Source: a virus (Duplodnaviria; Heunggongvirae; Uroviricota; Caudoviricetes). Taken from it: 64,000 bases of DNA. Shown here piece by piece: positions 1 through 64,000 of the stretch (position 1 is the first letter of the stretch; the number at the start of each line of letters is the position of its first letter). The notes beneath the pieces are model-generated. The model ran no database searches. It saw only the letters and a list, made by a program, of their open reading frames with translations, and had not been told where the DNA came from. The position numbers were made by a program, and so were the translations under genes. The stretch lies in the IMG/VR virus record IMGVR_UViG_3300032954_000003, positions 18,847 through 82,846 of that record. One strand, written 5' to 3'.

Positions 1-654
1 AATCTTGACAAACTGAGACTCGACTACGCCTCCGTCACCGCCAACCTTTGGCCGTCCGTAGAATGCGGCAGGCGATGTACCGGCCGTCATTGACACCATC
101 CCGAACGACAGGTCTAGCGCCTCAGCGAGCTTCTGCGCGTGCGTTGTCTTGCCGGTACCCTTAGGACCAACCATCATCAGCGGGATGCGTGCCTCAGCGG
201 CAGTCTTGAGGTGCTCGGCAACGTTAGCGATGTTGTACTTACGCACGCCCAGCTCACGTCGTGCATCCTCGGGGAAGTGCATTGTGACCGCATCCTTGAC
301 TGCCTCGATCGGCACGCCGGCCTTGATGAGCTTGAGTCCGTCGAGCGTCGGGCGCATGCTCCACTCATCGAGCTTGTGGCCGTCCGCATTGCGGCGGTTG
401 CACAGTGTGCGCACTTCGCGGGACCATTCAAGATAGCCCTCAGGCCCGCTCTTGGGCTTCGGCGCCGGAGCCGGCGTCTGCGGGACCTCAATGCGCTGTC
501 CGCGTGCCTCGCGTGCCTCAGCGCGCTTGACGGCTGCGCGTGCGGTTGCGGGATACCCGAAGCCAAGCTCGTCGGCAATGCGGGCATACGTGTAGTGACG
601 GTGCCTACGAAGGTCGAGTGCTGCGGCGTCGGTACGGGGATTGACTGGGCTCAT
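1..654 (-). CDS. AAA-family ATPase with N-terminal HTH-like region; N-terminal start at 654, C-terminal end cut by the window
   Basis: Minus-strand translation from the ATG at 654-652 with AAGGAG 6 nt upstream. Walker A GPKGTGKTT is present. The frame runs open to the window edge. The plus-strand ORFs 139..762 and 149..436 are shadow frames of this gene. Confidence 0.6.
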   Translation of the reverse strand, partial: MSPVNPRTDAAALDLRRHRHYTYARIADELGFGYPATARAAVKRAEAREARGQRIEVPQTPAPAPKPKSGPEGYLEWSREVRTLCNRRNADGHKLDEWSMRPTLDGLKLIKAGVPIEAVKDAVTMHFPEDARRELGVRKYNIANVAEHLKTAAEARIPLMMVGPKGTGKTTHAQKLAEALDLSFGMVSMTAGTSPAAFYGRPKVGGDGGVVESQFVKI

Positions 655-825
655 GCCTGCTCCTTACTTAGGTTGGATCTTGCACGCATAGCGTATCGAC
701 ATCCGACGGTATCGTCAACCCCTCAGACGCAACTCAGCCCGAAAAGGGCCAGACTCAACTAGACCTTGAAGGATCGGCTAGAATCCTTCTTTAGGTGATT
801 GCTCGCACCAAACATGGAGGGAATC

Positions 826-1224
826 ATGGACGTTGATCCTGCCCTAGACCGGCGCATCCTGAATCTACGGATCGCAGGCGGAGGCATTACCGGCCTTGCC
901 GATCAGTTCGGCCTCACCGATCAAGAGGTGCTAGACGCGTGCAAGCGAGCCCTAGATGCGATGGAAGCGCGCGAACCTATTGCTCAGGTCCGAGACCTTG
1001 AACTAGCGCGAATCGACCTCTGCCTTCGAGCGGTCATCCCGCTTGCTCTCCAAGGCAATCTCACGGCAGCGCGCACAGCTCGTGAATTCATGCAGGATCG
1101 CCGCGACATTTACGGGCTGGATAATCTACGGCCGAAACCTGAAAGTGAACATGATCGGCTGGATGCTCTCAATGAGCGACGGCGAACACGTCGCACACGC
1201 GGTATGCCACACGCTAAGAAATAA
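826..1224 (+). CDS. terminase small subunit candidate (HTH DNA-binding)
   Basis: GGAGGGA RBS precedes the ATG at 826. HTH-like segment ILNLRIAGGGITGLADQFGLTDQEV. The stop overlaps the terminase large subunit start (TAATG), a typical terS-terL arrangement. Confidence 0.45.
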   Translation: MDVDPALDRRILNLRIAGGGITGLADQFGLTDQEVLDACKRALDAMEAREPIAQVRDLELARIDLCLRAVIPLALQGNLTAARTAREFMQDRRDIYGLDNLRPKPESEHDRLDALNERRRTRRTRGMPHAKK

Positions 1225-3731
1225 TGCAAGGTAATCAGTTCCCACGCATCAGTTGTTTACCAAAATACAGCTGCTCAGCAGGCGAAGAAGCAGTTGAGCT
1301 ATGTAGCATGATCGGCTTAGAGCTTGATCCCTGGCAACAATTTGTGCTGGAGAACTCGCTGGGTGAGGATGAGGAGGGCAAATGGGCTGCTTTTCAGGTA
1401 GGTTTAGTTGTAGCTCGACAGAACGGAAAGGGGCCTGCAAGTGTCACTACTCCCGTTCTAACGGGAAATGGGTGGACAACACTAGGAGAAGTAGAACCTG
1501 GTGACAGTGTTTACGGTGGAGATGGACGACCTATCAAGGTTGTTGCGTGTTCTGAGGTCTATCTAAATGAGCCGTGTTATGAGGTTACATTTACAGATGG
1601 GGCAAAGCATGTAGTTACGGCCGATCATTTATGGTGGGTAAAACATAAGGACCGGCGCCAGTGGGAAGCAGTTCAGACTGCTGATATCGCGCGAAAGTTT
1701 GCCAGTGAACGTGCAAATGGTCGGATGGAATATCTTTGGCGCGTACGTTGTGACGCAGTGCCAGAAACTCCAGAGGCTGATTTACCGATTCACCCATACA
1801 TCTTAGGGCTATGGTTAGGTGATGGGACTAGTAGGCGACCAGAACTAACCGTCTCAGACGAAGACAGACCGTTTATGCGTGGTGTCTTACAGGCTACAGG
1901 GCATGTAGTTACAAACGAGTCTCTAGGCAATAGAGAGCATGATCCTTGGCATATTGCTTTCCGTCTTGGACCAAAGATGAACAAAGAAGGCTTTCCAGCA
2001 CGACTGCGGTGGCTCAATGTTTATCGAAATAAGCACATTCCGGAGATTTATCTGGCGGCCTCAAAGACTCAAAGATTGGAACTGCTTCGTGGCTTGATGG
2101 ATACAGACGGCTCAGTTGCGACTACGAATAAGTCACCACAAGTTGAATTTTCGACATCCAGTGAGGCTCTTGCACTTGGTTTTCAACGTCTGGTAAGAAG
2201 TCTTGGTATTCGAGTCACACCGAAACGACGCAAGACAACGCACAAAGATAACTGGCGTTTCCTATGGACCCCGACTTTCAACCCGTTTAGATTGCCACGT
2301 AAGGCTACGAAATACAAGGCACCTCTGTCTAAACGTCAAGAGTTGATGAGTGTTATTGATGTGCAACCTGTTTCCTCAGTTCCGACACGCTGCATTCAAG
2401 TAGACAGTGAGGATGGTGTTTATCTACTTGGGCACCATTTCACCCCTACACACAACTGTGTGCTCCAGGCGCGTGAGCTTGCAGGCTTGTTTCTAGATTC
2501 ACTTAGTGAACGATTCATGCTTCATAGCGCACATCGTTACGACACAAGCCAAGAGCATTTCCACCGCTTAGTCCAACGTATTGAAGGTTCAGAAGAATTT
2601 AGCAAGCGTGTAAAGCGGATCTCGCGTTCGCATAATGAAGAAGGCATTACTATGTTGGATGGACGCCAACTTCGTTTCCGCGCTAGAACGTCCGTAGGCG
2701 GTCTCGGTTTCACCATCGACACTTTGGTATGCGATGAGGCTCAAATCCTGCCACAGAGCTTCCTAGCAGCTCTCCTGCCTACTCTCAGTGCCAGACCGAA
2801 CCCTCAGATATGGTTTGCAGGTACAGCAGCTGACCAAGAGCGCCACGAAGATGCCATTGTTCTAGCTACTCTAAGAGAGCAAGCACAAAGAGGTGACACT
2901 CAGAGTGTTTGCTACATGGAGTGGTCATTCGACTCAGATCATCCGCTCAAGGTTACACCGACACAATCGCTTGACCCTGAGGTCTGGGCACAAGCAAATC
3001 CCTCAATGGGGATTCGCATAGCCGATAGCTACATCGGCAAAGAGCGCGAGGCACTAGCACCGCGAGACTTTGCTGTTGAACGTTTGGGTGTAGGTGACTG
3101 GCCACGCACTGACGGACTAGAGGGTGTCATGATTACACCCGAAGCATGGGCCGCATGTACGGATGAGGCGTCTCAGATCGTCGGTCCTGTATGCTTTGCA
3201 GTTGACGTGACTCCCGATCGTTCTTATACAGCTATCGCTGTCGGCGGATTCCGTGAGGACGGTAAGACTCACGTTGAGATCGTGGAGCACAAACGTGGCA
3301 CAGGCTGGGTTGTGAAGCGGCTCGATGAATTACTTACAAATCATCGAGGCGTAGCGATCTGTGATGCTACTGGGCCTGTGGCTTCGTTGTTGCCAGAGCT
3401 AAAGGAGCAAAGACCATACGAAGAACCAGTGCTTCTCAGCTCACGTGAGCAAGCTCAAGCTTGTGGGTACATCTATGATGCTGTAGAGCAGGATACAATT
3501 CGGCATATAGGGCAAAGGGAGCTTTCAGATGCCATACGCGTTGCTGTAAGCCGTCCTCTCGGGGATGCATGGGCTTGGTCTAGGCGTAACGCTACAGGCG
3601 ATATTTCACCGCTTGTAGCGGCCACAATGGCACTATGGGGGACGCAAACATTAGAGATAAACGAACCAGCAGTAATCGACACGGCGGCTATAGAAGAACG
3701 TATGCGTCAGGAAGGTACGCTGGTAACCTAG
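1224..3731 (+). CDS. terL: terminase large subunit, interrupted by an intein
   Basis: P-loop VVARQNGKG, Walker B LVCDEAQ, and C-terminal RNaseH-like nuclease aspartates (AVDVTPDRSYTAIAV). The roughly 340-aa insert has Hint blocks and two LAGLIDADG motifs. Confidence 0.85.
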   Translation: MQGNQFPRISCLPKYSCSAGEEAVELCSMIGLELDPWQQFVLENSLGEDEEGKWAAFQVGLVVARQNGKGPASVTTPVLTGNGWTTLGEVEPGDSVYGGDGRPIKVVACSEVYLNEPCYEVTFTDGAKHVVTADHLWWVKHKDRRQWEAVQTADIARKFASERANGRMEYLWRVRCDAVPETPEADLPIHPYILGLWLGDGTSRRPELTVSDEDRPFMRGVLQATGHVVTNESLGNREHDPWHIAFRLGPKMNKEGFPARLRWLNVYRNKHIPEIYLAASKTQRLELLRGLMDTDGSVATTNKSPQVEFSTSSEALALGFQRLVRSLGIRVTPKRRKTTHKDNWRFLWTPTFNPFRLPRKATKYKAPLSKRQELMSVIDVQPVSSVPTRCIQVDSEDGVYLLGHHFTPTHNCVLQARELAGLFLDSLSERFMLHSAHRYDTSQEHFHRLVQRIEGSEEFSKRVKRISRSHNEEGITMLDGRQLRFRARTSVGGLGFTIDTLVCDEAQILPQSFLAALLPTLSARPNPQIWFAGTAADQERHEDAIVLATLREQAQRGDTQSVCYMEWSFDSDHPLKVTPTQSLDPEVWAQANPSMGIRIADSYIGKEREALAPRDFAVERLGVGDWPRTDGLEGVMITPEAWAACTDEASQIVGPVCFAVDVTPDRSYTAIAVGGFREDGKTHVEIVEHKRGTGWVVKRLDELLTNHRGVAICDATGPVASLLPELKEQRPYEEPVLLSSREQAQACGYIYDAVEQDTIRHIGQRELSDAIRVAVSRPLGDAWAWSRRNATGDISPLVAATMALWGTQTLEINEPAVIDTAAIEERMRQEGTLVT
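1434..2456 (+). other. intein with LAGLIDADG homing endonuclease inside terL
   Basis: Block B VTADHLW, LAGLIDADG motifs LGLWLGDG and LLRGLMDTDG, and C-terminal ...TPTHN followed by Cys+1. The N-terminal boundary is ambiguous (no Cys1; Ser73 or a class-3-like start). Confidence 0.7.
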
Positions 3732-3741
3732 AAAGGAAGTT

Positions 3742-3990
3742 ATGGCAGCTAAGACTGAAGCAGCAGGTTTTGTAACTAAGGATGCAGAGACACCTAAGAC
3801 TGAACCGGCATTTCCGGCAGACGCACCAGGGCAGGTTGTCCTAGAGGGTGGCTTCAACTTCTCAGTGCAAGACATCGAGAAGGTTTATCAACAAGTAACC
3901 AACGGCAGTAATGAGTTCATCACACTCGTTGACAGCAATGGGTCAAAGCGTCTAGTTCGCGCTTCGTCTGTGATGACTCTCTCAGAGTAA
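3742..3990 (+). CDS. hypothetical protein
   Basis: GAAAGGAAG RBS precedes the ATG; clean 82-aa ORF. Confidence 0.5.
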   Translation: MAAKTEAAGFVTKDAETPKTEPAFPADAPGQVVLEGGFNFSVQDIEKVYQQVTNGSNEFITLVDSNGSKRLVRASSVMTLSE

Positions 3991-4000
3991 GGAGACAAGC

Positions 4001-4204
4001 ATGGCAATTCCCTCAGCAAGCTCTACCTACATCAAAGCTAGTGGTGTGGCTCCTCAGAGCCAGCAGTCCACTGCACCTTCAGGTAGTCTCTCAGGTGCAG
4101 TAACACTAGACAACGGTGGTACAAACTTTCCATCAGATCAGCAGAAAGATATGGTGGCACCTACTCACGACGTAGGTAGCGGTACAAACCAAAACGAACT
4201 CTGA
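4001..4204 (+). CDS. hypothetical protein
   Basis: TAAGGAGA RBS precedes the ATG; 67 aa. Confidence 0.5.
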   Translation: MAIPSASSTYIKASGVAPQSQQSTAPSGSLSGAVTLDNGGTNFPSDQQKDMVAPTHDVGSGTNQNEL

Positions 4205-4237
4205 TAGAATGTCAAGTACCAGTTAGTTTGGAGGAGT

Positions 4238-4456
4238 GTGTTCGGTCGGCTCAAGAAGAAGGTCCGAGTTTATATTCAAGATGGACCGACTATTGAAGGA
4301 ACGCTAGCGGGCAAAACGCGGGACGCCTACATTATCTGGGCGCCCCGCATTGTCCCTGAGCCGACTGAGTATGTAGAACAACCTGAACCCGTGCAGGTAT
4401 CAGGTCATGTTGAAATACCGAAGAAACGAGTCCTTTGGTATCAAGTAATTGGCTAG
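4238..4456 (+). CDS. hypothetical protein
   Basis: GGAGGAG RBS precedes a GTG start; 72 aa. Confidence 0.4.
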   Translation: MFGRLKKKVRVYIQDGPTIEGTLAGKTRDAYIIWAPRIVPEPTEYVEQPEPVQVSGHVEIPKKRVLWYQVIG

Positions 4457-4977
4457 ACGTCAATAACGTCATGATCTGGCGTAGCACCGTTTGTGTATCC
4501 TCGACCCCATCCACGCGGTGCATGCCATATATGTTGCTCGGCCGTAGCAGGCCGTGAGCCGGGCTCTAACGTCGTCCGCTGGGGATTACGGCTATTCCGC
4601 TTATGCCGGCCATCGATGGTCTGAGATGGCCTTACAGCGCGTAGCTGATAGATACCAGGCTCTATCTCACCCGTCCTATCGAACTCGGCGATTGCTTTAG
4701 CTGTCGCAGCGGAATAGTGAAACCGCACTACCTCTGTACCGCCACCACGCTTCGGTAGCTCAAGGTAGGCAATTGACTTACCGAACCAAGCGTGGTCTGC
4801 TCGCATGTGCTGCTTCGCACAGCGGGCAAATATACACTTTTCAGGGTCATCTCGTTCCCCAATGTCCCCATCTTTGATAACAAACGAGGTATCCTCACCA
4901 GGCTCTGCATCTCGATCACACATCGGGATATCACCGCGTGAACGAGCAAGCAAAGGCTTGGAAATCTTCAATGGCAA
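4453..4977 (-). CDS. hypothetical protein
   Basis: TTG start with AAGAAGGA RBS 5 nt upstream; convergent with the preceding plus-strand gene. Confidence 0.45.
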   Translation of the reverse strand: MPLKISKPLLARSRGDIPMCDRDAEPGEDTSFVIKDGDIGERDDPEKCIFARCAKQHMRADHAWFGKSIAYLELPKRGGGTEVVRFHYSAATAKAIAEFDRTGEIEPGIYQLRAVRPSQTIDGRHKRNSRNPQRTTLEPGSRPATAEQHIWHAPRGWGRGYTNGATPDHDVIDV

Positions 4978-5087
4978 TGTATCCTTCTTTCGTTTTCGTT
5001 GCGTGGTTCGAGTGCGGCAACGCTAGCGATTGGCAGTAATTCACGCAAGTAGCGTCAATAACTAGAAACCGCAAATTGCGGGATGTC

Positions 5088-5861
5088 TTAGCCGGCTAGA
5101 GACTGTTTTAGATAAGACGCATGAAATTCTAAGTAGTCAGCGAGTGCACGGAGACGTATGGGATCGTCGCCAGCATTGCCCATAGCGGCATTACATTGAT
5201 GACAGAGTAATGCTCGGACGCGATTTGTCTTGTGGCAGTGGTCTACATGTAGGTGTTGGCCCTTGCCACCAGCTTCCTCGTTGGTTCGCTTGCAGACAGC
5301 ACAGACTCCACCTTGCCGCTCTAGCATGTGCTCATATTCTTCGATAGTCATATCGTAGAACTTGCGAAGTGTACGCTTCCGGTTCTTGAGACGACGCTTG
5401 GCTGGATCACTCATGCGTTCCCTATCCCGTACTCGGTCGCAAGTTCGGCAATAAGACTTATGCGAGCCATCGCGTGGCTTCCCACATTTTGTACAGGTGT
5501 AATTTGCAGGTTCGAGCTTCGCTCGGCACGTCGGGCAGAGGTGCTTACTGCGCCGTGGGGCAGTAAGCAGCGGCGCACCACATTCCTTGCAAGTTTGCTC
5601 GCATATCTCACAAAAACTGTTTGAAGCGCCGCGCTTAGGTCGAATGCCACATCGTGCACACAGTTTTGCTCGTTTAGGCCGACAATCATTACATAATGGC
5701 TTGTAGCATCCATTAGCCATTAGTGGTGCAGGTTTGCCGCACTTCCGACACTTGCCGTAGCACTGATCGCATAGCGCATGGTTACTGCTAGAACCATCTC
5801 GCGCGGGCCGTTGTTTGCAACGGCTACAAATCACTCGACGCATCCTTGGGGATTCTAGCAT
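5088..5861 (-). CDS. endonuclease VII-like resolvase with N-terminal array of CxxC zinc-ribbon repeats
   Basis: C-terminal HVDHCH...LLCHQCN is the T4 gp49/endo VII signature. The N-terminus has more than 8 CxxC pairs. The ATG at 5861 has an AGGAG RBS; the track start at 5927 is an upstream extension. Confidence 0.7.
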   Translation of the reverse strand: MLESPRMRRVICSRCKQRPARDGSSSNHALCDQCYGKCRKCGKPAPLMANGCYKPLCNDCRPKRAKLCARCGIRPKRGASNSFCEICEQTCKECGAPLLTAPRRSKHLCPTCRAKLEPANYTCTKCGKPRDGSHKSYCRTCDRVRDRERMSDPAKRRLKNRKRTLRKFYDMTIEEYEHMLERQGGVCAVCKRTNEEAGGKGQHLHVDHCHKTNRVRALLCHQCNAAMGNAGDDPIRLRALADYLEFHASYLKQSLAG

Positions 5862-6121
5862 ATATCTCCTAAGGAATTCAAAGGAGGTGATGCCCGCCCA
5901 TGTCCAGTCATGTCGTTGCAACAACACGCGGAAATATTTCGCTAGAGCAGCGTGGAGCTAGCCCATATCTGGAATGGGGCTAACGCGTGACAGCGCCGCC
6001 GCCTCCCGGGGCAGTTTAGGTTGGAGGTAACATCGGTGGACTTCACGTCACCACTGAATCAGCGACTCAGGTAGCAGCCGTCTATGGCTGTGTATCGCTA
6101 TTAGCTAACTCGATCGCATCT

Positions 6122-8461
6122 TTGCCGATCCGAGTCCTAGACGCACCTCCTGTAGTTTCACTAAACGCCAAAGAAAAGAAGAAGATTCCTCAGCTTCTTC
6201 AGAGTCCCTATGAGCCAATCAGCTTTACTGATTGGATTGTCTGCATGATGTGGTCCCTAGCGCTACGTGGGAACTTCTTTGGACAGATCGTGGAACGTGA
6301 TCGTCTAGGTTATCCAACCCAGATCATGCCGGTCAACCCAGATTTAGTAAAACCCCATCAAGACCCCTCAGGGGTTATTGAATGGCGCTTTGCTGGCAAA
6401 GTAGTACCAACCGAAGATGTTTTTCACATCCGCTATCAGTACATGCCAGGAATGCTCTTAGGATTAAACCCTATCCAAGTCTGCAAGTACAGTTTTGGTT
6501 TAGGCCACGTCCTAGACGTACACGCAGAGACAACCTTCCGCAATAGCGCTAACCCACTAGGTGTTCTCGAAGCTAAGGGAACACCATCGCAGAATGCGGT
6601 TGAACAGATGATCCAGCGCTGGCACTCAATGCACCAAGGAGTGCGTCAGTCCAGTCTGCCGGCAATCCTGACTGAGGAAACGAAATTCAATCCGATCTCA
6701 ATTTCCCCAGAAGATCAACAACTGCTCGAAAGCAGGAAATACTCAGCCGAGGAAATATGTGGCATTGTTTTCCAAGTACCACCATTCATGCTTGGTATGA
6801 CCCAACGCTCAACCTGCCTTGCTGCTGGTACACCTGTGCTGACTGATAAAGGTCCGCGAGCAATTGAGACGATCAAAGCTGGTGAAAGGGTTTGGTCCCT
6901 CGACGAGTCTCAGGCTCGGTTTGTGTTGTCTAAGGTTGTAGCGCAAGAGAAGACTGGCTGTGACCCAATATTAACGATCAAGACGCGCCCTGGCCGTACG
7001 CTACGAGCAAATGCCAAACACAAAGTTCTAGTAAGGCGCAAATTCGCTAATCCACAACGGGGCGTTGGGAAGTATCGCTGTGTAGAGTGGCGCAACATAT
7101 GGACGACAGCGGGCGAGTTAAAGGTGGGTGACTATCTCATCGCCGGGCATGGTCTACCCGCAAGCGACAAGCGCACGGCTCCAAATGGACGAGAGCTAAC
7201 GCCGCAGTTTATGGAGTTCGCGGGGTTACTCATCGGTGATGGCAACGTCATCAAAGGCAACAAAGGTGTACCGGCGGTTGTAACGATTGCGCGTCATCGT
7301 GATGCCCGTTACATGGATGTTTACCGGCGCGGTGCTGAACGCGAGTTCAACGCAACCCATGGCGTTGGTACGGCAACTGAACGTAAGTTATCACCGATTA
7401 GGCTTCGTGAGTATGAGCGTTGCACGACGTTTTCATCCGTTACGGCAGCATCTGAGCTGGCAAGTCTCGGTTTCAGCGGTACAGCACATACAAAGCGTGT
7501 ACCTGAATGGCTGTTTGGCGTTGCGCCTGAGTTGCAACTCGCCTTCTTGCGTGGCTATGCTGACGCTGATGGTTCGGTTACTGAACGCGGAGAACTTATC
7601 TTCTGTTCATGCAACCCAGAGCTATTACAGGATGTGCGTCACCTTTGTATTCAGCTTGGGATTCCTGTAGGTCATCTGTGTGAGCATGATACGGCTGGCA
7701 CAGGGATGGTGATGGGGCGTAAAGTGACGCGTGGGAAGATGTATCGTCTAAATTGTTGCGATGCTGATTCGAACTTGCGCATTGGAACGCATGATTCACA
7801 GGACCTGAAGCGTTTGCAGCGGGCCAAGCGTTCGCCTAGACGCCAATGGTGGGATGCTGATTATCAGGGACGTGGTGGCAGCCCAGAGGCTCGTCCTGGA
7901 ACTTACTTCGACATTGAAGGCGCTCGTCTTCAGTGTATTACATCCATTGAGAAGTCTGCACCAGAGCCCGTGTATGATCTTACAGTCGAAGGTACCCATA
8001 CATTCTTGGCTGATGGTTTGGTTGTTCACAACAGCTACGGCCGTGGTATAGAGCAACAAGAGAGAACCTTTATTGCCAATACCCTCTCTGGATACCTCTG
8101 TCGCGTTGAGAGAGCGCTTACAGAATGCTTACCTGACGGGGAATACGTGAACTTTGACATACGTCACCGAGTCCGTGGCACGGCTGTAGAACGTGCTCAG
8201 CAAGCAAGCCTCCTAATGCTGTGCGGTGCTTGGTGCGCTGATGACTCTAGAGCCTTATTTGATATGCCTCCACTACCAAACGGAGAAGGCAAAATCTTCA
8301 ATACACCACTCAACACTGAGCTGCTTGAGAAGGCGCTTCTCGAAGTCAAGCAGATGGAAAAAGAAGAAGATGAACCAGAAGCGCCACCTCAGAACCCACA
8401 GTTTATGCCGGTTCCGGGTGGCGGTAGGGGTCCAAAAGCTCCTGCTGTTCCTAGGAGTTAG
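6122..8461 (+). CDS. portal protein (HK97-family-like) interrupted by an intein; true N-terminus probably upstream of 6122
   Basis: Portal-like segments flank a 406-aa insert with Hint blocks and LAGLIDADG motifs. The conserved portal N-terminal motif (AAVYGCVSLLANSIASLP) lies in-frame upstream of the TTG at 6122. Confidence 0.8.
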   Translation: MPIRVLDAPPVVSLNAKEKKKIPQLLQSPYEPISFTDWIVCMMWSLALRGNFFGQIVERDRLGYPTQIMPVNPDLVKPHQDPSGVIEWRFAGKVVPTEDVFHIRYQYMPGMLLGLNPIQVCKYSFGLGHVLDVHAETTFRNSANPLGVLEAKGTPSQNAVEQMIQRWHSMHQGVRQSSLPAILTEETKFNPISISPEDQQLLESRKYSAEEICGIVFQVPPFMLGMTQRSTCLAAGTPVLTDKGPRAIETIKAGERVWSLDESQARFVLSKVVAQEKTGCDPILTIKTRPGRTLRANAKHKVLVRRKFANPQRGVGKYRCVEWRNIWTTAGELKVGDYLIAGHGLPASDKRTAPNGRELTPQFMEFAGLLIGDGNVIKGNKGVPAVVTIARHRDARYMDVYRRGAEREFNATHGVGTATERKLSPIRLREYERCTTFSSVTAASELASLGFSGTAHTKRVPEWLFGVAPELQLAFLRGYADADGSVTERGELIFCSCNPELLQDVRHLCIQLGIPVGHLCEHDTAGTGMVMGRKVTRGKMYRLNCCDADSNLRIGTHDSQDLKRLQRAKRSPRRQWWDADYQGRGGSPEARPGTYFDIEGARLQCITSIEKSAPEPVYDLTVEGTHTFLADGLVVHNSYGRGIEQQERTFIANTLSGYLCRVERALTECLPDGEYVNFDIRHRVRGTAVERAQQASLLMLCGAWCADDSRALFDMPPLPNGEGKIFNTPLNTELLEKALLEVKQMEKEEDEPEAPPQNPQFMPVPGGGRGPKAPAVPRS
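6815..8032 (+). other. intein with LAGLIDADG homing endonuclease inside the portal gene
   Basis: Starts with Cys (STCLAAGTPVLT). Block B TLRANAKH, LAGLIDADG motifs FAGLLIGDGN and FLRGYADADGS. Ends VYDLTVEGTHTFLADGLVVHN followed by Ser+1. Confidence 0.8.
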
Positions 8462-8640
8462 GTGGGATGTTATTGTCGGGCTGTGGGCTGAGCTGTCTGT
8501 AGCTGAGCTGTCTGTAGAGTTGGTCTAAGGCGGTGGGGTTAGTCGGTTGTGTAGGTCGTGGAGGCTAGAGATGAGTAGGGTAGTCCGTTGGGATGCGTTG
8601 CGAAGTGGGTAGTCATAGAAGGGATTGTAAGTGACTAGTC
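8462..8640 (-). promoter_or_regulatory. C-rich/G-poor tract downstream of the tRNA array (candidate rut site / Rho-dependent terminator)
   Basis: The transcribed (minus) strand is strongly C-rich and G-poor for about 170 nt. Contains the tandem repeat CTGAGCTGTCTGTAG x2 (plus-strand sequence). Confidence 0.3.
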
Positions 8641-8641
8641 A

Positions 8642-8716
8642 TGGACCTGAAGAGATTCGAACTCTTATCCTCCTCGGTGCAAACGAGGCGCTCTACCAAT
8701 TAGGAGCTACAGGCCC
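8642..8716 (-). tRNA. tRNA-Ala (anticodon TGC)
   Basis: Hand-folded cloverleaf. G3:U70 identity pair, anticodon loop TTTGCAC, TTCGAAT T-loop, discriminator A. Confidence 0.75.
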
Positions 8717-8718
8717 AA

Positions 8719-8790
8719 AGGCGGCGGTGGGATTCGAACCCACGTTGAACAGCTTTGCAGGCCGTTACGTATCCATTCCGTCACGCCGCC
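8719..8790 (-). tRNA. tRNA-Cys (anticodon GCA)
   Basis: Acceptor GGCGGCG pairs with CGCCGCC, anticodon loop CTGCAAA, discriminator U. Confidence 0.7.
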
Positions 8791-8800
8791 GTTAGCGAGT

Positions 8801-8989
8801 CTAGCACGCTTCGAGTCGATATTGCAAGCGTATACACTCGTACAAGTCACCCTCACCCATGACCTCACCAGTCATGCCTCTTACGACGTACCATTTACCT
8901 CGGGTCTTCTTAGTGGGCCCAGAGATTACACGATACTCGCATGGTGGTGCGTGTAGTACATAACTATCATCGGGCATGCGTAATCTCAT
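8801..8989 (-). CDS. hypothetical small protein (62 aa); ATG begins 2 nt after the tRNA-Val(TAC) 3' end
   Basis: ORF MRLRMPDD...; no room for an RBS, so it would be leaderless after tRNA processing. The longer track ORF 8801..9139 overlaps the tRNA and is rejected. Confidence 0.3.
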   Translation of the reverse strand: MRLRMPDDSYVLHAPPCEYRVISGPTKKTRGKWYVVRGMTGEVMGEGDLYECIRLQYRLEAC

Positions 8990-8991
8990 AG

Positions 8992-9064
8992 TGGACGATT
9001 CAGGGATCGAACCTGAGACCTCTGCTTTGTAAGAGCAGTGCTCTACCTGCTGAGCTAATCGTCC
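8992..9064 (-). tRNA. tRNA-Val (anticodon TAC)
   Basis: Cloverleaf GGACGAT...ATCGTCC, anticodon loop CTTACAA, T-loop TTCGATC. Confidence 0.75.
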
Positions 9065-9369
9065 GTGGGTGCTGGCTTCCAGCTTACGATAGCACCTAGC
9101 CGTACGTACACAAAACCATCCAACACTGAAATACCCCAACCGTCGTCATATGCGATTACGCACCCTGGTTTGAGCTTATCCTCTAAACCGCCGTTCCAAG
9201 GATCGAATGCGTATGGCAACTCTCCTACTGCGAGAACAATAGCTGTACGGAGTGTTCGAGTACGTATTAGAGGTGACGGCTGTTGGTCGTCTGGTATCTC
9301 GGTCGGCAATGGAATTGCTACCAGAAAACCCGCCATTGGTTGCATTGGTGGCTCTGTATTTACATCCAT
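9055..9369 (-). CDS. hypothetical protein (104 aa); ATG begins 4 nt after the tRNA-Met 3' end
   Basis: Protein-like composition (GCVIAYDDGWGISVLDGFVYV). The last 3 codons overlap the 5' end of tRNA-Val(TAC). Confidence 0.35.
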   Translation of the reverse strand: MDVNTEPPMQPMAGFLVAIPLPTEIPDDQQPSPLIRTRTLRTAIVLAVGELPYAFDPWNGGLEDKLKPGCVIAYDDGWGISVLDGFVYVRLGAIVSWKPAPTDD

Positions 9370-9373
9370 GAGA

Positions 9374-9445
9374 TGGGCGGTCTTGGATTCGAACCAAGGT
9401 CCAACACGTTATGAGCATGCGGCTCTACCCCTGAGCTAACCGCCC
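9374..9445 (-). tRNA. tRNA-Met (anticodon CAT; elongator or Ile-lysidine type not distinguishable)
   Basis: Acceptor GGGCGGT pairs with ACCGCCC (G1-C72, so not an initiator). Anticodon loop CTCATAA. Confidence 0.7.
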
Positions 9446-9603
9446 CTATATATGTCACGCTGTCTAAAGTTAGCACTACATCCGTAGCGGTTACATCTTG
9501 CGTAAATGTAGCCGTGGCGCTCCAGAAAGCGCCAATTATGGCCTACAACGTAGCACCTGCTATGGCTCCACGCAAGTCTAATGTAATGAACTATTGCCAA
9601 GAG

Positions 9604-9675
9604 TGGGCGATGGTGGATTCGAACCACCGACCCCTACGTTGTCACCGTAGTGCTCTCCCGCTGAGCTAATCGCCC
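9604..9675 (-). tRNA. tRNA-Val (anticodon GAC)
   Basis: Cloverleaf GGGCGAT...ATCGCCC, anticodon loop GTGACAA. Confidence 0.65.
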
Positions 9676-9769
9676 GTGGTATTGCGCCACGCATTCGTTG
9701 CAATAGCACCTGCTACAAAGCTTAGCGTGAGCAGATGATCTACATCAATGCGGTTACTTGTTATGGTTT

Positions 9770-9952
9770 CTACCTCTTTATGGTTTCTACCTCTTGTGCC
9801 GCCTCAGCTAACATTGTACCGGCTATCTGGGCGCACTTGTGCACTTCACCACTAGGTAGCCCAGCTTCGGACAAGTCCCTATCAAGGGTACTCTCTGGAT
9901 GCTTGACTAGTCTTTCGAAGATCCGTCTAAAACACTGATGGTAACTGTCCAT
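9770..9952 (-). CDS. hypothetical small protein (60 aa); ATG begins 2 nt after the tRNA-Ile 3' end
   Basis: ORF MDSYHQCFRRIFERLVKH...; it contains a 17-bp tandem duplication. Confidence 0.3.
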   Translation of the reverse strand: MDSYHQCFRRIFERLVKHPESTLDRDLSEAGLPSGEVHKCAQIAGTMLAEAAQEVETIKR

Positions 9953-9955
9953 AAT

Positions 9956-10030
9956 GGGCGATGAAGGAATTGAACCTTCGACCTTTTCCTTATCAGAGAA
10001 ACGCTCTAACCAAACTGAGCTAATCGCCCA
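9956..10030 (-). tRNA. tRNA-Ile (anticodon GAT)
   Basis: Cloverleaf GGGCGAT...ATCGCCC, anticodon loop CTGATAA, T-loop TTCAATT. Confidence 0.75.
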
Positions 10031-10032
10031 AC

Positions 10033-10105
10033 GCGCCTGGGCGGATTCGAACCGCCGATCTCATGCTCCGGAGGCATGCGCTCTTTCCTCTAAGCTACAG
10101 GCGCA
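10033..10105 (-). tRNA. tRNA-Arg (anticodon CCG)
   Basis: Acceptor GCGCCTG pairs with CAGGCGC, anticodon loop CTCCGGA, discriminator G. Confidence 0.7.
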
Positions 10106-10181
10106 GGTGTGTTGGTCAGTCTAGAACCGTTTTGGGAGGTCTAGTCAAGTAGAGAAGTGCTGTCAAGGGTAGACGAGTCAA

Positions 10182-10254
10182 TGGGACGTCAGGGATTTGA
10201 ACCCCTGGTCGGCCGGTTAAGAGCCGGCTACTCTACCAATTGAGTTAACGTCCC
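10182..10254 (-). tRNA. tRNA-Lys (anticodon CTT)
   Basis: Acceptor GGGACGT pairs with ACGTCCC, anticodon loop CTCTTAA, T-loop TTCAAAT. Confidence 0.75.
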
Positions 10255-10415
10255 AAACGTGCAGGATAGCGTAAAACGTGAGGAAATGGGTAGTCGTCGG
10301 TTGTGGATTGAGCAGGACTGGACGCGAGACGGCTTGTCTGTTGAGTTGGTGCGGTAAGGACCGGCTCGAACTAGTCTATGTGCTACAATGTCAAGTACCG
10401 TCTAAGTTGGGAACA

Positions 10416-11148
10416 TTAGCTAATCGGTTCCCATTCTACAAGCTTGTATCGGCCGTAACCTTGCGACCTAGCAGCGCCGATACCCTGCTGACAGCCAGTT
10501 AGCCATATCATCGCCCACTCTTTCTGAGTGAGGTCTTGGTCGGTAATAACTGTGAAGTCGATGGTTACATCTCGGGCAACCTCCTCGTACTGGATGCCGT
10601 TGCCACGAAAAGTATGGATGAAGCGCTGTTCTACAGAATCAGGCTCTGTTACGCCAAGCGGCAAGATGTCCTCGACTATGAACACATGCTCGGCCATGAA
10701 GGACAGTATTCCCTTATTGGTCTCGCCCCAACCGCGCTTCTTAAGCTTCCCAGCCGCTACAGCAATGCTGGCAGCCTCCTTCAGAGCGGCTTTTAGCTGT
10801 CGTCCCTCGATGTACAGCTCACCATCGTGTGGACCTTCTTGCACACGCTTGAACCCGTTGAGATGTCGTAGCTTGTCTGCTATTTCGGCAGCCTCTTCAG
10901 CACCTATTTCGCGCTCATCCATGATCTGAGCTACTTGGTCACGGATTAAGTCACCTGAGTCTGCAAGCTTTGACTTGAGCCATCCTTCGGCGACACGCGG
11001 ATCGGATGGAACGCCACCTGCGATGGCATCTACTTGGATTTGACCTCGAAACTGGTGCGGAAACGCCTCACGCTCGTACTTTGCGAACGGGAACAGGTTC
11101 TTCTTCGTTGGCTTACCGTTGGCTTTAGCGGTTGCTGTTTTGGTTGGC
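10416..11148 (-). CDS. hypothetical protein
   Basis: The ATG (MPTKTATAKANGK) has an AAGGAAC RBS; the 270-aa track ORF is an upstream extension. No recognisable motif. Confidence 0.5.
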
Positions 11149-11155
11149 ATGTTCC

Positions 11156-11635
11156 TTACCTTAGAGCTTTCTTGATGGAATCTACCTGCGCACCTGTGAT
11201 GTTCTCGTTGATACCTACGCAGGTCCATACACCGAGTGCTGGTGGCGCATCGTCGGTTCTCTCAATGTCCGCCATCCAGCTCTCGGTTCGCTCGGCGTCA
11301 CTAACAGTTACTAAAAGGATCTCCTTTCGATCTGGATGGTTAGCGACATAACCAGGATCAGTTTCAGCTTCGTACGTATCAACTTCCTCGGGCTCTACCA
11401 CACGCATCCAAGACGAATAGACAGTCGCAACCTTTCGAGCTTTTAGCTCTAGGATCATTCGAACAATTGCCTGAGGGCGCAGTTCCTTTGGTAGGTCTAA
11501 CAAGACAATCGTTGTGTGGCTATCAGCGTCCTGTAAGAGAGCAATTGGCTCCCAGTCCTCCTCGGGTTCCGTAAAGGATTCTCCAACTTCGGTTGCACAA
11601 GCCTTTACATGGTCAACGAATGCACGGTAGTCCAT
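11156..11635 (-). CDS. hypothetical acidic protein
   Basis: 159-aa ORF immediately upstream of, and co-directional with, 10416..11148. Confidence 0.45.
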   Translation of the reverse strand: MDYRAFVDHVKACATEVGESFTEPEEDWEPIALLQDADSHTTIVLLDLPKELRPQAIVRMILELKARKVATVYSSWMRVVEPEEVDTYEAETDPGYVANHPDRKEILLVTVSDAERTESWMADIERTDDAPPALGVWTCVGINENITGAQVDSIKKALR

Positions 11636-11733
11636 TTAGGACGGGACGTTATCCGATTCAACTTGTCTAGGCAACCCAATAAAACGCGCAAATTGCGGGC
11701 GTGCTGCTAGCCAGCTAGAAGTTTGGAGGCTGT

Positions 11734-11991
11734 ATGCCTAATCGCGGTGTAGCACCTCAGCCACCGAATTACCGTTCCTCAGATAGCGATAAGAGACGTT
11801 GTGGCACTTGTCGCATGTATGACCGAGGACTTTGCTGGGGTTTTGGAAACAAGCACGTAGACGCCCACTACGTCTGCGATAACTGGGCCGCTGAAAAGCA
11901 GGAGGCCATTACATTGAGTGTGTCTCCTACGCTGGAGCTGCGTGATCTTTGTTGTTGCGCTGCCTGTATTGCACACCGGAACGTCCGCTAA
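11734..11991 (+). CDS. hypothetical Cys-rich small protein
   Basis: GGAGG RBS. Preceded by the conserved TTGCGG-CTAGCCAGCTAG motif. 85 aa with several Cys. Confidence 0.5.
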   Translation: MPNRGVAPQPPNYRSSDSDKRRCGTCRMYDRGLCWGFGNKHVDAHYVCDNWAAEKQEAITLSVSPTLELRDLCCCAACIAHRNVR

Positions 11992-12010
11992 TTGAGGTAG
12001 TCTTATCGCA

Positions 12011-12808
12011 GTGTCGCAGGTTGAGAGAACATGCAAGTGTGAGGGCTGCACCCGCAATTGTGTGGCAAAGGACTTGTGTAGTTTGCACTATCAGCGATTA
12101 TCTCGCTATGGAAGCACGGAATTGCCGCAACGGGTCATCATCTGTCGTATCGCTCAATGTGGACGTCCCGCAAAAGCGAAGGGTTTGTGTGCCGCACATT
12201 ATCAGCGACAAAGAGAAGGGCGAATAGTCGATTCGCCAGTTAAGGCCAAGAAGGAGAGACTCGCTACCTGCAAGGTTATTGGGTGTCAACGTAAAGCTGC
12301 TGCACGCGACTTATGCAAGGCTCATTACAGGCGGTGGACCAAAAGCGGTGACGTTGAAGCAAATAGACCGATTGCATTAAAGCAGAAGCAACCCTCTGTA
12401 TTTTGCAAGGTAGAAGGGTGTCAGCGAAAGAGTTCATCACACAATGGCTATTGCAAGATGCACGGTTATCGAATAAGACGCTATGGCAATCCTGGCTCTG
12501 TTTATCCGCTACACGCACAAAAGGGAACTGGCACTGTGCGCGATGGCTACAGGTTTATGAGCATTCAAAGCGAGAATGGTTCCCGTCTGCGCGTAGCTGA
12601 GCATCGTCTAGTTATGGAAGCATTTCTAAATAGACCACTGCGACCGTTTGAGACAGTTCATCATATCAACGGTATTCGGGATGACAACCGTATAGAGAAT
12701 CTCGAATTATGGACTCATGGTCATCCTCGTGGTCAACGACCAGAGGACTTGGTGGCGTGGGTTGTTGAGCAGTATCCCGAGTTAGTGCGAGCAGCGCTGA
12801 ATCCTTAG
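12011..12808 (+). CDS. HNH homing endonuclease with four N-terminal Cys/His zinc-binding repeats
   Basis: C-terminal AEHRLVME...VHHINGIRDDNRIENLELW is the HNH_3-type motif. Four repeats of CxGCxR....LCxxHYxR. GTG start with a GAGGT RBS. Confidence 0.75.
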   Translation: MSQVERTCKCEGCTRNCVAKDLCSLHYQRLSRYGSTELPQRVIICRIAQCGRPAKAKGLCAAHYQRQREGRIVDSPVKAKKERLATCKVIGCQRKAAARDLCKAHYRRWTKSGDVEANRPIALKQKQPSVFCKVEGCQRKSSSHNGYCKMHGYRIRRYGNPGSVYPLHAQKGTGTVRDGYRFMSIQSENGSRLRVAEHRLVMEAFLNRPLRPFETVHHINGIRDDNRIENLELWTHGHPRGQRPEDLVAWVVEQYPELVRAALNP

Positions 12809-12836
12809 CTCGCATTCGTGCGAGAGGAGGATTTGG

Positions 12837-13394
12837 ATGAGGCAGCCGTACGATCCGGCCTTTTACAACACTGCCGAATGGCGCACTTTCCGTAAGCACA
12901 AGTTGCTTAGCGTGGGCTTTCATTGTGAGCGGTGTGACGCAGACTTGCGTTCTGTACCAGCGGAGGTACACCATGTCATTTATGAGCGATTTGGCGGGGA
13001 AGAGCGTCTTGCTGATGTTGAAGCGCTTTGTAGCCGTTGTCACGATGAGGTTGAGCTAGTGAAGGCTGGTGACAAAGCGATTCGTGCCCAGCTAGAAATA
13101 GACAGCAAGATTCAACGTGCCACTGAATTAGACGTGCGAGCTGACGAATTACGGCATGAAATAAGAGAGAATCTTGACATCTTAGAACGCGAAGCTGAAA
13201 AGAAACAGCGCATTGGACTGGATGTGTTTATCAGGCATCTTCTAGAACAAGAAGTTGCAGGGCGCCAAGTTTTGGGGATGGGAGGCTTGCCAGCCCCTAG
13301 CCAAGAGTTACTTGAACAGATGCTTGAACGTACACATCGCGCACGAGAACTTTTAGTCGAGAAATACTCTCCTCCTGCTAGTGAAGCAGCCTAA
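12837..13394 (+). CDS. HNH endonuclease with C-terminal coiled coil
   Basis: HCERC...EVHHVIYERFGGEE...CSRCH pattern (H-N-H with two CxxC pairs). GGAGGA RBS. Confidence 0.7.
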   Translation: MRQPYDPAFYNTAEWRTFRKHKLLSVGFHCERCDADLRSVPAEVHHVIYERFGGEERLADVEALCSRCHDEVELVKAGDKAIRAQLEIDSKIQRATELDVRADELRHEIRENLDILEREAEKKQRIGLDVFIRHLLEQEVAGRQVLGMGGLPAPSQELLEQMLERTHRARELLVEKYSPPASEAA

Positions 13395-13408
13395 CCACGA
13401 GGTGGTAA

Positions 13409-14794
13409 ATGACAACAGCTATGACTATTGAGCGGGATGAGGTACTTTCCTACATAAGAGATATGCGTGCATTGCTCGATGAGGTAGATGAAGCGGAGAA
13501 GCAAATGCGTGATAAGTTGTCATCGGCAGATATGAATGATTTGCCGGATTCAGCATTTGCTTACATTGAGCCAGGCGGCAAAAAGGATGCAAGCGGTAAG
13601 ACCACCCCACGAAGTTTGCGGCACTTTCCAATCCATGATGTTGCACATGTGCGAAATGCGCTAGCTCGTGCTTCACAGTCACCGTTTGGTGAAAAGGCCA
13701 TGCCAAAGATTCGTGCTGCCGCTAAGAAGTTTGGCATAGAAGTTAGCGATAAAAATGGTGCCGAGGATGAGAAGAACGAGGAGCGCGAGCTGAACATGGA
13801 TGGCCATGGCGAACAGACAATGCAGTGCGACGAATGCCATGGTACTGGGAGCATCCAAAAGGAAGAAGAGTGCCCGAATTGCGGTGGTAGCGGCGCACTT
13901 GTGAGTGGGGAAATGGAAGTTGGTGGACCACCCGAGCGTTCTGCCGACGACAGTTTGGAGCTACGTATGCATCGCGCAGCTGAGATGGAGGGCATGTTTG
14001 AGCGTCGTGGTGTTGAAGGCTTCGAAATGCGTTCCACATCCGATGGTCATGTGCGCTTTACAGGTTACGCATCGACCACAGAGACACCATATGAGATTAG
14101 TGATTTTCGAGAGACAGTTGCGCGTGGTGCGTTCAAGCGTACGCTAGGTGAAGACCCGGATGTTCGTCTGCTTATCAACCATGGCATGGGTGGTCAGCTT
14201 CCTCTTGCGCGTACAAAGTCAGGGACACTAACACTCAGCGAAGATGCGCGCGGGTTGCGTGTAGATGCGGACCTTGATCCAAATGACCCAGACGTTCGTG
14301 CATTACTGCCGAAGATGCGGCGCGGCGACGTAGATGAAATGTCCTTTGCCTTCAGAGCTACTCAGCAAGAATGGAACGAAGATTACACAGAGCGTCTTAT
14401 CCGTGAGTGTTCAATCCATCGTGGCGATGTAAGCATTGTTACCACAGGCGCTAACCCAGACACTACTGGCGAGATTACAGCGAGCATCCGGTCAGATGAT
14501 GGTGCATTCGAGCTACGTGTTGGTAAACAGATCAGCGGTGCCAACGAGTCACGCCTGAAGAAGGTGCTCAATCGCCTGGCAAGTATCGACGAGGAAGCAG
14601 ACGCCGGCCAAGAGGAACTAGCCGACATCATCGGTGTACCAAATCCAGACAAAGACGGCAAAGACAACGACAATGGTGCCGTTTACGACGTCAAAGCTTT
14701 GGCAAGCGAGCCACATACTGTTCTACCAAGATCAGCACCTAGCTACCTTGAGATGGCTAAGGCACGACGGGCCAAACTGCTAGGGGCGTCATAA
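13409..14794 (+). CDS. prohead protease (HK97/U35-S78 family) with N-terminal extension and internal Zn-ribbon
   Basis: Protease core FTGYASTTETPYEISDFRETVARGAFKRTL...LLINHGMGGQLPLARTKSGTLTLSEDARGLRVDADL is the U35 signature. Internal CDECHGTG...CPNCGGSG. Confidence 0.75.
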   Translation: MTTAMTIERDEVLSYIRDMRALLDEVDEAEKQMRDKLSSADMNDLPDSAFAYIEPGGKKDASGKTTPRSLRHFPIHDVAHVRNALARASQSPFGEKAMPKIRAAAKKFGIEVSDKNGAEDEKNEERELNMDGHGEQTMQCDECHGTGSIQKEEECPNCGGSGALVSGEMEVGGPPERSADDSLELRMHRAAEMEGMFERRGVEGFEMRSTSDGHVRFTGYASTTETPYEISDFRETVARGAFKRTLGEDPDVRLLINHGMGGQLPLARTKSGTLTLSEDARGLRVDADLDPNDPDVRALLPKMRRGDVDEMSFAFRATQQEWNEDYTERLIRECSIHRGDVSIVTTGANPDTTGEITASIRSDDGAFELRVGKQISGANESRLKKVLNRLASIDEEADAGQEELADIIGVPNPDKDGKDNDNGAVYDVKALASEPHTVLPRSAPSYLEMAKARRAKLLGAS

Positions 14795-15975
14795 TGTCTG
14801 TGGAGCTAGAGACTGCCGACCACGTTTCAGATGTAATTGAACGCGCAGAGCATGATGCTCATACAGCAGTACGTGAACCGCTCGTATATACAGCAGGAGA
14901 CATCGAAGGATCATTCTACGCTGATCTATACCGGCGTGAACGCAAACAAGATACAGAAGCACGGGAACGTCTAGAACGTCATGAGAAGCAGATGTTGGAC
15001 ATTCCTTCTCGCCATGAGACGCGCACGTTCTACGGTGCTAGGTATGAGTTTCGTGCGCCGCTAAATAAGACGGCTGGACGTGGTGAAGAGTTCACGCCAC
15101 CACTGTGGCTAAATGAGCTGTTTGCTACCGCACGCCGTCCTGGACAAGTGCTTCAGCGACTAGCTCCGACCTTTGATCTGCCAAAGGGCGCAGGAAGTAT
15201 TCACCTGCCACGTATTACACAGGGTACTGTTGTCGAACCGACGATTGCAGCTACACCTGAGCCATCTCAGGATGTCGAAACAGCTGAAGTCGAATCACCC
15301 GTAGCAACCTTTTCAGGGATTTCGGACTGGGCTATACAAGCACTTGAGCAGTCACCGGCCGGCGCGCATCTGGACTGGGTTGTGTTCCGGGATATGACTG
15401 AGTCACTTGATGCTGAAATTGAGCGTGAGCTGCTTGTCGGTTCTGGCACTAACGAACACTTCTTTGGTCTGCTGGAACTTGCAGGTACGAATAGCATTGA
15501 ATACACAAGTGAAGAACCGACAGGAACTGCAATGTTTCCCTTTGTTGGTCGTGCGCTCGCACAGATTGGTGTAAAACGCCGCTTGCCACCCGAAATCATC
15601 ATGATGAATACGTCGCGGTTCTTCTGGCTATCAACGTCTGAGGATCTGGCAAACAGGCCGCTGCTCCTAGAAGACTACGAGGAGTCAACATTTCCGATTG
15701 CAGGGCTGTCTGGGGTCGGCGTATATCCAAACAACGCCATCCCCAATACGCTGACTAAAACTGAAAACCAAGATGCCATTATCTGTTGTCGTCCCTCGGA
15801 CTTCGTATTGTTTGCTTCAGAACCATATGTGACTGTAAAAGAGGATGTGCTCTCGGGAACACTGCAAGTGCGCTTTGAGCTGCATCGCTATGTAGCTGCC
15901 ATCCTGGGACGTTTCCCTAGCGGTATCAGCAAGGTTACGGGCACTGGGATGGTCGTCCAGGAAGGATTCAAGTAA
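14794..15975 (+). CDS. major capsid protein (HK97 fold), paralog 1
   Basis: Follows the prohead protease. Roughly 95-aa delta-like N-terminus. GRGEEFTPPLWL and C-terminal SGTLQVRFELHRYVAAILG are shared with the ORF at 17097. Confidence 0.7.
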   Translation: MSVELETADHVSDVIERAEHDAHTAVREPLVYTAGDIEGSFYADLYRRERKQDTEARERLERHEKQMLDIPSRHETRTFYGARYEFRAPLNKTAGRGEEFTPPLWLNELFATARRPGQVLQRLAPTFDLPKGAGSIHLPRITQGTVVEPTIAATPEPSQDVETAEVESPVATFSGISDWAIQALEQSPAGAHLDWVVFRDMTESLDAEIERELLVGSGTNEHFFGLLELAGTNSIEYTSEEPTGTAMFPFVGRALAQIGVKRRLPPEIIMMNTSRFFWLSTSEDLANRPLLLEDYEESTFPIAGLSGVGVYPNNAIPNTLTKTENQDAIICCRPSDFVLFASEPYVTVKEDVLSGTLQVRFELHRYVAAILGRFPSGISKVTGTGMVVQEGFK

Positions 15976-16271
15976 TGGCTGTAATCGGCGACAAAGTCAA
16001 TAAAACTCAGACCGCCGGTAAAGTCAAAGTCAAAGAAACTTCGACAGAAGTGCTGAAAGCGAACGAAAACCGTAGTGGATCGCAGTATGTCAACGCTTCA
16101 GCATTTCCCGTTTACCTTCAACTTGGTAAAGCCGCTGTTGCCGAAGAAGGGATCTTCTTAGTCAAGGAAGGTGGATCGTGGAATGGAATGATCGGTCCAC
16201 TAGTCTGGACTGGCAAAGTATTTGGTATTGCAGTCGGAGGAGAAGCACCCCTCACAGTCATTGAGGTTTAG
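15975..16271 (+). CDS. hypothetical small head-module protein
   Basis: AGGAAGGA RBS; 98 aa, Gly/Val-rich. Confidence 0.5.
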   Translation: MAVIGDKVNKTQTAGKVKVKETSTEVLKANENRSGSQYVNASAFPVYLQLGKAAVAEEGIFLVKEGGSWNGMIGPLVWTGKVFGIAVGGEAPLTVIEV

Positions 16272-17012
16272 ATGAGCACCTACGCAGAAACGGTGCTTGC
16301 CACTTCAGGGCTTGTGGCATTTTGGCGCCTGAATGAGAGTTCAGGTGAAGCTAAAGACAGCAAGGGTACACATAACGGTACATACGCCGGAGGTGTTACG
16401 CTTAGTCAAGCAGGTCCCATTCCTAGCGACCCAACTAGCAAATCTGTAGCATTCAACGGCACGAATGCGCGAGTAACTGTTCCCGCTTCCGCCGAATTGC
16501 AACCTGCTGAAGTAACAGTTGAGGCATGGATATTCCCGACATCTTTAGTCGGCCACTCTGGTGTCGTTACCTCGAACAAATTCTCCACCAAGGTTGGTTA
16601 CGAGCTAGGCTTTGGTGTCAGTGAAGCAGGCGAAAACAAAACGCTTGAGTTTGGAAGCTATAACGGGACTTGGCACGTAGCCTTCGACACTACAGTAGAA
16701 CTCGCACCACAGTGGTACTACGTTGTAGGTGTTTATAACGGTTCCAACGTTATCTTCTACCGCAATGGGATTGAACTTCGGAAAACAGCCTTTGCTGGAC
16801 CGCTTGAATATAACGCCGCAGAAGAATTCTTGATTGCAGTAGACCATACTAAGTCGCATTTTTTCGCTGGCCGGCTTTCAGAAGTAGCAATCTATAACAC
16901 TGCGCTTTCGTCAGCAACGATTAGCCAACATTGGCTTGCAGCGCAGTCTGGATTGACCCAAAGTCTGGAAGTCGGTGGCTGGTTGCCAGCAGGTCGCGTA
17001 CCTACTTTTTGA
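16272..17012 (+). CDS. LamG-like (concanavalin A-like lectin/glucanase jelly-roll) domain protein
   Basis: Pattern AFWRLNESSG...AFNGTNARVTVP...VEAWIFP...YNGS..FYRNG...FFAGRLSEVAIYNTALS is typical of Laminin_G_3. Confidence 0.6.
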   Translation: MSTYAETVLATSGLVAFWRLNESSGEAKDSKGTHNGTYAGGVTLSQAGPIPSDPTSKSVAFNGTNARVTVPASAELQPAEVTVEAWIFPTSLVGHSGVVTSNKFSTKVGYELGFGVSEAGENKTLEFGSYNGTWHVAFDTTVELAPQWYYVVGVYNGSNVIFYRNGIELRKTAFAGPLEYNAAEEFLIAVDHTKSHFFAGRLSEVAIYNTALSSATISQHWLAAQSGLTQSLEVGGWLPAGRVPTF

Positions 17013-17096
17013 AGTAAACACTTACCCGCGTTTCTGTCCCTCTAAGACGGACACACTCGGGGATATAACCAAACGATGTCCCCGAAAGGAGGGGCC

Positions 17097-18830
17097 ATGC
17101 CAGAGACAGTAACGCTGCTCGACGAGCTGCGCCAGCGTCGTGAGACCATCGGAAAGAATTGGGATGATCTCATTGATAGGCGTGAGACTGAACGAGCTGA
17201 GTACGAGAAACGTACTGCTGACTTCAAGTCATTGAAGGATGAGTTCGAAGCTAAGGACAGTCCAACTGACGAGGAGCGCGATGCGTTCAAGGCAGCCGAA
17301 AAGGCGCATATGGTTACAACCGATGCGTACAACTTGGCTGAGGACGAGTTCCGCTCCGCATGCGAAGACTTCGAATCGGATCTTGGTCCTCTCAATGATC
17401 GAATCAAGCGTCAAGAGGAGAAGGCGGAACGTCGTGCGGCTGCTGAGAAGGCGGCAATTAGCGATGACTCCGACCCTGCTGGCAGTCTTCATGTCACAGA
17501 GCCTTACACGTACCGCAAAGACAATGCTAATGACTATTCCTTCTACAAGGATATGCTTTCAACGGAGCCATCGATCCGAGGTCTAGTCTCCGGTATCCGT
17601 GGCTTCAACTACCAGGAAGCTAGAGAACGCATCGACCGTCACTCAGAAGAGATGAATGACGTTATGAAGAAGCGCGATGCGGAACGGATCAAAGCTGCTG
17701 AACAGCAGGTTGATGAAGCAGAGATGCAGTTCCGGTCAAGCTTCCCCACTGGGATGCTAAAGGCGGATCTCCGTGGTGCGCTGGAAGACAATCCCTTCGA
17801 ACGCCGTGCTAACCCTTCCCGTGTCGCGGGCCAGGGTGGCGAATTCGTTCCGCCCTTGTGGCTAGTCGAGGATGACTGGATTCCGTTCCTACGTGCCGGC
17901 CGTGTTATCGCACCTCTGTGCCGTAATATGCCCGTCCCGCCAGGTACGGATACGATCAAACTCCCGAAGGTGAAACTTGGTACCGAAGTTGCACCCCAGT
18001 TGATGGACAATGCTGGCGTTGCATCACGCGATATCGAAACAACTTTCGTAGAAGCTGCCGTCAAGACACTTGCCGGTCAGGAGGATGTTGCCATCCAGCT
18101 GATCGAGCAGTCACCGGGTCAGGTATTTGACACGGTAGTCCAGACGGATCTTCTTGCTGACTACAACCTGAAGGTAGACCGTAACGTCTCCTTCGGTGAA
18201 GGTCTGAACGTTACCCAGCTAAACGCCGGTACGATCAAGGGTCTGTACCCAACGACAAACTGGGAAGGTAAGAAGAACGAATCAACCTCAGCAGCTACAG
18301 GGCAAACGTTCCTAGCTTCCTTGAACTGCAACTGGTCATGGATTGCCAAGGAACGTTTCAACGTCCAGAACGTTCACCACGTTATCCATCCGCGTCGTGG
18401 TGCATGGGCTGCGTCAGTAACAGATTCATCCTCAGAAGCAGGGCGGTTGCTGTTCAATGCAACAGACTTCCCTAACTTCAACACGGCAGGTTTGTTCACC
18501 GGCCAAACACCGGCCGAGGGGTATGCGTTTACGACACCGCTTGGACCGAATGTCTACATTACGGCGAACATCTCAACCGAAGATAACGGGAAAGGTGAAA
18601 AAAAATCAGGTGAAAGCCACGATTACGCTCTGACTGCAAAGTTTGATGATGTGTGGTTCTTTGAGTCTGATCTTCGTACACGCGTACTCCCTGAGGTCGT
18701 ATCTGGCACGCTCCAGATTCGCTTCCAGGTGTATGCATACGTGGCGCTGTTGGTTCGTTACGGCCCGTCTATCGCAATTGCGGTAGGGAAAACATTCGAA
18801 GAACCCAAACTGGGTGGCTTCACCTTCTAA
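17097..18830 (+). CDS. capsid protein paralog 2 (HK97 fold) with about 220-aa N-terminal coiled-coil extension
   Basis: AAAGGAGGGG RBS precedes the ATG at 17097. GQGGEFVPPLWL, PGTDTIKLPKV and C-terminal SGTLQIRFQVYAYVALLV align with 14794..15975. Confidence 0.65.
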   Translation: MPETVTLLDELRQRRETIGKNWDDLIDRRETERAEYEKRTADFKSLKDEFEAKDSPTDEERDAFKAAEKAHMVTTDAYNLAEDEFRSACEDFESDLGPLNDRIKRQEEKAERRAAAEKAAISDDSDPAGSLHVTEPYTYRKDNANDYSFYKDMLSTEPSIRGLVSGIRGFNYQEARERIDRHSEEMNDVMKKRDAERIKAAEQQVDEAEMQFRSSFPTGMLKADLRGALEDNPFERRANPSRVAGQGGEFVPPLWLVEDDWIPFLRAGRVIAPLCRNMPVPPGTDTIKLPKVKLGTEVAPQLMDNAGVASRDIETTFVEAAVKTLAGQEDVAIQLIEQSPGQVFDTVVQTDLLADYNLKVDRNVSFGEGLNVTQLNAGTIKGLYPTTNWEGKKNESTSAATGQTFLASLNCNWSWIAKERFNVQNVHHVIHPRRGAWAASVTDSSSEAGRLLFNATDFPNFNTAGLFTGQTPAEGYAFTTPLGPNVYITANISTEDNGKGEKKSGESHDYALTAKFDDVWFFESDLRTRVLPEVVSGTLQIRFQVYAYVALLVRYGPSIAIAVGKTFEEPKLGGFTF

Positions 18831-18857
18831 GGCGAACGCCAGAAAGGAACGACAAAG

Positions 18858-19511
18858 ATGGCTGATCTAACATCTGGCCGTTACGCCAACCAGAGCCCGC
18901 TCTGGGGTTTGTTCGGGAACCAGGTAAATGCAGCTCAGGGTGATGTGCCGGCGATCCATAATGCTTCGCCGGGTGTCGGTGTTGAAGACGGTGCGCCAAT
19001 GGTTACTAAAAAGCTAACATTGGTTCCCGTCCCGTGCCCCGAAGGTGTTGAAATCTCAACAGTCAAGATTTTCGGGGGAGCAACCGAATCCGAAACGGCG
19101 ACCCATGCGTGGGCGGCAATCTACTCAGGTGTGGCGATAAAAGAAGAAGAACTCAAGGCCGTTCTTCAAGCGCAGAGTAAAGATAACACGACCTACGAAA
19201 TGAAAAAAACCGAAACGGTAACGTTTACACTGGAAAAACCAGTGCTTGTTACCAACGCGGTTGCACCCAATGGGTACATCTATGTAGGTGTGTATCTCGT
19301 AGGTACCAAAGTTGGTACATACGCTGCGATGAAATCGCCAGCTAAAGCACTGTTCAAAGCAGTGTCTGGTAAAAAAGTGTTCCCATGGTTCACTAACGGT
19401 CCAATCTCAACCGTGAGCAAAATTACAGAAGGCGGTACAGCTCCTAAAGAAGCGCCTGTCGAATCCGAATTGGCGTATGCTGAACCTGTGCCGCTGCTGC
19501 TCCTACAGTAA
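18858..19511 (+). CDS. probable capsid decoration/Ig-like protein, paralog A
   Basis: AAAGGAA RBS. Shares PNGYIYVGVYLVG and THAWAAIYSG with the ORF at 19928. Confidence 0.5.
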   Translation: MADLTSGRYANQSPLWGLFGNQVNAAQGDVPAIHNASPGVGVEDGAPMVTKKLTLVPVPCPEGVEISTVKIFGGATESETATHAWAAIYSGVAIKEEELKAVLQAQSKDNTTYEMKKTETVTFTLEKPVLVTNAVAPNGYIYVGVYLVGTKVGTYAAMKSPAKALFKAVSGKKVFPWFTNGPISTVSKITEGGTAPKEAPVESELAYAEPVPLLLLQ

Positions 19512-19514
19512 ACG

Positions 19515-19781
19515 GTGAAACGTCGAGGTTACCTCGGCCGCGAAGGTTATTGTGAGGCGTGCGGTGAATCCATGCCGGATGGCCCAGATGTCTGTCTGGG
19601 GTGGATTCCCGGCGTCTCACAAGCGTGCTGTGGTCATGGCAATACGGACCTAGCCTTTGTGTATCTTGGTAAGTCAGACGGTGCATATGTGCTACTAAAA
19701 GCGGAGTTAGCGCTTGAGTTCTTTGCACTTGTTAAACAAGGCCAGTGGGTTGATTGTGAAGCGCCAGCGACGCGAATTTGA
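19515..19781 (+). CDS. hypothetical Cys-rich small protein (start uncertain)
   Basis: ORF with Cys pairs but no convincing RBS. Confidence 0.25.
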   Translation: MKRRGYLGREGYCEACGESMPDGPDVCLGWIPGVSQACCGHGNTDLAFVYLGKSDGAYVLLKAELALEFFALVKQGQWVDCEAPATRI

Positions 19782-19927
19782 GACCACAACGGCTGTAGAT
19801 GAATTAGAACAGGCTGTGCCCGAACGTCCCAGACGTAAAGGTCCAAAGCCACGGTGTGAGCATGGTAACCCGCCTCAGCGCTGTCTTGAGTGCCGCGAGG
19901 AGGCTCAATGGCTGATAGGAGACAGTG

Positions 19928-20716
19928 ATGGCGATTACTAAAAATGAACGTGTGTTTGACCTAGCGCTTGGTGCCCAGTACAGTATTCATGAAATTGCGA
20001 ACATCATGGGCATCAATGAACCTGAAGTTATTGCCATCTTGGCAAACCTTAATAATGGTCCTTCGACACAGACCTCGCCAGCGGCAACCGCTGAAACGCC
20101 GGTGAGTGGCACGCTTGGGCTGTTGATGGGTAACAACCGCCAGCTTGGTAACACAACCCGTCCAGCACGGTCTAACTTCGACTACCTTGGACTAGCTGGC
20201 GCTAAAGACGAAAAACCCACAGCGACCACCAAATTGTCATCTAACGTGCCTATTGCCGTCAAGCCTGGTGACATATTCACCAAGGTAGGGCTGCTATGTG
20301 GTGAAACTGCTGGTGGCACAATGACTCACCAGATTGCCGCACTCTATGAAGGTAAGGGAACCAAACCAGTCCTTCTACAGCAATCAAAAGATACAACAAA
20401 TGCTGCCATTGCCGCTAACACGCTGGTGTTCTGGGAACTCGAAAAAACAGTCGAAGTAACTGAAGCTAATTGTCCGAATGGCTTTATCTACGCTCAGATA
20501 ACCATTGTGGCTACAACCATCCCAACTTGCTACAACCAAGCTACTGAAGCCAAGCTGAGCGTTATTGGTACACCAGTCAAAGGCGCAGCTAAGGAAACAC
20601 CCCAGTTCATCTCAGCAACCTCTAAAGCCGCTTCTGAAGAAGGCATCAAAGCTGAAGCTAAACTGGAAAACGAAGTCACTGCTGCTGCTAAAGCCCCATG
20701 CATTGTTCTGATCTAA
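19928..20716 (+). CDS. probable capsid decoration/Ig-like protein, paralog B
   Basis: AGGAGA RBS. Paralog of 18858..19511 (PNGFIYAQITIVA, THQIAALYEG). Confidence 0.5.
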   Translation: MAITKNERVFDLALGAQYSIHEIANIMGINEPEVIAILANLNNGPSTQTSPAATAETPVSGTLGLLMGNNRQLGNTTRPARSNFDYLGLAGAKDEKPTATTKLSSNVPIAVKPGDIFTKVGLLCGETAGGTMTHQIAALYEGKGTKPVLLQQSKDTTNAAIAANTLVFWELEKTVEVTEANCPNGFIYAQITIVATTIPTCYNQATEAKLSVIGTPVKGAAKETPQFISATSKAASEEGIKAEAKLENEVTAAAKAPCIVLI

Positions 20717-21076
20717 ATGGCCGGCAGCATAACAGTTGGTGGCATGGCCGCTGGACTCCTAGTAGGAGAAATCCGCATTGGTCCTGCCACGATGGTTGGC
20801 AAATCGGCTATCTCAGAGATTTTCAACCTAGAACTGACGTCTAATGTAGACAAGGTGGTTGTGGTCCCTAATGAAGCGGTCGCATTTTGCGTGGTCTTCA
20901 CCTTTTCAGGGACAGAACCGACTGAACTCAAAGTTCGCACGAACCTTGATAACGCTGATACGGGTTTTCCGATCCCAGCATCTGGGTTCTTTGCGGCGCC
21001 GCTGCTGTCTACTGTAACTGAACTCAAGTTCAAGGCTGCAACACCGCCTGCGGTGTTCCAGTTGGTGTTTGTATGA
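20717..21076 (+). CDS. hypothetical structural protein
   Basis: Clean 119-aa ORF, tightly packed, overlaps the next gene (ATGA). Confidence 0.5.
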   Translation: MAGSITVGGMAAGLLVGEIRIGPATMVGKSAISEIFNLELTSNVDKVVVVPNEAVAFCVVFTFSGTEPTELKVRTNLDNADTGFPIPASGFFAAPLLSTVTELKFKAATPPAVFQLVFV

Positions 21077-21492
21077 GTTCACTAGATAAGGCATGGGAGA
21101 AGAAAGTCGCTGAACTGCTGACTGGTAAGGTTGCCTCACTCAACCGACCAGCGGCTAATCTCTGGATTGCTCTCACTACAACTGTGCCGACGCGGGTGGC
21201 CAACGGCGCGGCTGCAACCTATACGGGCTATGCCCGGTTTGAGATTGAAGCAGCCAAGCTCAACATTACCGAAGGCACGGCGTCAGAACCCACACTCGTC
21301 AAGAACGCCGAAGAAGTGAAGTCGCCGGAATGTACGGGTGGCGAATCGACTATCAAGGGCATCGAGCTGTGGACTGCCGAATCGGGCGGTGAACGTGTGG
21401 CATGGGGTGTACCGACAGAAGAACTGACAGTTACGCCAACTCACATGCCATACGTGTTTGCCGCAGAAGCGCTGGTCTGGCAGTTCAACTAA
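21073..21492 (+). CDS. hypothetical structural protein
   Basis: 139-aa ORF with start coupled to the previous gene. Confidence 0.5.
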   Translation: MSSLDKAWEKKVAELLTGKVASLNRPAANLWIALTTTVPTRVANGAAATYTGYARFEIEAAKLNITEGTASEPTLVKNAEEVKSPECTGGESTIKGIELWTAESGGERVAWGVPTEELTVTPTHMPYVFAAEALVWQFN

Positions 21493-21496
21493 CGTT

Positions 21497-23035
21497 ATGG
21501 CATTTCCAAGTATCACCGAAAATGTCACTGTTGCGAGTAAGCCGTTCTTCGAAGAAATCTTCTCGCAAACTGAAACGCTGACCAACGTTACGCGTGGACG
21601 CATTGGAACCCTTCCTCCCTACAACCTCGACCCCACGGGAACCGTAACGGATACAGGAAAGCTCCAGGAAGCCCTCACTGCGGCACACACAGCTGGTGGC
21701 GGAACAATATATCTGCCGGAAGGCACCTTCAAGAAGAACTACGAACTGGTCATCCCCTACAACGTCCGCCTCGTCGGCGCTGGGCGCAACGCCACCATCA
21801 TTCAGGACACGACAGACCTCGGCGCCTCGCACTCTGCCGCGCGCACCGAAGAAGAATCCAACTCCCTGAGCTATCCCGTAGTCGAACACCTGTCCTTCAA
21901 GGGACCGGGCTCGACCACCTTCTCCGCCGGCACGCAGCAGGCGGAAATGCACGGGCTCCTGCTGAAGTCAGACGGCGAAGCAAACCGCGTCAACGTCTAC
22001 GGATACGCCTCGGGCATCAGCTTCAACGGTAACCACCAGGCTGTCGAACACTGTCGCCTCTACGGGAACTACTACGGGCTCTACTGGCGCGACGGCGGAG
22101 AAAACCAGGGCAACCAGACGGTCATCGACGTTGTGTGCGCCCGTAACAACCACTCTGGCGTTCGCGTGCACAAGACCAACACGATCGACTCCTGCACCAT
22201 CATCGAACTGCACAACTTTGGCAACCCCTACGGGATGTCCAAGGGCAACGAGGCCGGCACCTCGCGCGGCTTCATCACCGACAGTACGTGCACGATCTAC
22301 TTCGAGGAATGCGGCAACGGCGGCATCTTCGACGAAACCGGCCAGACCATCAAGGACAACACCTTCAACAACTTCGCGGTCAGCTTTAACGCCTCCAACC
22401 GCATCGGCGGCAAAGCCCACGAATGGACGGTCACCTGCGGCGAACTAATAGGCAACACCTTCACCGGCGACCTGAACGGCGTCGAAGCCCTCGAAAAAGG
22501 CGTCTTCAACTGCACCAAGGCATACGGCAATACCTTCTTCACGGGCGAAACCTACCTCCAGGAAATGCGCGAAAAACGGCTCATCTTCGCGGATTCAAAC
22601 GACGTGCAGGGCGTAACCTTCTACACCCAGTACGGCGGCCGCTGCCAGATGTACAAGGTCGGTGGCGGCGCGGCCACGCCGGAACTCGGCGACCTGCTCT
22701 ACTGGGCCTCTTCACTGGGCATGTGGGGCGCTGCCAAGACCGAAGGCGAAGGCGGCTCGAACATCCCCGTGGGGTTCCTGATGGCCTGGGGCCTGGAATC
22801 ATCGCTGAACCACTGGGCACCCCTGCTCGTCGAGGGACCTGTCAAGGCCAAGACGCACTCGGAAGCAGCCGAAGTCAAGGCCCTCACCCACGCGGAAATC
22901 ACCGCCGGCATCGTCAAGGCCGACACCGCGAATCGCGGCAAGATCACCTCGGGGGGAGCCGAAGGTCTCACAGTTGGCTACGGCAAGCCCTCAGGCTCCG
23001 AACACGCCGAAGTCCACGCGCGCCTCGGTGGCTGA
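21497..23035 (+). CDS. right-handed beta-helix pectate-lyase-like protein (putative tail spike/depolymerase), GC-rich C-terminal two-thirds
   Basis: GGGTIYLPEGTF... opening is typical of the pectate_lyase_3/GH28-like fold. The ATG at 21497 follows the stop of the previous gene. GC rises to about 65% from roughly 21700. Confidence 0.6.
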   Translation: MAFPSITENVTVASKPFFEEIFSQTETLTNVTRGRIGTLPPYNLDPTGTVTDTGKLQEALTAAHTAGGGTIYLPEGTFKKNYELVIPYNVRLVGAGRNATIIQDTTDLGASHSAARTEEESNSLSYPVVEHLSFKGPGSTTFSAGTQQAEMHGLLLKSDGEANRVNVYGYASGISFNGNHQAVEHCRLYGNYYGLYWRDGGENQGNQTVIDVVCARNNHSGVRVHKTNTIDSCTIIELHNFGNPYGMSKGNEAGTSRGFITDSTCTIYFEECGNGGIFDETGQTIKDNTFNNFAVSFNASNRIGGKAHEWTVTCGELIGNTFTGDLNGVEALEKGVFNCTKAYGNTFFTGETYLQEMREKRLIFADSNDVQGVTFYTQYGGRCQMYKVGGGAATPELGDLLYWASSLGMWGAAKTEGEGGSNIPVGFLMAWGLESSLNHWAPLLVEGPVKAKTHSEAAEVKALTHAEITAGIVKADTANRGKITSGGAEGLTVGYGKPSGSEHAEVHARLGG

Positions 23036-23277
23036 TGGCACTCATCAGCTCCGGGCTCATCATCCCCTTCACGATTGGTTCGGCGACCAGCACAACACTG
23101 AATATGAATGTTGCGCTCTCGGGGAAAACAAGAGTGGCATCCCACAGCAAAGGCACTAGCGCTGCCTCATTTTCACTACAAGGTACACCTCATTTTGGGA
23201 TGCCAGTAGTCGGACCTCCATCTGGGGTGGCAGGCTTTACGCGCCCACGGCAAACTACAGGAATTACGGCTAAATAA
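23036..23277 (+). CDS. hypothetical small protein (80 aa)
   Basis: ATG overlaps the upstream stop (TGATG) and the ORF ends at the TAA adjoining the next ATG. Hydrophobic N-terminus. Confidence 0.4.
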
Positions 23278-24249
23278 ATGCCCGATTTCATCATCAAGGC
23301 TGGCGATACACAACCCTTCTTTGAAGATAGTTTGTCTTACTCGAATGGTGAATCGGCAAACCTCGAAGGAGCCACTGTCACATTTGTGATGCGGCGTCTT
23401 ACTTTAGAAGAACCGCAATCACTCAAAGGTACAGTCGAAATAACCAAAGCAAAAGAAGGTGGCGTCCGCTTCAAGCCTGCTGCTGAAGACACATCTGTTC
23501 CTGGTGATTTGATGGCTTATTGGCACGTCAAATTCGCTACCGGCGGTACAATGACGTTCCCAACTACCGGCTACTTGTGGGTTGAAATCCAGGAGTCCCT
23601 CAGTGCTAAAAGCAGTCCGTTGTTGGTGGGATTACCAGAGGTCAAGGACTACCTCAATCTGTCGGCGTCAGATCGTACACATGACGCTAAGCTGATCGCA
23701 CATATTGAAGCAATTACAGGGCAGATGGAACGGCTTATCGGCCCAATCATCCCCACAGTCTACGATGAGTGGTATGAAGGCGGTCATGCCGTTATCAGCT
23801 TACGGCATAAGCCATCGTATGGTTATGGTGCCAATCCTGTTTTCAAGCTAATGGCGGTCAGTGAGTATCGCGGTCCTATCGAGTACAACCTTTCGATTGT
23901 AGGTGTACCTACGCAGGGTTCTGTTTACTCGACTATGCTCAATGCCGAACTAGGGACGATTGTACGCCGTACGGCTGGTGGAGGGACGTATCCATTCTGG
24001 TCTGATCCGGAACATCCGTGGCAAAGTATCCACGCGATTTATGCAGCGGGACAGGAACCAATACCGCGTGCTGTCCGTACAGCAGCGCTTGAGGCTATCC
24101 GTGTTCATTACGAGAACACGATGATGGTGGGTCGTGGTTTCCAGACAGTCGCCGATGCACAAGAACCTTCGATGCCGCTGGGCTTTTACATGCCGCGCCA
24201 TTGTCTAGAGATATTGGAGCCGCTGCGCACGCATCCTGTGCTTGTCTAG
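23278..24249 (+). CDS. head-tail adaptor (gp6-like connector) with N-terminal extension
   Basis: Segment LLVGLPEVKDYLNLSASDRTHDAKLIAHIEAITGQMERLIG matches the phage gp6/head-tail connector signature. Confidence 0.6.
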   Translation: MPDFIIKAGDTQPFFEDSLSYSNGESANLEGATVTFVMRRLTLEEPQSLKGTVEITKAKEGGVRFKPAAEDTSVPGDLMAYWHVKFATGGTMTFPTTGYLWVEIQESLSAKSSPLLVGLPEVKDYLNLSASDRTHDAKLIAHIEAITGQMERLIGPIIPTVYDEWYEGGHAVISLRHKPSYGYGANPVFKLMAVSEYRGPIEYNLSIVGVPTQGSVYSTMLNAELGTIVRRTAGGGTYPFWSDPEHPWQSIHAIYAAGQEPIPRAVRTAALEAIRVHYENTMMVGRGFQTVADAQEPSMPLGFYMPRHCLEILEPLRTHPVLV

Positions 24250-24267
24250 CTGGCTAGAGAGGTTGAG

Positions 24268-24906
24268 ATGCCGGAAGATGTCTTCGGACCATTAGCGAGT
24301 CCGTGGTCAGTTGAGACCGCCGTGCTTCAAACACTCGAAGACTGGGCGGATTCATATGCGGCCGAGGTGGAACGCAAAAATGGGTTGAGTGACAAGGTAA
24401 TCGGTAGGCCATTAGCACCTGACAGCTACCGAGGTGGCTTGGATTGGCAAAGCGTCAAACAAGACTGGATGCCAATGTTGATAGCCATTGCCAATCCAGT
24501 CGGCGAACCGGAACGCCAAGCAAACACTTACATCCAAGCGTTTCAAGTAGAAGTTGGTGCAGTTGTCTTCAGTGAGGAAACGGAAAACCCTGAGGCAATG
24601 GCACGCAGAAACGCTGGCTTGTGGGCTGCTGCGTGTATGGGAATCCTCGTCCAGCATGGTGACCTAGGGAACTCTGAAGTAGAGGAGACCGTGTTAGTCG
24701 GTGCACCCAAAGTCGAGTTTATTGAAGCTGAAGATAGACGGTTCGCTGTGGGTATCACCACATACCACGTCTACATCCAGCTCATCCGGTCGAACTCAGG
24801 TCCGCTTCTTGTCCAGAAGGAAGCTGAAGAACCGTACCCAGAATGGCCGGCAGTAAAAGAGCACACTGTGAAAGTCAAAGCCGTCGAAATCGATGAAGAG
24901 GTCTAA
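24268..24906 (+). CDS. hypothetical neck/tail-completion protein
   Basis: GAGAGG RBS. Position between adaptor and sheath. The palindrome CTAGCTGGCTAG lies just upstream. Confidence 0.45.
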   Translation: MPEDVFGPLASPWSVETAVLQTLEDWADSYAAEVERKNGLSDKVIGRPLAPDSYRGGLDWQSVKQDWMPMLIAIANPVGEPERQANTYIQAFQVEVGAVVFSEETENPEAMARRNAGLWAAACMGILVQHGDLGNSEVEETVLVGAPKVEFIEAEDRRFAVGITTYHVYIQLIRSNSGPLLVQKEAEEPYPEWPAVKEHTVKVKAVEIDEEV

Positions 24907-26373
24907 ATGCCACTTGGGATAAAAGTTACAACCGGAGAGACTTCTGGTTCAGCCGGTTCATCCATTGTTACTGGTACCGCCTTCATTATCGGTTTGGCGG
25001 ACTGGGGTGTATTCACACCTACGCTTGTACGTAGTGCTGCTGGCTATCTAGCCGCTTTTGGCGAACGTACCGCTACATCATCCAAACTATTCGATGCCGT
25101 TGAAACGTTCTTCCAGCTTGGTGGTGAACGTGCGTACATCCAGCGTTGCGGCAAAGAAGCTTCTGGTGAAAAAGCAAAACCAGCCGCTCAGCTCAAAGGA
25201 GCGTCTCACGCGGAACAGATCAAAGTTGTTGCTAAGTACGTCGGAACACTTGGGAACAAACTCAAGATCGAAGTAGTTGAAAACGAAGCCAAAACGGAAT
25301 ATGAAGTCCTAATTCTCAACGAAGCTAGCGAACTTCTGGAAACCACTGGGCTTCTCAAAGAAGCTAAGCAGCTTGTCGGTAAGAGTTCGGCTTGGGTTAC
25401 ATACGCGGAAGGGACGAAATTCGCCGAAGGTGAAACGGAAAAACTCGAAAAACTAACAGCGAAAGCTTTCTCTGGTGGCACTAACCCCGCCGCTTCTATC
25501 ACCTCAGCTCTCGCCAAAGAATCCCTAGAACTTCTGCCTAAAACACTAGGTCCAGGCCAAGTCCTTATTCCTTCAGTGACTGGAGAACCGACTGAAGAAG
25601 CTACCCACAAACTTATGGGTGAACACTCGGAAAAAAACAACCGTGTGGCTCTCTGTGATCTTACGGATTCTTCTTCATCTACCACACTGGTCTCTAACAA
25701 AAAAACCTACGCCAACAACATCGCCGCCTATATGGAGTTTCACTCAAGTTCGTGCATCATCCCTGGTGTAACGCTAGGTACTACACGAACAGTTGCCGGC
25801 TCAGCCGTTGTAGCTGGGTTGTGCGCACAGGTGGCGAAAACAGAAAACGACAATCTCGCGCCAGCCGGTGTGACCTATTCACTTGCACCATTCGTAACTG
25901 GTTTTACCAACACATTTTCACTGACTCAGATGCAGACTCTAGGAGAAAACGGCATCAACGCTTTTGCGGAACGGCAGAGCAAACCTGTTCTCTACAACTT
26001 TGTGTCTGCAATCCCAGTAACAACGGACAAGATTTTCTGGCAGTTCTCAGCTAGCCGCGAGCGCATGCACCTCGTATGGGCTGCGGAAGAAATTGCAGAA
26101 ACCTACTTGTTCAAGCAGATAGACGGCCGCAAACAGCTCCTAGGACGCTTCCAGGGCGCATTAGGGGCGATGTTAGGGCGCCAGTGGACCCTCGGGGCTC
26201 TCTACGGTGAAACAGCCGCAGAAGGCGGCGTAGTGTACGTGGGCGAACCGATCAATACGCCAACGACTATCGCCGAAGGACAGCTAAACGCTGAACTGAA
26301 AGTTCGCATTTCACCATTTGCTGAGAGCATCGCCATCACCATTATCAGCTCTCCAATTACAGAAGCGATCTGA
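24907..26373 (+). CDS. tail sheath protein
   Basis: 488 aa. N-terminus MPLGIKVTTGETSG...GTAFIIGLADWGVFTPTLVRSAAGYLAAFG fits the sheath N-terminal consensus. Followed by a tube gene. Confidence 0.7.
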   Translation: MPLGIKVTTGETSGSAGSSIVTGTAFIIGLADWGVFTPTLVRSAAGYLAAFGERTATSSKLFDAVETFFQLGGERAYIQRCGKEASGEKAKPAAQLKGASHAEQIKVVAKYVGTLGNKLKIEVVENEAKTEYEVLILNEASELLETTGLLKEAKQLVGKSSAWVTYAEGTKFAEGETEKLEKLTAKAFSGGTNPAASITSALAKESLELLPKTLGPGQVLIPSVTGEPTEEATHKLMGEHSEKNNRVALCDLTDSSSSTTLVSNKKTYANNIAAYMEFHSSSCIIPGVTLGTTRTVAGSAVVAGLCAQVAKTENDNLAPAGVTYSLAPFVTGFTNTFSLTQMQTLGENGINAFAERQSKPVLYNFVSAIPVTTDKIFWQFSASRERMHLVWAAEEIAETYLFKQIDGRKQLLGRFQGALGAMLGRQWTLGALYGETAAEGGVVYVGEPINTPTTIAEGQLNAELKVRISPFAESIAITIISSPITEAI

Positions 26374-26384
26374 AAGGAATAATT

Positions 26385-26807
26385 GTGCCCGTCTACTTCC
26401 GCTCGGACCAAGCGCAGATTTTGGTGGAAATCAAAGGTGTCACGCTGGATAAGGAATCCTGGTCAGTTATGGAAGGTGGCGACAATACCGCTGAGGAAGC
26501 ACAGACTTTCCCGGGTGGTATGAAGCCGCTCGTAGCTCTTGGGGGTTTCCCTAAGAGATCCAAAATTACGGTCAGCCGTCCATGGCAGGACACCCTTGTG
26601 ACCGCTTACAAGCAGATTGATCCGCTCGTAGGTAAAGCCGTTGTAACGGTTAGTTACCAGGTCCTCAACTCTAACAAGGAACCTTTCGGCGAACCTATCA
26701 ACTATGAAGGCATACTCGACAGCGTAACGCGACCTAACTACAAGGCTGGTACGTCCGAAGAGGCTATGCTCGTCATTACTGTTTCACCGAATGGTGAAAT
26801 CAGCTAG
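26385..26807 (+). CDS. tail tube protein
   Basis: 140 aa directly after the sheath. GAAAGGAA RBS plus a GTG start. Confidence 0.6.
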   Translation: MPVYFRSDQAQILVEIKGVTLDKESWSVMEGGDNTAEEAQTFPGGMKPLVALGGFPKRSKITVSRPWQDTLVTAYKQIDPLVGKAVVTVSYQVLNSNKEPFGEPINYEGILDSVTRPNYKAGTSEEAMLVITVSPNGEIS

Positions 26808-36466: not shown

Positions 36467-36642
36467 CGACCAAGCATAAGCCAGCATCGCCTAAGCTTAC
36501 AATTGAAGTTACGCCGCCAATGCTTACTATGCTTGTCCGACTTGTTATGAATACTACAAGCCTTACAGCAGAGGAGCATCGGCTAGTGGCTGACTTTCAA
36601 GAAGAGGCAGTTGGCATCCTACAAGCGATGGCTGACCAATGA
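36465..36642 (+). CDS. hypothetical small protein (58 aa)
   Basis: ATG overlaps the upstream stop; GGAAAG RBS. Confidence 0.35.
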
Positions 36643-36947
36643 CTCTCATCCCGCATTTCGCTGCGCCCTTTGCCTTTAGTGCGAAGGGCGTAGTGAATGT
36701 TACCGAACAAGATAGTCAGCAGGAAATCTCAGACTGCATCTTCAATGTTGCTAGTTGCTTTGAAAACTTCCGCGAAGACTTGCCCGAATTTGGCATACCG
36801 GATCTAACATTCGAACAGATCCCACTGAATCTCGAAGCACTACAAGCGGCACTAAACCGCTGGGAACCGCGAGCGGAACTTACGCTTGAAGAAACAGAAG
36901 AACTTATGAATCCAGCAGCGCGTGCTGTATCGATCGAAGTGTTCTAG
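36639..36947 (+). CDS. baseplate wedge protein, GPW/gp25 family
   Basis: Segment FGIPDLTFEQIPLNLEALQAALNRWEPRAEL matches the GPW_gp25 signature (WEPR). Confidence 0.6.
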   Translation: MTLIPHFAAPFAFSAKGVVNVTEQDSQQEISDCIFNVASCFENFREDLPEFGIPDLTFEQIPLNLEALQAALNRWEPRAELTLEETEELMNPAARAVSIEVF

Positions 36948-38317
36948 AGAAGCTCTGCACGTTGGCGTATATCGAGTATGTGGTGCTGCCGTTCCAGCTT
37001 GCCGTCCTCAAAAAGCTTTAGCAGATAGTTGATGCCATCTGCTCCCTCCGCCAACGTTGCCAAAACACCCCTCCGGATAGTCAGCTTTAGCCGTCCGGCT
37101 TTGCTTGTCTTATCGGAACCTAGTGGTTCCTTATAGACAGGGTGCCACTCGCCTTCGCGCTTTTGTGCGCTGCACTTGAACGCAAACCTCTGGGTGTCGC
37201 GGTTGAGCTTTTGCAGTAGACCACCACCCATACCGAAAACCAAGTTCTCAGCAGCCCAACCAGCCTCTGCGGTAACGTCGAGGATCTGTTGGATATCGGC
37301 TGGTGTTAGACCATCGCCCCATAGGACGCGGACGTGGGGATCGAGTACGGTTCGCTTGCCGTTTGAGGTGCCACCAAACGCATCGCCTAGTGTCTGAAGA
37401 ATCCAGGTTACCAGCTCGCCTGGTGTTTTGTGTGCATCAGTGACTGAGTCAGGTCGTATAACAACAGGACCACCCTCGCGCTGCATGATCTCTTTCTTAC
37501 GCGCACAGATGTTGTATACGCAGTCATAGACGTTGTAGCTATCTACTACGATGGATAGCGGTCCTGAAGGGTACTGTTCGAGGATGTGACTAATCATGTC
37601 ATCCTCTCCCTCAGGGCCAAGCGCAGTCATTACTGAGTGCTCGGTCGCTGGTACGCTAGATCCAAGCTCTTCGTGGTAGCTGTCGCGCAACAGCTGGATA
37701 GCTGGCAACGTGTCTGTACCTAGGAAATTCACAAGGTGTGCCGCTCCACCTATAGCTGCTGCATCATGCGTTGTAGCGCCTCGATAGCCAAAGTCATGGA
37801 GCATAAAAGGCAAACCATTGAGCGAGCTTCCTGTATCCTCTAGTGCCTTTTTCAGCATTATCTTCACCTCTCGGCTAAGGGTTGCCACCGTGCATGGGTA
37901 CCACAAATGTGTTAGGTAGCTCTCGATGGCATTTGTTAGCCAGTAGCACTCGGGATCAGTGTTCTCGACCGTCATCAAGACATTGCCAGTCGGGATAGCC
38001 ATTCCCTCAGGGACAGCTCTTATGAGCAAAGGAAGTTTGCCATCATGCCAGTTGATGATGTGTTCCCACCCCTCAGTGTTAATCATGTCATCCGACCCGA
38101 AGTGCTTGCTTGCAAGCTGTTGCGCCTCTTGCAGGTGCTCGTCGGTTACTACCTCACCCGTGAGACCGCGTAGCAGGTGCTGTAAGCCGAAGAAAACGGT
38201 GTAGGGGTACCTTGCCCCTACTCGACTCTCGAAGTAGCTGTAAACGTGTTCAGTGCCCTCTGGATATTGTTTCCAGTGCGTGAGCTTGTATGAATCGGTT
38301 GCAAGTATGAGGTTCAT
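36944..38317 (-). CDS. nadV: nicotinamide phosphoribosyltransferase (NadV/NAMPT)
   Basis: Hallmark N-terminus MNLILATDSYKLTHWKQYP; 457 aa. Confidence 0.8.
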   Translation of the reverse strand: MNLILATDSYKLTHWKQYPEGTEHVYSYFESRVGARYPYTVFFGLQHLLRGLTGEVVTDEHLQEAQQLASKHFGSDDMINTEGWEHIINWHDGKLPLLIRAVPEGMAIPTGNVLMTVENTDPECYWLTNAIESYLTHLWYPCTVATLSREVKIMLKKALEDTGSSLNGLPFMLHDFGYRGATTHDAAAIGGAAHLVNFLGTDTLPAIQLLRDSYHEELGSSVPATEHSVMTALGPEGEDDMISHILEQYPSGPLSIVVDSYNVYDCVYNICARKKEIMQREGGPVVIRPDSVTDAHKTPGELVTWILQTLGDAFGGTSNGKRTVLDPHVRVLWGDGLTPADIQQILDVTAEAGWAAENLVFGMGGGLLQKLNRDTQRFAFKCSAQKREGEWHPVYKEPLGSDKTSKAGRLKLTIRRGVLATLAEGADGINYLLKLFEDGKLERQHHILDIRQRAELL

Positions 38318-39282
38318 CTCTTTACCTTTCGTATCTCTAAACCGCTGGTGTCGAGTTCAAGTTCTTCCACAACATGTAGTAATGCTCTGGACAATAGAGG
38401 TCGATGGTTTGGCATGACCTTGAGTTCAAGGTCTATGTCCAGTATGGATTCGTCTCCACGCCAGATATCGAACCAACCTACTTCCTCAATGTCGTCGTCT
38501 GGCCGAGGTGTACCGCTTTGGTGCTTAGCAGCGAACAGTAAAGTCTTGACCTTGTCTTGCTCGTTGCGATAGCGCCAGTCATCAACTTTGAAGGAACCGA
38601 GATACATTGGGTCCGTGATTTCTATGTGTGTCTCCTCATGCACCTCGCGCCGAGCATCCTGCTCAAATGTCTCTGAGGATGGATCAGCGAACCCACCGAT
38701 CAAGCGCCATAGCTTCTCGTCTGCCTTACGGCACAGAAGAATACGCTCGTAATCCTCACTGAAAACAGCTATATCTACTGTTGTAAACGAGGTAGGAAAG
38801 CGACTCTGCGAAGCCCACACAACACCAGCGCGCCAATCTGGCGAGTTCTTAGTTCGCCGGCGTCCCACCTCCTTTCGAAGCTGGCTGCCAGATACTCGGA
38901 TATAGTGCTCAGGCTCAAGTACCTCAGTAGGGTATGCCCCTCTGTAATGCTCTATGAATGAGTCCCGACCACCATATAGGATTGGACTCTGGGCAGGCGT
39001 GGTAACCTTGGCTATCTCAGCATCGAGCTTACGGCTCCAAAGCTGATCGTTGTTGACGTCCTGTATATAGAGAACATTGAGGTCTGGATAGGCAGCTAAA
39101 AGCATCTGCTTTCGCGCTTCAAAATCCAGCGGATTCTCAGCTGTTACTGGCAAAGGTGACAACCCAAGAAAGACAATCACCTTGTGGTGTTTGGCACAGA
39201 CGCTCTCAATCAAATGTCTGTGCATCCCATGCAAGTCGTGGACTTGAAAACGTCCCACGATGACGCCTACGTCGTGTTCCAT
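38314..39282 (-). CDS. nadM: bifunctional NMN adenylyltransferase / Nudix hydrolase (NadM-Nudix)
   Basis: Cytidylyltransferase motif GRFQVHDLHGMH (HxGH). C-terminal Nudix box GGFADPSSETFEQDARREVHEETHIEI. Confidence 0.75.
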   Translation of the reverse strand: MEHDVGVIVGRFQVHDLHGMHRHLIESVCAKHHKVIVFLGLSPLPVTAENPLDFEARKQMLLAAYPDLNVLYIQDVNNDQLWSRKLDAEIAKVTTPAQSPILYGGRDSFIEHYRGAYPTEVLEPEHYIRVSGSQLRKEVGRRRTKNSPDWRAGVVWASQSRFPTSFTTVDIAVFSEDYERILLCRKADEKLWRLIGGFADPSSETFEQDARREVHEETHIEITDPMYLGSFKVDDWRYRNEQDKVKTLLFAAKHQSGTPRPDDDIEEVGWFDIWRGDESILDIDLELKVMPNHRPLLSRALLHVVEELELDTSGLEIRKVKR

Positions 39283-39346
39283 AAGTTCCTCCGCGATTAT
39301 CAGTAAACAACGCTTTGGTACGGAAACGGTAGTATAGCGATTATCG

Positions 39347-39715
39347 ATGGGCTATAGCGATCCGCAACGGCAGCGCGAGTATCAGCGAGAGTGGGTGGCT
39401 AAACGTCGCGCGGAATATTTTGCTGACAAGTCGTGCGTTGTCTGCGGTAATACCAATGACCTTCAGCTTCACCACCTCGATCCAGCGCAAAAGATCAGTC
39501 ACAACATTTGGGGTTGGCGACGTGAGCGCATGGAAGCCGAGATAGCCAAGTGTGAGGTTCGCTGTTCCGCTTGTCATCGCAAACACCACTATGTATTATG
39601 GCGTAAGCACGGCATCGGCACTTATATGAAGAAGGGTTGTCGCTGCTTTATCTGTTATAGAGCAAAGGCAGCAGCGACACGACGTGAAACTCGATACGGA
39701 GGCGGCGCGAGTTGA
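39347..39715 (+). CDS. HNH endonuclease (small)
   Basis: CVVCGNTNDLQLHHLDP...CSACHRKHH pattern. Confidence 0.65.
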   Translation: MGYSDPQRQREYQREWVAKRRAEYFADKSCVVCGNTNDLQLHHLDPAQKISHNIWGWRRERMEAEIAKCEVRCSACHRKHHYVLWRKHGIGTYMKKGCRCFICYRAKAAATRRETRYGGGAS

Positions 39716-39794
39716 ACGCGCAGACCGCCGCTAAGGACGGCCACGAGGTTTAGCAAACCCGCTGGCGCACCACATGCCCAGCACCTCCAAGCTT

Positions 39795-40124
39795 TCAAAA
39801 CCCCACCTTCTTTTTCTTAGTAGAAGGCTTGGGTGGTGCTTGTAGTATACGACCTAAGGCGCTCTCAAACACCATGAAGTCTCTGTCTTCCTCACTGAGG
39901 AGCGGAGTGGGCTGATGACCACCCTTGCGCCTTGGGCGAAGTATTTCATTGAGTCTGTTAGGCGAGAGCCCCGCCTCCTTTGCAATCTCCTCAGGATCGA
40001 CACCAGCATCACGAGCCTCAATGCACCTTTCCGACAAGTCCTTGAGTGCTTCCATCTGCGCTCGCACAGCTTGAGCCCGTTTCCATGCTGCGCTACGGAC
40101 TGCCTCAAGAGTGTCCTTGGTCAT
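39795..40124 (-). CDS. HTH DNA-binding protein; ATG starts 1 nt after the tRNA-Asn 3' end
   Basis: HTH EIAKEAGLSPNRLNEIL. No space for an RBS between the tRNA and the ATG. Confidence 0.45.
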   Translation of the reverse strand: MTKDTLEAVRSAAWKRAQAVRAQMEALKDLSERCIEARDAGVDPEEIAKEAGLSPNRLNEILRPRRKGGHQPTPLLSEEDRDFMVFESALGRILQAPPKPSTKKKKVGF

Positions 40125-40125
40125 A

Positions 40126-40197
40126 CTGGCAACCTGGGATTCGAACCCAGAACCGTTCGGTTAACAGCCGAGCGCTCTGCCATTGAGCTAGTTGCCA
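40126..40197 (-). tRNA. tRNA-Asn (anticodon GTT)
   Basis: Acceptor TGGCAAC pairs with GTTGCCA, anticodon loop CTGTTAA, discriminator G. Confidence 0.7.
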
Positions 40198-40324
40198 TTT
40201 TGTTCTAATTTTTGGTCGGTTCACCGCGCCGACGCTTCAGGATAGCGCCTAGCAGTGATTCCGAATGATCCCATTTACCAAACAGATACTTCCAAATCAT
40301 TGACCACTCCTTTGTAGTGTCTAG

Positions 40325-40396
40325 AACGGGTGGCGAGGATCGAACTCGCTCTTAGAGCTTGGAAAGCTCTCGTGCTGCCAAGTACACCTCACCCGC
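40325..40396 (-). tRNA. tRNA-Gly (anticodon TCC), atypical A8 and G1.U72
   Basis: Cloverleaf with anticodon loop TTTCCAA and T-loop TTCGATC. Position 8 is A and 1-72 is a G.U pair. Confidence 0.5.
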
Positions 40397-40538
40397 GAAG
40401 AAATTGCCGTCGCCTAGAGCTGCCGCTTCAGCTCTAATTGACGGACTTGCCCTATTGGTTTATAGAAGGGCTATACATGCCTATTTCGGCCTCACGCGAG
40501 CGGTGCGGCATATTAGCTGTAGCTGCTTTTCGCGTTAG

Positions 40539-40628
40539 CGGAAAGCGGAGGAGTCGAACCCCTGCCTCGTCTTAGGAGACAACTGGTTTTCAAGACCAGC
40601 GCCGAGACCGACCTCGGCCGCACTTTCC
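40539..40628 (-). tRNA. tRNA-Ser (anticodon TGA), type II
   Basis: Anticodon stem-loop CTGGT-CTTGAAA-ACCAG, long variable arm GTCTCCTAAGAC, discriminator G; 90 nt. Confidence 0.65.
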
Positions 40629-40770
40629 ATATGTGCGGATTACCCCAACCCTTCGGCTTTCCGCAAGCTCGGTCACCTACCGAGTTCCCTCAGATAAGAG
40701 ATGAAATGTCACTCCCCGCATAACGCAACACTTCATTCCGCGCGGGTTAGCGGACCCTACCCTTATCCTA

Positions 40771-40843
40771 AGTGCACGGTGGGATTTGAACCCACGGCCT
40801 TCACGTTGGCAACGTGACGCTCTACCAGCTGAGCTACGCACAC
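40771..40843 (-). tRNA. tRNA-Gly (anticodon GCC)
   Basis: Acceptor GTGTGCG pairs with CGTGCAC, anticodon loop TTGCCAA, discriminator U. Confidence 0.65.
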
Positions 40844-41140
40844 ATAAGCGTTGCCTACACGACAAGCCTCTCAGGTACATCCGGTTTGCTTGTCCCGTTT
40901 TGTCCTTCAGGAACTAACCCATCCGTAAGCGCCTATCTGTACTTAGCGCAACCTCGGCAACGCAATAACGACTATAGCGTATCTAGCCGGCTCGTGCAAG
41001 CAGCGTGGATGCTGACAACTTAGTAGCTGGTGCTTCTTTGGACTTAGACATAGACATCAACGATACAGTAGACCGTCCTTCTTGGGGTGGACTGAATTCA
41101 GCAAAGTCATAAGCAAGCTCGGGCTTTGCTAAGTCCTTGC

Positions 41141-41353
41141 CTAGAAAGGGCGCACCACAACCTGGCAGCGGTCTAGCTTTGCTTGATCGGCAACAATCTC
41201 GTCCGGAATCGCACGAGCTGCGATCATTTGCGCCTTACCCTCATCGCGTGCCAAGATGCGTGTTACATCGACGACAAGCTTGGCCTCTTCAGTGACTTCA
41301 CCATCCTTGTCTGTTTTCTCGTCAAGAATAACGGCGTACTCGAAAATCTCCAT
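41141..41353 (-). CDS. hypothetical small acidic protein (70 aa)
   Basis: GAAAGGAAC RBS precedes the ATG. Confidence 0.5.
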   Translation of the reverse strand: MEIFEYAVILDEKTDKDGEVTEEAKLVVDVTRILARDEGKAQMIAARAIPDEIVADQAKLDRCQVVVRPF

Positions 41354-41574
41354 CGTGTTCCTTTCTTGCAGACAAATCCCCTAGCCCGCCCTCACGGCTC
41401 TCTATTGAAGTGATGCTGGTAATAACGATTCACCGTTACGATGCTCAATTGAGCTGTACACCTGCCGTACGATGAGGTGTTTCAACAGGTTTCTAGGTGT
41501 CGTAGATTGGGCCGACCAAGGCCAAGGAAAAGGTGCATCCGTCCTTCGCTAGATAACCGCTACCGACTGTCTGC

Positions 41575-42033
41575 TTAGATTAGGTCTGTAGCCCAGTTGA
41601 CTACCTGGATTTCATTGTCCAACTTCCGCAACTTTGCAGAAGTCTTATCAGCTTTTTCATGCAGTGCCTTTACATCCACATGCCGTGTGAGCTTTAGCTC
41701 AGACCGCATATAGCGGAAAGCACTAGTGTCACCTTGAGCAGCATCAGCCGCTTGCTTATAGGTGGCGATCAAGCCAGCCAAACGGTCACGTTCGGCGAGC
41801 GCATCTGTGAGTGTCCCCTTCTTGAACTTCGTAGAAGCGTTTGTATGGTTGATACGACCGATTAGGACCGCTAGGGCCTCATGAACCGTCTCTGCTTCTG
41901 AGATGAGCGTAGACGCGTTCTCAGGAGGTGTTGTATCCTCTTGTGCCGCTGCACTCATACTGATGCGGCTACGTAGTTCGCTAATGCGCTTTTGTAAGCG
42001 TGCGCGCTCTGAAAGCGCCTCTCCTAGTTTCAT
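41575..42033 (-). CDS. hypothetical helical protein
   Basis: The ATG (MKLGEALSERARLQKRISELRS) has an AAGGTGAG RBS; the track start at 42102 is an extension. Confidence 0.5.
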   Translation of the reverse strand: MKLGEALSERARLQKRISELRSRISMSAAAQEDTTPPENASTLISEAETVHEALAVLIGRINHTNASTKFKKGTLTDALAERDRLAGLIATYKQAADAAQGDTSAFRYMRSELKLTRHVDVKALHEKADKTSAKLRKLDNEIQVVNWATDLI

Positions 42034-42063
42034 TCTCTCACCTTGGTTTACTTGGTTACCGGA

Positions 42064-42135
42064 TTGCCGACCGAGGATTCGAACCTCAACCTCAGGGGCC
42101 AAAACCCTGCGTCACTGCCTTTAGACTAGTCGGCA
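42064..42135 (-). tRNA. tRNA-Gln (anticodon TTG)
   Basis: U1-A72 acceptor TGCCGAC pairs with GTCGGCA, anticodon loop TTTTGGC. Confidence 0.6.
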
Positions 42136-42208
42136 CTGGCGACCGAGGGCTCGAACCTCGAATACTGCGTCCAGAGCGCAGCGTCTTTCCTATTTAGACT
42201 AGTCGCCA
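42136..42208 (-). tRNA. tRNA-Gln (anticodon CTG)
   Basis: U1-A72 acceptor TGGCGAC pairs with GTCGCCA, anticodon loop CTCTGGA, discriminator G. Confidence 0.65.
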
Positions 42209-42282
42209 TACCCGCCGAGGGATTCGAACCCCCACTTTCCTGTTCTTGAAACAGTTGCCTCTACCGATTGGGCTACACGGGC
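42209..42282 (-). tRNA. atypical type-I tRNA with anticodon CAA (Leu UUG codon) but short variable arm; isotype undetermined
   Basis: 74 nt: GCCCGTG-TA-GCCC...AGGC-A-ACTGT-TTCAAGA-ACAGG-AAAGT-GGGGG-TTCGAAT-CCCTC-GGCGGGT-A. A73, G37, 5-nt variable loop. Confidence 0.5.
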
Positions 42283-42289
42283 TTGTACA

Positions 42290-42364
42290 TACCGCTGGTA
42301 GGATTCGAACCTACACTGACCGGAGCTTAAATCCGGTGCCTCTGCCAGGTTGGGCTACAGCGGC
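42290..42364 (-). tRNA. atypical type-I tRNA with anticodon TAA (Leu UUA codon) but short variable arm; isotype undetermined
   Basis: 75 nt: GCCGCTG-TA-GCCC...AGGC-A-CCGGA-TTTAAGC-TCCGG-TCAGT-GTAGG-TTCGAAT-CCTAC-CAGCGGT-A. Its 5' end overlaps the stop of CDS 42355..43041. Confidence 0.5.
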
Positions 42365-43041
42365 TCAATTACTACTGGTGGGTTGATGGGTCTGTAAATC
42401 GCATCCATGTGCGCAACATTATAGATGTTAGTCTCTCGTCCTTCGTACCTCAGTGTATATTGACCGTATCCCTCGTGAATATGACCACAGACAACGGTAC
42501 GTACACGTTGGGTTGCAACATTCTCTCGAAGCTCCTTTGAGCCACAATACTCGTAGCCTGTAATTCGATTGCCTACTAGATCTCCTCTGCCAGCTAATGG
42601 GCCGTGCGACAGTAGGATGTCTGTGTTCCGTGGGATGTTAGCGAAAGCTAGTCTAGCCTCGTCACCTTCCTTCTGAAACGCCCACCCAGGCAAATTAGGT
42701 GTCCAAGGTGTTCCATAGATGGTGAGGCCGTCTACCTCAGTGCCTGAATCCTCAAGGTAAGTTAGCTTTGGGATCTCCTCGACAGCTGCTTTACCTTCTT
42801 CGGTCTCAAGCCAGAAGTCATGGTTCCCAGCAACGAGGATCACACGCTCTGTAGGTAATGCGGCAATCCACTCAGCAAACGTTTCCTTCGCCCACTGCGT
42901 TTGGTCTGCCGGATGATGGCTACCATTGACTGGTGGTAAGTCTCCACCGATAAGAAGCAAGTCACAAGGCTCAATCTCAGGTAGCGCACCATGGAGATCG
43001 GATGTAGCAATGATGTGCATTACTCTCTTGGCTTCCACCAA
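42355..43041 (-). CDS. calcineurin-like metallophosphoesterase
   Basis: Motifs DLHG, GGDL, AGNHD and GHIHE. The start is either 43041 or the ATG at 43018 (MHII...). Confidence 0.65.
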   Translation of the reverse strand: MVEAKRVMHIIATSDLHGALPEIEPCDLLLIGGDLPPVNGSHHPADQTQWAKETFAEWIAALPTERVILVAGNHDFWLETEEGKAAVEEIPKLTYLEDSGTEVDGLTIYGTPWTPNLPGWAFQKEGDEARLAFANIPRNTDILLSHGPLAGRGDLVGNRITGYEYCGSKELRENVATQRVRTVVCGHIHEGYGQYTLRYEGRETNIYNVAHMDAIYRPINPPVVIEPL

Positions 43042-43235
43042 TCGGAAAACTCTGAGGAGCTGAGTCGATGCATTGCATGAGACGTCACAAACCCCTGCAA
43101 TACATGGACCGCTTGAGTTAGCTCACTACGATTGTACTGTAGTGGTCCGCGCTCGTCCATCTCAATGATTGCTTTAGCAGCATCCTCAATGGCTAGCATT
43201 GCGCGCAACTCATTCTCGTCAAGGATACTTTTCAT
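43020..43235 (-). CDS. hypothetical small protein (71 aa)
   Basis: ORF overlapping the start of the phosphoesterase gene; no clear RBS. Confidence 0.35.
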   Translation of the reverse strand: MKSILDENELRAMLAIEDAAKAIIEMDERGPLQYNRSELTQAVHVLQGFVTSHAMHRLSSSEFSDWWKPRE

Positions 43236-43369
43236 GCTGGTCTGTTGTGGAAGGTTTCTGGATCAGGGTCGAAGCCTAGGCATGGGCACTCGGTTTCGTT
43301 CTCGTCATCCAGCACATCGATGCAAGGTCCTGGCATTACACCGCCACCCTGTGTGGAGTAGTGCATCAT
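43236..43369 (-). CDS. hypothetical small Cys-containing peptide (44 aa)
   Basis: Its stop TGA overlaps the ATG of 43020..43235 (ATGA coupling). Confidence 0.25.
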
Positions 43370-43417
43370 GACCACACTTACAGGTGCTATAGATTGTGGC
43401 TTCTAACTTGTTCATAG

Positions 43418-43504
43418 TACCGCCCGAGGGACTCGAACCCTCAATGCCTATCACGGCAAACTGGTTCCTAAGACCAGCGTGTTTACCAATTTCACCAGAG
43501 CGGC
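43418..43504 (-). tRNA. tRNA-Leu (anticodon TAG), canonical type II
   Basis: 87 nt. Anticodon stem-loop CTGGT-CTTAGGA-ACCAG, long variable arm TGCC-GTGATA-GGCA, A73. Confidence 0.65.
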
Positions 43505-43524
43505 CTGTGTCTAGCTGGCTAGAA

Positions 43525-43605
43525 GTGCCGAGGGAGGAATCGAACCTACCTTGTCGGAGACCACCGGGTTACAGCCGGCTACCTGGCCATCAGGCGTCCT
43601 CGGCA
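43525..43605 (-). tRNA. tRNA-Tyr (anticodon GTA), type II
   Basis: 81 nt. U1-A72 acceptor, anticodon loop CTGTAAC at canonical positions 32-38, variable arm GTC-TCC-GAC. Confidence 0.55.
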
Positions 43606-43610
43606 TTGAG

Positions 43611-43684
43611 CGGGTGGGCCGAGAATCGAACTCGGGATTACTGGTTTTGGAGACCAGTCGCGGACACCAACGCCGCACTCACCC
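43611..43684 (-). tRNA. tRNA-Trp (anticodon CCA)
   Basis: Anticodon stem-loop CTGGT-CTCCAAA-ACCAG, T-arm CCGAG-TTCGATT-CTCGG. One A.C mismatch in the acceptor. Confidence 0.5.
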
Positions 43685-43726
43685 CTAAGAGTAAGTGTTG
43701 GAGTCGCTGGTATCGCCATCGGAAAG

Positions 43727-43798
43727 TCCGGGTGGATGGAATCGAACCATCTCTGCCTGCTCCCAAAGCAGGTGTGCGAGCCACTACACCACACCCAG
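43727..43798 (-). tRNA. tRNA-Pro (anticodon TGG)
   Basis: C1-G72 and A73 (Pro-like). Anticodon loop TTTGGGA, T-arm GATGG-TTCGATT-CCATC. Confidence 0.65.
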
Positions 43799-44116
43799 TG
43801 GATGTGGGTCGCGGTCGATCTGGGTTTCGGTTCGTGTCCATTGCAGTAATTGTAGCAAACGCGCCGTGGGGTCATACCGACCGGCCACAGCCCACAGCCT
43901 TACCGTCGAGTCGGCGTTTGCACGCGAGGGCCCAACTTGTTGCGCCCGGTGTCTTGCCAGTGACACGACCTCTCTACCCCGCAGGGAACTGAGCGCTCTC
44001 AACACCCAAAGTGCGGATGACACAATGGGTAGAACATCTGAGCTACGGGCGCAAAGCGCACTATAGCGCATCGGCGCAACGGTGGCAAATAACGCGGTTT
44101 TGCAGGGAGATTACTT

Positions 44117-45583
44117 ATGGCTGAATTCATAAACGTAAACGTCGAAACTGAACCGATCCAGCTTGCCGATAATGCGCTAGATAGGTTGGCGGAAGAACTC
44201 GAAGCCAAGGGAATCATTGGATGGGAACCTAATGAAGCCAACCTAGAAGTCATCCTCATCAATATCTTGGCGATGATGGCTAATAACGCTGCGCTAGTCG
44301 CAGCAGTTGTACCAGAAGCTGTCTTCCGCCAATATGGCACTCAGCTTTTCAAACTCCTGTTCAACGAAGGTGCCTACGCCAGCGCTAGCACCAAATGGAA
44401 ACTCCTAGAAGAAGGCGGCAAATACCCAGCACGGGAAATTGAAGCTGGGTTAACTATCGAAGGCTCAGGCAAGGCGTTCTATGTAGAAAAAGCGGTTGAA
44501 GTCAAAGAAGGTGAACATGAAGCGACGGTACAGGTCATCGCTGCCGAACGCGGTGAAGAATATAACGGCATCACAGGAGTGCTATCGCCTGTAAACAACA
44601 TCAACTTCGTATCGGAAATCACGATTACCGCCGAAACAACAGGCGGCGCAGATCAGGAAAACGATACCGAATACATGAAACGTCTAGCTACACAGCTAGA
44701 ACTACAAGCACCACGTCCCATTACAGCAGCCAATTTTGCAACGTTTGCTTTGGATGCTCCTAGCACTGTGCTACCTACTGGTGTTGTTATCGGTAGAGCG
44801 ACAGCGATAGACGGCTATAACCCAGAAGTCCATACCTTCGAAGCCAAAGTAGTCAGCACTGAAACGACAATGGCTGAAGTGACTAGCTTTACCGGCATCA
44901 CCGCTGAAGCAAGCTCGCCGCAGAAACACCCTGGCACGCGTCTCAAAGGTCCTGGTATCGCTGAAGGTACAACCGTGGTCTCAGTCAACGAAGGTGCCAA
45001 AACCTTGGTGATGAGTAAAGCGGCGATCTCAAGTCCTGGGAAAAAAGAAAAATACGAAGCGATCGGCTCCTACGAAAACCAGCGTACTGTAACCGTATTC
45101 GTGACAACTAGACAAGGTAAAGAAGTGTCTAAAGCTGGCCGTGAAGCGGTACAGAAATATCTTGAATCGTATCGTGAGATCAACTTCAAAGTCTTCGTTG
45201 AACCACCCAACTACAACGAAGTGCGCGTGACTGCCGTTGTACATGTTCTCTCAGGGTTCAATGAAGCGACCACTCTGTCTAACGTCAAAACTGCCATCGA
45301 AAATCTCCTCTCGCCTGAAACATGGGGTAACCCGACCAACCGCAATGAAGATGAAAGTTCGGGGTGGATCAACGCCACTGAAGGCTTCAACGTTGTGCGT
45401 TACAACCAGATCATTGGAGCGATCGAGGCGGTACAGGGAGTTGCCTACGTGCTAGCAGGCAGCTCTGGACTTGCTATAGGACTGGAAGAAGCACCTGGCA
45501 GTAAAACGGCCGATCTAACGCTGTTTGGACCAGCGCCACTGCCGGAAACCAAACCAAGCAATATCAAAGTAACAGCGGGCTAA
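44117..45583 (+). CDS. baseplate J-like protein
   Basis: 488 aa. Position and composition fit P2 gpJ / T4 gp6-like proteins. Downstream of the W/gp25 gene after the insertion. Confidence 0.55.
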   Translation: MAEFINVNVETEPIQLADNALDRLAEELEAKGIIGWEPNEANLEVILINILAMMANNAALVAAVVPEAVFRQYGTQLFKLLFNEGAYASASTKWKLLEEGGKYPAREIEAGLTIEGSGKAFYVEKAVEVKEGEHEATVQVIAAERGEEYNGITGVLSPVNNINFVSEITITAETTGGADQENDTEYMKRLATQLELQAPRPITAANFATFALDAPSTVLPTGVVIGRATAIDGYNPEVHTFEAKVVSTETTMAEVTSFTGITAEASSPQKHPGTRLKGPGIAEGTTVVSVNEGAKTLVMSKAAISSPGKKEKYEAIGSYENQRTVTVFVTTRQGKEVSKAGREAVQKYLESYREINFKVFVEPPNYNEVRVTAVVHVLSGFNEATTLSNVKTAIENLLSPETWGNPTNRNEDESSGWINATEGFNVVRYNQIIGAIEAVQGVAYVLAGSSGLAIGLEEAPGSKTADLTLFGPAPLPETKPSNIKVTAG

Positions 45584-46836
45584 TGACTTTTGAACTGCCA
45601 CGGGTAGAAACACCAGCCGGCACACCCGTACTTGATAACTTCAATCGGGAAGAAAAACCGCTAAGCGATGGCGGAAAGTGGACAGTGCTTCCAAATGCTG
45701 GCAATACCGGGGAAACACGTATTTCGCCGGCTCATTGGGAAGCCAAAAGCATTGAAGTCGAAAGTGCGGCATATTGGAACGTCTCCACTTTCAGACAGCC
45801 GGCTTGTTGCATTGAATTTATAGCCCTTCCTCGACATCTCCTTGGTCAGGAAACGTTCTTTGGGCTCTGGTGTTGTTTGGTCGGTACAGCAACGACAGGG
45901 TATAGAGCGACGATTATTCCCGAACAGAACCACGATGAAAGTATATCTGAAGGTTTATTCAAACTCGATATCGAAAAGTGGGAAGCAGCGTTTCCAACTG
46001 TTCTAGCTACTCGTAATCAAGTTACATTTGCGAAGACTGACCTCATGGGGTTCAAAGTAAGCGGTGGAATCCTCACAGTTTGGCGACGCCACGCTGGTGA
46101 ATGGTCTGAACTGTTATCAGTGCGAGATAACACGTTCTCCTCAGGATACGTAGGTATGGGCACAATTGTGACTGGTGCATCGGACTTTGGTCACTATGGT
46201 CCATTCCAGGGTGGTCCTAGTGCTGGTCCGTTCACACAGCGTCTCGTACAGCGCATGCAACCGTGGCTTACAACCGATTTTGAACGGTACCTAGTGTCGA
46301 TCGCTCAGATGTACGAACCATGGCTAGAACTTGCCGAGGAACGTCACTCTGATGGAGAACCCTTCTTTGTCCCAGCATGGGGTTCACTATTCAACCCTGA
46401 AACCTGTCCGTTTGAAGCTCTGGGATACCTTGCACAGTACGTGGGTGTAAAAATCCCTTCCGGTGCAAGTGAAGCTGAAGCCAGAGAACTCGTCAAAATC
46501 CACGCTGGTTTCGAACGTGGCACAACGAAGTCAATTGAAGAAGCGATCTATGCTGGGACAACGCTCACGCGTACAGGACAGACGCTTGTTGAACGAAGCG
46601 TCCTAATCGAACGTCGTGGCCCCGAAGGAACCAAAGAAGCGTATCGGTTTGGCATATCTGTACCAAGTGCAGATATCCCGAGCGAAAGCGCGCTAATCGC
46701 CAAAGTAATGGCAGTGACACCAGCCGGCATTTGGCCTTGGCTAAACACCGGCGAAAAATACACCTTTGCTGAAGCTATCCATGCCTTCGAAGAAGATGTA
46801 TTCAGCTTCTCGGAAACCCGTTTCAAACAGCCCTAA
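45583..46836 (+). CDS. baseplate/tail protein (P2 gpI-like)
   Basis: ATG overlaps the stop of J (TAATG); 417 aa following J. Confidence 0.45.
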   Translation: MTFELPRVETPAGTPVLDNFNREEKPLSDGGKWTVLPNAGNTGETRISPAHWEAKSIEVESAAYWNVSTFRQPACCIEFIALPRHLLGQETFFGLWCCLVGTATTGYRATIIPEQNHDESISEGLFKLDIEKWEAAFPTVLATRNQVTFAKTDLMGFKVSGGILTVWRRHAGEWSELLSVRDNTFSSGYVGMGTIVTGASDFGHYGPFQGGPSAGPFTQRLVQRMQPWLTTDFERYLVSIAQMYEPWLELAEERHSDGEPFFVPAWGSLFNPETCPFEALGYLAQYVGVKIPSGASEAEARELVKIHAGFERGTTKSIEEAIYAGTTLTRTGQTLVERSVLIERRGPEGTKEAYRFGISVPSADIPSESALIAKVMAVTPAGIWPWLNTGEKYTFAEAIHAFEEDVFSFSETRFKQP

Positions 46837-46844
46837 GGACACCA

Positions 46845-47957
46845 ATGGCCTTCAAAGAAACTACACGTTACAAACTGGACTACGCCGAAGGTCCAACGCT
46901 CGTATCTGAATACCCAACCGTAGACAGTAACAAATCTAAATTACTGGATGAAGTAGTCAACGAACTGCAAGACATCATCCAAGCTGGTGTAGTCAGTTCG
47001 GCTGATTGGTCTTTCACTGCCAAAGTAATCGAAGTTACAGGCGAACTTGAATCCGAAGGCGAAGTGGCCGCATCTCTCGCATGGCTGCCAGATCCTACTG
47101 AAAACAAAAAACTGATGCGGTCCAAATCATCCAAAGCTGCGATCTCAGCCAAAAAACCAGCGGAACTTCCTGCTGAAACCAAATACATGCCGATTGCGTT
47201 TGAACTTACAGCTAGCACCTGGAACGCTGCACCAACGGTCTCACTTCACTCAGGGACTGAACGTGCCACGCTAAAAGAAGCTGAAGAAAAACCACCGTCT
47301 GCAACAGCAGGTAAGTCTCAGATACGTCTAGTCGTGCTGAAAAACACTGGCGGTAAATACAAAATCGAACACCAAGAAGATGCACGCTCGTTCATTACCG
47401 CCGCGCCACCAGCTCCTACGATCCTACGTGAAGAAGGCGTGATAGCGATAAAGAACGGTGAATCCATTCAGGTGCAGAAGAATGGTGCCACCGTTTCACT
47501 ACCTGCCTCTACTGCTAACGGCTCTGTATTGATCTGGTGCTGGGCAGAAGGTACAGGTAGCTGCAAAGTCAAAACGACTGGTGGAGCCAAAATCTACGGT
47601 GACTTTGTCTCCGCTGTTGAAGAAGTCGCTCTAGAGACCGGCCAACACTTGCTCCTGCATAACAACGGCGTCAACTGGATTATCGTTGCTGGTGAAGCAA
47701 AGCGCGAACAGACCTACACCGAAAAAACATTCACCAAAGCAGAAGCAGAAGCGGGCGTCGAACCGAGTGCAAGCCGCTCGGCGTGGGTTATAGCCGGGCC
47801 ATCATCAGCGGGTGAATTCGGGGCCGGCAACGGACCCCGAGTGGAAGGAAAACTCCTACCGAACAGCTCGGTAGTGAAGTCGATCGGTTTCTACGTGCCA
47901 CCGGGGCAGAAGTGGACCGCGAAAGTTGAAACAACAACCTCCACGCTGCTCCTCTAA
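46845..47957 (+). CDS. tail fiber protein candidate
   Basis: 370 aa, Thr/Ser/Ala/Gly-rich, follows the J-I pair. Confidence 0.45.
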   Translation: MAFKETTRYKLDYAEGPTLVSEYPTVDSNKSKLLDEVVNELQDIIQAGVVSSADWSFTAKVIEVTGELESEGEVAASLAWLPDPTENKKLMRSKSSKAAISAKKPAELPAETKYMPIAFELTASTWNAAPTVSLHSGTERATLKEAEEKPPSATAGKSQIRLVVLKNTGGKYKIEHQEDARSFITAAPPAPTILREEGVIAIKNGESIQVQKNGATVSLPASTANGSVLIWCWAEGTGSCKVKTTGGAKIYGDFVSAVEEVALETGQHLLLHNNGVNWIIVAGEAKREQTYTEKTFTKAEAEAGVEPSASRSAWVIAGPSSAGEFGAGNGPRVEGKLLPNSSVVKSIGFYVPPGQKWTAKVETTTSTLLL

Positions 47958-48273
47958 GTGTGCCCAAAGGGTGACCTAAGGGGTTACGGCTATATGGAAT
48001 GCTTGAACGGCTTAGAATCGCCAAGCCGCATACGCAAGGCTACATACAAGGAACGTCACAGCAAACGCTACAAAGCTGCCGGTTATGACCCATGCCGTTA
48101 CACTAGCTACAGCAATGAAATAACGGACAGGACGCGTTCTAGCAGCTACACGACGTTTTGCGTTTCGCCGCGCCCACCGATACTCCTTGCGTGTTGCGTA
48201 ATTCTCTCGGTTTAGTTGAGTGCTCATGCAACGTAGGATAGCAGTGGACCGACGCTAGTGCAAACGCCGCTGG

Positions 48274-48789
48274 TCACTCATCAGTCTCTCCGTGGTCTCT
48301 GGGGGTGTGGGCTGCTGAGAGCCAGTTCTCGAACGCTGGTCGTAGCTCGGCGGGTAGCTCGCTCTCGCGGCCCTCGTATGGCCATTCGCCGTTGTAGCCC
48401 TCACCGCTGTGCGCGAAGCCAGCCACGTAGGCCGCCAGCAGCTCCTCATCTGTCGGCTCACCGGACCGGACGGGCTCGGCCAACTTGTCGAAGGCGTCGG
48501 CTATGGCCGCCTCGAACCGATAGGTGCTGCTGATTGGGCCCCAGCCTGTCAGCTCCGCAATGAGCTCGTCGTGCGTGTGCATCCGGTCCCAGAACCAGCA
48601 CATCCGGGCGTGTGGCGTGCCAGCACCGATCGGGCCGGTCTCCTCGTGGTCTGTGACACCAGGGATACCGCCCTCCACATCGCCGGGCCAATAGGTCGGG
48701 CTGCCCCGGACGGGCTCGTAGGAGCAGGTCCTCTCGTCGCTGGTGTGGACCTTTACGTGAGAGCCGCAGGTGGGGCAGGTGTCAGCCAT
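48274..48789 (-). CDS. hypothetical protein with N-terminal Zn-ribbon (GC-rich island)
   Basis: GGAGGAG RBS precedes the ATG (MADTCPTCGSH...). About 68% GC. Start overlaps the upstream stop. Confidence 0.55.
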   Translation of the reverse strand: MADTCPTCGSHVKVHTSDERTCSYEPVRGSPTYWPGDVEGGIPGVTDHEETGPIGAGTPHARMCWFWDRMHTHDELIAELTGWGPISSTYRFEAAIADAFDKLAEPVRSGEPTDEELLAAYVAGFAHSGEGYNGEWPYEGRESELPAELRPAFENWLSAAHTPRDHGETDE

Positions 48790-49288
48790 TCGACTCCTCC
48801 GAGGTAGGGGTGGTTGGGTTCTGGGCTGCGAGTGCTGCGCGGGCCACGGTTCCGGCGGGGGAATTGGCACAGTCCTCGTTGGTAGCGATGAACCCCAGGG
48901 CCGCTTTGTAGCGCCCTCCGACCAGCGACTCGCGGTCCCGCTGTTCCCGATAACTCTGCTCGCGTGCAAGTGCCCCGTCCCGCTCCTCCCTCAGAGCCCT
49001 TGCGTCCTCTTCTGCCGCCTCTGCTCGCCGGTTTTTCTTTTCCGCCAGCTCGCGCAACGACTCCCGCGCTCGGCGGTGCATGGCGATCTCCTCTTCTGCA
49101 TGGGAAAGGGCGGACTCGGCTTGCTCGGCTCCGACTTCCTCGATGTAGTCGCAGGCATCGACCCATCCGGCGTTGTAGGCCACGCGCTCAATGACGCTCT
49201 GAGGGTGATGGCGCTCGCAGTGCTCCTGCATAGCGCTCGGATGGCGAGTCTCAGCCACGGGGTCTCCTGGGGATGGATGGTCAGGCAT
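48782..49288 (-). CDS. hypothetical coiled-coil protein (GC-rich island)
   Basis: GGGAG RBS plus ATG (MPDHPSPGD...); coupled to its neighbours. Confidence 0.5.
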   Translation of the reverse strand: MPDHPSPGDPVAETRHPSAMQEHCERHHPQSVIERVAYNAGWVDACDYIEEVGAEQAESALSHAEEEIAMHRRARESLRELAEKKNRRAEAAEEDARALREERDGALAREQSYREQRDRESLVGGRYKAALGFIATNEDCANSPAGTVARAALAAQNPTTPTSEESNG

Positions 49289-49604
49289 CGACCGGCTCCC
49301 GTGCGATTGAATCCCAGAAGCGCTTGGAGCCATCTACCTTGCACTCAAGGCCGCAGATCGTGCATTTGCCGTGGTAGTTCCACTCGACCTTGCCGCCCTC
49401 GGTCCACCACTCGTAATCCTCGCGGAAGGTCCGGTACTTGTTGTCTTCGGCGTCCGGGAGGTCCGGCAAGTCGGCGCGGCGCTGCTCAAACTCCTCGACG
49501 GGGATCTGGCCGTAAAGCGCGTCAACTTCGCGCTTTGCCTCTTCGGCGGTTTCCTTGGCCTGCTGCAAGCATCGCGGGCAGGCTGCCCAGTTATCGGCAC
49601 TCAT
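49281..49604 (-). CDS. hypothetical Zn-ribbon protein (GC-rich island)
   Basis: GAGAGGAGCGAG RBS. CPRC...CTICGLEC motifs. Confidence 0.55.
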   Translation of the reverse strand: MSADNWAACPRCLQQAKETAEEAKREVDALYGQIPVEEFEQRRADLPDLPDAEDNKYRTFREDYEWWTEGGKVEWNYHGKCTICGLECKVDGSKRFWDSIAREPVDA

Positions 49605-50117
49605 GGCCGCTCGCTCCTCTCACTAGATGGTGTGGTCCTGCCTGCTAGCAGCGCGTTCGTTTCGTCGATGATTTCCTGCGCCTCGTCGGACTCGGGCGGC
49701 GTTGTCGTGGCTTCCCAGAATCGTCGCGTTCGGGCCAGCACCCGCAGCGCCTCCTCCTTCTGGCGCTTCTCCTCGGTGTAGGCGGACTCGACCCGGGTCG
49801 GGAAGATGGCCAAGTCGATGTACTGGACACCCGCAGTTGCCCAGACGCCATGCAGCACCCAGGATTCGCGCCCGTGTGGTCCGAGCTTGGGCTTGTCGCT
49901 CCCTTCCGGTCCCTCGGCGACGAACCCCTCTCGGAGCAGTGCGTCGATGAGGGCTTGCGTCCCGCGTGCGGGCTCAGTCCAGGGCACGGCCACAATGTCG
50001 AAGTCCCGCGCCTCGCTGCCGTGTCGAGCGATGGCGTAGCCCGTCAGGTATCCGGCGTGACGCACACGCTCAATGATTCGGTCCAGTGCGGCCTCCCGTG
50101 GCTCAGTGTGATTGCTC
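49601..50117 (-). CDS. minimal nucleotidyltransferase (Pol-beta superfamily, MNT-like) candidate
   Basis: HGSEARDFDIVAV fits the hG[GS]...D.D NTase motif. AAGG RBS plus the ATG MSNHTEP. Confidence 0.45.
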
Positions 50118-50459
50118 ATCCGAACGCTGCCTTGATCGCCAGGCATCGGGGGCCTCCCGCTGACGCTTGGCTGCCTCGTACTCGGGGCTGCCCTCGGGTG
50201 GCCACGGGCCGGGCGAGAAGTCTTCCCAGCGAGTCACGATGCGCCGCTGATTGGCCGGTCCGGGATAGGTGCGCTCCTCCACCGTCGCCCCGCACGCCTC
50301 TAAGAAGGCGTGAATGGCGGCTTCGGCCTCCTCAACATCTTCGGCATCCTCAAGCGGCGAGCGGCCGTAGCACTCCTCGTAGCTCATGGCACAGCGGCCA
50401 CCGTCGTCCCACTTGTACTGCGGTTCGCGGTCGTACGTGGCGCGGATGTGTGCCTCCAC
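50103..50459 (-). CDS. hypothetical acidic protein (GC-rich island)
   Basis: ORF overlaps the start of the NTase gene; the start codon (GTG at 50459 or an internal ATG) is uncertain. Confidence 0.4.
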   Translation of the reverse strand: MEAHIRATYDREPQYKWDDGGRCAMSYEECYGRSPLEDAEDVEEAEAAIHAFLEACGATVEERTYPGPANQRRIVTRWEDFSPGPWPPEGSPEYEAAKRQREAPDAWRSRQRSDEQSH

Positions 50460-50498
50460 AGCCTCAGGGTGGCAACCTCAGATCAGGGGTGGGCTCAG

Positions 50499-50831
50499 TC
50501 ATCGCGTACCTCGGGTGTTCAGCTCACTATTTCTCGCAGCTACAGCTACACGAGCATCCGCCATAGCTTGATGGAACTTCGATTCCCATTCTGGGTCGTC
50601 GTCCGGTATGCGCGCACGTATGCTTGTTGCTAATACAACATCACGACCTCGTATTCCTACGTATGACATCTTTTCTAACACTTCGGTGACGTTGTTTTTA
50701 GAGCGATGGTCTGCAAACCAGCGAGCTTTACGATAAAGGTGCTGATCGTGACGTATTAGCCAACGGCGTCTGTAGTAAAACGCAATCGCTACGAGAACCA
50801 CAAGGAACAGAAGCACACCGAGGTCTGGCAT
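50499..50831 (-). CDS. small membrane protein (N-terminal TM helix)
   Basis: N-terminus LGVLLFLVVLVAIAFYY. Immediately follows the lipoprotein gene on the same strand. Confidence 0.5.
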   Translation of the reverse strand: MPDLGVLLFLVVLVAIAFYYRRRWLIRHDQHLYRKARWFADHRSKNNVTEVLEKMSYVGIRGRDVVLATSIRARIPDDDPEWESKFHQAMADARVAVAARNSELNTRGTR

Positions 50832-51791
50832 TTAGTGGGTCACCGCAAATCCTGCGCCTGGCGCAAAGGTTGTAACGTTTGGCGGAATTGCCTTTAGCTC
50901 ATCGATTTGAGCGCATGCAGGGCAGTGTTCGTAACCATGTTGACGTTCCTCATTTGCTTGTGCTTCCAGCTTGGCTTGTGCAACCTTGGCTCGTGCTGAA
51001 CCAACGGCTGCGAACTGCGCTTGTGCCTTATCGATTTCATTCTGGATAGCTTCTGGCAGTGTTACGTGTTCAAGCAGGAAGCTAATGTTCGAGAAGTAGT
51101 CATTACCGAGCGCCGATGCAATGTCGGTCTTGAGGTTAGCGTTGACTGCTTCTTGAACCTTTTGCAAGTTACCGTTGTTTTGTCCACCGCTGGACACGCT
51201 TGAACTGTTGTGGATTAGCGCACAAGATGACACAAGCTGTGGACACGTAACCGTACCGATGCTGCGTCGCAGATCATTGTTGATGATCGGTCGCACAACT
51301 TGGCTTAGCAGCGCACGCCAACCTTCTTCGCCTTCATAGGGCTTTAGCGCTTCGGCACCTTCATTGCTGGATTGAAATGTACGGATACCAAAGCGACTAT
51401 CGAAATCCTTGAGCAGTCTTACACCTGTTACTGAGCAGTTGAATGCCGTCGTGAAGTAGAAGGTACCTTCAAGTCCAACGCGAACACCATCTTGCGTTGG
51501 CACCTCAACGACATCTGCCCCCTTGCGGTCACCTTGACCAGATTCCGATGTAATGGTGTAGTTACGCTGTACGCTGTCCGCTGGGTACCAGTGGACTTCC
51601 GAGCCAAAACCTGGCCATGACCAGCCGGTCCCAGGACAAATAACCTTACTGATCCCATGACCATTGAACCACGTCCATGGTGCAATAAAGGAATGGCCTG
51701 TCCGTACTACTCCAATCTGCCCAGCACCCGGTGTAGCACCGCACGCTGCTAGCGCCAATCCAAGTGCTGCAACAGCGAAAAGTCGCTTCAA
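50832..51791 (-). CDS. SPFH/band-7-like lipoprotein
   Basis: Lipoprotein signal MKRLFAVAALGLALAACGA (lipobox LAAC). Central and C-terminal regions with Ala/Gln-rich coiled coil resemble an SPFH domain. Confidence 0.5.
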   Translation of the reverse strand: MKRLFAVAALGLALAACGATPGAGQIGVVRTGHSFIAPWTWFNGHGISKVICPGTGWSWPGFGSEVHWYPADSVQRNYTITSESGQGDRKGADVVEVPTQDGVRVGLEGTFYFTTAFNCSVTGVRLLKDFDSRFGIRTFQSSNEGAEALKPYEGEEGWRALLSQVVRPIINNDLRRSIGTVTCPQLVSSCALIHNSSSVSSGGQNNGNLQKVQEAVNANLKTDIASALGNDYFSNISFLLEHVTLPEAIQNEIDKAQAQFAAVGSARAKVAQAKLEAQANEERQHGYEHCPACAQIDELKAIPPNVTTFAPGAGFAVTH

Positions 51792-52201
51792 GTGATGCCT
51801 CCTGTTACATTGATGTCCACTGATCTGATGTCCTCATCGTTGATGAGATATGAACGAACCACCGGCTTTTGCCATGGTCCAACGCCAACTATCAGCCACT
51901 CAACATCTGGCCAGTTCTCCGCAAACTGGACGTCAACCATTGAAGGAAACGCAGGGATACAAATGTGCGAGTGATAGATGGCACCAAGCTTGAAACCTTG
52001 AGACTCGAACTCTGTGATCTGCTCGATAAGTTCGAGCGGATCAATAATGAACTCGACCTCCGGTTTGTCTGAGATGTTGATAGAGCGATGCATGCTTGTC
52101 GCTTCGTTATCCTTGGTGGCAATAAGTCCACAACACTCAAACGGCGCATCCTCCCACGCATGGGTGAGGATGTCGGCTAGGATGTTGGCGTTGATGTCCA
52201 T
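51788..52201 (-). CDS. JAB/MPN (JAMM) metallopeptidase
   Basis: JAMM motif elements PFECCG...YHSHICIPAFPSMVD (E ... HxH ... S..D). Confidence 0.65.
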   Translation of the reverse strand: MDINANILADILTHAWEDAPFECCGLIATKDNEATSMHRSINISDKPEVEFIIDPLELIEQITEFESQGFKLGAIYHSHICIPAFPSMVDVQFAENWPDVEWLIVGVGPWQKPVVRSYLINDEDIRSVDINVTGGIT

Positions 52202-52626
52202 TAGGGTCGGTATCGTTCAATTGCCTCTTGGACACGCTTTGCAACGTCTGTGACACCTGCTAGTGCGATAGCACTGATGGTGTCTGCAAGGCTTGGCGTC
52301 CCGTCTTGTGGATTCTCGTCCTGTAGCCGCTGTTCTAGTGCCTCTACATCCTGCTCTGTTTCGATCGGCCCTAGCTCACGAAGCTGCTGCGTCACGGCTG
52401 AGACCAACCTAGTGACTTCTTGTGCCGCTGGGTTATCAAGGTTCTCGTAGAACGGCAGTGTTACAACAGCAGCACGAGTTGAATTAGGGTACATCTTTTC
52501 GGCAAGTTCTCGGATGTTTTGCATATCGGTAGCGCTTGGTGGCGTGTCTAGCCGGATTTCAACCTGCGCTGCTCTGTCAGTTGCACTCGGTCCGCCAGCG
52601 CGAGCTATTACTAAATGTCTGTGCAT
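52201..52626 (-). CDS. hypothetical protein (141 aa)
   Basis: Its stop overlaps the ATG of the JAB gene (ATGA). Confidence 0.45.
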   Translation of the reverse strand: MHRHLVIARAGGPSATDRAAQVEIRLDTPPSATDMQNIRELAEKMYPNSTRAAVVTLPFYENLDNPAAQEVTRLVSAVTQQLRELGPIETEQDVEALEQRLQDENPQDGTPSLADTISAIALAGVTDVAKRVQEAIERYRP

Positions 52627-52675
52627 GGTGTCCTTTGGAAGGTGGGGACGCCGATTGACGTCCCCACAGTTTGAT

Positions 52676-54277
52676 CTATTCCAGCGGCTTTGCCGACAAA
52701 GGCGTTACCACTACTGTTGTCGAGTTACCTTCGCCACTCAGCAACATTGTGAACACTTCCCCGAGCAATCCTCCAAGTCCTAGCAAGCCGCTGTGGCAAG
52801 AGAACTTACCGATAGCGGATGTGCCATTGAGATGGACTTCGCTTTCGAGACTTGTAAGAGATTGATGTCCAGTGAGATAAAGCTTTGCCTTGCTTTCGCA
52901 GCTCGTGGGGATCTTCAGGCCGAGCATCGACAGGTACTCAATGCCGATTTGCTCGGTGCCGGTGGTGCGGAGCTTTGCTTCGGTGGCGCTTTCCCATTCG
53001 GTGTTTCCGGTGATGGCGCCGCCGATGTTTAGGCCGAGGCTTGCGACGGTGAGACCCTCCCATTCGAGTGGGGCTCTGAAAGTTCCCGTGCTGAATGAGG
53101 TGTTCAGATTCCCGTACAGTGCTGACAGACCCGACGCTTCCCCCACTGGGAAATTGAACGACTGACCCAACTTCTTGTCCTTCAGGCTGCTGCCCGCTAG
53201 AGACCACTTCGTTAGATGTAAGACTTTTGGGGCCGGTGCGCCGCCTCCGCCGACGTAGTTGTCGAGGAGGCCCTGGCCGATGACGGTGACGGGTTCTGGG
53301 AGGTCCTTGACTTCGTAGGGAGCGCAGCAGGGTTCATAGCCGCCTTCGCTCACGCCGATGCCGAGCATCCCGCGCAGGTTGCCGTCCCAGGTGTAGGCCT
53401 TGCTGTTCTGGAGTGCGATGAAGCTCTCTGTGCCGGAGGCGGCCTGCACGGCTCCCGTGATCGGTGCGGCGTGCATCTTGCCGTTGGGTTCGAGCATGTA
53501 GAGCGAGCCGTTTTCCGTCTGGGCGAGGCCGTCTGTCCACCCAGGCCAGAGGTTGACGACGCCGTTGGCGCGTTCGGTGAGTGCGTCCTCCGAGCATCCC
53601 ATCACCTTGCCCTTGGCGGTGAGGACGTACACGTCCTCCAGGGCGGGCTCGACCTGCTTCGCTTCGCTGACGCCTTCCATGACCACGGGGGAGTCGCCCC
53701 CGCCGCGTGAGGCGAGGCAGAACTGGTCGTATGTGTTCGTGCCCCAGTTGACGACCTGGCCGCCCGAGGTGACCGCGGCGGCCGATGCGGGGCCGGCGCC
53801 GATCGAGGTGGCGACCAGTCCGGGCACGACTTCCGGTAGATGGTGCGTGTCGAACTGCGGCTCATAGAGCGTGCCGTTGATCGTGGCGCCCCAGGTGACC
53901 ACGCTGCCGTTGGAGAGCAGCGCCATCGCGAAGTGCTCACCGGCCGCGATGTTGACGACGTGTTCGAGCGGCAATGCGACCGGGGTGTCCGAGCTTGCCG
54001 GTGAGGCGACGCCGAGCTGGTCGTATTCGTTCGAGCCACAGGTGTAGACCTTGCCTTCGCTGCCGAGGAAGACGACGAACTGTTCGCCGCCGGCTATCGC
54101 CGTTGGCTTGATCGACGACGCCGCGGCTGGGATGCTGCTGTACGCCTGTTCTGCGAACGGGATGCCGTCGCAGAGTGCTCCGTCTTCGTTGCCTCCGATG
54201 GAGCCGAGACCCGCCATTGCCGAGGGCGCTAAGACGAGCGCTGCCAGCGTGGCGACGAGGATTGACCCGAGTTTCAT
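52676..54277 (-). CDS. secreted RCC1-repeat beta-propeller protein (GC-rich, host-like)
   Basis: Signal peptide MKLGSILVATLAALVLAPSAMA. Repeats YTCGSNEYDQLG and WGTNTYDQ. About 68% GC. Confidence 0.6.
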   Translation of the reverse strand: MKLGSILVATLAALVLAPSAMAGLGSIGGNEDGALCDGIPFAEQAYSSIPAAASSIKPTAIAGGEQFVVFLGSEGKVYTCGSNEYDQLGVASPASSDTPVALPLEHVVNIAAGEHFAMALLSNGSVVTWGATINGTLYEPQFDTHHLPEVVPGLVATSIGAGPASAAAVTSGGQVVNWGTNTYDQFCLASRGGGDSPVVMEGVSEAKQVEPALEDVYVLTAKGKVMGCSEDALTERANGVVNLWPGWTDGLAQTENGSLYMLEPNGKMHAAPITGAVQAASGTESFIALQNSKAYTWDGNLRGMLGIGVSEGGYEPCCAPYEVKDLPEPVTVIGQGLLDNYVGGGGAPAPKVLHLTKWSLAGSSLKDKKLGQSFNFPVGEASGLSALYGNLNTSFSTGTFRAPLEWEGLTVASLGLNIGGAITGNTEWESATEAKLRTTGTEQIGIEYLSMLGLKIPTSCESKAKLYLTGHQSLTSLESEVHLNGTSAIGKFSCHSGLLGLGGLLGEVFTMLLSGEGNSTTVVVTPLSAKPLE

Positions 54278-54540
54278 TGCGGTTCACCTTCCCTTGTTCC
54301 GGTTTCTTTTGCCTCCCGTATTTCCTCGTGGCTAGCGCCTTTCTCAACTGCTAGATCAACGAGACGGTCACGCTCATTATATGTACGTACCATCTCTGTA
54401 ACTGCACGTACACAGCACGCTTCCGCTGAAACAAGCGCCGACAGCGCTTGCCGCTTAGCTTCCTCACTGTCCCTCTTTACAGAGGAGACAATGGCACTTG
54501 TTACTGGCTGAGCGGCCTTTTGGACTTGATCGTCGTCCAT
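54274..54540 (-). CDS. hypothetical protein (88 aa)
   Basis: Overlaps the start of the RCC1 gene; part of the same minus-strand operon. Confidence 0.4.
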   Translation of the reverse strand: MDDDQVQKAAQPVTSAIVSSVKRDSEEAKRQALSALVSAEACCVRAVTEMVRTYNERDRLVDLAVEKGASHEEIREAKETGTREGEPQ

Positions 54541-55118
54541 TATTCAGACCGTTTATACATGTTAGCCATTTCGAACCACCGACGCTCTAGCTCTGGATTC
54601 TCAAGCCAAAGCTTCTGACTTAGCGCATTATCAGCCGTTGGACACTCAGTGTTGATATGGCAACAGTACCAAGCGCCTACTTCTATGAAGGGTCTTTCTT
54701 CATAGCCGTGACGCCCTAAGCCAGGAATTGGCTCCTCGTAAGCAAGGAGCTTGACGTTGCCTATATGGTCACATGTATCCACTCGATATTGCCGTTTGTC
54801 GTCTGCCGAACTGACAATGAAGTATCCATTAGCATCGAGTTCTCGACGTTGATCCTCGCTCAAATAGCGCCGGAGGAGATCCATGGCACGTCTATCCGCA
54901 ACCCTTTGGCGAAGATGATACGCTCGGGTCATGTTATCGTTTATCAGCCGCCACCGTTGCCGTGACCAGAGATCATTTCGATTACCAGTGTAACTCTCCT
55001 CCGTCAACTGCTGGGCACGGACCAGCTCAGGATCTACCCGCTCGGCTCGAACCCATGTAGTGGCTGTAGGCATGCATGGCACATACTCGCGCCATGCATG
55101 CCACTCGCCGGCTGGCAT
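54540..55118 (-). CDS. hypothetical protein (192 aa)
   Basis: Clean ORF, overlaps its neighbour by 1 nt. Confidence 0.45.
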   Translation of the reverse strand: MPAGEWHAWREYVPCMPTATTWVRAERVDPELVRAQQLTEESYTGNRNDLWSRQRWRLINDNMTRAYHLRQRVADRRAMDLLRRYLSEDQRRELDANGYFIVSSADDKRQYRVDTCDHIGNVKLLAYEEPIPGLGRHGYEERPFIEVGAWYCCHINTECPTADNALSQKLWLENPELERRWFEMANMYKRSE

Positions 55119-55121
55119 TGC

Positions 55122-55349
55122 TCAGCCGCCCGCCATTGCTGGGACGTACAGGATGGCTGCTGCCATCTTGTCGAACTCGTGCAGCTGGTCACCGCGCTTG
55201 CCATCCGGGTCCATCCGGAACGCGAGATACTTCTTGTTGTGGACCATATCGGCGAACTGGTGTTCTGCTGACTGGACCTCAACATCCACGTCGGGGTCCC
55301 ACTTTGTCTCAGTGTCGCCCCTACGGTTTAGAACGTGTGCTACGCCCAT
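55122..55349 (-). CDS. hypothetical small protein (75 aa), first gene of the long minus-strand operon
   Basis: Strong AAAGGAGAG RBS precedes the ATG. Divergent from the S12-like gene. Confidence 0.5.
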   Translation of the reverse strand: MGVAHVLNRRGDTETKWDPDVDVEVQSAEHQFADMVHNKKYLAFRMDPDGKRGDQLHEFDKMAAAILYVPAMAGG

Positions 55350-55475
55350 CTATTTCTCTCCTTTTGGCTTAGATAAACTGGTCGGCGCGGAACTACAAAG
55401 TCCTTCGGGGTGGACGGTCCCGCGCCGGTCGCTAACGATAGCGGGTAACCGTAGCTAATGCAAGTCCCGTTTTAG

Positions 55476-55513
55476 CCGCTATTTGCGCGACTGCTTGCCT
55501 AGCCGGCTAGAGA
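55476..55513 (+). promoter_or_regulatory. conserved TTGCGN - CTAGCCGGCTAGAGA element upstream of the S12-like gene (one of seven copies)
   Basis: Copies at 5071-5101, 11688-11721, 24245-24261, 29047-29082, 43510-43525, 55476-55513 and a variant at 60444-60458. 12-bp palindrome CTAGCYRGCTAG. Confidence 0.5.
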
Positions 55514-55530
55514 TTGCTACCCTTTACCGC

Positions 55531-55923
55531 ATGCCAACGACTAATCAACTTGTTAGAAAAGGTCGCAAGCGCCCGTCAAAGACAAGCAAAAGCGCGGCGC
55601 TGCGAGGGAATCCGCAGCTACGTGGTACAGTTACGCGTGCGTACGTTATTAAGCCACGTAAGCCAAACTCAGCACTTAGGAAGGTAGTGCGCGTACGTTT
55701 GTCTAATGGCGAAGAGTTGACGGCAAGCATACCCGGAGAGGGACATAACTTGGCTGAGCACCATTCAGTGCTAGTAATTGGTGGAAATCGTCCCGATCTC
55801 GGTGGTGTTAGCTACAAAGTTATTCGTGGTGCGCTCGATCTATCTGCGCCATTTTCAGTCAATCAAAAGCCCGGAGACAAACGCAAGCAGTCACGTTCAA
55901 AGTATGGAACCAAGCGCACTTGA
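55531..55923 (+). CDS. rpsL: ribosomal protein uS12 (RpsL) homolog, divergent
   Basis: [13 protein letters not shown]...[16 protein letters not shown]...IPGEGHNL...[13 protein letters not shown]...[10 protein letters not shown] aligns along its full length to bacterial S12 and most closely resembles actinobacterial RpsL. The conserved KPNSALRK is intact. The loops around K42 and K87/P90 are altered. Confidence 0.8.
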
Positions 55924-56197
55924 ACTCAGACTTAGACGGGAGCGTGTCTCTCGTGCACGTTTGCGCGCAGCCGATACCGCTGAGCCACTTATGGTTCGCG
56001 TGACTGCTCTTGTCGCTGCCATCGCTTGCGATCCTGACGAACCGCTTGGTCCTGCTCCAAACTACACAGCACTACTTGGCAGTATCGCTGGACAAATCGG
56101 CTGTACACCAGCAGAGGTCCAACTTGCACTGACGGCAGCGCAAGAAAGTGGCTTGCAGAACCGCTTCGTGAAGGATTACCTGAGTGAGCGTACATAG
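55904..56197 (+). CDS. hypothetical protein (97 aa), overlaps the 3' end of the S12-like gene
   Basis: ATG in an alternate frame 20 nt before the S12 stop; no RBS. Confidence 0.3.
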
Positions 56198-56687
56198 GGG
56201 TGCGCGCGTTGTCCCTCAGTGCGGTTTGTGTTTTGGACGATATGACATCGTCTACGCGTCACTGAGCTTTGGTTATCTCTGCGAGGGTTGCAGAGATAAG
56301 GTGCATGGAGCAGCGCCGGCGAAGAACTATGAGTTCCAAGTAGAGCGTTCTAAGCGGCGCAAGTTGCGTAAGGTCCGTATTGGACCGCACCGCAATGAAT
56401 CCACTACACGGCTGCTTGTACGTATCGCCGAAAGAGATGGTTGGACTTGCCATCTCTGTGATCTGCCTGCCGACCTACAAGCACCAATGGGTCCAGACTT
56501 CGTTACGTTTGACCATCTCCGGCCTCGGGTGAAGCAAGGACAGCGCACGTATGAGAATGGTCGTATAGCACACCGCTTCTGTAATACCTTGCGCGGTGTT
56601 AGCTCTGTAGAGCAAGCGCGTGAGCGATACCAAGAACGGATGGTAACTCGGATACAGAAAGCTCTGAAGGAGAGAGGCGGTAGCTAG
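56184..56687 (+). CDS. HNH endonuclease
   Basis: WTCHLCDLP...DFVTFDHLRPRVKQG...ENGRIAHRFCNTLRG is the HNH motif. The GTG start is uncertain. Confidence 0.65.
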   Translation: MSVHRGARVVPQCGLCFGRYDIVYASLSFGYLCEGCRDKVHGAAPAKNYEFQVERSKRRKLRKVRIGPHRNESTTRLLVRIAERDGWTCHLCDLPADLQAPMGPDFVTFDHLRPRVKQGQRTYENGRIAHRFCNTLRGVSSVEQARERYQERMVTRIQKALKERGGS

Positions 56688-57025
56688 CCGACCCGAAAAG
56701 CGCGCTTGGGGATAGACGCTTGCGCTAACTACCGCCGGCAGGTATACTAGCGCAATCCAGGCAAGAGCTACTGGACAACCTCGGCGTCCTAGTCCGTCGT
56801 GAACGTTGAAGCGACTAGGTGGCCCCCCACGGTAAGCGCCCGCCTCCAAAGCGGGCGTTTGCCGTTAACGCTAGACTTGCTAGCGGCGGTGGCGGGACTG
56901 CTCGGTATCGACTCGCGTAGGGCGATGCTTGTGTGGGCGCTACGCACTTGCAACCTTTCACGTGATGTTGGGTTGACGAACCCGCTTGAGGTTGTGAACA
57001 CCCTGCCTGTCGCCGCCAATACAAA

Positions 57026-57355
57026 ATGAACCGGATCACAGCACTAAATCTCGCATTAGGCGATGAACGTGCGAACCGTAAGGTTCTTGAGGCTGAATGT
57101 GAAGAGCTGCGTTACGAGCTAGCCAAGACACAACGAGCATTGAGGGCTGCACTTAGCCAAGCGGCAAAGCCACAGGCTACGCACTGGTCCCTCTTCAGCA
57201 GCACTGGCAATCTCATTGAGGATTGTGAGTCCGAGGCGCAGGGACGCGCTCGCATGAAGCAGATCGTAGCGGCTGAGCCCGAGGCAGCCGCGCATATTGC
57301 TCTGCTGAGCTTCGACGCCGATGGCATGTGCCTAGATGTGGTAGAGGCGTTTTGA
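57026..57355 (+). CDS. hypothetical coiled-coil protein
   Basis: 109-aa ORF. Confidence 0.4.
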   Translation: MNRITALNLALGDERANRKVLEAECEELRYELAKTQRALRAALSQAAKPQATHWSLFSSTGNLIEDCESEAQGRARMKQIVAAEPEAAAHIALLSFDADGMCLDVVEAF

Positions 57356-57495
57356 GCCTAAACCCAACAGCCGTGCTGTTCGTAGCGTTTACAACGGTCG
57401 TAGGCGCTATCTTCCACGCCACGCTAATCGGTCTAGCCGTAGGTCTGGGCGTTGTGCTTGCCGTTACGGCTTGGGACATTTATAACCGCTCATAG
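57352..57495 (+). CDS. small hydrophobic peptide (about 40-47 aa)
   Basis: Single TM helix AVLFVAFTTVVGAIFHATLIGLAVGLGVVLAV; the TTG or GTG start overlaps the upstream stop. Confidence 0.25.
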   Translation: MSLNPTAVLFVAFTTVVGAIFHATLIGLAVGLGVVLAVTAWDIYNRS

Positions 57496-57746
57496 CTGCA
57501 AGAAAGCAACGGCTCAAACGTCTTAGCCTTGTTACCTTCAGAGCTTAACAGTTTGTAAGGCTTTCAGCTAAGACGAGGCGATAACGGATGATTACCAGAC
57601 CATGCGAACCCCCCCCTTAAAGGTCCCCCCTTCAGTCTATATAACTCTGCTAGAGCGTGCATAGCACGGCTGCTTTTCAACAGGCTACCCGACGGCCCGT
57701 GACCTTTCGGCCAGGCTACCTCGGACCCCTCCCGGAGAGGTTGTAG

Positions 57747-58337
57747 TTAGGTTTCGCGGTCGCTGACCTGCCTTGATCGTAGGTCGAACTTGTCCCATGG
57801 CTTCGGTGTGCCACGCTTACTACCTTTGAGGTGATTCTTGGCTAAAGCTCGTTCGTGGGCGATCTTTCTTTGTTCCAGCGGCGATGGAACTGATGCTACT
57901 CCGTATGGAAGAGGGAACGGTTTGAACCCCTGTGGTGCAGGCAGCTGTTTTGTGACTACCTTCTTGGTGACTACAGGCGGTCGTTTAGGTGATGATCTGG
58001 GTGACTTGTGATGGATCTGTCGGTGACAGCGCTTGCAGACTAAAATCAGATCGTCTAGCCGCTCTGCACCTAGGCGCACGTAAGTTAGGTGGTGTAGCTG
58101 GGTGCCAACAGCGCCGCATGCGCATCGTTGAGGTCTGTTGCTCTGGCGGTATCTTTTGTGAATATCTCGCCAATGATCCGATGCGAGATATTCAGCATAG
58201 ATTTTGTACCCTAGTGGGCGTAACCGTCCAGCAATTGTTGAGGGGCCGTCTGGGACCTCTTGTAAGCGCTCAACGCGTTGCCGCGAGGGTGTGCTTAGCG
58301 ATTTGCGGCGTGTACGTCGATGGCCGCGTTTAGCCAT
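57747..58337 (-). CDS. HNH endonuclease
   Basis: CACGAVGTQLHHLTYVRLGAERLDDLILVCKRCHRQIHH. Confidence 0.6.
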   Translation of the reverse strand: MAKRGHRRTRRKSLSTPSRQRVERLQEVPDGPSTIAGRLRPLGYKIYAEYLASDHWRDIHKRYRQSNRPQRCACGAVGTQLHHLTYVRLGAERLDDLILVCKRCHRQIHHKSPRSSPKRPPVVTKKVVTKQLPAPQGFKPFPLPYGVASVPSPLEQRKIAHERALAKNHLKGSKRGTPKPWDKFDLRSRQVSDRET

Positions 58338-58446
58338 ATGATAGACTGAACGTGAACAAAGCTAAAGAAGTGTAGCATCACTTCTGGCGCAGAAGGCCCG
58401 TCTTGTGCGGGCCTTCGCGCTGCTTACGATGAATTGAGGTGATCGC

Positions 58447-58734
58447 ATGCGCGTCGATGATCGCAGGTTCGTCCAGACGCTGTTCGGCATAGCCGCAAGC
58501 ATCGGCGCCTTCACCTACTACGAGATGGGTCGGCGTCAACGTCTAGCCGAAACACGTGAAGAAAAGCGACGGGACTGGGTGGATGCTCAACTAGCGCGCT
58601 TATCTGAAGGCGAGTTGGGTCATCGAGAACGCTCTGAAACTGTGCGCAGCATCGGCAAGATCATTGTCGGCGCAGCTACCGTCATCGTTGGCGTTGTAGC
58701 GTTAGCTGGACTCTTTGCAGCACACACCCTGTAG
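58447..58734 (+). CDS. small membrane protein (2 TM)
   Basis: TM segments LFGIAASIGAFTYY and IIVGAATVIVGVVALAGLFAA. Confidence 0.45.
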   Translation: MRVDDRRFVQTLFGIAASIGAFTYYEMGRRQRLAETREEKRRDWVDAQLARLSEGELGHRERSETVRSIGKIIVGAATVIVGVVALAGLFAAHTL

Positions 58735-58747
58735 AATGGAGTGACGG

Positions 58748-59113
58748 ATGAGCGACTTGCCTGAACCCGAGTCTAAGCAGCGTAGCGCTAGCCAAGAACG
58801 ACGGGAACGCGAGGAAGCATTTCAGCGTGGCCGCGAAACTGCGATGATCGAGGCTCGACTCAACGGTCACGATGCGCGGCTTGACGCGATCAATGGTTCA
58901 ATAGATCGCACAGGTAACGAGCTTCGTTCCGTAGGCGAAAAGTTGTCTAGATTAGATGATGCTTTCCGTCAGTCTGTAGCTGTTGCGGCAGCGAGAGCTG
59001 ACGATGCCAAAAAAGATGCTGAAAAGCAAGTATCTACACGCACCTTTATTTTGGGTCTTATCGGTGCCGTCGCTGCTATTGGACTACTTCTTGTATCGGC
59101 AGGCCATTTTTGA
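58748..59113 (+). CDS. coiled-coil protein with C-terminal TM anchor
   Basis: C-terminus FILGLIGAVAAIGLLLVSAG. Confidence 0.45.
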   Translation: MSDLPEPESKQRSASQERREREEAFQRGRETAMIEARLNGHDARLDAINGSIDRTGNELRSVGEKLSRLDDAFRQSVAVAAARADDAKKDAEKQVSTRTFILGLIGAVAAIGLLLVSAGHF

Positions 59114-59115
59114 GA

Positions 59116-59423
59116 TGACTAAGACCAACGCTTTCATAGGGCTCTTTATTGTCGTGCTGTTAGCCATCGGTGCCAATACGTACATCAGTTTGCACACTGC
59201 TTCAAACTTGCGGCATGATGAGCAAGTAACAAGGGAAGAAGCCAAACACACTGCCATGGTCCAGAAGGCAGGTGAACCCACCGGCGTGTGCCTCCGAGAA
59301 GCCATGAGAGCCGCTCTGCCGGCATTGGAGCGCCTCCCCGGTGTAGAGGCACCCTTGGCGGCTTACGTGCGCTTACAAAGCGCTAGATACCTCAGTGTTA
59401 GGTGTCCGGATGTCTCACCATAA
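59116..59423 (+). CDS. small membrane protein (N-terminal TM)
   Basis: The ATG directly follows the upstream TGA. N-terminus FIGLFIVVLLAIGANTYISL. Confidence 0.4.
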
Positions 59424-59540
59424 GCACAAGCATGACAAAGACGAGGACGACGATTTTCTCGACGAGCAGAAGGAGCGTGAAGACGAGATGACTGAGGAGC
59501 TAGAAGAGTTTGAGCACATCTTTGGGAAGGACGATGATAA

Positions 59541-60095
59541 GTGAGCCGTCATGATCACGTACATGGTTCGCGCCACCATCTTGCCGCCGCATCAGGTCTT
59601 GGGTTAGCCGGCAAAAGTATTCGCCAGATTGCATCCGAGACGAAGGGCATCAATGCTAAGACAGCCGTACTTGTGCCGGCAGTGCTTGGTTCAATGCCAT
59701 TCTTTTGGTTCTGTGTTGTTCTTGCGGTGTCCAGTCTGCCAGCAGTGCTTACCGCCTTTGACAGTGAAGTCCTCAAACACGCTCTCGGCCTCTCATCGTT
59801 CTTCCCTGCTGTCATTATCAAGGTATCACTCATCGCTCTTGTGGCGTGGCTGGCACAGACCTTTATTCAGCTCGTCGCTCTCCCAGTTCTTCAGGTAGCA
59901 AGTAACGCCACACAGGCACAAGCAGAATCCAACACACATCTTCTTCTTGAAGACGGTGAGGCTACACGTGAACACACCGAGGCCATTCTGCGCTCAGTAG
60001 ATACAACCGAGGAGAACGTAGCTGAGGGCCTAACGAAGCTAATTGATGACCGACACCAAGAATTGCTCAACGCCATCAACAAAATAACAAGCTGA
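59541..60095 (+). CDS. multi-pass membrane protein with His-rich N-terminus
   Basis: GGAAGGA RBS plus a GTG start. TM segments AVLVPAVLGSMPFFWFCVVLAVSSLPAVL and VIIKVSLIALVAWLAQTFIQLVALPVL. Confidence 0.5.
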   Translation: MSRHDHVHGSRHHLAAASGLGLAGKSIRQIASETKGINAKTAVLVPAVLGSMPFFWFCVVLAVSSLPAVLTAFDSEVLKHALGLSSFFPAVIIKVSLIALVAWLAQTFIQLVALPVLQVASNATQAQAESNTHLLLEDGEATREHTEAILRSVDTTEENVAEGLTKLIDDRHQELLNAINKITS

Positions 60096-60112
60096 GCTGA
60101 TAGGATGAAGCA

Positions 60113-60433
60113 ATGGGACTTTTCAGCCGATGGCGTCCAGATTGGCAGCAGTGGGTTACAGACGAACTACGCGACTTGCGAAAGGGATTGCACAGAATGA
60201 CTACAGCACTTGAAACGCTACAGACGGAAGTAGCAAACCTAACGACTGAGGATGAAGCACTAGCTACGGCAGTAAGCGAAGTTGTTGCACACCTTGCCGA
60301 AGCAGACAAGCAGATTGAAGAACTGAAGGCTAGTGGTAACGTCAGCGAGGCTGAATTAGAACCGCTTGCAGCCTCAGTGACTAATGCTGTTGCCGCAGTA
60401 ACGAACGCAGTGACAACACTGAAGTCTGCGTAA
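60113..60433 (+). CDS. hypothetical coiled-coil protein
   Basis: AGGA RBS; followed by a rho-independent terminator. Confidence 0.45.
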   Translation: MGLFSRWRPDWQQWVTDELRDLRKGLHRMTTALETLQTEVANLTTEDEALATAVSEVVAHLAEADKQIEELKASGNVSEAELEPLAASVTNAVAAVTNAVTTLKSA

Positions 60434-60458
60434 CAAAATCCTTCTAGCTAGCTAGACA

Positions 60459-60495
60459 AGCCCGCCGTCGTGCGGGCTTGTTGCATTTTGTCCGC
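60459..60495 (+). terminator. rho-independent terminator
   Basis: Hairpin AAGCCCGC-CGTCG-TGCGGGCTT followed by a T-rich tail (TTGCATTTTGTCC). Preceded by the palindrome CTAGCTAGCTAG. Confidence 0.6.
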
Positions 60496-60700
60496 CGCTT
60501 CTGTGGGTATGATGTGTGTTGCGCAACTAGCTCTAGTAGAAAGGTTTGAATGAACCCTAGAAAACAGGCGGCATTTTGGAAGCATATCCAAGAGAATGCG
60601 GAAGCAGAAGAAGGTACGTGGCAGGAAGATAGACCAGCGCGTGTTGGTGTTGAAAACGAACTGAGTCGTTTGGCTGAGGAGATAGGACAGGAGGATATAA

Positions 60701-61369
60701 ATGACGAAGACACCTAAGTCTTCAAGGCGACTAGAGCGCGCAAAGGACTACATTGCCATCGCTGAGTCAGCAGACTCAAAACGTGAGGCATACATCAAAG
60801 CTGCTGAGGAGATAGCGGCAGCACGAGCAGAAGGTGTTTCGGCATCCGCCGTTGCAACGGCGATCGGCAAGTCTGAAATTGAGGTGCGCCGGTTTACTGA
60901 CTGGCATAAGAGCGGCTACAAAGCAGCTACACCGTGGCTCGCTGATGAGAAGGCTACTGATAGAGCTGCAATGAGTCACACCAAGGCGACGCTGCGTAAG
61001 GCAGATCAAGACCAAATTAAGCGCATTATGGTAGAGCTACCTGATGAGCAGCTGAGCAATATAGCTAGCGAGGCTGGCAGTACGCTAGTTAGCCGCAGTC
61101 GTGCCAAGCGGGCTGAGCATCACGCCGAGCCTACGGCTGGTGAACTAATGGCGGGTGAGAAATGGGACCCCAGTGAGAGTTGGGCTGACACACTTGTCAT
61201 AGCTGTAAATAACAAGGTTAGAGAATTTGGTAGCCACGTTAAGCATTGGGGTCTTGTGCTGAATACTATGCCAACGGAGGAAGCATACAAGTATCTGCTA
61301 GAGGCAGAGCGCACTCTGGCGGATGCTCGTGCTGCATTGCAAGAGCGGTTAGAGATGGTGACAAATTGA
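60701..61369 (+). CDS. hypothetical protein
   Basis: Strong CAGGAGGA RBS; 222 aa. Confidence 0.5.
   Translation: MTKTPKSSRRLERAKDYIAIAESADSKREAYIKAAEEIAAARAEGVSASAVATAIGKSEIEVRRFTDWHKSGYKAATPWLADEKATDRAAMSHTKATLRKADQDQIKRIMVELPDEQLSNIASEAGSTLVSRSRAKRAEHHAEPTAGELMAGEKWDPSESWADTLVIAVNNKVREFGSHVKHWGLVLNTMPTEEAYKYLLEAERTLADARAALQERLEMVTN

Positions 61370-64000: not shown

Follow-up and report, generated by a model that had tools for sequence, protein, structure and literature searches.

A predicted NARP2-type NAD+ salvage cassette with a divergent NMN adenylyltransferase-Nudix protein in an uncultured tRNA-rich phage

Introduction

The locus described here raises the question of whether an uncultured, tRNA-rich, tailed, myovirus-like phage carries its own route for rebuilding NAD+ from nicotinamide and, if so, what that route is selected for. 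A first-pass annotation had read positions 36944-39282 of the 64-kb window (the whole stretch of DNA that was analysed) as an NAD+ salvage pair, in which a NAMPT-type NadV is translationally coupled to a bifunctional NMN adenylyltransferase (NMNAT)-Nudix protein, and as a likely counter-defence module. As that annotation held, a two-enzyme route of this kind is known in phages: with the Nampt and Nmnat pair of phage KVP40 (NARP2), NAD+ is rebuilt and defence by Thoeris, DSR1/2, SIR2-HerA and aRES is overcome (Osterman et al. 2024). This was shown for the KVP40 genes, and the enzyme identities predicted here fit it. Our analysis points to two-step NAD+ salvage enzymology encoded by a phage in a translationally coupled cassette of the NARP2 type, a reading to which we give a probability of roughly 0.8.

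Results

The span comprises exactly two open reading frames of the ORF list, both on the minus strand and both with an ATG start. The nadM/natV-like gene (38314-39282) encodes a protein of 322 residues, assigned to a compact, divergent NMN adenylyltransferase-Nudix subfamily, and nadV (36944-38317) encodes a protein of 457 residues, predicted to be a nicotinamide phosphoribosyltransferase of the Nampt clade. The motifs quoted in the first-pass annotation were all found, with ILATDSYKLTHW at residues 4-15 of NadV, and GRFQVHDLHGMH and REVHEETHIE at residues 10-21 and 212-221, respectively, of the NadM-like protein. The proposed translational coupling is likewise in line with the sequence read, in which the nadM-like stop and the nadV start share the ATGA at 38314-38317 (minus strand), with the purine-rich GAAAGGTAAAGAG immediately upstream of the overlap. 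A GGAGGA ribosome-binding site (Shine-Dalgarno) is present at 39287-39292 (minus strand), 4 nt 5' of the nadM-like ATG. It lies in the divergent intergenic region of 64 bp (39283-39346) that separates the nadM-like gene from an HNH endonuclease gene and in which GATAATCGC occurs twice, at 39293-39301 and 39337-39345; the 64-kb window holds three copies of this element against 0.32 expected. No sigma-70-like site was scored in the intergenic region. Over 36.4-40.3 kb, the sigma-70 promoter scan (3 found, 2.8 expected) and the terminator scan (5 found, 3.5 expected) were both at chance level, and the scored sites lie within coding sequence, so that no transcription signals are claimed. A window-wide Rfam search at gathering thresholds for a riboswitch or other regulatory RNA 5' of the cassette gave tRNAs only.

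The 457-residue protein matches the Pfam domains NAMPT_N (PF18127; 5e-36, 123 bits, cut-off 25) and NAPRTase (PF04095; 1.7e-32, 113.5 bits, cut-off 20.8), scores above the NCBIfam equivalog cut-off (PRK09198/NF006629; 486.8 bits against 405), and matches phrog_448 at 1.3e-138 and human NAMPT structures at E 1e-119. Its active-site motifs are DSYK (residues 8-11), HDFGYRG (174-180), GTDT (200-203), ATEHS (224-228), IRPDS (287-291), GDG (334-336), GGG (364-366) and R373. The active site of human NAMPT, which we take to be formed by Y18, F193, R196, D219, H247, R311, D313, GDG, GGG and R392, is kept in full in the alignment to the NAMPT structures, the counterparts being Y10, F177, R180, D202, H227, R288, D290, G334-D-G336, G364-G-G366 and R373. 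With the curated cut-off passed and all catalytic motifs present, the NAMPT-type identity first proposed for this protein was upheld. Compared with phage enzymes, NadV scores 309 bits (42% identity) against the NadV (Nampt) of KVP40 and 140 bits (31.5% identity) against the Namat of Felix O1, whose homologues were used as references for NARP1. Pairwise scores favour a placement in the Nampt clade and not in the Adps-associated Namat clade.

The 322-residue protein is more divergent. An N-terminal NMNAT domain, a nucleotidyltransferase of the archaeal NadM type, takes up residues about 1-145 (38848-39282, minus strand), and a C-terminal Nudix hydrolase domain residues about 160-300 (38383-38805, minus strand), within which Pfam NUDIX covers residues 168-273 (3.3e-14, 53.5 bits, cut-off 21.1). 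The HMM matches expected by the first-pass annotation were thus obtained in part: NAPRTase and NUDIX were recovered, and CTP_transf_like was not, its score of 18.1 bits over the NMNAT domain being below the cut-off of 21. Because of this low score the NMNAT domain needed profile and fold evidence. The protein is also far below the NadM-Nudix equivalog of NCBIfam (PRK05379), its best score being 59.3 bits where the cut-off is 397, and judged by sequence it is a member of a separate compact subfamily and not of the curated equivalog. It nevertheless matches the NadM-Nudix structures 2qjt (4e-11) and 2qjo (1e-9) in the PDB and, by phmmer, the NMNAT of M. jannaschii (1f9a). In an AlphaFold2 model with a mean pLDDT of 84.5, the best six Foldseek matches are all NadM-Nudix proteins (2qjt, 2r5w and 2qjo; ~350 columns, E 1.5e-16 to 2.2e-14), but the overall TM-score is no more than about 0.4, since the two domains are oriented differently to each other. 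Matches to the Nudix domain only include NrtR with ADP-ribose (ADPR), NudC and Ap4A hydrolase. BLASTP against the biochemically characterised NatV of KVP40 is marginal (28 bits), whereas hhalign of the family profile against the same protein gives 97.4% probability and E 1.5e-11 over 275 columns spanning both domains. The predicted architecture is an N-terminal NadM-type fold followed by a C-terminal Nudix fold, and the fold, the profile comparison to KVP40 NatV and the conserved catalytic residues agree with the bifunctional NMNAT-Nudix assignment made at first reading.

The NMNAT motifs of the protein are G10-R11-F12-Q13, H18-x-x-H21, N50-P51, W82 and S131-x4-R136. They vary little or not at all among 41 family members, and a cross-family alignment shows them to be common to KVP40 NatV and the NadM of phage MD18. 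The counterpart of GRFQPxHxGH is altered to GRFQ-VHDL-H18-G-M-H21, with a 2-residue insertion and with the Gly of HxGH replaced (HGMH in this protein, HxAH in the family consensus). The counterpart of SxTxxR is S131-G-S-Q-L-R136, and both Arg and both His of the NMNAT signatures are conserved in the family. The Nudix box reads G197-x6-E204-x7-R212-E213-V-H-E216-E217-T-H-I and deviates from the canonical GX5EX7REUXEEXGU by one extra loop residue and by the change of the final G to H. Among the family members no change occurs at G196, G197, E213 or E217, while R212 and E216 are conserved in at least 90%; all six are invariant in an 8-sequence cross-family alignment. On alignment, catalytic residues are conserved both in NadV and in the NMNAT-Nudix protein, a lack of which had been named as an argument against the earlier reading. 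After the Nudix box, canonical ADPR pyrophosphatases of the NadM-Nudix type have an FDxPxRSxRGR segment, which this protein lacks; the family-specific D234-D-W-R-Y-R-x-E-x-D-K244 stands in its place, with D235-W-R-Y...E241-x-D243 invariant in the family. As this replaces the segment that determines ADPR specificity, the Nudix substrate is not assignable from sequence. The further suggestion in the first-pass annotation, that the Nudix domain could hydrolyse ADPR-derived signals, was supported neither by the sequence nor by a literature search, which yielded no link between phage Nudix enzymes and cleavage of gcADPR.

The two genes travel together. In 72 of 80 related IMG/VR loci, a gene of the NadV family (NAPRTase) is found on the same strand at a distance of no more than 2 kb, 71 times downstream of nadM. 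In related loci of bacterial genomes it is found within 1.5 kb in 67 of 80, in the order nadM then nadV, sometimes followed by prs. Over 135 loci, the pairwise distances of one protein correlate with those of the other (Mantel r 0.63, a value reached in 0 of 999 permutations). The clade containing the window proteins is largely viral (42 of 43 leaves), and the window proteins have only 39-48% identity to the copies in isolate genomes. The nadM-nadV operon is chromosomal in many Bacteroidota, Chlorobiota and Acidobacteriota, where it presumably has a housekeeping function. A cellular nadM-nadV operon was probably the origin of the cassette, which would later have been kept and passed on as a unit in the largely viral clade. 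In 50,697 phage records, tblastn matches to the compact NMNAT-Nudix subfamily are found in only 14, and DNA matches, near or distant, consist of 70-90-bp patches within nadV, with no related genome. Almost no flanking genes are common to the window and 160 related loci, distant baseplate genes being found in one locus (L007) alone, and wider synteny is therefore not usable.

The contig (ENA ERZ27256576, k141_4285166) encodes terminase, portal, protease, capsid, sheath and baseplate genes. Upstream of the cassette lies a block of 13 tRNA genes in the same orientation (39696-43798, minus strand), which also holds an HTH-like ORF, a DUF6847 protein and a metallophosphoesterase. The tRNA block and the cassette make up a minus-strand island that splits the plus-strand tail and baseplate genes, with Baseplate_J at 44117-45583 and, on the other side, tail and baseplate genes that reach 36947. 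The HNH endonuclease gene (39347-39715, plus strand; phrog_4234, 4.1e-32) is located between tRNA-Ser(gct) and the cassette. In one relative (L004) only 219 bp separate tRNA-Ser(gct) from nadM, and the HNH gene is probably a later insertion. The tRNA arrays of two further relatives (L005 and L006) contain a tmRNA. Neither prs nor an NrtR-type regulator gene is found beside the cassette, and searches for an Adps/Prs homologue gave none, either over the 64-kb window, where the best tblastn E was 0.72, or over positions 16,654-98,746 of the contig (82 of 108.8 kb).

Discussion

By strong homology, NadV would join nicotinamide and PRPP to form NMN and, like NAMPT, is probably more active once its conserved His227 has been autophosphorylated in an ATP-dependent reaction. 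The fold and motifs of the N-terminal domain of the 322-residue protein suggest that it would in turn convert NMN and ATP to NAD+. The step that we propose with most reserve is the third, in which the C-terminal Nudix domain may split ADP-ribose, and perhaps also NAD(H), into AMP and ribose-5-phosphate; in this way the other product of NADases would be cleared and the PRPP synthesis of the host supplied. Overall, the outcome would be an NAD+ pool that is kept or raised during infection and, by analogy with KVP40, the blunting of NAD+-depleting defences (Thoeris, SIR2-HerA, DSR and aRES). On this analogy we consider the chances to be about even that counter-defence is the main selected role. 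A role specific to defence is not readable from the sequence, because the same operon is chromosomal and homologues lie mostly outside prophages, as the authors of AntiDefenseFinder noted for NARP1/2. We further put forward, as a joint proposal that we regard as rather unlikely, that the cassette may be part of a conserved, co-oriented tRNA-array "replenishment island" in this phage clade and that DDWRYRxExDK might mark a new substrate preference, for instance an ADPR-derived immune signal or ADPR-1''-phosphate. Such an island would make up for the host tRNAs that anticodon nucleases destroy and the NAD+ that NADases deplete, both of them abortive-infection effectors.

The same enzymology could have been selected for general metabolic support, as an auxiliary pair that raises NAD+ so that a large phage can replicate rapidly, which we hold to be possible but doubtful. 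The original 2017 study of KVP40 reportedly read nadV and natV in terms of nucleotide-precursor metabolism. The apparent capture of the cassette from a cellular housekeeping operon and its place in one island with the tRNAs, which are resource genes too, are in line with such support, as is the observation that NARP2 overproduces NAD+ even without a defence system (Osterman et al. 2024). However, no phage NAD+ consumer is seen in 82 kb and the ligase is ATP-dependent (PF01068), and the KVP40 genes cancel several NADase defences experimentally; the two roles are compatible. We consider it improbable that the 322-residue protein is not an NMN adenylyltransferase at all, its N-terminal domain being regulatory or transferring some other nucleotide and its Nudix domain providing the main activity, on NAD(H), the NAD cap or ADPR-derived signals, while host enzymes finish NMN. 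The Pfam and NCBIfam scores below cut-off, the altered HxGH, the distinct Nudix specificity segment and the presence of NudC and Ap4A hydrolases among the Nudix-only fold matches would be compatible with this, but both catalytic His, the GRFQ Arg, NP, W82 and the SxxxxR Arg are near-invariant in more than 40 members and align with KVP40 NatV, and the best full-length fold match is NadM-Nudix. Strict pairing and co-variation with NadV are moreover what is expected of an enzyme of the consecutive step, and the literature search gave this alternative no link from phage Nudix enzymes to gcADPR.

Two other explanations concern the identity of NadV and of the DNA itself. Namat and Nampt do not differ in Pfam domains or in annotation (Osterman et al. 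2024), and NadV could in principle be a NARP1-type Namat acting on nicotinamide and ADPR-pyrophosphate; this is very improbable, as KVP40 Nampt and human NAMPT are much closer to NadV than is Felix O1 Namat, no Adps was found in the window or in 82 kb of the contig, and an Nmnat partner in the same operon is the signature of NARP2. The pair could also be bacterial DNA, through mis-assembly or as a host fragment, since close family members occur in bacterial chromosomes. This we hardly credit either: on both sides of the cassette the same contig carries baseplate and tail genes as well as tRNA and HNH blocks of phage type, its GC content is uniform with that of its neighbours, and both proteins have their nearest relatives on viral contigs.

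If the salvage cassette is read correctly, an environmental tRNA-rich phage lineage joins the phages with NARP2-type NAD+ reconstitution, and the cassette would be a clear case in which phages captured a housekeeping operon from cells and have since retained it as a unit. It also points out a compact NMNAT-Nudix subfamily that BLASTP from the KVP40 reference barely detects. As the subfamily is in addition rare in tblastn searches, surveys seeded with KVP40 NatV may undercount NARP2. Current understanding of the pathway is unchanged, and the value of the cassette lies mainly in annotation and in the choice of divergent enzymes to test.

Among the known systems, NARP3 (a NadR-like RNK-NMNAT with the transporter PnuC) has the same NAD+ end product and also an NMNAT step but starts from imported nicotinamide riboside, and it was discarded as a reading of the cassette since no NadR or PnuC Pfam matches occur nearby. 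NARP1 (Adps and Namat; phages Bas63 and SPbetaL1) is likewise a two-gene phage system for NAD+ reconstitution with a second enzyme of the NAMPT family, but it needs the PRPS-like Adps and uses ADPR-PP, and was rejected on the closeness of NadV to Nampt and the failure to find Adps in 82 kb. The bacterial non-deamidating NadV-NadM(-Nudix) salvage operon (2qjo of Synechocystis; 2qjt and 2r5w of Francisella) has the same NMNAT-Nudix fold and domain order and the same gene order, nadM then nadV, as the window pair, whereas the window proteins fall in a mostly viral clade, lack adjoining prs or NrtR genes and score far below the NadM-Nudix cut-offs. The NARP2 of Vibrio phage KVP40 (Osterman et al. 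2024) is made up of the same two enzyme families with the same predicted chemistry and is, like the present pair, phage-encoded. It is without Adps, and none was found here in 82 kb of the contig. Its nadV and natV are 43 kb apart, while the window pair overlaps by 4 nt. KVP40 NatV has the two-domain architecture and catalytic residues in common with the 322-residue protein, which differs from it by the 2-residue insertion in the HxGH motif, a linker shorter by about 35 residues and the segment that follows the Nudix box. The cassette is an additional case of the known NARP2/NadV-NadM salvage, with an unusually divergent second enzyme.

The nadM-nadV cassette

Two minus-strand ORFs in the six-frame ORF list, a nadM-like gene (38314..39282, 322-aa protein) followed by nadV (36944..38317, 457-aa protein), together make up exactly the span 36944-39282 in which the first-pass annotation had placed a NadV and NadM-Nudix salvage pair. 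The three motifs that it quoted were all found, ILATDSYKLTHW as residues 4-15 of the 457-aa protein, and GRFQVHDLHGMH and REVHEETHIE as residues 10-21 and 212-221 of the 322-aa protein. The translational coupling that it described can be read in the ATGA at 38314-38317, which is common to the nadM-like stop and the nadV start and follows a purine-rich stretch. The nadM-like ATG has a GGAGGA ribosome-binding site 4 nt to its 5' side, and at the far end of the cassette the stops of nadV and of a convergent baseplate-like ORF (36639..36947, plus strand) overlap in a CTAG. The 64-bp divergent intergenic region 5' of nadM holds two copies of GATAATCGC 44 bp apart (39293-39301 and 39337-39345, minus strand); a third copy is found at 12094-12102, 0.32 copies being expected in the window, and the element could be a phage promoter or operator.

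Profile scores, PDB matches and active-site motifs agree on NadV as a NAMPT-type nicotinamide phosphoribosyltransferase, as first annotated. The protein matches Pfam NAMPT_N (5e-36) and NAPRTase (1.7e-32), NCBIfam PRK09198 (486.8 bits, cut-off 405) and PHROG 448, nicotinamide phosphoribosyl transferase (1.3e-138), and phmmer aligns it over its full length with NAMPT structures in the PDB (1e-119). The active-site motifs of human NAMPT, DSYK, HDFGYRG, GTDT, A-T-E-H227-S, IRPDS, GDG, GGG and R373, are all present, H227 corresponding to the autophosphorylated histidine. Since Namat of the phage pathway NARP1 (Adps and Namat) has the same domains as Nampt, NadV was compared directly with references of each type. 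It scores 309 bits (42% identity) with the biochemically characterised NadV of Vibrio phage KVP40, the reference for the Nampt and Nmnat pathway NARP2 (Osterman et al. 2024), and only 140 bits (31.5% identity) with the Adps-associated homologue of Felix O1. With Felix O1 Adps as query, neither the window (best E 0.72) nor contig positions 16,654-98,746 gave a match, and this, with the greater closeness to KVP40 NadV, argues for a Nampt-clade enzyme.

For the 322-aa protein the Nudix domain alone is above the Pfam threshold, with CTP_transf_like at 18.1 bits against a cut-off of 21; of the domain models named in the first-pass annotation, NAPRTase and NUDIX were recovered above threshold and CTP_transf_like only below it. 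NadM-Nudix equivalog models give at most 59 bits (cut-offs near 400), and in a BLASTP comparison with KVP40 NatV two short stretches align, at about 28 bits. Of 50,697 phage records, tblastn detected relatives in no more than 14, with Tunturiibacter phage Tunturi_5 (42%) and four huge phages, all uncultured, the closest. The family is large all the same, with 1,659 proteins at E <= 1e-5 (best identity 63%), several of which carry the JGI name "bifunctional NMN adenylyltransferase/nudix hydrolase". An AlphaFold2 model built with 41 homologues is confident (mean pLDDT 84.5), and a Foldseek search of the PDB with it ranks NadM-Nudix structures from Francisella and Synechocystis in the first six places, aligned over the whole length with E values from 1.5e-16 to 2.2e-14; the family profile aligns with KVP40 NatV over 275 columns at 97.4% probability. 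Residues invariant or nearly so in the family, KVP40 NatV and phage MD18 NadM include G10-R11-F12, H18, H21, N50-P51, W82 and R136 in the nucleotidyltransferase half, and G196-G197, R212-E213 and E216-E217 in the Nudix box. Fold, profile alignment and conserved residues thus bear out the NadM-Nudix architecture, and on alignment the catalytic residues of both proteins are kept (the NadV motifs, H18/H21/R136, R212-E213/E216-E217).

The architecture is that of canonical NadM-Nudix proteins, but the curated equivalog thresholds are failed, which argues for a separate subfamily. It differs from the canonical form in a two-residue insertion in GRFQ-(VxxL)-HxxH with replacement of the Gly of HxGH, in an interdomain linker about 35 residues shorter, and in an invariant DDWRYRxExDK in place of FDxPxRSxRGR. 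The protein is accordingly described here as an NMNAT-Nudix fusion, predicted to be active, from a compact subfamily of its own; the substrate of its Nudix domain is not assignable from sequence.

Linkage and origin of the pair

Of the best 80 IMG/VR loci for relatives of the 322-aa protein, 72 carry, on the same strand and at most 2 kb away, a gene of the NadV (NAPRTase) family, which lies downstream in 71; three of the other eight loci are truncated contigs. Six of the 72 (loci L038, L060, L073-L075 and L081) have a neighbour only about 26% identical to the window NadV, which may be a different NAPRTase-family enzyme, e.g. PncB-like or Namat-like, beside the same NMNAT-Nudix subfamily. The nadM-then-nadV order recurs in Tunturi_5 and huge phage LR756502, and the adjacency in 67 of the best 80 GTDB genome loci, mostly from Bacteroidota, Chlorobiota/Kapaibacteria, Acidobacteriota and Verrucomicrobiota and including isolates of Arcicella, Marivirga, Chitinophaga, Filimonas and Mucilaginibacter; in some a prs-like gene directly follows the pair. 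Pairwise distances of the two proteins correlate over 135 loci (Mantel r 0.63, reached by 0 of 999 permutations), and a neighbour-joining tree of the concatenated proteins, without bootstrap and drawn from these best 80 loci per collection, places the window cassette in a clade in which 42 of the 43 leaves are viral. Because the pair is conserved as a unit while flanking genes are almost never common to the window and related loci, the cassette looks like a nadM-nadV operon of cellular origin that phages captured and then maintained as one unit, in agreement with the published finding that bacterial homologues of NARP1/2 are mostly chromosomal.

Genomic context

The window comes from an ENA metagenome contig of 108,815 bp that carries terminase, portal, prohead protease, capsid, tail sheath and baseplate genes, and the element is therefore a tailed phage; no close DNA relative of the window was found among deposited phages. 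A minus-strand island of about 7 kb (36.9-44.1 kb), of which the cassette is the last part, interrupts plus-strand tail and baseplate genes and also holds 13 tRNA genes, an HTH-like ORF and, interleaved with tRNA genes just 5' of the cassette, a DUF6847 protein (41575..42102, minus strand, 9e-44) and a calcineurin-like metallophosphoesterase (42355..43041, minus strand, Pfam 2e-12). The published phosphatase associated with NARP1 is a Macro-domain enzyme, so no link is evident.

The tRNA genes of the window form three co-oriented minus-strand clusters (8641-10254, 39696-40843 and 42064-43798; 21 by ARAGORN, 17 confirmed by Rfam). Every member of the window's own clade has a co-oriented tRNA gene at most 414 bp 5' of nadM, in four of them (loci L004, L005, L006 and L010) the cassette is embedded in arrays of 25-40 tRNAs, with a tmRNA in L005 and L006, and the order tRNA-Ser(gct) then nadM is common to the window and L004. 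As there is no baseline for tRNA density in such phages, the pattern is taken here as synteny conserved in the clade and not as proof of a functional link. An HNH endonuclease gene (39347..39715, plus strand, phrog_4234, 4e-32) separates tRNA-Ser(gct) from nadM; it is encoded on the strand opposite to both, overlaps an ARAGORN-only tRNA-Ser call by 20 nt and, since L004 has only 219 bp at this place, looks like a recent homing-endonuclease insertion. Other HNH genes were found at 56184..56687 and around 12.0-12.8 kb.

Elsewhere, the large terminase (1224..3731, plus strand, 835 aa; split PHROG matches, LAGLIDADG/Hom_end Pfam matches) and the portal gene (about 6.1-8.5 kb, plus strand; Intein_splicing, Hint and LAGLIDADG matches), both essential packaging genes, appear to contain inteins. 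GC content is 0.59-0.64 at 48000-54300 and about 0.51 elsewhere in the window, the raised region including Band_7/SPFH (50832..51791), Prok-JAB (51788..52201) and RCC1/WD40-repeat (52676..54277) proteins. On the same contig outside the window (loci L173 and L174), an ATP-dependent DNA ligase adjoins a Ku homologue, and a Ro60/TROVE-vWA protein, a ParB_N protein and a second Band_7 protein are encoded. Phage genes surround a full-length homologue of ribosomal protein S12 (uS12; 55483..55923, plus strand; PF00164 3e-27, profile positions 2-103 of 110), its true start being likely the ATG at 55531. Its identity with bacterial S12 proteins is only about 50-57%. The phage collection gave 18 S12 matches, which look like contamination from hosts: bacterial WGS records are among them, as are short fragments without annotation. 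S12 is never mentioned in a 2019 survey of virus-encoded ribosomal proteins, and the homologue could be a rare virus-encoded core decoding-centre protein.

Proposed role and comparison with NARP2

From homology and motifs, NadV would convert nicotinamide and PRPP to NMN, which the N-terminal domain of the 322-aa protein would adenylylate to NAD+. More tentatively, the Nudix domain may cleave ADP-ribose, or NAD(H), yielding AMP together with ribose-5-phosphate, from which PRPP could be regenerated by host Prs; no support was found for the earlier suggestion that it cleaves ADPR-derived signals. By analogy with the KVP40 genes, which counter type I Thoeris, DSR1/2, SIR2-HerA and aRES, the pathway may counter NAD+-depleting defences, the role first proposed as likely. 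A general boost of NAD+ for replication would not be exclusive of this role and is not separable from it by sequence, but inspection of 82 kb revealed no phage-encoded consumer of NAD+, and the phage ligase depends on ATP.

The pair, useful for annotation, belongs to the known NARP2 kind, an assignment that is well supported and not surprising: it has a Nampt-clade NadV, a NatV homologue and a phage origin, and no Adps gene was found in contig positions 16,654-98,746. The arrangement differs, since the two KVP40 genes lie 43 kb apart, whereas those of the window form an overlapping operon, as in bacteria.

Follow-up and report, generated by a model that had tools for sequence, protein, structure and literature searches.

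Two adjacent tRNA genes of an uncultured phage of the class Caudoviricetes carry the leucine anticodons CAA and UAA but have the short variable loop of type I tRNAs. The locus raises the question of whether the two are tRNA-Leu of unusual shape, tRNAs charged with a different amino acid at UUA and UUG (UUR) codons, or decoys and pseudogenes, which are the three readings offered in a preliminary description of this DNA. Here we report an analysis of the pair within the window, by which we mean the whole stretch of 64,000 nucleotides that was analysed. The pair very probably represents functional type I tRNA-Leu genes that supply UUR decoding in a 52%-GC uncultured actinophage-like genome, and we infer that both are expressed and charged.

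Mycobacteria and other actinobacteria normally have the type I form for the tRNA-Leu that read UUA and UUG, and phages commonly carry it as well. Such tRNAs have already been described in actinobacteria and annotated in many phages; what is new is that these members come from an uncultured phage, and only the G37 aspect treated below carries some novelty. The pair signals neither a codon reassignment nor a new class of tRNA, and what had looked alarming about it has mostly been removed.

Gene calls and structure of the tRNA pair

ARAGORN called both genes, and the Rfam tRNA model (gathering score 29) matched them over their full length with the anticodon in the same register, at 46.0 bits for tRNA-Leu(CAA) and 57.4 bits for tRNA-Leu(UAA). 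A fold check of this kind had been proposed in the preliminary description; it returned no other register and placed both genes above the gathering score, and the two adjacent leucine tRNAs reported there were thus recovered, on the minus strand. Parsing by structural position gave the anticodon loops UUCAAGA (CAA) and UUUAAGC (UAA) and the 5-nt variable loops AAAGU and UCAGU, respectively, and it reproduced the A73, G37 and G1·U72 noted earlier in both tRNAs. Both also have U32. Neither has the long variable arm of a type II tRNA-Leu (at least 10 nt, forming a hairpin), and the CCA end is absent from the sequence of both genes.

Every stem of tRNA-Leu(UAA) is standard-paired, without a mismatch, and tRNA-Leu(CAA) has two non-standard pairs, G7·G66 and A27·G43, both at helix ends. 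The D stem consists of 3 bp plus C13·A22 in both tRNAs, with the D arms GCCC-AAUCGGUAGA-GGC and GCCC-AACCUGGCAGA-GGC. The nucleotides of the tertiary core are intact, namely U8, A14, A15-U48, G18G19, the T54-A58 loop UUCGAAU and G53-C61. For comparison, a leucine identity set was taken from PMC9976931 and PMC6614811, and all of its elements (A73, U8-A14, A15-U48, G18G19, a 3-bp D stem and unpaired 13-22) occur in both tRNAs. Leucine identity in E. coli is set by A73, A15-U48, G18G19 and A20a, and the long arm is not a determinant (PMC9976931). The gene structure of the pair is thereby established. Minimum free energy (MFE) folding, weakly informative alone, gave z-scores of -1.1 and -2.4, with the anticodon loop of tRNA-Leu(CAA) over-paired in the MFE structure.

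The two tRNAs are 73% identical and are each other's closest paralogue in the window, where no other tRNA exceeds 69% identity to them. Descent from tRNA-Phe by a change of the anticodon GAA to CAA and UAA and descent from the adjacent tRNA-Gln genes were both considered and rejected, as the body matches the leucine family, the closest paralogue of each is the other member of the pair and the remaining window tRNAs are less similar.

The pair lies head to tail with two tRNA-Gln genes in the order Leu(UAA), 7 nt, Leu(CAA), 0-1 nt, Gln(CUG), 0-1 nt, Gln(UUG), a tandem spacing that implies co-transcription and processing by RNase P and 3' enzymes. The window holds 21 tRNA genes called by ARAGORN, in three clusters and all on the minus strand (features are collected in Table 1). 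As the preliminary description had stated, a canonical long-arm tRNA-Leu(UAG) is present near the pair. It shares G1·U72 and A73 with the two type I tRNAs, its acceptor strand GCCGCUC equals the GCCGCUG of tRNA-Leu(UAA) at six of seven positions, and its D arm, GUGA-AAUUGGUAAA-CAC, resembles theirs. A15-U48 is common to all three leucine tRNAs of the window.

Table 1. Positions of the tRNA pair and of other features in the window
Feature	Positions	Strand	Remarks
Type I tRNA-Leu(CAA)	42209-42282	minus	74 nt; reads UUG; ARAGORN
Type I tRNA-Leu(UAA)	42290-42364	minus	75 nt; reads UUA, and UUG by wobble; ARAGORN
Type II tRNA-Leu(UAG)	43417-43504	minus	for CUN codons; 18-nt variable region; ARAGORN, Rfam tRNA model, parsing
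tRNA-Gln(UUG) and tRNA-Gln(CUG)	42064-42208	minus	directly abut Leu(CAA); tight tandem array
tRNA cluster	42064-43798	minus	Pro, Trp, Tyr, Leu-UAG, small ORFs, metallophosphoesterase, Leu-UAA, Leu-CAA, Gln, Gln
Calcineurin-like metallophosphoesterase gene	42355-43041	minus	inside the tRNA cluster
Promoter-like site	44088-44060	minus	upstream of the cluster; no better than chance
tRNA-Gly(UCC)	40324-40396	minus	G1·U72 also apparent
tRNA-Ser(UGA)	40538-40628	minus	46.5 bits on the Rfam tRNA-Sec model (gathering score 47)
Adjacent genes for nicotinamide phosphoribosyltransferase and a NUDIX-domain protein	36944-39282	minus	NAMPT_N and NAPRTase, E ~1e-36, for the phosphoribosyltransferase
SPFH/Band 7 protein gene	50832-51791	minus	within 48000-56000
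ORF with RCC1-repeat-like matches	52676-54277	minus	within 48000-56000

Type I tRNA-Leu genes in bacteria and phages

Relatives were sought with the D-arm motif TAGCCCAA-N2-5-GGNAGAGGC, in which the anticodon is left unspecified. Scans covered viral contigs (loci L001-L122) and one-genome-per-species bacterial contigs (loci L124-L243), and ARAGORN was used to call tRNAs at the matched loci. The motif was present at no fewer than 120 loci in the viral contigs and at no fewer than 120 in the bacterial genomes. Among the matches listed, 111 viral tRNAs carried the motif; 109 of these had a called three-base anticodon, in every case one for a leucine codon (UAA 42, UAG 32, CAA 27, CAG 4, AAG 2, GAG 2), and ARAGORN did not type the anticodon of the other two. 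The genomic matches listed gave 111 leucine anticodons in 111 motif-bearing tRNAs (UAA 70, CAA 18, UAG 10, CAG 9, GAG 4). Lengths among the matches listed were 74-79 nt for the 111 viral and 74-78 nt for the 111 genomic tRNAs. One conserved tRNA body thus occurs with anticodons that span both leucine codon boxes and, among the called anticodons of the matches listed, with none else, which is strong evidence for leucine identity.

In 91 of the 109 tRNA-containing genomic loci among the matches listed, only one tRNA gene was found within 8 kb. Such solitary loci yielded 84 unique type I Leu genes among the matches listed, and they look like ordinary chromosomal genes. Most of these solitary genes belong to Actinomycetota (Nocardia, Gordonia, Rhodococcus, Mycobacterium, Corynebacterium, Amycolatopsis, Pseudarthrobacter and others), and some to Planctomycetota, Myxococcus, Acidobacteriota and other MAGs. 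Their spread over these groups contradicts the review that gives tRNA-Leu a long arm everywhere but in animal mitochondria (PMC9976931) and fits poorly with the description of the Streptomyces coelicolor case as rare by Fan et al. (PMC6614811). With at least 120 loci per collection, the occurrence of type I tRNA-Leu in bacteria and phages goes far beyond what reviews describe.

Family counts were made on a motif-ascertained, non-independent sample, in which the search motif itself accounts for some of the invariance seen in the D arm. In this sample A73 was present in 266 and a 5-nt variable loop in 252 of the 268 unique family members among the matches listed. The stems have 88-100% standard pairs and three to six pair types at most positions, which amounts to covariation. 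Of the 268 relatives, 249 have the 3-bp D stem with C13·A22, a family norm that was, however, built into the search motif. At the two positions mismatched in tRNA-Leu(CAA), 95% and 92.5% of the family pairs are standard, and only 31-39 is lower (88%).

A covariance model (R1) was then made exclusively from chromosomal type I tRNA-Leu, 58 genes in all, comprising 55 solitary genomic genes together with M. tuberculosis H37Rv (Mtb) CAA, Mtb UAA and M. smegmatis mc2155 (Msm) CAA. It scored tRNA-Leu(UAA) of the window at 83.1 bits and tRNA-Leu(CAA) at 71.0 bits. The best score of any other window tRNA was 51.4 bits, for tRNA-Ala, and the type II tRNA-Leu(UAG) reached 41.2 bits. Membership of both tRNAs in the family is thereby established.

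Contrary to the preliminary description, the known bacterial tRNA-Leu do not all belong to type II, as published type I examples exist in Mtb, Msm and S. coelicolor. The tRNA-Leu(CAA) and tRNA-Leu(UAA) of Mtb and Msm are 74-nt type I tRNAs in the tRNAscan-SE tables of Xu et al. 2024 (supplement, PMC11541572), where Mtb tRNA-Leu(UAA) has the sequence GCCCCCATAGCCCAATTGGCAGAGGCAGCGGACTTAAAATCCGTCAAGTGTCGGTTCGAGTCCGACTGGGGGCA. The CAG, GAG and UAG genes of both species measure 86-89 nt in that supplement, and the main text assigns long loops to tRNA-Leu-2, -3 and -5 only (PMC11541572). Pairwise identity between the window pair and the Mtb and Msm type I tRNA-Leu is 69-79%; tRNA-Leu(CAA) is 72% identical to its counterparts in both species, and tRNA-Leu(UAA) is 75-79% identical to the type I tRNAs of the two. 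Shared features are the 5-nt variable loop ending in GU, A73, A15-U48 and the D arm GCCC-AAYYGGCAG-AGGC with C13·A22. As in Mtb and Msm, type I serves UUR and type II serves CUN codons, so that the window has the mycobacterial layout. In contrast, the mycobacterial genes have G1-C72, C32 and A37 with the loops CUCAAAA and CUUAAAA, whereas the window pair has G1·U72, U32, G37 and no encoded CCA.

Biochemical precedent comes from S. coelicolor, where a type I tRNA-Leu(CAA) is leucylated by the single LeuRS of the organism, with its leucine-specific domain required (Fan et al. 2019, NAR 47:6369, PMC6614811). Deletion of the gene was tried without success, the tRNA serves 6706 UUG codons that depend on it, and its 5-nt variable-loop length is important (PMC6614811). 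Like the window, S. coelicolor keeps a short-loop UUG reader beside type II isoacceptors. Unlike the window, only its CAA tRNA is type I, its tRNA-Leu(UAA), bldA, being type II (PMC6614811), and the gene is cellular, not of phage origin. Charging of a type I tRNA-Leu depends on the LeuRS, as that of E. coli did not charge the S. coelicolor tRNA (PMC6614811). A short-loop tRNA-Leu(UAG) has also been noted in tRNA clusters that Mycobacterium mucogenicum/phocaicum gained by horizontal transfer (Behra et al. 2019, PMC6582537). As in the window, this is a type I tRNA-Leu in a mobile array that differs from the long-arm isoacceptor (there chromosomal), but its anticodon is UAG and the cluster lies in a bacterial genome (PMC6582537). 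Animal mitochondrial tRNA-Leu(UUR) is likewise type I, with A73 and A14 as identity elements; unlike the window tRNAs it is organellar, has a relaxed structure and is served by a dedicated mitochondrial LeuRS. The S. coelicolor LeuRS does not charge it (PMC6614811).

Among isolated phages, blastn against 50,697 records found genes similar to the pair (75-83%) in 58 records, nearly all of them annotated as tRNA-Leu. The tRNA-Leu genes 144, 148 and 150 of Gordonia phage Sixama comprise a 76-nt tag, a 74-nt taa and a 75-nt caa gene, Streptomyces phage Wakanda has tRNA-Leu of 74 nt and 84 nt, with gene 130 as a type I example, and Pseudomonas phage ZC03 (ZC03_043) and Enterobacter phage vB_ExiM_F1M1E have one type I tRNA-Leu each. 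In these four phages the 74-77-nt tRNA-Leu lie in arrays and share the D-arm motif, as in the window. They differ in being of other lineages and hosts, and in Sixama all three leucine tRNAs, UAG included, are type I, unlike the type II UAG of the window. The occurrence of type I tRNA-Leu (UAA and UAG) in the Proteobacteria phages ZC03 (L248, 296-372) and vB_ExiM_F1M1E (L249, 295-372) contrasts with the failure of E. coli LeuRS on the S. coelicolor tRNA (PMC6614811).

Phage copies differ systematically from chromosomal ones in their frequency of G at position 37. Among the matches listed, G37 was found in 0 of 73 UUR readers from solitary chromosomal genes, in 3 of 9 from genomic tRNA arrays and in 18 of 89 from viral contigs, and G1·U72 in 11%, 32% and 39%, respectively, of all type I Leu genes. 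The difference in G37 between viral and genomic UUR readers gave a Fisher p=0.0008, on a motif-ascertained and non-independent sample of the matches listed. Each of the 73 solitary chromosomal UUR readers among the matches listed carries A37, chromosomal copies keep the A36A37A38 context, and both window tRNAs have G37 in place of A37. G37 is thus a subgroup trait of mobile copies and does not define the family, and with G37 and U32 the anticodon loops of the pair are not host-like (CUUAAAA/CUCAAAA). The modification i6A37 needs A36A37A38, and the usual context of m1G37 is G36G37. G37 after A36 is an unusual context for both, so the phage tRNAs may escape dependence on hypermodification.

Decoding of UUR codons and competing explanations

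The meaning of UUR codons was examined by aligning 15 predicted window proteins by tblastn and tallying the residue opposite each window codon. Mycobacterium phage Redno2 and the viral contigs L244-L246 served as relatives; as L245 and L246 nearly duplicate each other, there is some redundancy in the counts. Leucine stood in the homologue at 50% of 68 aligned positions for TTA, 43% of 136 for TTG and 53% of 932 for CTN, and at 12% of 564 for Phe codons. For UUR combined the value was 45% against 53% for CUN, with V, I and M as runners-up. As leucine is about as frequent opposite UUR as opposite CUN, UUR means leucine in the window genome.

In the 80 predicted window genes (18,396 codons, GC3 51%), usage per 1000 codons is 6.6 for TTA, 11.2 for TTG and 17.0 for CTA. 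TTA occurs in 55 of the 80 genes, with 11 codons each in terminase and portal. UUA and CUA are very rare in high-GC actinobacteria. S. coelicolor has 145 UUA codons (PMC6614811). The comparison of phage and host usage that the preliminary description had proposed sets counts for the phage beside the general codon preference of high-GC actinobacteria and this S. coelicolor count. The three window Leu tRNAs, UAA, CAA and UAG, match the highly used codons UUA, UUG and CUA. For these leucine codons a high-GC host would be the least well equipped. Codon supply is accordingly the most economical function, and it is the likely benefit of the pair to the phage.

Under this explanation, the minus-strand array would be transcribed, host enzymes would process the transcript and add CCA, and the LeuRS of a presumed actinobacterial host would leucylate both tRNAs. 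Bacterial LeuRS ignores the anticodon and uses A73, U8-A14, A15-U48 and the G18G19 elbow, all of which the pair has, and one actinobacterial LeuRS, that of S. coelicolor, accepts a type I tRNA-Leu. Once charged, the tRNAs would decode UUG and UUA as leucine, and the phage would gain a supply for UUA, UUG and CUA, codons that it appears to use far more than a high-GC host would.

Of the readings first offered, that of short-loop leucine tRNAs has stood, as a form normal for the lineage. It is extremely improbable that some amino acid besides leucine is attached to the pair and that UUA and UUG are thereby reassigned or ambiguous during infection. Such recoding could be suspected from the short loop, unusual by an E. 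coli-centred expectation, and from G37 and G1·U72, but the codon alignment speaks against it. Family anticodons cover exactly the six leucine codons (among the matches listed), and the pair is 69-79% identical to the sole UUR decoders of Mtb and Msm. It also has A73 and C3-G70 (no G3·U70) and lacks the U35 or C35 that other synthetases read. A stop-reading anticodon is absent from the pair, as CAA and UAA read the sense codons UUG and UUA. Nor do the two genes appear to be decaying pseudogenes or non-translational tRNA-like decoys, for instance leftovers of tRNA-array turnover, which we consider very unlikely. The two mismatches and modest general score (46 bits) of tRNA-Leu(CAA) could point that way, as could a promoter search that returned nothing convincingly above chance. 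Against decay, all tertiary nucleotides are intact, the family-specific scores are 71-83 bits, both mismatches lie at helix ends and among the least strictly paired positions of the family, tRNA-Leu(UAA) is free of mismatches, and the pair stands in a tight co-oriented array with intact tRNAs.

Two further explanations accept the tRNAs as leucine tRNAs and differ on their purpose. One is that tRNA-Leu(UAA) is carried to escape a developmentally limited decoding of UUA, as in Streptomyces. The rarity of UUA in high-GC actinobacteria and the short tRNA-Leu genes of Streptomyces phages agree with this, but both UUR readers are type I, which fits Mycobacterium-like hosts and not S. coelicolor with its type II bldA, and the presence of TTA in most predicted genes indicates general supply. 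A regulatory switch, in which UUA is rare and confined to a few regulatory genes, is not the pattern within this phage, and the bldA-type parallel drawn in the preliminary description is accordingly weak. Such a bypass is unlikely, and it is a special case of codon supply without a distinct mechanism. The other is that the leucine tRNAs serve mainly in counter-defence, or independently of host i6A37, so that translation continues when the host tRNA-Leu is attacked. The G37/U32 type I tRNA-Leu(UAA/CAA) might then form a mobile sub-lineage that either does not depend on host modification of A37 or evades a toxin or nuclease recognising CUUAAAA/CUCAAAA. We regard both this role and this sub-lineage as doubtful, if less so than the bypass. 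In their favour, G37 in UUR readers is confined to mobile contexts (among the matches listed) and present in both window tRNAs, phage tRNAs with anticodon-loop changes have been proposed to evade anticodon nucleases (PMC10264068), tRNA-Tyr variable loops offer a further precedent (PMC13096335, PMC11555353), and candidate counter-defence genes, NAMPT and NUDIX, lie nearby. On the other side, this analysis identified no nuclease against actinobacterial tRNA-Leu(UAA/CAA), G37 is found in a minority even of viral copies (20% among the matches listed), and the high usage of UUA, UUG and CUA already accounts for the tRNA set. The short arm is host-like in actinobacteria and so offers no phage-specific evasion trait; evasion of variable-arm nucleases by a phage-specific short arm was rejected, as host chromosomal UUR tRNAs share it. 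A counter-defence role is compatible with codon supply and does not exclude it. The difference between phage and chromosome at position 37 is a lead, open to test at little cost, on whether such tRNAs do without modification or evade toxins.

Surroundings of the array

Predicted ORFs trace the window to a single metagenome contig of 108,815 bp (ENA ERZ27256576, k141_4285166). Predicted proteins of the window include terminase, portal, protease, capsid, tape-measure and baseplate-like proteins. The nearest isolates are Mycobacterium phages of the Omega/cluster-J type, with identities of only 40% for terminase and 30% for capsid. The host may plausibly be an actinobacterium. No match was obtained against isolated phages by megablast of 41000-45000, nor by tblastn of the baseplate-like protein, and no relatives of the metallophosphoesterase were found in the viral contigs. 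Capsid relatives at 52-53% identity (L244-L246) had no tRNAs in the stretches examined. Promoter and terminator scans gave no signal above shuffled expectation.

The TAG stop codon of the metallophosphoesterase gene is formed by U8-A9-G10 of tRNA-Leu(UAA), which gives the coding sequence a 10-nt overlap with the tRNA. A part of this putative enzyme in RNA-end healing is conceivable. The tRNA-Ser(UGA) gene was considered as a selenocysteine tRNA and rejected, as its anticodon is UGA and not UCA and the tRNA-Sec score reflects a cross-match of class II tRNAs. The nicotinamide phosphoribosyltransferase and NUDIX genes adjoin the tRNA cluster at 39.7-40.8 kb and look like an NAD+ salvage module of the kind that phages use against NAD-depleting defences. 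G+C content is 57-59% at 48000-56000, the region that includes the SPFH/Band 7 and RCC1-repeat-like genes, against about 52% elsewhere and in the window as a whole.

Follow-up and report, generated by a model that had tools for sequence, protein, structure and literature searches.

We propose that a GC-rich block of five small genes (A to E) in a phage genome is probably a horizontally acquired mosaic, in which unrelated small accessory genes were brought together from high-GC, actinophage-like donors. The block occupies positions 48274..50459 (minus strand) of the 64,000-nucleotide stretch of DNA that we analysed, hereafter the window.

The block stands out by its composition. Its GC content is 65.6%, against 52.4% in the remaining window, and it tops all windows of 2186 bp (mean 0.527, sd 0.029; the runner-up outside the block reaches 0.60). 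An earlier reading of this DNA, made from the sequence only, had put the GC content at about 68%. This value is slightly high (the mean is 66%), but the jump itself holds, and the rerun GC windows are not uniform. In 200-bp windows, GC values of 0.62-0.695 inside the block give way to about 0.49-0.53 within roughly 100 bp on either side, and these sharp edges coincide with gene borders. Composition profiles and per-gene GC3 values place the block inside a minus-strand operon with a backbone of about 51% GC. GC3 is 0.71-0.80 in genes A to E and 0.42-0.56 in backbone genes. In the five genes GC3 far exceeds GC2 (0.44-0.54), which is a coding-type pattern, and long plus-strand open reading frames over the same DNA do not have this pattern. 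Together with the list of open reading frames, it bears out the five minus-strand genes that had been proposed. The foreign composition is confirmed as well, and those relatives of the block that could be detected belong to a phage gene pool that is high in GC and largely actinobacterial.

The phage that carries the block is best read as novel, myovirus-like and about 109 kb long, with many tRNAs and with actinobacteriophages as its relatives. The window is part of a 108.8-kb metagenome contig from one sample. It encodes a portal, a prohead protease, baseplate J, a P2-I-like tail protein and 21 tRNAs, together with a capsid protein that shares about 30% identity with the one of Mycobacterium cluster phages. 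At its upper edge the block borders on a backbone gene for a predicted membrane protein of 110 aa (50499..50831, minus strand, 49.5% GC), which is itself preceded by an SPFH/Band 7 gene (50832-51791). At the lower edge lies a backbone gene of 71 aa with a hydrophobic C-terminus (48012..48227, minus strand, 50.9% GC). The minus-strand operon closes with this gene; past it, at 47957, is the end of the convergent tail operon, and a terminator-like hairpin is found at 47874-47856.

Since the DNA comes from just one metagenome contig, the GC-rich stretch might be an assembly chimera. We regard this as extremely improbable. A chimera is expected to leave one breakpoint and not an insertion within an operon, whereas here the backbone continues beyond either end of the block on the same strand, its flanking genes are intact and the intergenic gaps are short. 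Furthermore, four other GC-rich genes are embedded in the window just as neatly: one at 139-762, a pectate-lyase-like gene (21458-23035), a depolymerase C-terminus (35126-36247) and a gene with RCC1 repeats (52676-54277). As these four genes follow the same pattern as the block, they point to patchy acquisition.

The block resembles the moron-like islands and mosaic modules of phages. These also deviate in composition and consist of small genes of unknown function between conserved backbone genes, and their members, like those of the block, are shuffled independently among phages. It differs from moron-like islands in that the promoter and terminator scan detected neither element specific to the block, which appears to be transcribed within the surrounding operon. 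A search for flanking repeats, as expected from att-like or transposon ends, gave only short, chance-level repeats. A 14-nt near-repeat (48137-48150 and 50531-50544) was judged coincidental; both copies lie within the flanking backbone genes. Queries of IMG/VR with the SPFH protein and with a baseplate protein yielded no sister phages with an empty site, and megablast of the segment 47000-52000 found no match among 50,697 phage records. Because no island-free sister phage was found, the insertion is deduced from composition only.

In the scenario that we favour, the block would have been placed near the 3' end of the minus-strand operon, as one of several GC-rich insertions in this phage. Its genes would retain the composition of their donors, and these donors were probably phages of high GC from the actinobacterial gene pool. 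Each of the five genes would most likely act alone.

The five genes are packed tightly, all on the minus strand. Gene A (118 aa, 50103..50459) overlaps gene B (181 aa, 49601..50146) by 44 nt, or by 14 nt if B begins at ATG 50117, the start chosen in the sequence-only reading. Gene B overlaps gene C (107 aa, 49281..49604) by ATGA, and gene D (168 aa, 48782..49288) overlaps gene E (171 aa, 48274..48789) by 8 nt. The overlap of C and D, also 8 nt, requires D to start at ATG 49288; the metagenome gene caller starts D at a GTG 23 nt past the C stop (GTG 49258, preceded by AGGAG), which gives a protein of 158 aa. Of the chain of overlapping starts and stops that had been described, three links are therefore firm and the link from C to D depends on this choice of start. 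Strong ribosome-binding sites of GGAGG type had been described for all five genes. We find them, mostly as GGAG-type sites, in B (GGGAGG), C (GAGGAG), D (GGGAG or AGGAG) and E (GGAGGAG), while gene A has only a weak and poorly spaced GAGG. The five genes are probably expressed as a compact, translationally coupled run. However, such tight packing is ordinary for small phage genes, and it is therefore no evidence for a common function. Abutting or overlapping genes are the majority in the neighbourhoods of CcrSC, Skog and DatBoi.

A conserved multi-gene system would show recurrent co-location of its genes in unrelated genomes. We analysed co-occurrence at 194 loci (162 for B, 26 for C and 6 for the E domain; HMM E<=1e-3), and at none of them do two of the five families occur together. 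No homologues of A, C, D or E lie near B in 160 B loci, and the loci of C and E do not contain any of the other four genes. Neither does B have a recurrent neighbour of any other kind: the top neighbour family occurs in at most 7 of the 160 B loci.

These results bear directly on the alternative that the five genes form one toxin-antitoxin, defence or counter-defence module, in which a nucleotidyltransferase (NTase) is the core and the Zn-ribbon and coiled-coil proteins serve as sensors, regulators or antitoxins. The compact packing on one strand, the overlapping stops and starts and the common foreign composition fit such a module, and tight coupling would suit the co-expression of interacting partners. 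A minority of B-family proteins is fused to Cys-rich and coiled-coil-looking extensions. A module that was newly assembled in this phage would also be compatible with the lack of co-occurrence elsewhere. Yet in arrays of small phage genes starts and stops normally overlap, and the phyletic ranges of the genes differ: B is spread over many phyla, C is found in Gordonia and Tsukamurella phages and uncultured viral contigs, E in a few phage contigs of mostly high GC, and A and D are orphans. Genes A to E have no PADLOC match and no Pfam or NCBIfam match to toxin-antitoxin or defence families, including MNT, HEPN, AbiE and CD-NTase, and reading through the five protein sequences turned up no R-x4-6-H motif. 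We consider a single module distinctly unlikely. The functional cassette that the sequence-only reading had suggested, with partner proteins for B and the character of a toxin-antitoxin or defence module, thus finds no support in the 194 loci or in the family models.

Taken one by one, the genes have little in common with each other. Pfam, PHROGs, NCBIfam and PADLOC gave only sub-threshold matches for A to E, except for PHROG 35913 and PHROG 31354, both labelled unknown function, which match B. Gene A is an acidic orphan with a GTG start and a GC3 of 0.76; it has no match at all in these four collections and no homologue by phage tblastn or across the 194 loci. Gene D is an orphan too, with no relatives by phage tblastn or in the 194 loci and with DUF6221 at E 0.049 as a sub-threshold Pfam match. 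It is the protein that had been described as rich in Glu and Arg: in its helical middle, Glu, Ala and Arg make up 63% of residues 51-120. When A, C, D and E were concatenated, a word search of 5.8 billion proteins returned only two E-domain matches; their own sequences were likewise not returned.

Gene C belongs to a family of actinophage proteins. By tblastn it has homologues of 33-39% identity in the Gordonia phages Skog, DatBoi, Mollymur, Yvonnetastic and JonJames and in Tsukamurella phage TPA2, in regions of 60-68% GC. Those that are named (Skog gp94, DatBoi gp53, Yvonnetastic gp88 and TPA2 orf66) are all hypothetical proteins. Gene C has the features of this family, namely an MSA[DN]xW start, an N-terminal CxxC, a FRED/YE motif and a C-terminal CxxC. 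Its four-Cys site is split by a helical insert, and the four cysteines (C9, C12, C81 and C84) are conserved in six of six aligned homologues. In the alignment with five phage homologues the invariant residues are M1, S2, A3, W6, C9, C12, R61, E62, E65, C81 and C84. The family has 21 further IMG/VR loci on uncultured viral contigs; a scan of IMG/VR with the single C protein found no locus. The actinophage homologues share the MSADNW start and the four cysteines with gene C, but they sit in small early-gene arrays with neighbours wholly unlike those in the block.

Gene E consists of an N-terminal CPTC zinc-knuckle-like segment, a conserved domain of about 75 aa (residues 30-105, window positions 48475-48702) and a unique C-terminal tail. 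Two CxxC Zn-ribbon proteins had been proposed for the block. The CxxC pairs are borne out for C by its four conserved cysteines, whereas E has a single CxxC (C5 and C8) with a nearby His and Cys and a weak zinc-ribbon hint in Pfam (E 0.013). Its AF2 model, built from a 3-sequence alignment, is poor (pLDDT 52). The conserved domain is 67-80% identical in four relatives (P0151, P0152, L173 and L174). It occurs on its own in proteins of 99 aa, in the middle of a 296-aa protein and at the C-terminus of proteins of 336-351 aa. The relatives are found mostly on phage contigs of 62-66% GC (one, L167, has 53%), which also carry genes for ERF, Mom, methylases and Endo VII nearby; a scan of IMG/VR with the single E protein found one locus only. 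We also considered whether D and E could be the halves of a split protein like P0151, but the similarity of D to the N-terminus of P0151 is not significant (E about 1). C and E come from recurrent phage families and are best read as predicted zinc-binding or helical proteins.

Gene B encodes a minimal protein with a predicted Pol-beta-type nucleotidyltransferase fold. Its AF2 model has a pLDDT of 84.6, with a core of the order alpha-beta-beta-alpha-beta-beta-beta. The conserved core comprises residues 17-117 (window positions 49796-50098); conservation does not extend to the C-terminal helices (118-167). In the core of a Pol-beta-like NTase, two alpha-helices lie behind a mixed beta-sheet of 4-6 strands (PMC11646218). 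Gene B has this core fold, a conserved trio of acidic residues and the hG[GS] motif, as A-R-H42-G43-S44. In the superfamily the acidic residues, a DxD on one strand and a further D or E on a later one, bind two metal ions, and hG[GS] comes ahead of the DxD strand. The motif H42-G43-S44-E-A-R47-D48-F-D50 (49997..50023) provides the HGS and the DxD metal-ligand pair on adjacent strands, with D48 and D50 at a strand predicted by AF2 for residues 49-55. The putative third catalytic carboxylate is D111 (codon 49814..49816), in the predicted strand 110-114 (YIDLAI). Among 125 relatives of B, H42, D48 and D50 are present in all, G43 in 124 and S44 in 122, with T in the other three; D111 is Asp in 124, and R93 and W56 are invariant. 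R47 and H91 are invariant or nearly so, although the family is only 27-45% identical overall. The NTase motif that had been noticed in the sequence (HGS-x3-DFD and a later YIDL) is thus a property of the family, and the proposed Pol-beta/MNT-like identity is supported by structure prediction, two fold searches and the invariant HGS/DxD/D signature.

The spacing of the motif sets B apart from known NTases. In the Pol-beta superfamily the canonical distance from GS to DxD is 9-13 residues. In B and in 124 of its 125 relatives it is 3 residues, and the usual turn or helix that follows GS is reduced to a tight hairpin. In this clade the HGS-x3-DxD hairpin replaces the canonical spacing.

The closest parallel in motif order is the palm of family X DNA polymerases (Pol beta, Pol lambda and, as a minimal example, ASFV Pol X). 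Both have G-S, a DxD on the next strand and a third Asp in an h-D-h-x-h-h-P strand, which reads YIDLAIFP in B and RIDIRLIP around D256 in Pol beta. However, a family X polymerase carries out template-directed synthesis and combines the palm with fingers, thumb and usually an 8-kDa or lyase domain, whereas in B only a palm-like core of about 100 aa is conserved, with no evident grip on template or primer. The spacing from GS to DxD is about 9 in Pol X and 3 in B, and PDB sequence searches detect no similarity between B and Pol X. B is not a polymerase by any criterion tested. With the MNT proteins of HEPN-MNT pairs (NTP_transf_2), B shares the small size (about 100-130 aa), the Pol-beta fold and the order GS...DxD...D. 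In contrast to these, its spacing is shorter, neither B nor its 125 relatives match NTP_transf_2, and H42, W56, H91 and R93 are invariant residues specific to the B family. A HEPN partner is missing as well: A, C, D and E have no HEPN match, and none is adjacent in the 160 B loci. The tRNA-nucleotidylating MenT/AbiEii toxins and the CD-NTases of CBASS are at least about twice the size of B and have extra helical domains. AbiE and MenAT systems pair a DUF1814/AbiEii NTase with an upstream wHTH antitoxin, AbiEi, and CBASS has a CD-NTase of about 300 aa that ends in a helical domain and is encoded next to an effector gene. B is phage-encoded and stands alone, without a PADLOC or Pfam match to either group and without an AbiEi or effector-like neighbour.

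B could also be a degenerate, non-catalytic version of the NTase fold, for example a binder or sponge for a nucleotide or signal, or a structural adaptor. Its tiny core without fingers, thumb or helical substrate-binding domains would fit this, and so would the 3-residue spacing, which departs from the canonical motif. Solved NTases give no sequence-level match, either to B alone or to a profile of 125 sequences, and a BFVD fold search returned uncharacterised phage proteins only. Nevertheless, we consider a non-catalytic B unlikely: the three carboxylates together with H42, R47, H91 and R93 are kept at 27-45% identity, as one typically sees where an active site is maintained. In our reading B probably works as an active nucleotidyltransferase of the two-metal type, which stands alone and is barely more than a Pol-X-type palm core.

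The B family is large and is carried by phages and prophages of many phyla. It comprises at least 1475 clusters at 50% identity, with 421 loci in IMG/VR, further relatives in cultured phages and 108 loci in genomes of Actinomycetota, Proteobacteria, Bacteroidota, Acidobacteriota, Chloroflexota and other phyla. The best relative of B is only 42-49% identical, and the top genomic relatives are from Solirubrobacterales and Actinomycetes MAGs. An identity below 50% gives no backing to the recent date of acquisition that the sequence-only reading had proposed. Queried with B alone, a word-indexed search across 5.8 billion proteins returned only B itself. In Pfam nothing matched B at E<=1, and NTase families were unmatched among the 125 relatives too. 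Literature searches did not find a described phage NTase of this type. One fifth of B-family proteins exceed 170 aa; their extensions often look coiled-coil or Cys-rich on reading, and 13 of 256 proteins (about 5%) have at least two CxxC motifs. In general type, these modules resemble C, D and E. Fusion partners homologous to C, D or E were sought, without a match, and Pfam was uninformative on eight long fusions apart from one PTH2 fusion.

The presence of B relatives on bacterial MAG and genome contigs raises the question whether the block was taken straight from a high-GC host chromosome rather than from another phage. A GC content of 66% would be within the range of many Actinomycetota. 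However, the families with detectable relatives (B, C and the E domain) are all phage-borne, and the nearest relatives are phage genes and not chromosomal ones, which leaves the host-like origin of the sequence-only reading unsupported. Lysozymes, terminases and integrases beside the genomic B loci indicate prophages, and a GC3 of 0.71-0.80 would suit phages of 62-66% GC better than a chromosome of 67-70%. Capture from a chromosome is therefore very unlikely, and we retain acquisition from high-GC phages as our reading.

As to function, B may move a nucleotide onto a hydroxyl group, carried either by a nucleic acid of host or phage or by a small molecule. A first guess for its target would be the 3' end of an RNA or tRNA, and its action might be timed to host takeover or counter-defence. 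It is possible, though doubtful, that the B clade as a whole is an undescribed and very widespread group of Pol-X-like NTases of about 100 aa, consisting of the palm only and serving as stand-alone phage effectors across many phyla. Such effectors might, for example, nucleotidylate host tRNA or RNA ends or intercept a defence signal, perhaps with newly juxtaposed Zn-ribbon or coiled-coil partners in the present phage.

As a system the block is ordinary, since patchwork acquisition of accessory genes is typical of phages; its useful by-product is gene B, a minimal nucleotidyltransferase with a confident model and all three residues of the catalytic triad in place. Although the B family is common in phages and prophages of many phyla, neither Pfam nor NCBIfam nor PADLOC has a model for it. 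Small stand-alone phage enzymes of this kind have repeatedly proved to be host-takeover or counter-defence factors, and hence biochemical screening of the B family would be reasonable. For the phage itself, the block illustrates how a tRNA-rich genome of about 52% GC, apparently from the actinophage gene pool, imports high-GC genes unameliorated, which helps to infer its host and donors.

The island (48274-50459, minus strand) has a GC content of 65.6%, compared to 52.4% in the remaining window. Among all windows of 2186 bp (mean 0.527, sd 0.029) it ranks highest, with 0.60 as the top value outside the island. GC switches within about 100 bp at either end, matching gene borders. The sequence-only reading had described a sharp jump over a backbone of roughly 53%. 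The recalculation in windows that it proposed bears this out, although its figure of about 68% for the block was a little high.

As also described there, the block is occupied by five genes on the minus strand: A (50103-50459, 118 aa), B (49601-50146, 181 aa), C (49281-49604, 107 aa), D (48782-49288, 168 aa, or 158 aa from a GTG at 49258) and E (48274-48789, 171 aa). Their composition is of coding type (GC3 0.71-0.80, GC2 0.44-0.54; backbone genes have GC3 0.42-0.56), whereas the long ORFs on the opposite (plus) strand do not show this pattern. Strong RBSs had been claimed for all five genes; GGAG-type sites do precede B, C, D and E, but that of A is not convincing. Similarly, overlapping starts and stops, claimed for every junction, occur at A/B, B/C and D/E, but at C/D solely if D uses its ATG; the metagenome gene caller starts D at the GTG, behind AGGAG. 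The start regions of D and B (49276-49301 and 50134-50159) share a 26-nt segment with 77% identity, reading CGGGAG..N..CGATGCCTG on the minus strand, and hence both proteins begin with MP(D/G). This segment may be due to chance or may be a common translation-initiation cassette. A scan detected no island-specific promoter or terminator, and no repeats above chance level flank the island.

Could the island be an assembly chimera? This is unlikely, because the backbone of one and the same operon resumes at either side. Besides the island, four genes in the backbone of about 52% GC are also rich in GC (GC 0.60-0.62, GC3 0.67-0.78). They encode an unknown protein (139-762), a pectate-lyase-like protein (21458-23035), a protein with a phage depolymerase C-terminal domain (35126-36247) and an RCC1-repeat protein of 533 aa whose hydrophobic N-terminus resembles a signal peptide (52676-54277). 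Thus the phage imported high-GC genes more than once; the encoded proteins suggest that these were host-interaction genes, taken repeatedly from donors of high GC.

Foreign origin, as first proposed, stands, but a host-like donor is less likely. Relatives of C and most relatives of E are found in phage DNA of 60-68% GC, and the nearest genomic relatives of B in actinobacterial MAGs. Together these sequences point to other high-GC (actinobacterial) phages or prophages as the probable donors, and not to the host chromosome itself. Among the sampled sequences there is no donor more than 50% identical to B, or matching E beyond a 75-aa domain; hence the acquisition cannot be demonstrated to be recent.

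The window belongs to a 108,815-bp metagenome contig (ENA ERZ27256576 k141_4285166). It encodes an intein-interrupted portal, a prohead protease, baseplate-J and P2-gpI-like tail proteins, and a capsid protein with about 30% identity to those of Mycobacterium phages such as Porcelain, MiaZeal and Omega. No nucleotide-level match exists among 50,697 phage records, and two backbone proteins lack close relatives in IMG/VR. Judged by these searches, this is a new large tailed phage, and the relatives detected for its proteins are actinobacteriophages.

Several other genes of this phage deserve mention. In the portal gene (6122-8461, plus strand), the intein includes a homing endonuclease of the LAGLIDADG type (matches to Phage_portal, Intein_splicing, Hint and LAGLIDADG_3), and an 835-aa protein upstream of it (1224-3731, plus) also carries a LAGLIDADG/Hom_end domain. 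Three clusters (8641-10254, 39696-40843 and 42064-43798) hold 21 tRNA genes, all on the minus strand and several directly adjoining each other. An ORF in backbone-GC DNA (55483-55923, plus) strongly matches ribosomal protein S12/S23 (PF00164; 94.9 bits, E 3e-27, over profile positions 2-103 of 110). It seems to encode a uS12-like protein, and a virus with this ribosomal protein would be unusual. A NAMPT gene (36944-38317, minus; NAMPT_N and NAPRTase domains) overlaps its neighbour (38314-39282, minus), whose product has a NUDIX domain and a weak cytidylyltransferase-like (NMNAT-type) one; by their domains, the two are a predicted NAD+ salvage pair. Such pairs have been reported as phage counter-measures against NAD-depleting defence. 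Immediately upstream, the operon of the island contains a trio that is unusual in a phage: a Prok-JAB deubiquitinase-like or MPN protein (51788-52201, minus), an SPFH/Band 7 protein whose N-terminus resembles that of a lipoprotein (50832-51791, minus) and a predicted membrane protein of 110 aa. Annotated accessory genes encode an Endonuclease VII-double zinc ribbon fusion (5088-5927, minus), two HNH endonucleases (56184-56687, plus; 57747-58337, minus) and a DUF6847 protein (41575-42102, minus), which a calcineurin-like phosphoesterase (42355-43041) adjoins.

Whether the five genes form a functional system was assessed by co-occurrence. Profiles for B, C and the E domain, and phmmer for A and D, were run against 194 related loci translated in six frames, of which 162 carry B, 26 carry C and 6 carry E. 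Not one of the 194 loci contains any two of the five families. B-family proteins with extensions likewise show no homology to A, C, D or E. The first reading had proposed a toxin-antitoxin or defence module; such a module would at most be one newly assembled in this phage. The same cassette was found in none of these loci, models of the known nucleotidyltransferase (NTase) classes MNT, AbiE and CD-NTase match none of the five proteins, and no R-x4-6-H motif was seen on reading them. In the comparison phages, too, arrays of small genes are typically packed with stop-start overlaps. Hence nothing beyond adjacency supports a toxin-antitoxin or defence module. The island itself is ordinary phage mosaicism.

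The relatives of the single genes differ. Gene C shares 33-39% identity with hypothetical proteins of Gordonia phages Skog, DatBoi, Mollymur, Yvonnetastic and JonJames and of Tsukamurella phage TPA2. All of these proteins start with MSA(D/N)xW and have four invariant cysteines, a CxxC at each end with a helical insert between. IMG/VR adds 21 further loci. The E domain (about 75 aa, residues 30-105 of E, whose AlphaFold2 model is of poor quality) recurs with 67-80% identity in four other phage contigs, three at 62-66% GC and one at 53%. It stands alone as a 99-aa protein in L173, lies mid-way in a 296-aa protein in L174, and is C-terminal in the 336-351-aa proteins P0151 and P0152, among small early genes including ERF, Mom, methyltransferases and Endo VII. 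On the high-GC contig L174, four consecutive small genes (3925-5765, plus) share a near-identical N-terminal peptide, M(S/T)..GQERE(A/K); the last carries the E-type domain, and the P0152 protein starts similarly (..NQEREA). This repeated 5' gene end might mark recombination-driven gene shuffling. For A and D (the middle of D is 63% Glu/Ala/Arg), phage, protein-database and 194-locus searches detected no relatives.

Gene B matches no Pfam, NCBIfam or PADLOC model, only PHROGs 35913 and 31354, each of unknown function. Searched exhaustively with HMMER, 1.84 billion cluster representatives yielded 1475 relatives at E<=1e-3 (59 at E<=1e-10), all sharing a core of about 100 aa that corresponds to residues 17-117 of B. 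Across 125 aligned relatives, H42, D48, D50, P55, W56 and R93 are invariant and G36, Y37, G43, S44, R47, A53, H91, G92 and D111 nearly so, with the consensus GYAxAVHGSxxRDxDLxAVPW ... KPHGRxAW ... YIDLSVMPR. The AlphaFold2 model built on this alignment is confident (pLDDT 84.6, pTM 0.71): helix 17-35, strands 37-42 and 49-55, helix 63-72, strands 76-78, 94-99 and 110-114, followed by long, unconserved C-terminal helices. Foldseek ranks Pol lambda and Pol beta at the top (E 6e-4, 20-24% identity over about 115-120 columns), while BFVD returns uncharacterised phage proteins only. The NTase superfamily is defined by its fold, a G-S motif, a DxD pair and a third Asp (PMC11646218). The predicted structure of B has all four, in agreement with the motif call of the sequence-only reading. 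In contrast to canonical NTases, the gap between GS and DxD is just three residues in 124 of 125 members, and there is little beyond the palm core.

The family is confirmed at 421 loci in IMG/VR and occurs in Caulobacter jumbo phages, one Microcystis phage, and Burkholderia and Vibrio phages. Another 108 loci are genomic (Actinomycetota, Proteobacteria, Bacteroidota, Acidobacteriota, Chloroflexota, Verrucomicrobiota and others). The GC content of the loci spans 27% to 72%, and every named member is annotated as 'hypothetical protein'. When all same-strand ORFs within 2.5 kb were clustered for 160 loci, the commonest neighbours were lysozymes, DNA methylases and terminase, and no family appeared in more than 7 loci. 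Hence B is a stand-alone phage gene without a conserved partner.

HTH and Zn-ribbon fusions are occasional in the family, and the best 120 of 499 further matches contain no Pfam domain save one PTH2 fusion. In P0166, a 222-aa B-family protein on a 1.2-kb contig, a domain of peptidyl-tRNA hydrolase PTH2 at the N-terminus (25.9 bits, cutoff 23) precedes the NTase core. As the sole informative domain fusion found, it gives a weak hint of a tRNA-related role.

Our best guess is that B would be a two-metal nucleotidyltransferase that works by itself or as a homo-oligomer, with A, C, D and E as independent accessory proteins. If B is an active enzyme, its acceptor could be a nucleic-acid (RNA or tRNA) 3'-OH; we propose this tentatively, because B resembles the Pol X palm and because family members are occasionally fused to HTH or Zn-ribbon domains and, in one case, to PTH2. 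The observation behind the first reading was thus sound, as were the NTase fold and the foreign origin, but the functional cassette was not. Interest beyond this phage attaches only to the family of gene B, an undescribed and widespread group of minimal NTases.

Follow-up and report, generated by a model that had tools for sequence, protein, structure and literature searches.

A probable mosaic accessory operon of an actinophage-like myovirus encodes a stand-alone JAB peptidase and a predicted ubiquitin-like protein

Classical SPFH operons pair the SPFH gene with a protease partner, as in stomatin and NfeD. Phages also carry SPFH/Band-7 ORFs, among them the T4-like phages 44RR, Aeh1 and RB43 (PMC1524935) and the Vi01-like phage PhiSH19 (PMC3220722). 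JAB peptidases and ubiquitin-like (Ubl) proteins meet in the lambda/T1 tail pair, in which TAPI (gpI) contains a Ubl domain whose C-terminal Gly is conserved, whereas TAPK (gpK) combines JAB with NlpC/P60 (PMC1779556). Iyer et al. (2006, PMC1779556) assigned Ubl-associated JABs to the same clade as the JABs of phage tails and argued that a JAB and a Gly-ended Ubl constitute a functional unit. Here we describe a phage operon that carries genes of both kinds.

The window analysed (64,000 nucleotides) is part of a 108.8-kb metagenomic contig from an actinophage-like myovirus. A preliminary description had singled out five ORFs within a 13-gene minus-strand operon. All five are present on the minus strand at the coordinates given with each protein below, in agreement with the depositors' gene calls for the contig, and the minus-strand block, running from 55349 to 48012, comprises 14 called ORFs rather than 13. 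The five ORFs probably form the middle of an accessory (non-structural, non-lysis) operon of about 7.3 kb in an uncultured phage of about 109 kb. The operon abuts baseplate and fibre genes, and a tail sheath gene at 24907–26373 indicates that the tail is contractile. Head, tail and baseplate are encoded on the other strand, and lysis is encoded elsewhere, at 61860–63539, which bears out the initial impression that this is not a standard phage module. GC content is 49–53% in the JAB, SPFH, membrane-protein, 141-aa and Ubl-partner genes and 62–67% in the genes at 48274–50459.

The five genes had been described as back-to-back, with overlapping stop and start codons. That is correct for the 141-aa/JAB, JAB/SPFH and SPFH/membrane-protein junctions, where the codons overlap or abut, but the RCC1 gene is separated from the 141-aa gene by a 49-nt spacer. 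Within this spacer lies a GC-rich hairpin with a 9-bp stem (GTGGGGACG-loop-CGTCCCCAC, 52642–52667), which separates two blocks of translationally coupled genes. No U-tract was found 3′ of the hairpin on the minus strand; the element could act in attenuation or RNA stability, and a terminator function can only be inferred. The translational coupling of the JAB, SPFH and membrane-protein genes is also compatible with a functional link among them. Pfam searches (Band_7, JAB, RCC1) upheld all domain assignments of the preliminary description, and the signal peptide, JAMM motif, lipobox and single membrane-spanning helix that it had read were likewise found, as set out for each protein in turn.

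The JAB (51788–52201, minus strand; 137 aa) is a stand-alone, cytoplasmic JAMM/MPN+ metallopeptidase of the desampylase/Mec+/PfJAMM1 type. It matched Prok-JAB above the cut-off (4.4e-13) with its motif intact (E22, H77-S-H79, S87, D90), and the NCBIfam desampylase model at 3.8e-17, under the equivalog cut-off (62 bits versus 130). Its PDB matches were 2kks (6e-13) and PfJAMM1 (5lda; 5e-12), with the E, HxH, S and D residues all aligned, and the characterised enzymes closest to it, PfJAMM1 and desampylase, hydrolyse Ubl C-termini. Among PHROGs it matched gpK-like families annotated as tail proteins (6e-17), and every tblastn match in cultured phages was a gpK-type tail gene. PADLOC models such as Cap3 gave no match, and no close relatives were found in viral or metagenome contigs. 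A virion or tail-assembly identity for the JAB is highly improbable: the protein has no NlpC/P60 domain, genes for gpL, gpI or gpJ do not flank it and the tail is sheathed, in keeping with the earlier remark that the JAB lies outside the gpK context. The cytoplasmic 141-aa protein (52201–52626, minus strand), the stop codon of which overlaps the JAB start codon, matched nothing in Pfam, PHROGs, NCBIfam or PADLOC and has no hydrophobic segments; neither it nor the JAB carries a signal peptide or transmembrane segment for export.

The operon opens with a gene (55122–55349, minus strand) for a 75-aa protein whose C-terminus reads ...VPAMAGG-stop; this gene is not among the five ORFs and was not covered by the preliminary description, yet it best explains the JAB. 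An AlphaFold (AF2) model of the protein has b-b-a-b-b-b topology at a pLDDT of 91.2, and its top Foldseek matches are all Ub, NEDD8, SUMO, PB1 or FERM-F1. The assignment of a β-grasp fold to this Ubl rests on this predicted model, the structural matches of which are weak (E ≥ 0.02, TM 0.35–0.5). No sequence relative was found in the PDB, profiles for Ub, ThiS and MoaD did not match the family, and none of 111 members matched Pfam or PHROGs. An exhaustive HMMER search returned 461 cluster representatives; the C-terminus is exactly GG in 131 of 147 short members, and GG followed by an extension of 1–65 aa in 14. Directly after the Ubl gene, in the window and in 35 of 37 other viral loci, comes the gene for a Cys-bearing partner (here 192 aa; 54540–55118, minus strand). 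The partner is disordered and rich in Trp and Thr at its N-terminus and has a long helix as well as a conserved domain at the C-terminal end, in which Cys152, His154, Pro160, Asp163 and Asn186 are near-invariant; we found no recognisable fold in this protein. The Ubl and its partner are a previously undescribed, widespread and obligate phage gene pair. Most of these loci sit among DNA replication and recombination genes (PolA, RecA, 5′-3′ exonuclease, ligase), and the neighbours in other phages include ThyA and QueD/PTPS. One viral locus (L010) has, immediately after the pair, a gene of the Acb2/Tad1 anti-CBASS/anti-Thoeris type; this domain is present in 2 of the 110 ORFs neighbouring such pairs. 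An 88-aa protein (54274–54540, minus strand), translationally coupled to both flanking genes, had no family match and no homolog in other Ubl loci.

We propose that the JAB, rather than belonging with the membrane proteins, would act as a desampylase-type isopeptidase on the Ubl, cleaving after its Gly-Gly to free it of a precursor tail, adduct or conjugate. That the GG-ended Ubl of the same operon is the most probable JAB substrate is plausible but unproven. The two genes lie about 3 kb and four genes apart, with the hairpin between them, and a JAB occurs in none of the 37 other loci with the Ubl and its partner, within the DNA available, so the link rests on one operon together with family-level knowledge. 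We saw no E1 or E2 gene in about 84 kb of the contig; activation of the Ubl would therefore need a host MoeB/ThiF-type enzyme. Like this one, all the molecular activities that we propose for the operon are inferred.

A possible but unlikely alternative is that the Ubl, its partner, the 88-aa and 141-aa proteins and the JAB provide counter-defence against Bil or type II CBASS Cap2/Cap3, with the Ubl serving as a decoy or competing substrate for host E1/E2 and the JAB stripping host Ubl, or conjugated cGAS-like enzymes, off targets. NAD salvage, a recognised form of counter-defence, is also encoded by the phage, through a NAMPT and NUDIX/NMNAT-like pair. Dependence on a host enzyme would fit the lack of a detected phage E1, and the Acb2/Tad1-type neighbour in L010 points the same way, as does the speculation of Hör et al. 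(bioRxiv 10.1101/2023.09.04.556158) that DUB/JAB domains shield phages from Bil. However, neither the JAB nor the other proteins had a PADLOC (Cap3/CBASS) match, the replication and recombination surroundings of most pairs are not obvious anti-defence islands, and the 37 other loci have no JAB to contribute.

The SPFH/Band-7 lipoprotein (50832–51791, minus strand; 319 aa) matched Band_7 above the cut-off (3.7e-13) and phrog_200 (8e-18). It has a lipobox, L-A-A-C at residues 14–17, which places the SPFH domain with its two conserved Cys pairs on the external side of the cytoplasmic membrane; all homologs are likewise anchored at the N-terminus, by a lipobox or a transmembrane segment. The family, with at least 341 homologs, has four invariant residues (C183, C190, C290 and C293) and a conserved C-terminal motif, CPACAQIDELK...TTFAPG. 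It is present in 26 Actinomycetota genomes, with 48–52% identity in Streptacidiphilus and Catenulispora and 67% in a bacterial chromosome, and tblastn against 50,697 cultured-phage records gave no match at E ≤ 1e-5. A second Band_7 gene lies in the same phage, outside the window. The adjoining 110-aa single-pass membrane protein (50499–50831, minus strand) has one N-terminal hydrophobic helix followed by RRRW and no Pfam match; because the basic residues come after the helix, its C-terminal domain is predicted to be cytoplasmic. Its homologs directly follow the SPFH gene in four viral loci (L002, L036, L038, L039) and six bacterial loci (L042, L049, L054, L061, L064, L069), and lie one gene further away in L070.

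Host cargo had been one of the initial suggestions, with an orthologous locus to be sought in host genomes; a bacterium has the SPFH and membrane-protein pair, at 67% identity, in a housekeeping chromosomal context. Since only these two genes recur together, including in that chromosome, the pair is best read as captured host cargo, a cellular two-gene unit that would have come from Actinomycetota. HflK/C, stomatin and flotillin suggest by analogy that the SPFH protein, held by its lipid anchor, would assemble into a ring- or cage-like oligomer on the external side of the host membrane, that the 110-aa partner would link this assembly to the cytoplasm, and that membrane organisation would thereby change during infection. 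The likeliest pay-offs, on the same analogy, which is the sole basis for a membrane role of the phage protein, would be exclusion of other phages or protection against premature membrane collapse.

Host origin also fits the RCC1 propeller. The secreted RCC1-repeat β-propeller protein (52676–54277, minus strand; 533 aa), which had Pfam, PHROG and PDB matches, scored above the cut-offs for RCC1 (4e-12) and RCC1_2 (6e-15) and below that for the RLD domain (2.5e-33); its top PDB match was the HERC2 RLD (3.7e-23), and UVR8 and RCC1 were also matched. The propeller occupies residues ~26–326, and the remaining C-terminal ~200 aa have no assignment. Inspection and hydropathy identify the N-terminus, MKLGSILVATLAALVLAPSAMA|G, as a classical Sec signal, the sole hydrophobic segment of the protein. 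The gene had been put at 68% GC; we measured 62.4% overall and 66% in the propeller half alone, where GC3 is 84% compared with 43–58% in the neighbouring genes. The propeller is thus of foreign, high-GC composition. Among cultured phages, tblastn gave a single, weak match. The propeller may be a recently acquired secreted binding protein from a high-GC source.

We consider it probable that the operon is not one machine but a mosaic, composed of units that move independently of one another. In about 36 further loci that carry this SPFH family, viral and bacterial (large phages and Actinomycetota chromosomes), the 110-aa partner recurs in 11, whereas a JAB or RCC1 neighbour occurs in none. This count speaks against the five genes being one membrane cassette, as first described, and so does topology: export signals are confined to the RCC1, SPFH and 110-aa proteins, the SPFH domain is extracytoplasmic, and the unexported JAB and 141-aa proteins would therefore not meet it. 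A single membrane-associated system, in which the 141-aa, JAB, SPFH and 110-aa proteins and the secreted RCC1 protein serve envelope remodelling or exclusion of superinfecting phages, strikes us as improbable for these reasons, to which the different composition of the RCC1 gene and the hairpin-bearing spacer that sets it apart can be added. Its JAB would process or regulate the SPFH scaffold and membrane partner as NfeD/STOPP cleaves stomatin, in line with the established protease partner of classical SPFH operons. The shared stop/start junctions from the 141-aa gene to the membrane-protein gene also suit it, as do the three of five proteins that are exported or membrane-bound. In PhiSH19, moreover, the SPFH ORF adjoins an annotated superinfection-exclusion gene (PMC3220722).

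We give little credence to a third possibility, that the Ubl is a ThiS/MoaD/CysO-type sulfur carrier which, together with the Cys partner, serves a thiolation step in the nucleotide or DNA metabolism of the phage; the JAB would then act like Mec+ and free the Gly-Gly terminus of a product or adduct. The C-terminal consensus of the Ubl family, ...PPxxGG, is one that we take to resemble MoaD and CysO; the near-invariant Cys of the partner, nucleotide- and DNA-metabolism neighbours such as ThyA and QueD/PTPS, and the closeness of the JAB to desampylase/Mec+-type enzymes are consistent with such chemistry. Nevertheless, the Pfam ThiS/MoaD model matched no Ubl member, sulfurtransferase, E1, CysM and thiolase genes were not found nearby, and the partner has no recognisable fold. 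Virion components, with the RCC1 protein as a receptor-binding fibre domain and the JAB as a gpK-like tail-tip assembly peptidase, are highly improbable, in spite of the tail annotation of the JAB's PHROG families, its gpK-type tblastn matches, RCC1 repeats in large phage proteins and the abutting baseplate and fibre genes, given the strand opposite the structural genes, a cleavable Sec signal on the RCC1 protein, a JAB without NlpC/P60 or gpL, gpI and gpJ neighbours, and a contractile rather than lambda-like tail.

The preferred pairing of JAB and Ubl can be set against described systems. Like Bil (Ubl-E1-E2-JAB), type II CBASS Cap2/Cap3 and Bub, the operon combines a Gly-terminated β-grasp protein with a JAB-type peptidase; unlike them, it was not found to contain the defining E1 and E2 genes, matches no PADLOC model and is set in a virus rather than a host defence island. 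TAPI and TAPK likewise bring together a phage JAB and a Gly-terminated Ubl without E1 or E2, and the JAB falls within the broad clade of TAPK, the gpK PHROG families being its best phage matches. In contrast to TAPK, however, it has no NlpC/P60 domain, gpL/gpJ neighbours or tail-tip context and comes from a myovirus; the 75-aa Ubl stands alone and ends at GG, whereas the TAPI domain continues through a Gly-rich linker into a second domain; and the two genes are not adjacent. The best sequence matches are the stand-alone JAMM/MPN+ Ubl hydrolases, HvJAMM1 (the Haloferax desampylase, acting with SAMPs), PfJAMM1 (Pyrococcus, with SAMP2; PDB 5LDA) and Mec+ (M. tuberculosis, with CysO), which share with the JAB a single domain of ~135 aa, the full E/HxH/S/D set and a small GG-ended protein, here in the same transcription unit. 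The JAB nevertheless scores below the desampylase equivalog cut-off, no sequence relationship could be detected between the Ubl and ThiS, MoaD or SAMP, neither an E1 (UbaA/MoeZ) nor CysM is nearby, the operon belongs to a phage, and the Ubl comes with an obligate partner without a recognised fold.

The SPFH pair has counterparts of its own. As in stomatin with NfeD/STOPP, HflK/HflC-FtsH and flotillins, the Band-7 domain is anchored at its N-terminal end and leads into a helical region rich in Ala and Gln, and as in bacterial and archaeal SPFH operons a small membrane protein, a conserved partner, is encoded immediately downstream. This 110-aa partner, having no Pfam match, is not the NfeD of stomatin operons, and the phage protein differs from stomatin, HflK/C and flotillin in its lipobox anchor, its domain outside the membrane, and its four invariant Cys and C-terminal motif. 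With 44RR, Aeh1, RB43, PhiSH19 and PHROG 200, matched here as phrog_200, it shares a phage-borne SPFH gene in a large myovirus; unlike those ORFs, it belongs to an actinobacterial family with its own membrane partner.

The minus-strand block at 55349-48012 contains five genes that the preliminary description had singled out (50499-54277), which encode an RCC1-repeat protein, a 141-aa protein, a JAB peptidase, an SPFH lipoprotein and a 110-aa single-pass membrane protein. The first gene of the block lies outside that range, at 55122-55349 (-), and encodes a protein of 75 aa (Ubl) that ends in ...YVPAMAGG. A word-indexed protein search with Ubl returned only Ubl itself. Scanning 1.84 billion representatives exhaustively with HMMER gave 461 cluster representatives at E ≤ 1e-3 (clustered at 50% identity), mostly of 73-100 aa, with an alignment that reaches the very last residue. 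Among the best 150 of the 461, 131 of 147 short members end exactly in Gly-Gly, 14 carry 1-65 further residues after the Gly-Gly and 2 end in Ser-Gly or Ala-Gly; the consensus tail is ...I-I-x-x-P-P-M-A-G-G, with G74 nearly invariant and G75 invariant. The Gly-Gly terminus is a firmly established hallmark of the family. An AlphaFold2 model from a 111-sequence alignment (pLDDT 91) has the order strand-strand-helix-strand-strand-strand, with its elements positioned nearly as in ubiquitin. The top 50 PDB matches in Foldseek were essentially all beta-grasp domains (ubiquitin, NEDD8, SUMO, PB1, Ras-binding and FERM-F1), although the matches were weak (E 0.02-0.3, TM 0.35-0.5), and a beta-grasp fold is probable on the basis of the model. 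None of the 111 members matched Pfam or PHROGs, and the family profile matched no PDB chain at E < 0.4. From the tail, the model, the Foldseek matches and the lack of a known family, we conclude that Ubl is a Gly-Gly-ended, probably ubiquitin-like protein of an undescribed family. A giant protein with eight Ubl-like stretches (P0122, 5037 aa) was treated as a repeat artefact, as each stretch was insignificant (iE at least 0.016).

We drew 37 Ubl loci from IMG/VR with three degenerate DNA patterns, on contigs of 4.6-407 kb. In all 17 loci of the first sample and in 18 of 20 of the second (among the others, two are truncated by the end of the locus), the gene immediately after Ubl encodes a homolog of the 192-aa Cys-bearing protein that comes next in the operon (54540-55118 (-)). 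One clade among these 18 has a diverged partner of ~300-350 aa that retains the conserved Cys and Asp. The 192-aa protein is an obligate partner of Ubl. Many of the aligned partners (P0274, P0275 and P0277 in alignment A4, for example) share a conserved ...LPxAACM C-terminus, and many have repeated WxxW motifs within a Thr/Ser-rich disordered N-terminus; in the window's copy the Trp motifs are present and the AACM end is absent. In other phages the pair mostly sits among genes of DNA replication, recombination and nucleotide metabolism (PolA, RecA, 5'-3' exonuclease, ligase, RNase H, ThyA and QueD), and caspase-like genes occur in two Ubl loci. For DUF7873, which is not in the window, the neighbourhood count was two loci, and the gene is recorded right after Ubl and its partner at L031:10755-11501, L015:1361-2107 and L008:11337-12146. 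A limited literature search found no description of a phage-encoded free Ubl and partner family, an absence that is not proof. The noteworthy element of the operon is not among the five genes: it is an undescribed, widespread phage module of Ubl and partner, heading an operon shared with a Ubl-type isopeptidase. This reveals a large phage family with the hallmark of a ubiquitin-like modifier, new to Pfam and PHROGs.

The isopeptidase is encoded at 51788-52201 (-). Its JAB domain held up (Prok-JAB PF14464, 49.5 bits against a cut-off of 25), as did its JAMM motif, in which E22, H77-x-H79, S87 and D90 align with the motifs of PfJAMM1 and 2kks. The protein has 137 aa and consists of the JAB domain alone. 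Against the desampylase equivalog NF041370 it scored 62.4 bits, below the cut-off of 130, and by sequence we class it as a desampylase relative rather than an equivalog. Among characterised proteins, its nearest kin are JAMM enzymes of the stand-alone type that cleave SAMP/MoaD/CysO-type Ubls behind their Gly-Gly. No JAB relatives turned up when viral and metagenome contigs were scanned with the single protein. Iyer et al. (2006; PMC1779556) argued that JAB and Gly-ended Ubl proteins form a functional unit, phage tail clusters included. Given this unit and the kinship with Gly-Gly cutters, the Gly-Gly Ubl of the same operon would plausibly be the most economical substrate for the JAB. The link is inferred from a single operon, because none of the 37 Ubl loci showed a JAB gene, the two genes lie four genes apart and a hairpin stands between them. 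E1 and E2 genes were likewise not seen in the 37 loci. Precomputed Pfam calls contained no ThiF/E1 or E2 gene in ~84 kb of the contig, so that any activation of Ubl would depend on a host enzyme.

That bacteria use ubiquitin-like conjugation as a weapon against phages is a recent finding (Bil, CBASS Cap2/Cap3). It is attractive to read the Ubl/JAB part as counter-defence against Bil or type II CBASS, since Acb2/Tad1-type anti-defence genes occur in two Ubl loci (2 of 110 neighbouring ORFs scanned). At L010:5636-5875 (-), a gene of the Acb2/Tad1-hairpin type (anti-CBASS/anti-Thoeris sponge family, E 5e-10) comes immediately after Ubl and partner. Hör et al. (bioRxiv 10.1101/2023.09.04.556158) likewise speculated that phage JAB domains counter Bil. 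However, PADLOC gave no meaningful match to a defence-system model for ten operon proteins, which speaks against this reading. Ubl could possibly act as a sulfur carrier instead, as suggested by its MoaD-like tail and the partner's cysteine. A more ambitious proposal, which we consider rather unlikely, is that many phages have a ubiquitin-like modifier system of their own. In it, the Gly-Gly Ubl and its obligate Cys-bearing, new-fold partner (an acceptor, carrier or ligase) would rely on an E1 hijacked from the host, here joined by a dedicated JAMM isopeptidase, and would modify host or phage proteins or jam host Ubl-based immunity. A viral Ubl module, in this case with a Ubl-type isopeptidase in its operon, offers a cheap and concrete experimental handle on whether phages use or subvert Ubl chemistry.

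The SPFH gene and its neighbour have a separate history. The SPFH/Band 7 assignment at 50832-51791 (-) is sound (PF01145, 50.3 bits against a cut-off of 23.6, E 3.7e-13, residues 37-277), and the lipobox is present (LAAC, residues 14-17). Each of the 33 aligned homologs carries an N-terminal anchor, either a lipobox or a hydrophobic helix/signal-anchor, and the family has four invariant cysteines; anchors and cysteines agree and are consistent with a predicted extracytoplasmic SPFH domain. The 110-aa protein (50499-50831 (-)) is single-pass, as described, with one N-terminal hydrophobic helix followed by basic residues; it matched neither NfeD nor any other Pfam model and forms a family of its own. 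Relatives of the SPFH protein were found on phage contig L002 (74% identity), in a bacterial island (L003), on Streptacidiphilus chromosomes (L004/L005), on five IMG/VR contigs of 60-125 kb (L036-L040) and in 26 species genomes (L041-L066), nearly all Actinomycetota, including Streptacidiphilus, Catenulispora, Micromonospora, Frankia and Parafrankia. Two further loci are a bacterial chromosome stretch with flanking sigma-70, DnaG, GroEL/ES and Mur ligase genes (L069, 67% identity) and a 178-kb phage-like contig (L070). In L002, L036, L038, L039, L042, L049, L054, L061, L064 and L069, the gene immediately after SPFH encodes a homolog of the 110-aa protein, which in L070 is one gene further away. 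JAB (by phmmer and a JAMM-motif scan) and the RCC1 protein were absent from all of these loci; a weak phmmer match next to SPFH in L037 turned out to be a DNA ligase. Because in these loci the 110-aa protein recurs after SPFH and JAB and RCC1 do not, we conclude that SPFH and the 110-aa protein are a conserved two-gene unit of actinobacterial chromosomes, acquired by several large phages, and that JAB and RCC1 lie outside it.

The pair is host-derived cargo, and so is the RCC1 propeller; for these genes the host-origin option of the preliminary description fits. T4-like and Vi01-like phages have been known since 2006 to carry SPFH ORFs, with no functional tests reported (PMC1524935, PMC3220722). 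If HflK/C, stomatin and flotillins are taken as a guide, the SPFH protein would assemble into an oligomeric scaffold on the membrane's outer face, which the 110-aa partner would tie to a cytoplasmic tail. Exclusion of other phages or stabilising of the membrane are reasonable guesses at the benefit to the phage. The pair cleanly illustrates how a membrane-scaffold module moves from Actinomycetota to their large phages or back. The RCC1 repeats at 52676-54277 (-) were recovered above cut-off (RCC1 46.8 bits against 21.7, RCC1_2 55 against 22), whereas the whole-domain RLD model stayed below it (116 against 150); PDB matches were the HERC2 RLD (3.7e-23), UVR8 and RCC1 propellers.

All five ORFs exist as described, in agreement with the contig's own gene calls, and the block counts 14 ORFs rather than 13. 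Overlapping or abutting stop and start codons join 141-aa to JAB, JAB to SPFH and SPFH to the membrane protein; the overlap claimed between RCC1 and the 141-aa gene is instead a 49-nt spacer that contains a 9-bp GC-rich hairpin. The RCC1 gene has 62% GC overall rather than the reported 68%, with 66% and a GC3 of 84% confined to the propeller half. The operon is a compositional mosaic: besides the propeller, five genes at 48274-50459 reach 62-67%, and the JAB, SPFH, membrane-protein, 141-aa, 192-aa and 88-aa genes have the phage-wide 49-53%. In the high-GC tail, a 181-aa protein (49601-50146 (-)) has a GS...DxD stretch (HGSEARDFDIVAV) that resembles a minimal nucleotidyltransferase motif, with matches limited to PHROGs of unknown function. 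The 141-aa protein matched nothing in any library searched. The translational coupling of 141-aa, JAB, SPFH and membrane protein leaves some weight to the original reading of all five genes as one membrane-associated system. The neighbourhood counts count against it, as does topology, since SPFH would lie outside the membrane whereas neither JAB nor the 141-aa protein contains any hydrophobic segment. As a unit, the proposed five-gene membrane system thus lacks support. Taken alone, the five genes amount to ordinary accessory cargo (an SPFH pair of host origin, a propeller that is secreted and a JAB), and we have lowered the original claim.

A 108,815-bp ENA metagenome contig (ERZ27256576:k141_4285166) carries SPFH and other window proteins verbatim. 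The window encodes a large terminase (1224-3731 (+)) and a portal (6122-8461 (+)), both with inteins (intein or LAGLIDADG homing-endonuclease signatures in precomputed Pfam calls), a head protease, a major capsid protein and, on the plus strand, tail sheath, tape measure and baseplate genes. The terminase shares 40% identity with cluster-J-type mycobacteriophage terminases, and genes for Ku and an ATP-dependent DNA ligase stand side by side to the left of the window (L068:4909-6593), an adjacency known from some mycobacteriophages. We conclude from these features that the source is an uncultured actinophage-like myovirus. Megablast of 48000-56000 matched no cultured phage, and a baseplate protein query found no phage relatives in viral (IMG/VR) or JGI metagenome contigs. 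To the right of the window lie a TROVE/Ro60 and vWA protein gene (L030:12974-14653) and a gene for a second, distinct Band_7/SPFH protein of 387 aa (L030:17067-18230), near papain-like Peptidase_C1 and ParB_N genes. A NAMPT gene (36944-38317 (-); phrog_448, 1e-138) overlaps a NUDIX/cytidylyltransferase-like gene (38314-39282 (-)); such NAD-salvage pairs are used by phages against NAD-depleting defence systems. Divergent from the Ubl operon lies a gene for a full-length uS12 homolog of 130 aa (55531-55923 (+); Ribosom_S12_S23, E 2.1e-27, 95 bits), of which the contig gene call spans only the last 78 residues. A probable lysis region at 61860-63539 (+) encodes a GH25 muramidase, which has a lipoprotein-type signal (…MLAAC), as well as a protein of 156 aa and a holin-like one of 79 aa that contains two hydrophobic stretches; with the lysis genes there, a lysis role for the operon was rejected.

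The five proteins are unlikely to be virion components, given the Sec signal of RCC1, the opposite strand and the absence of a gpK context. In lambda gpK/TAPK, JAB is fused to NlpC/P60 and accompanied by gpL/gpI/gpJ homologs within a tail cluster. The JAB here, which the preliminary description had already placed outside the gpK context, has no NlpC/P60 and is flanked instead by the 141-aa and SPFH genes, in an operon on the strand opposite the tail genes of a phage whose tail is sheathed. The operon also differs from Bil, type II CBASS and Bub operons: its Ubl and JAB come without E1 and E2, whereas in those systems E1 and E2 genes stand beside Ubl and JAB.
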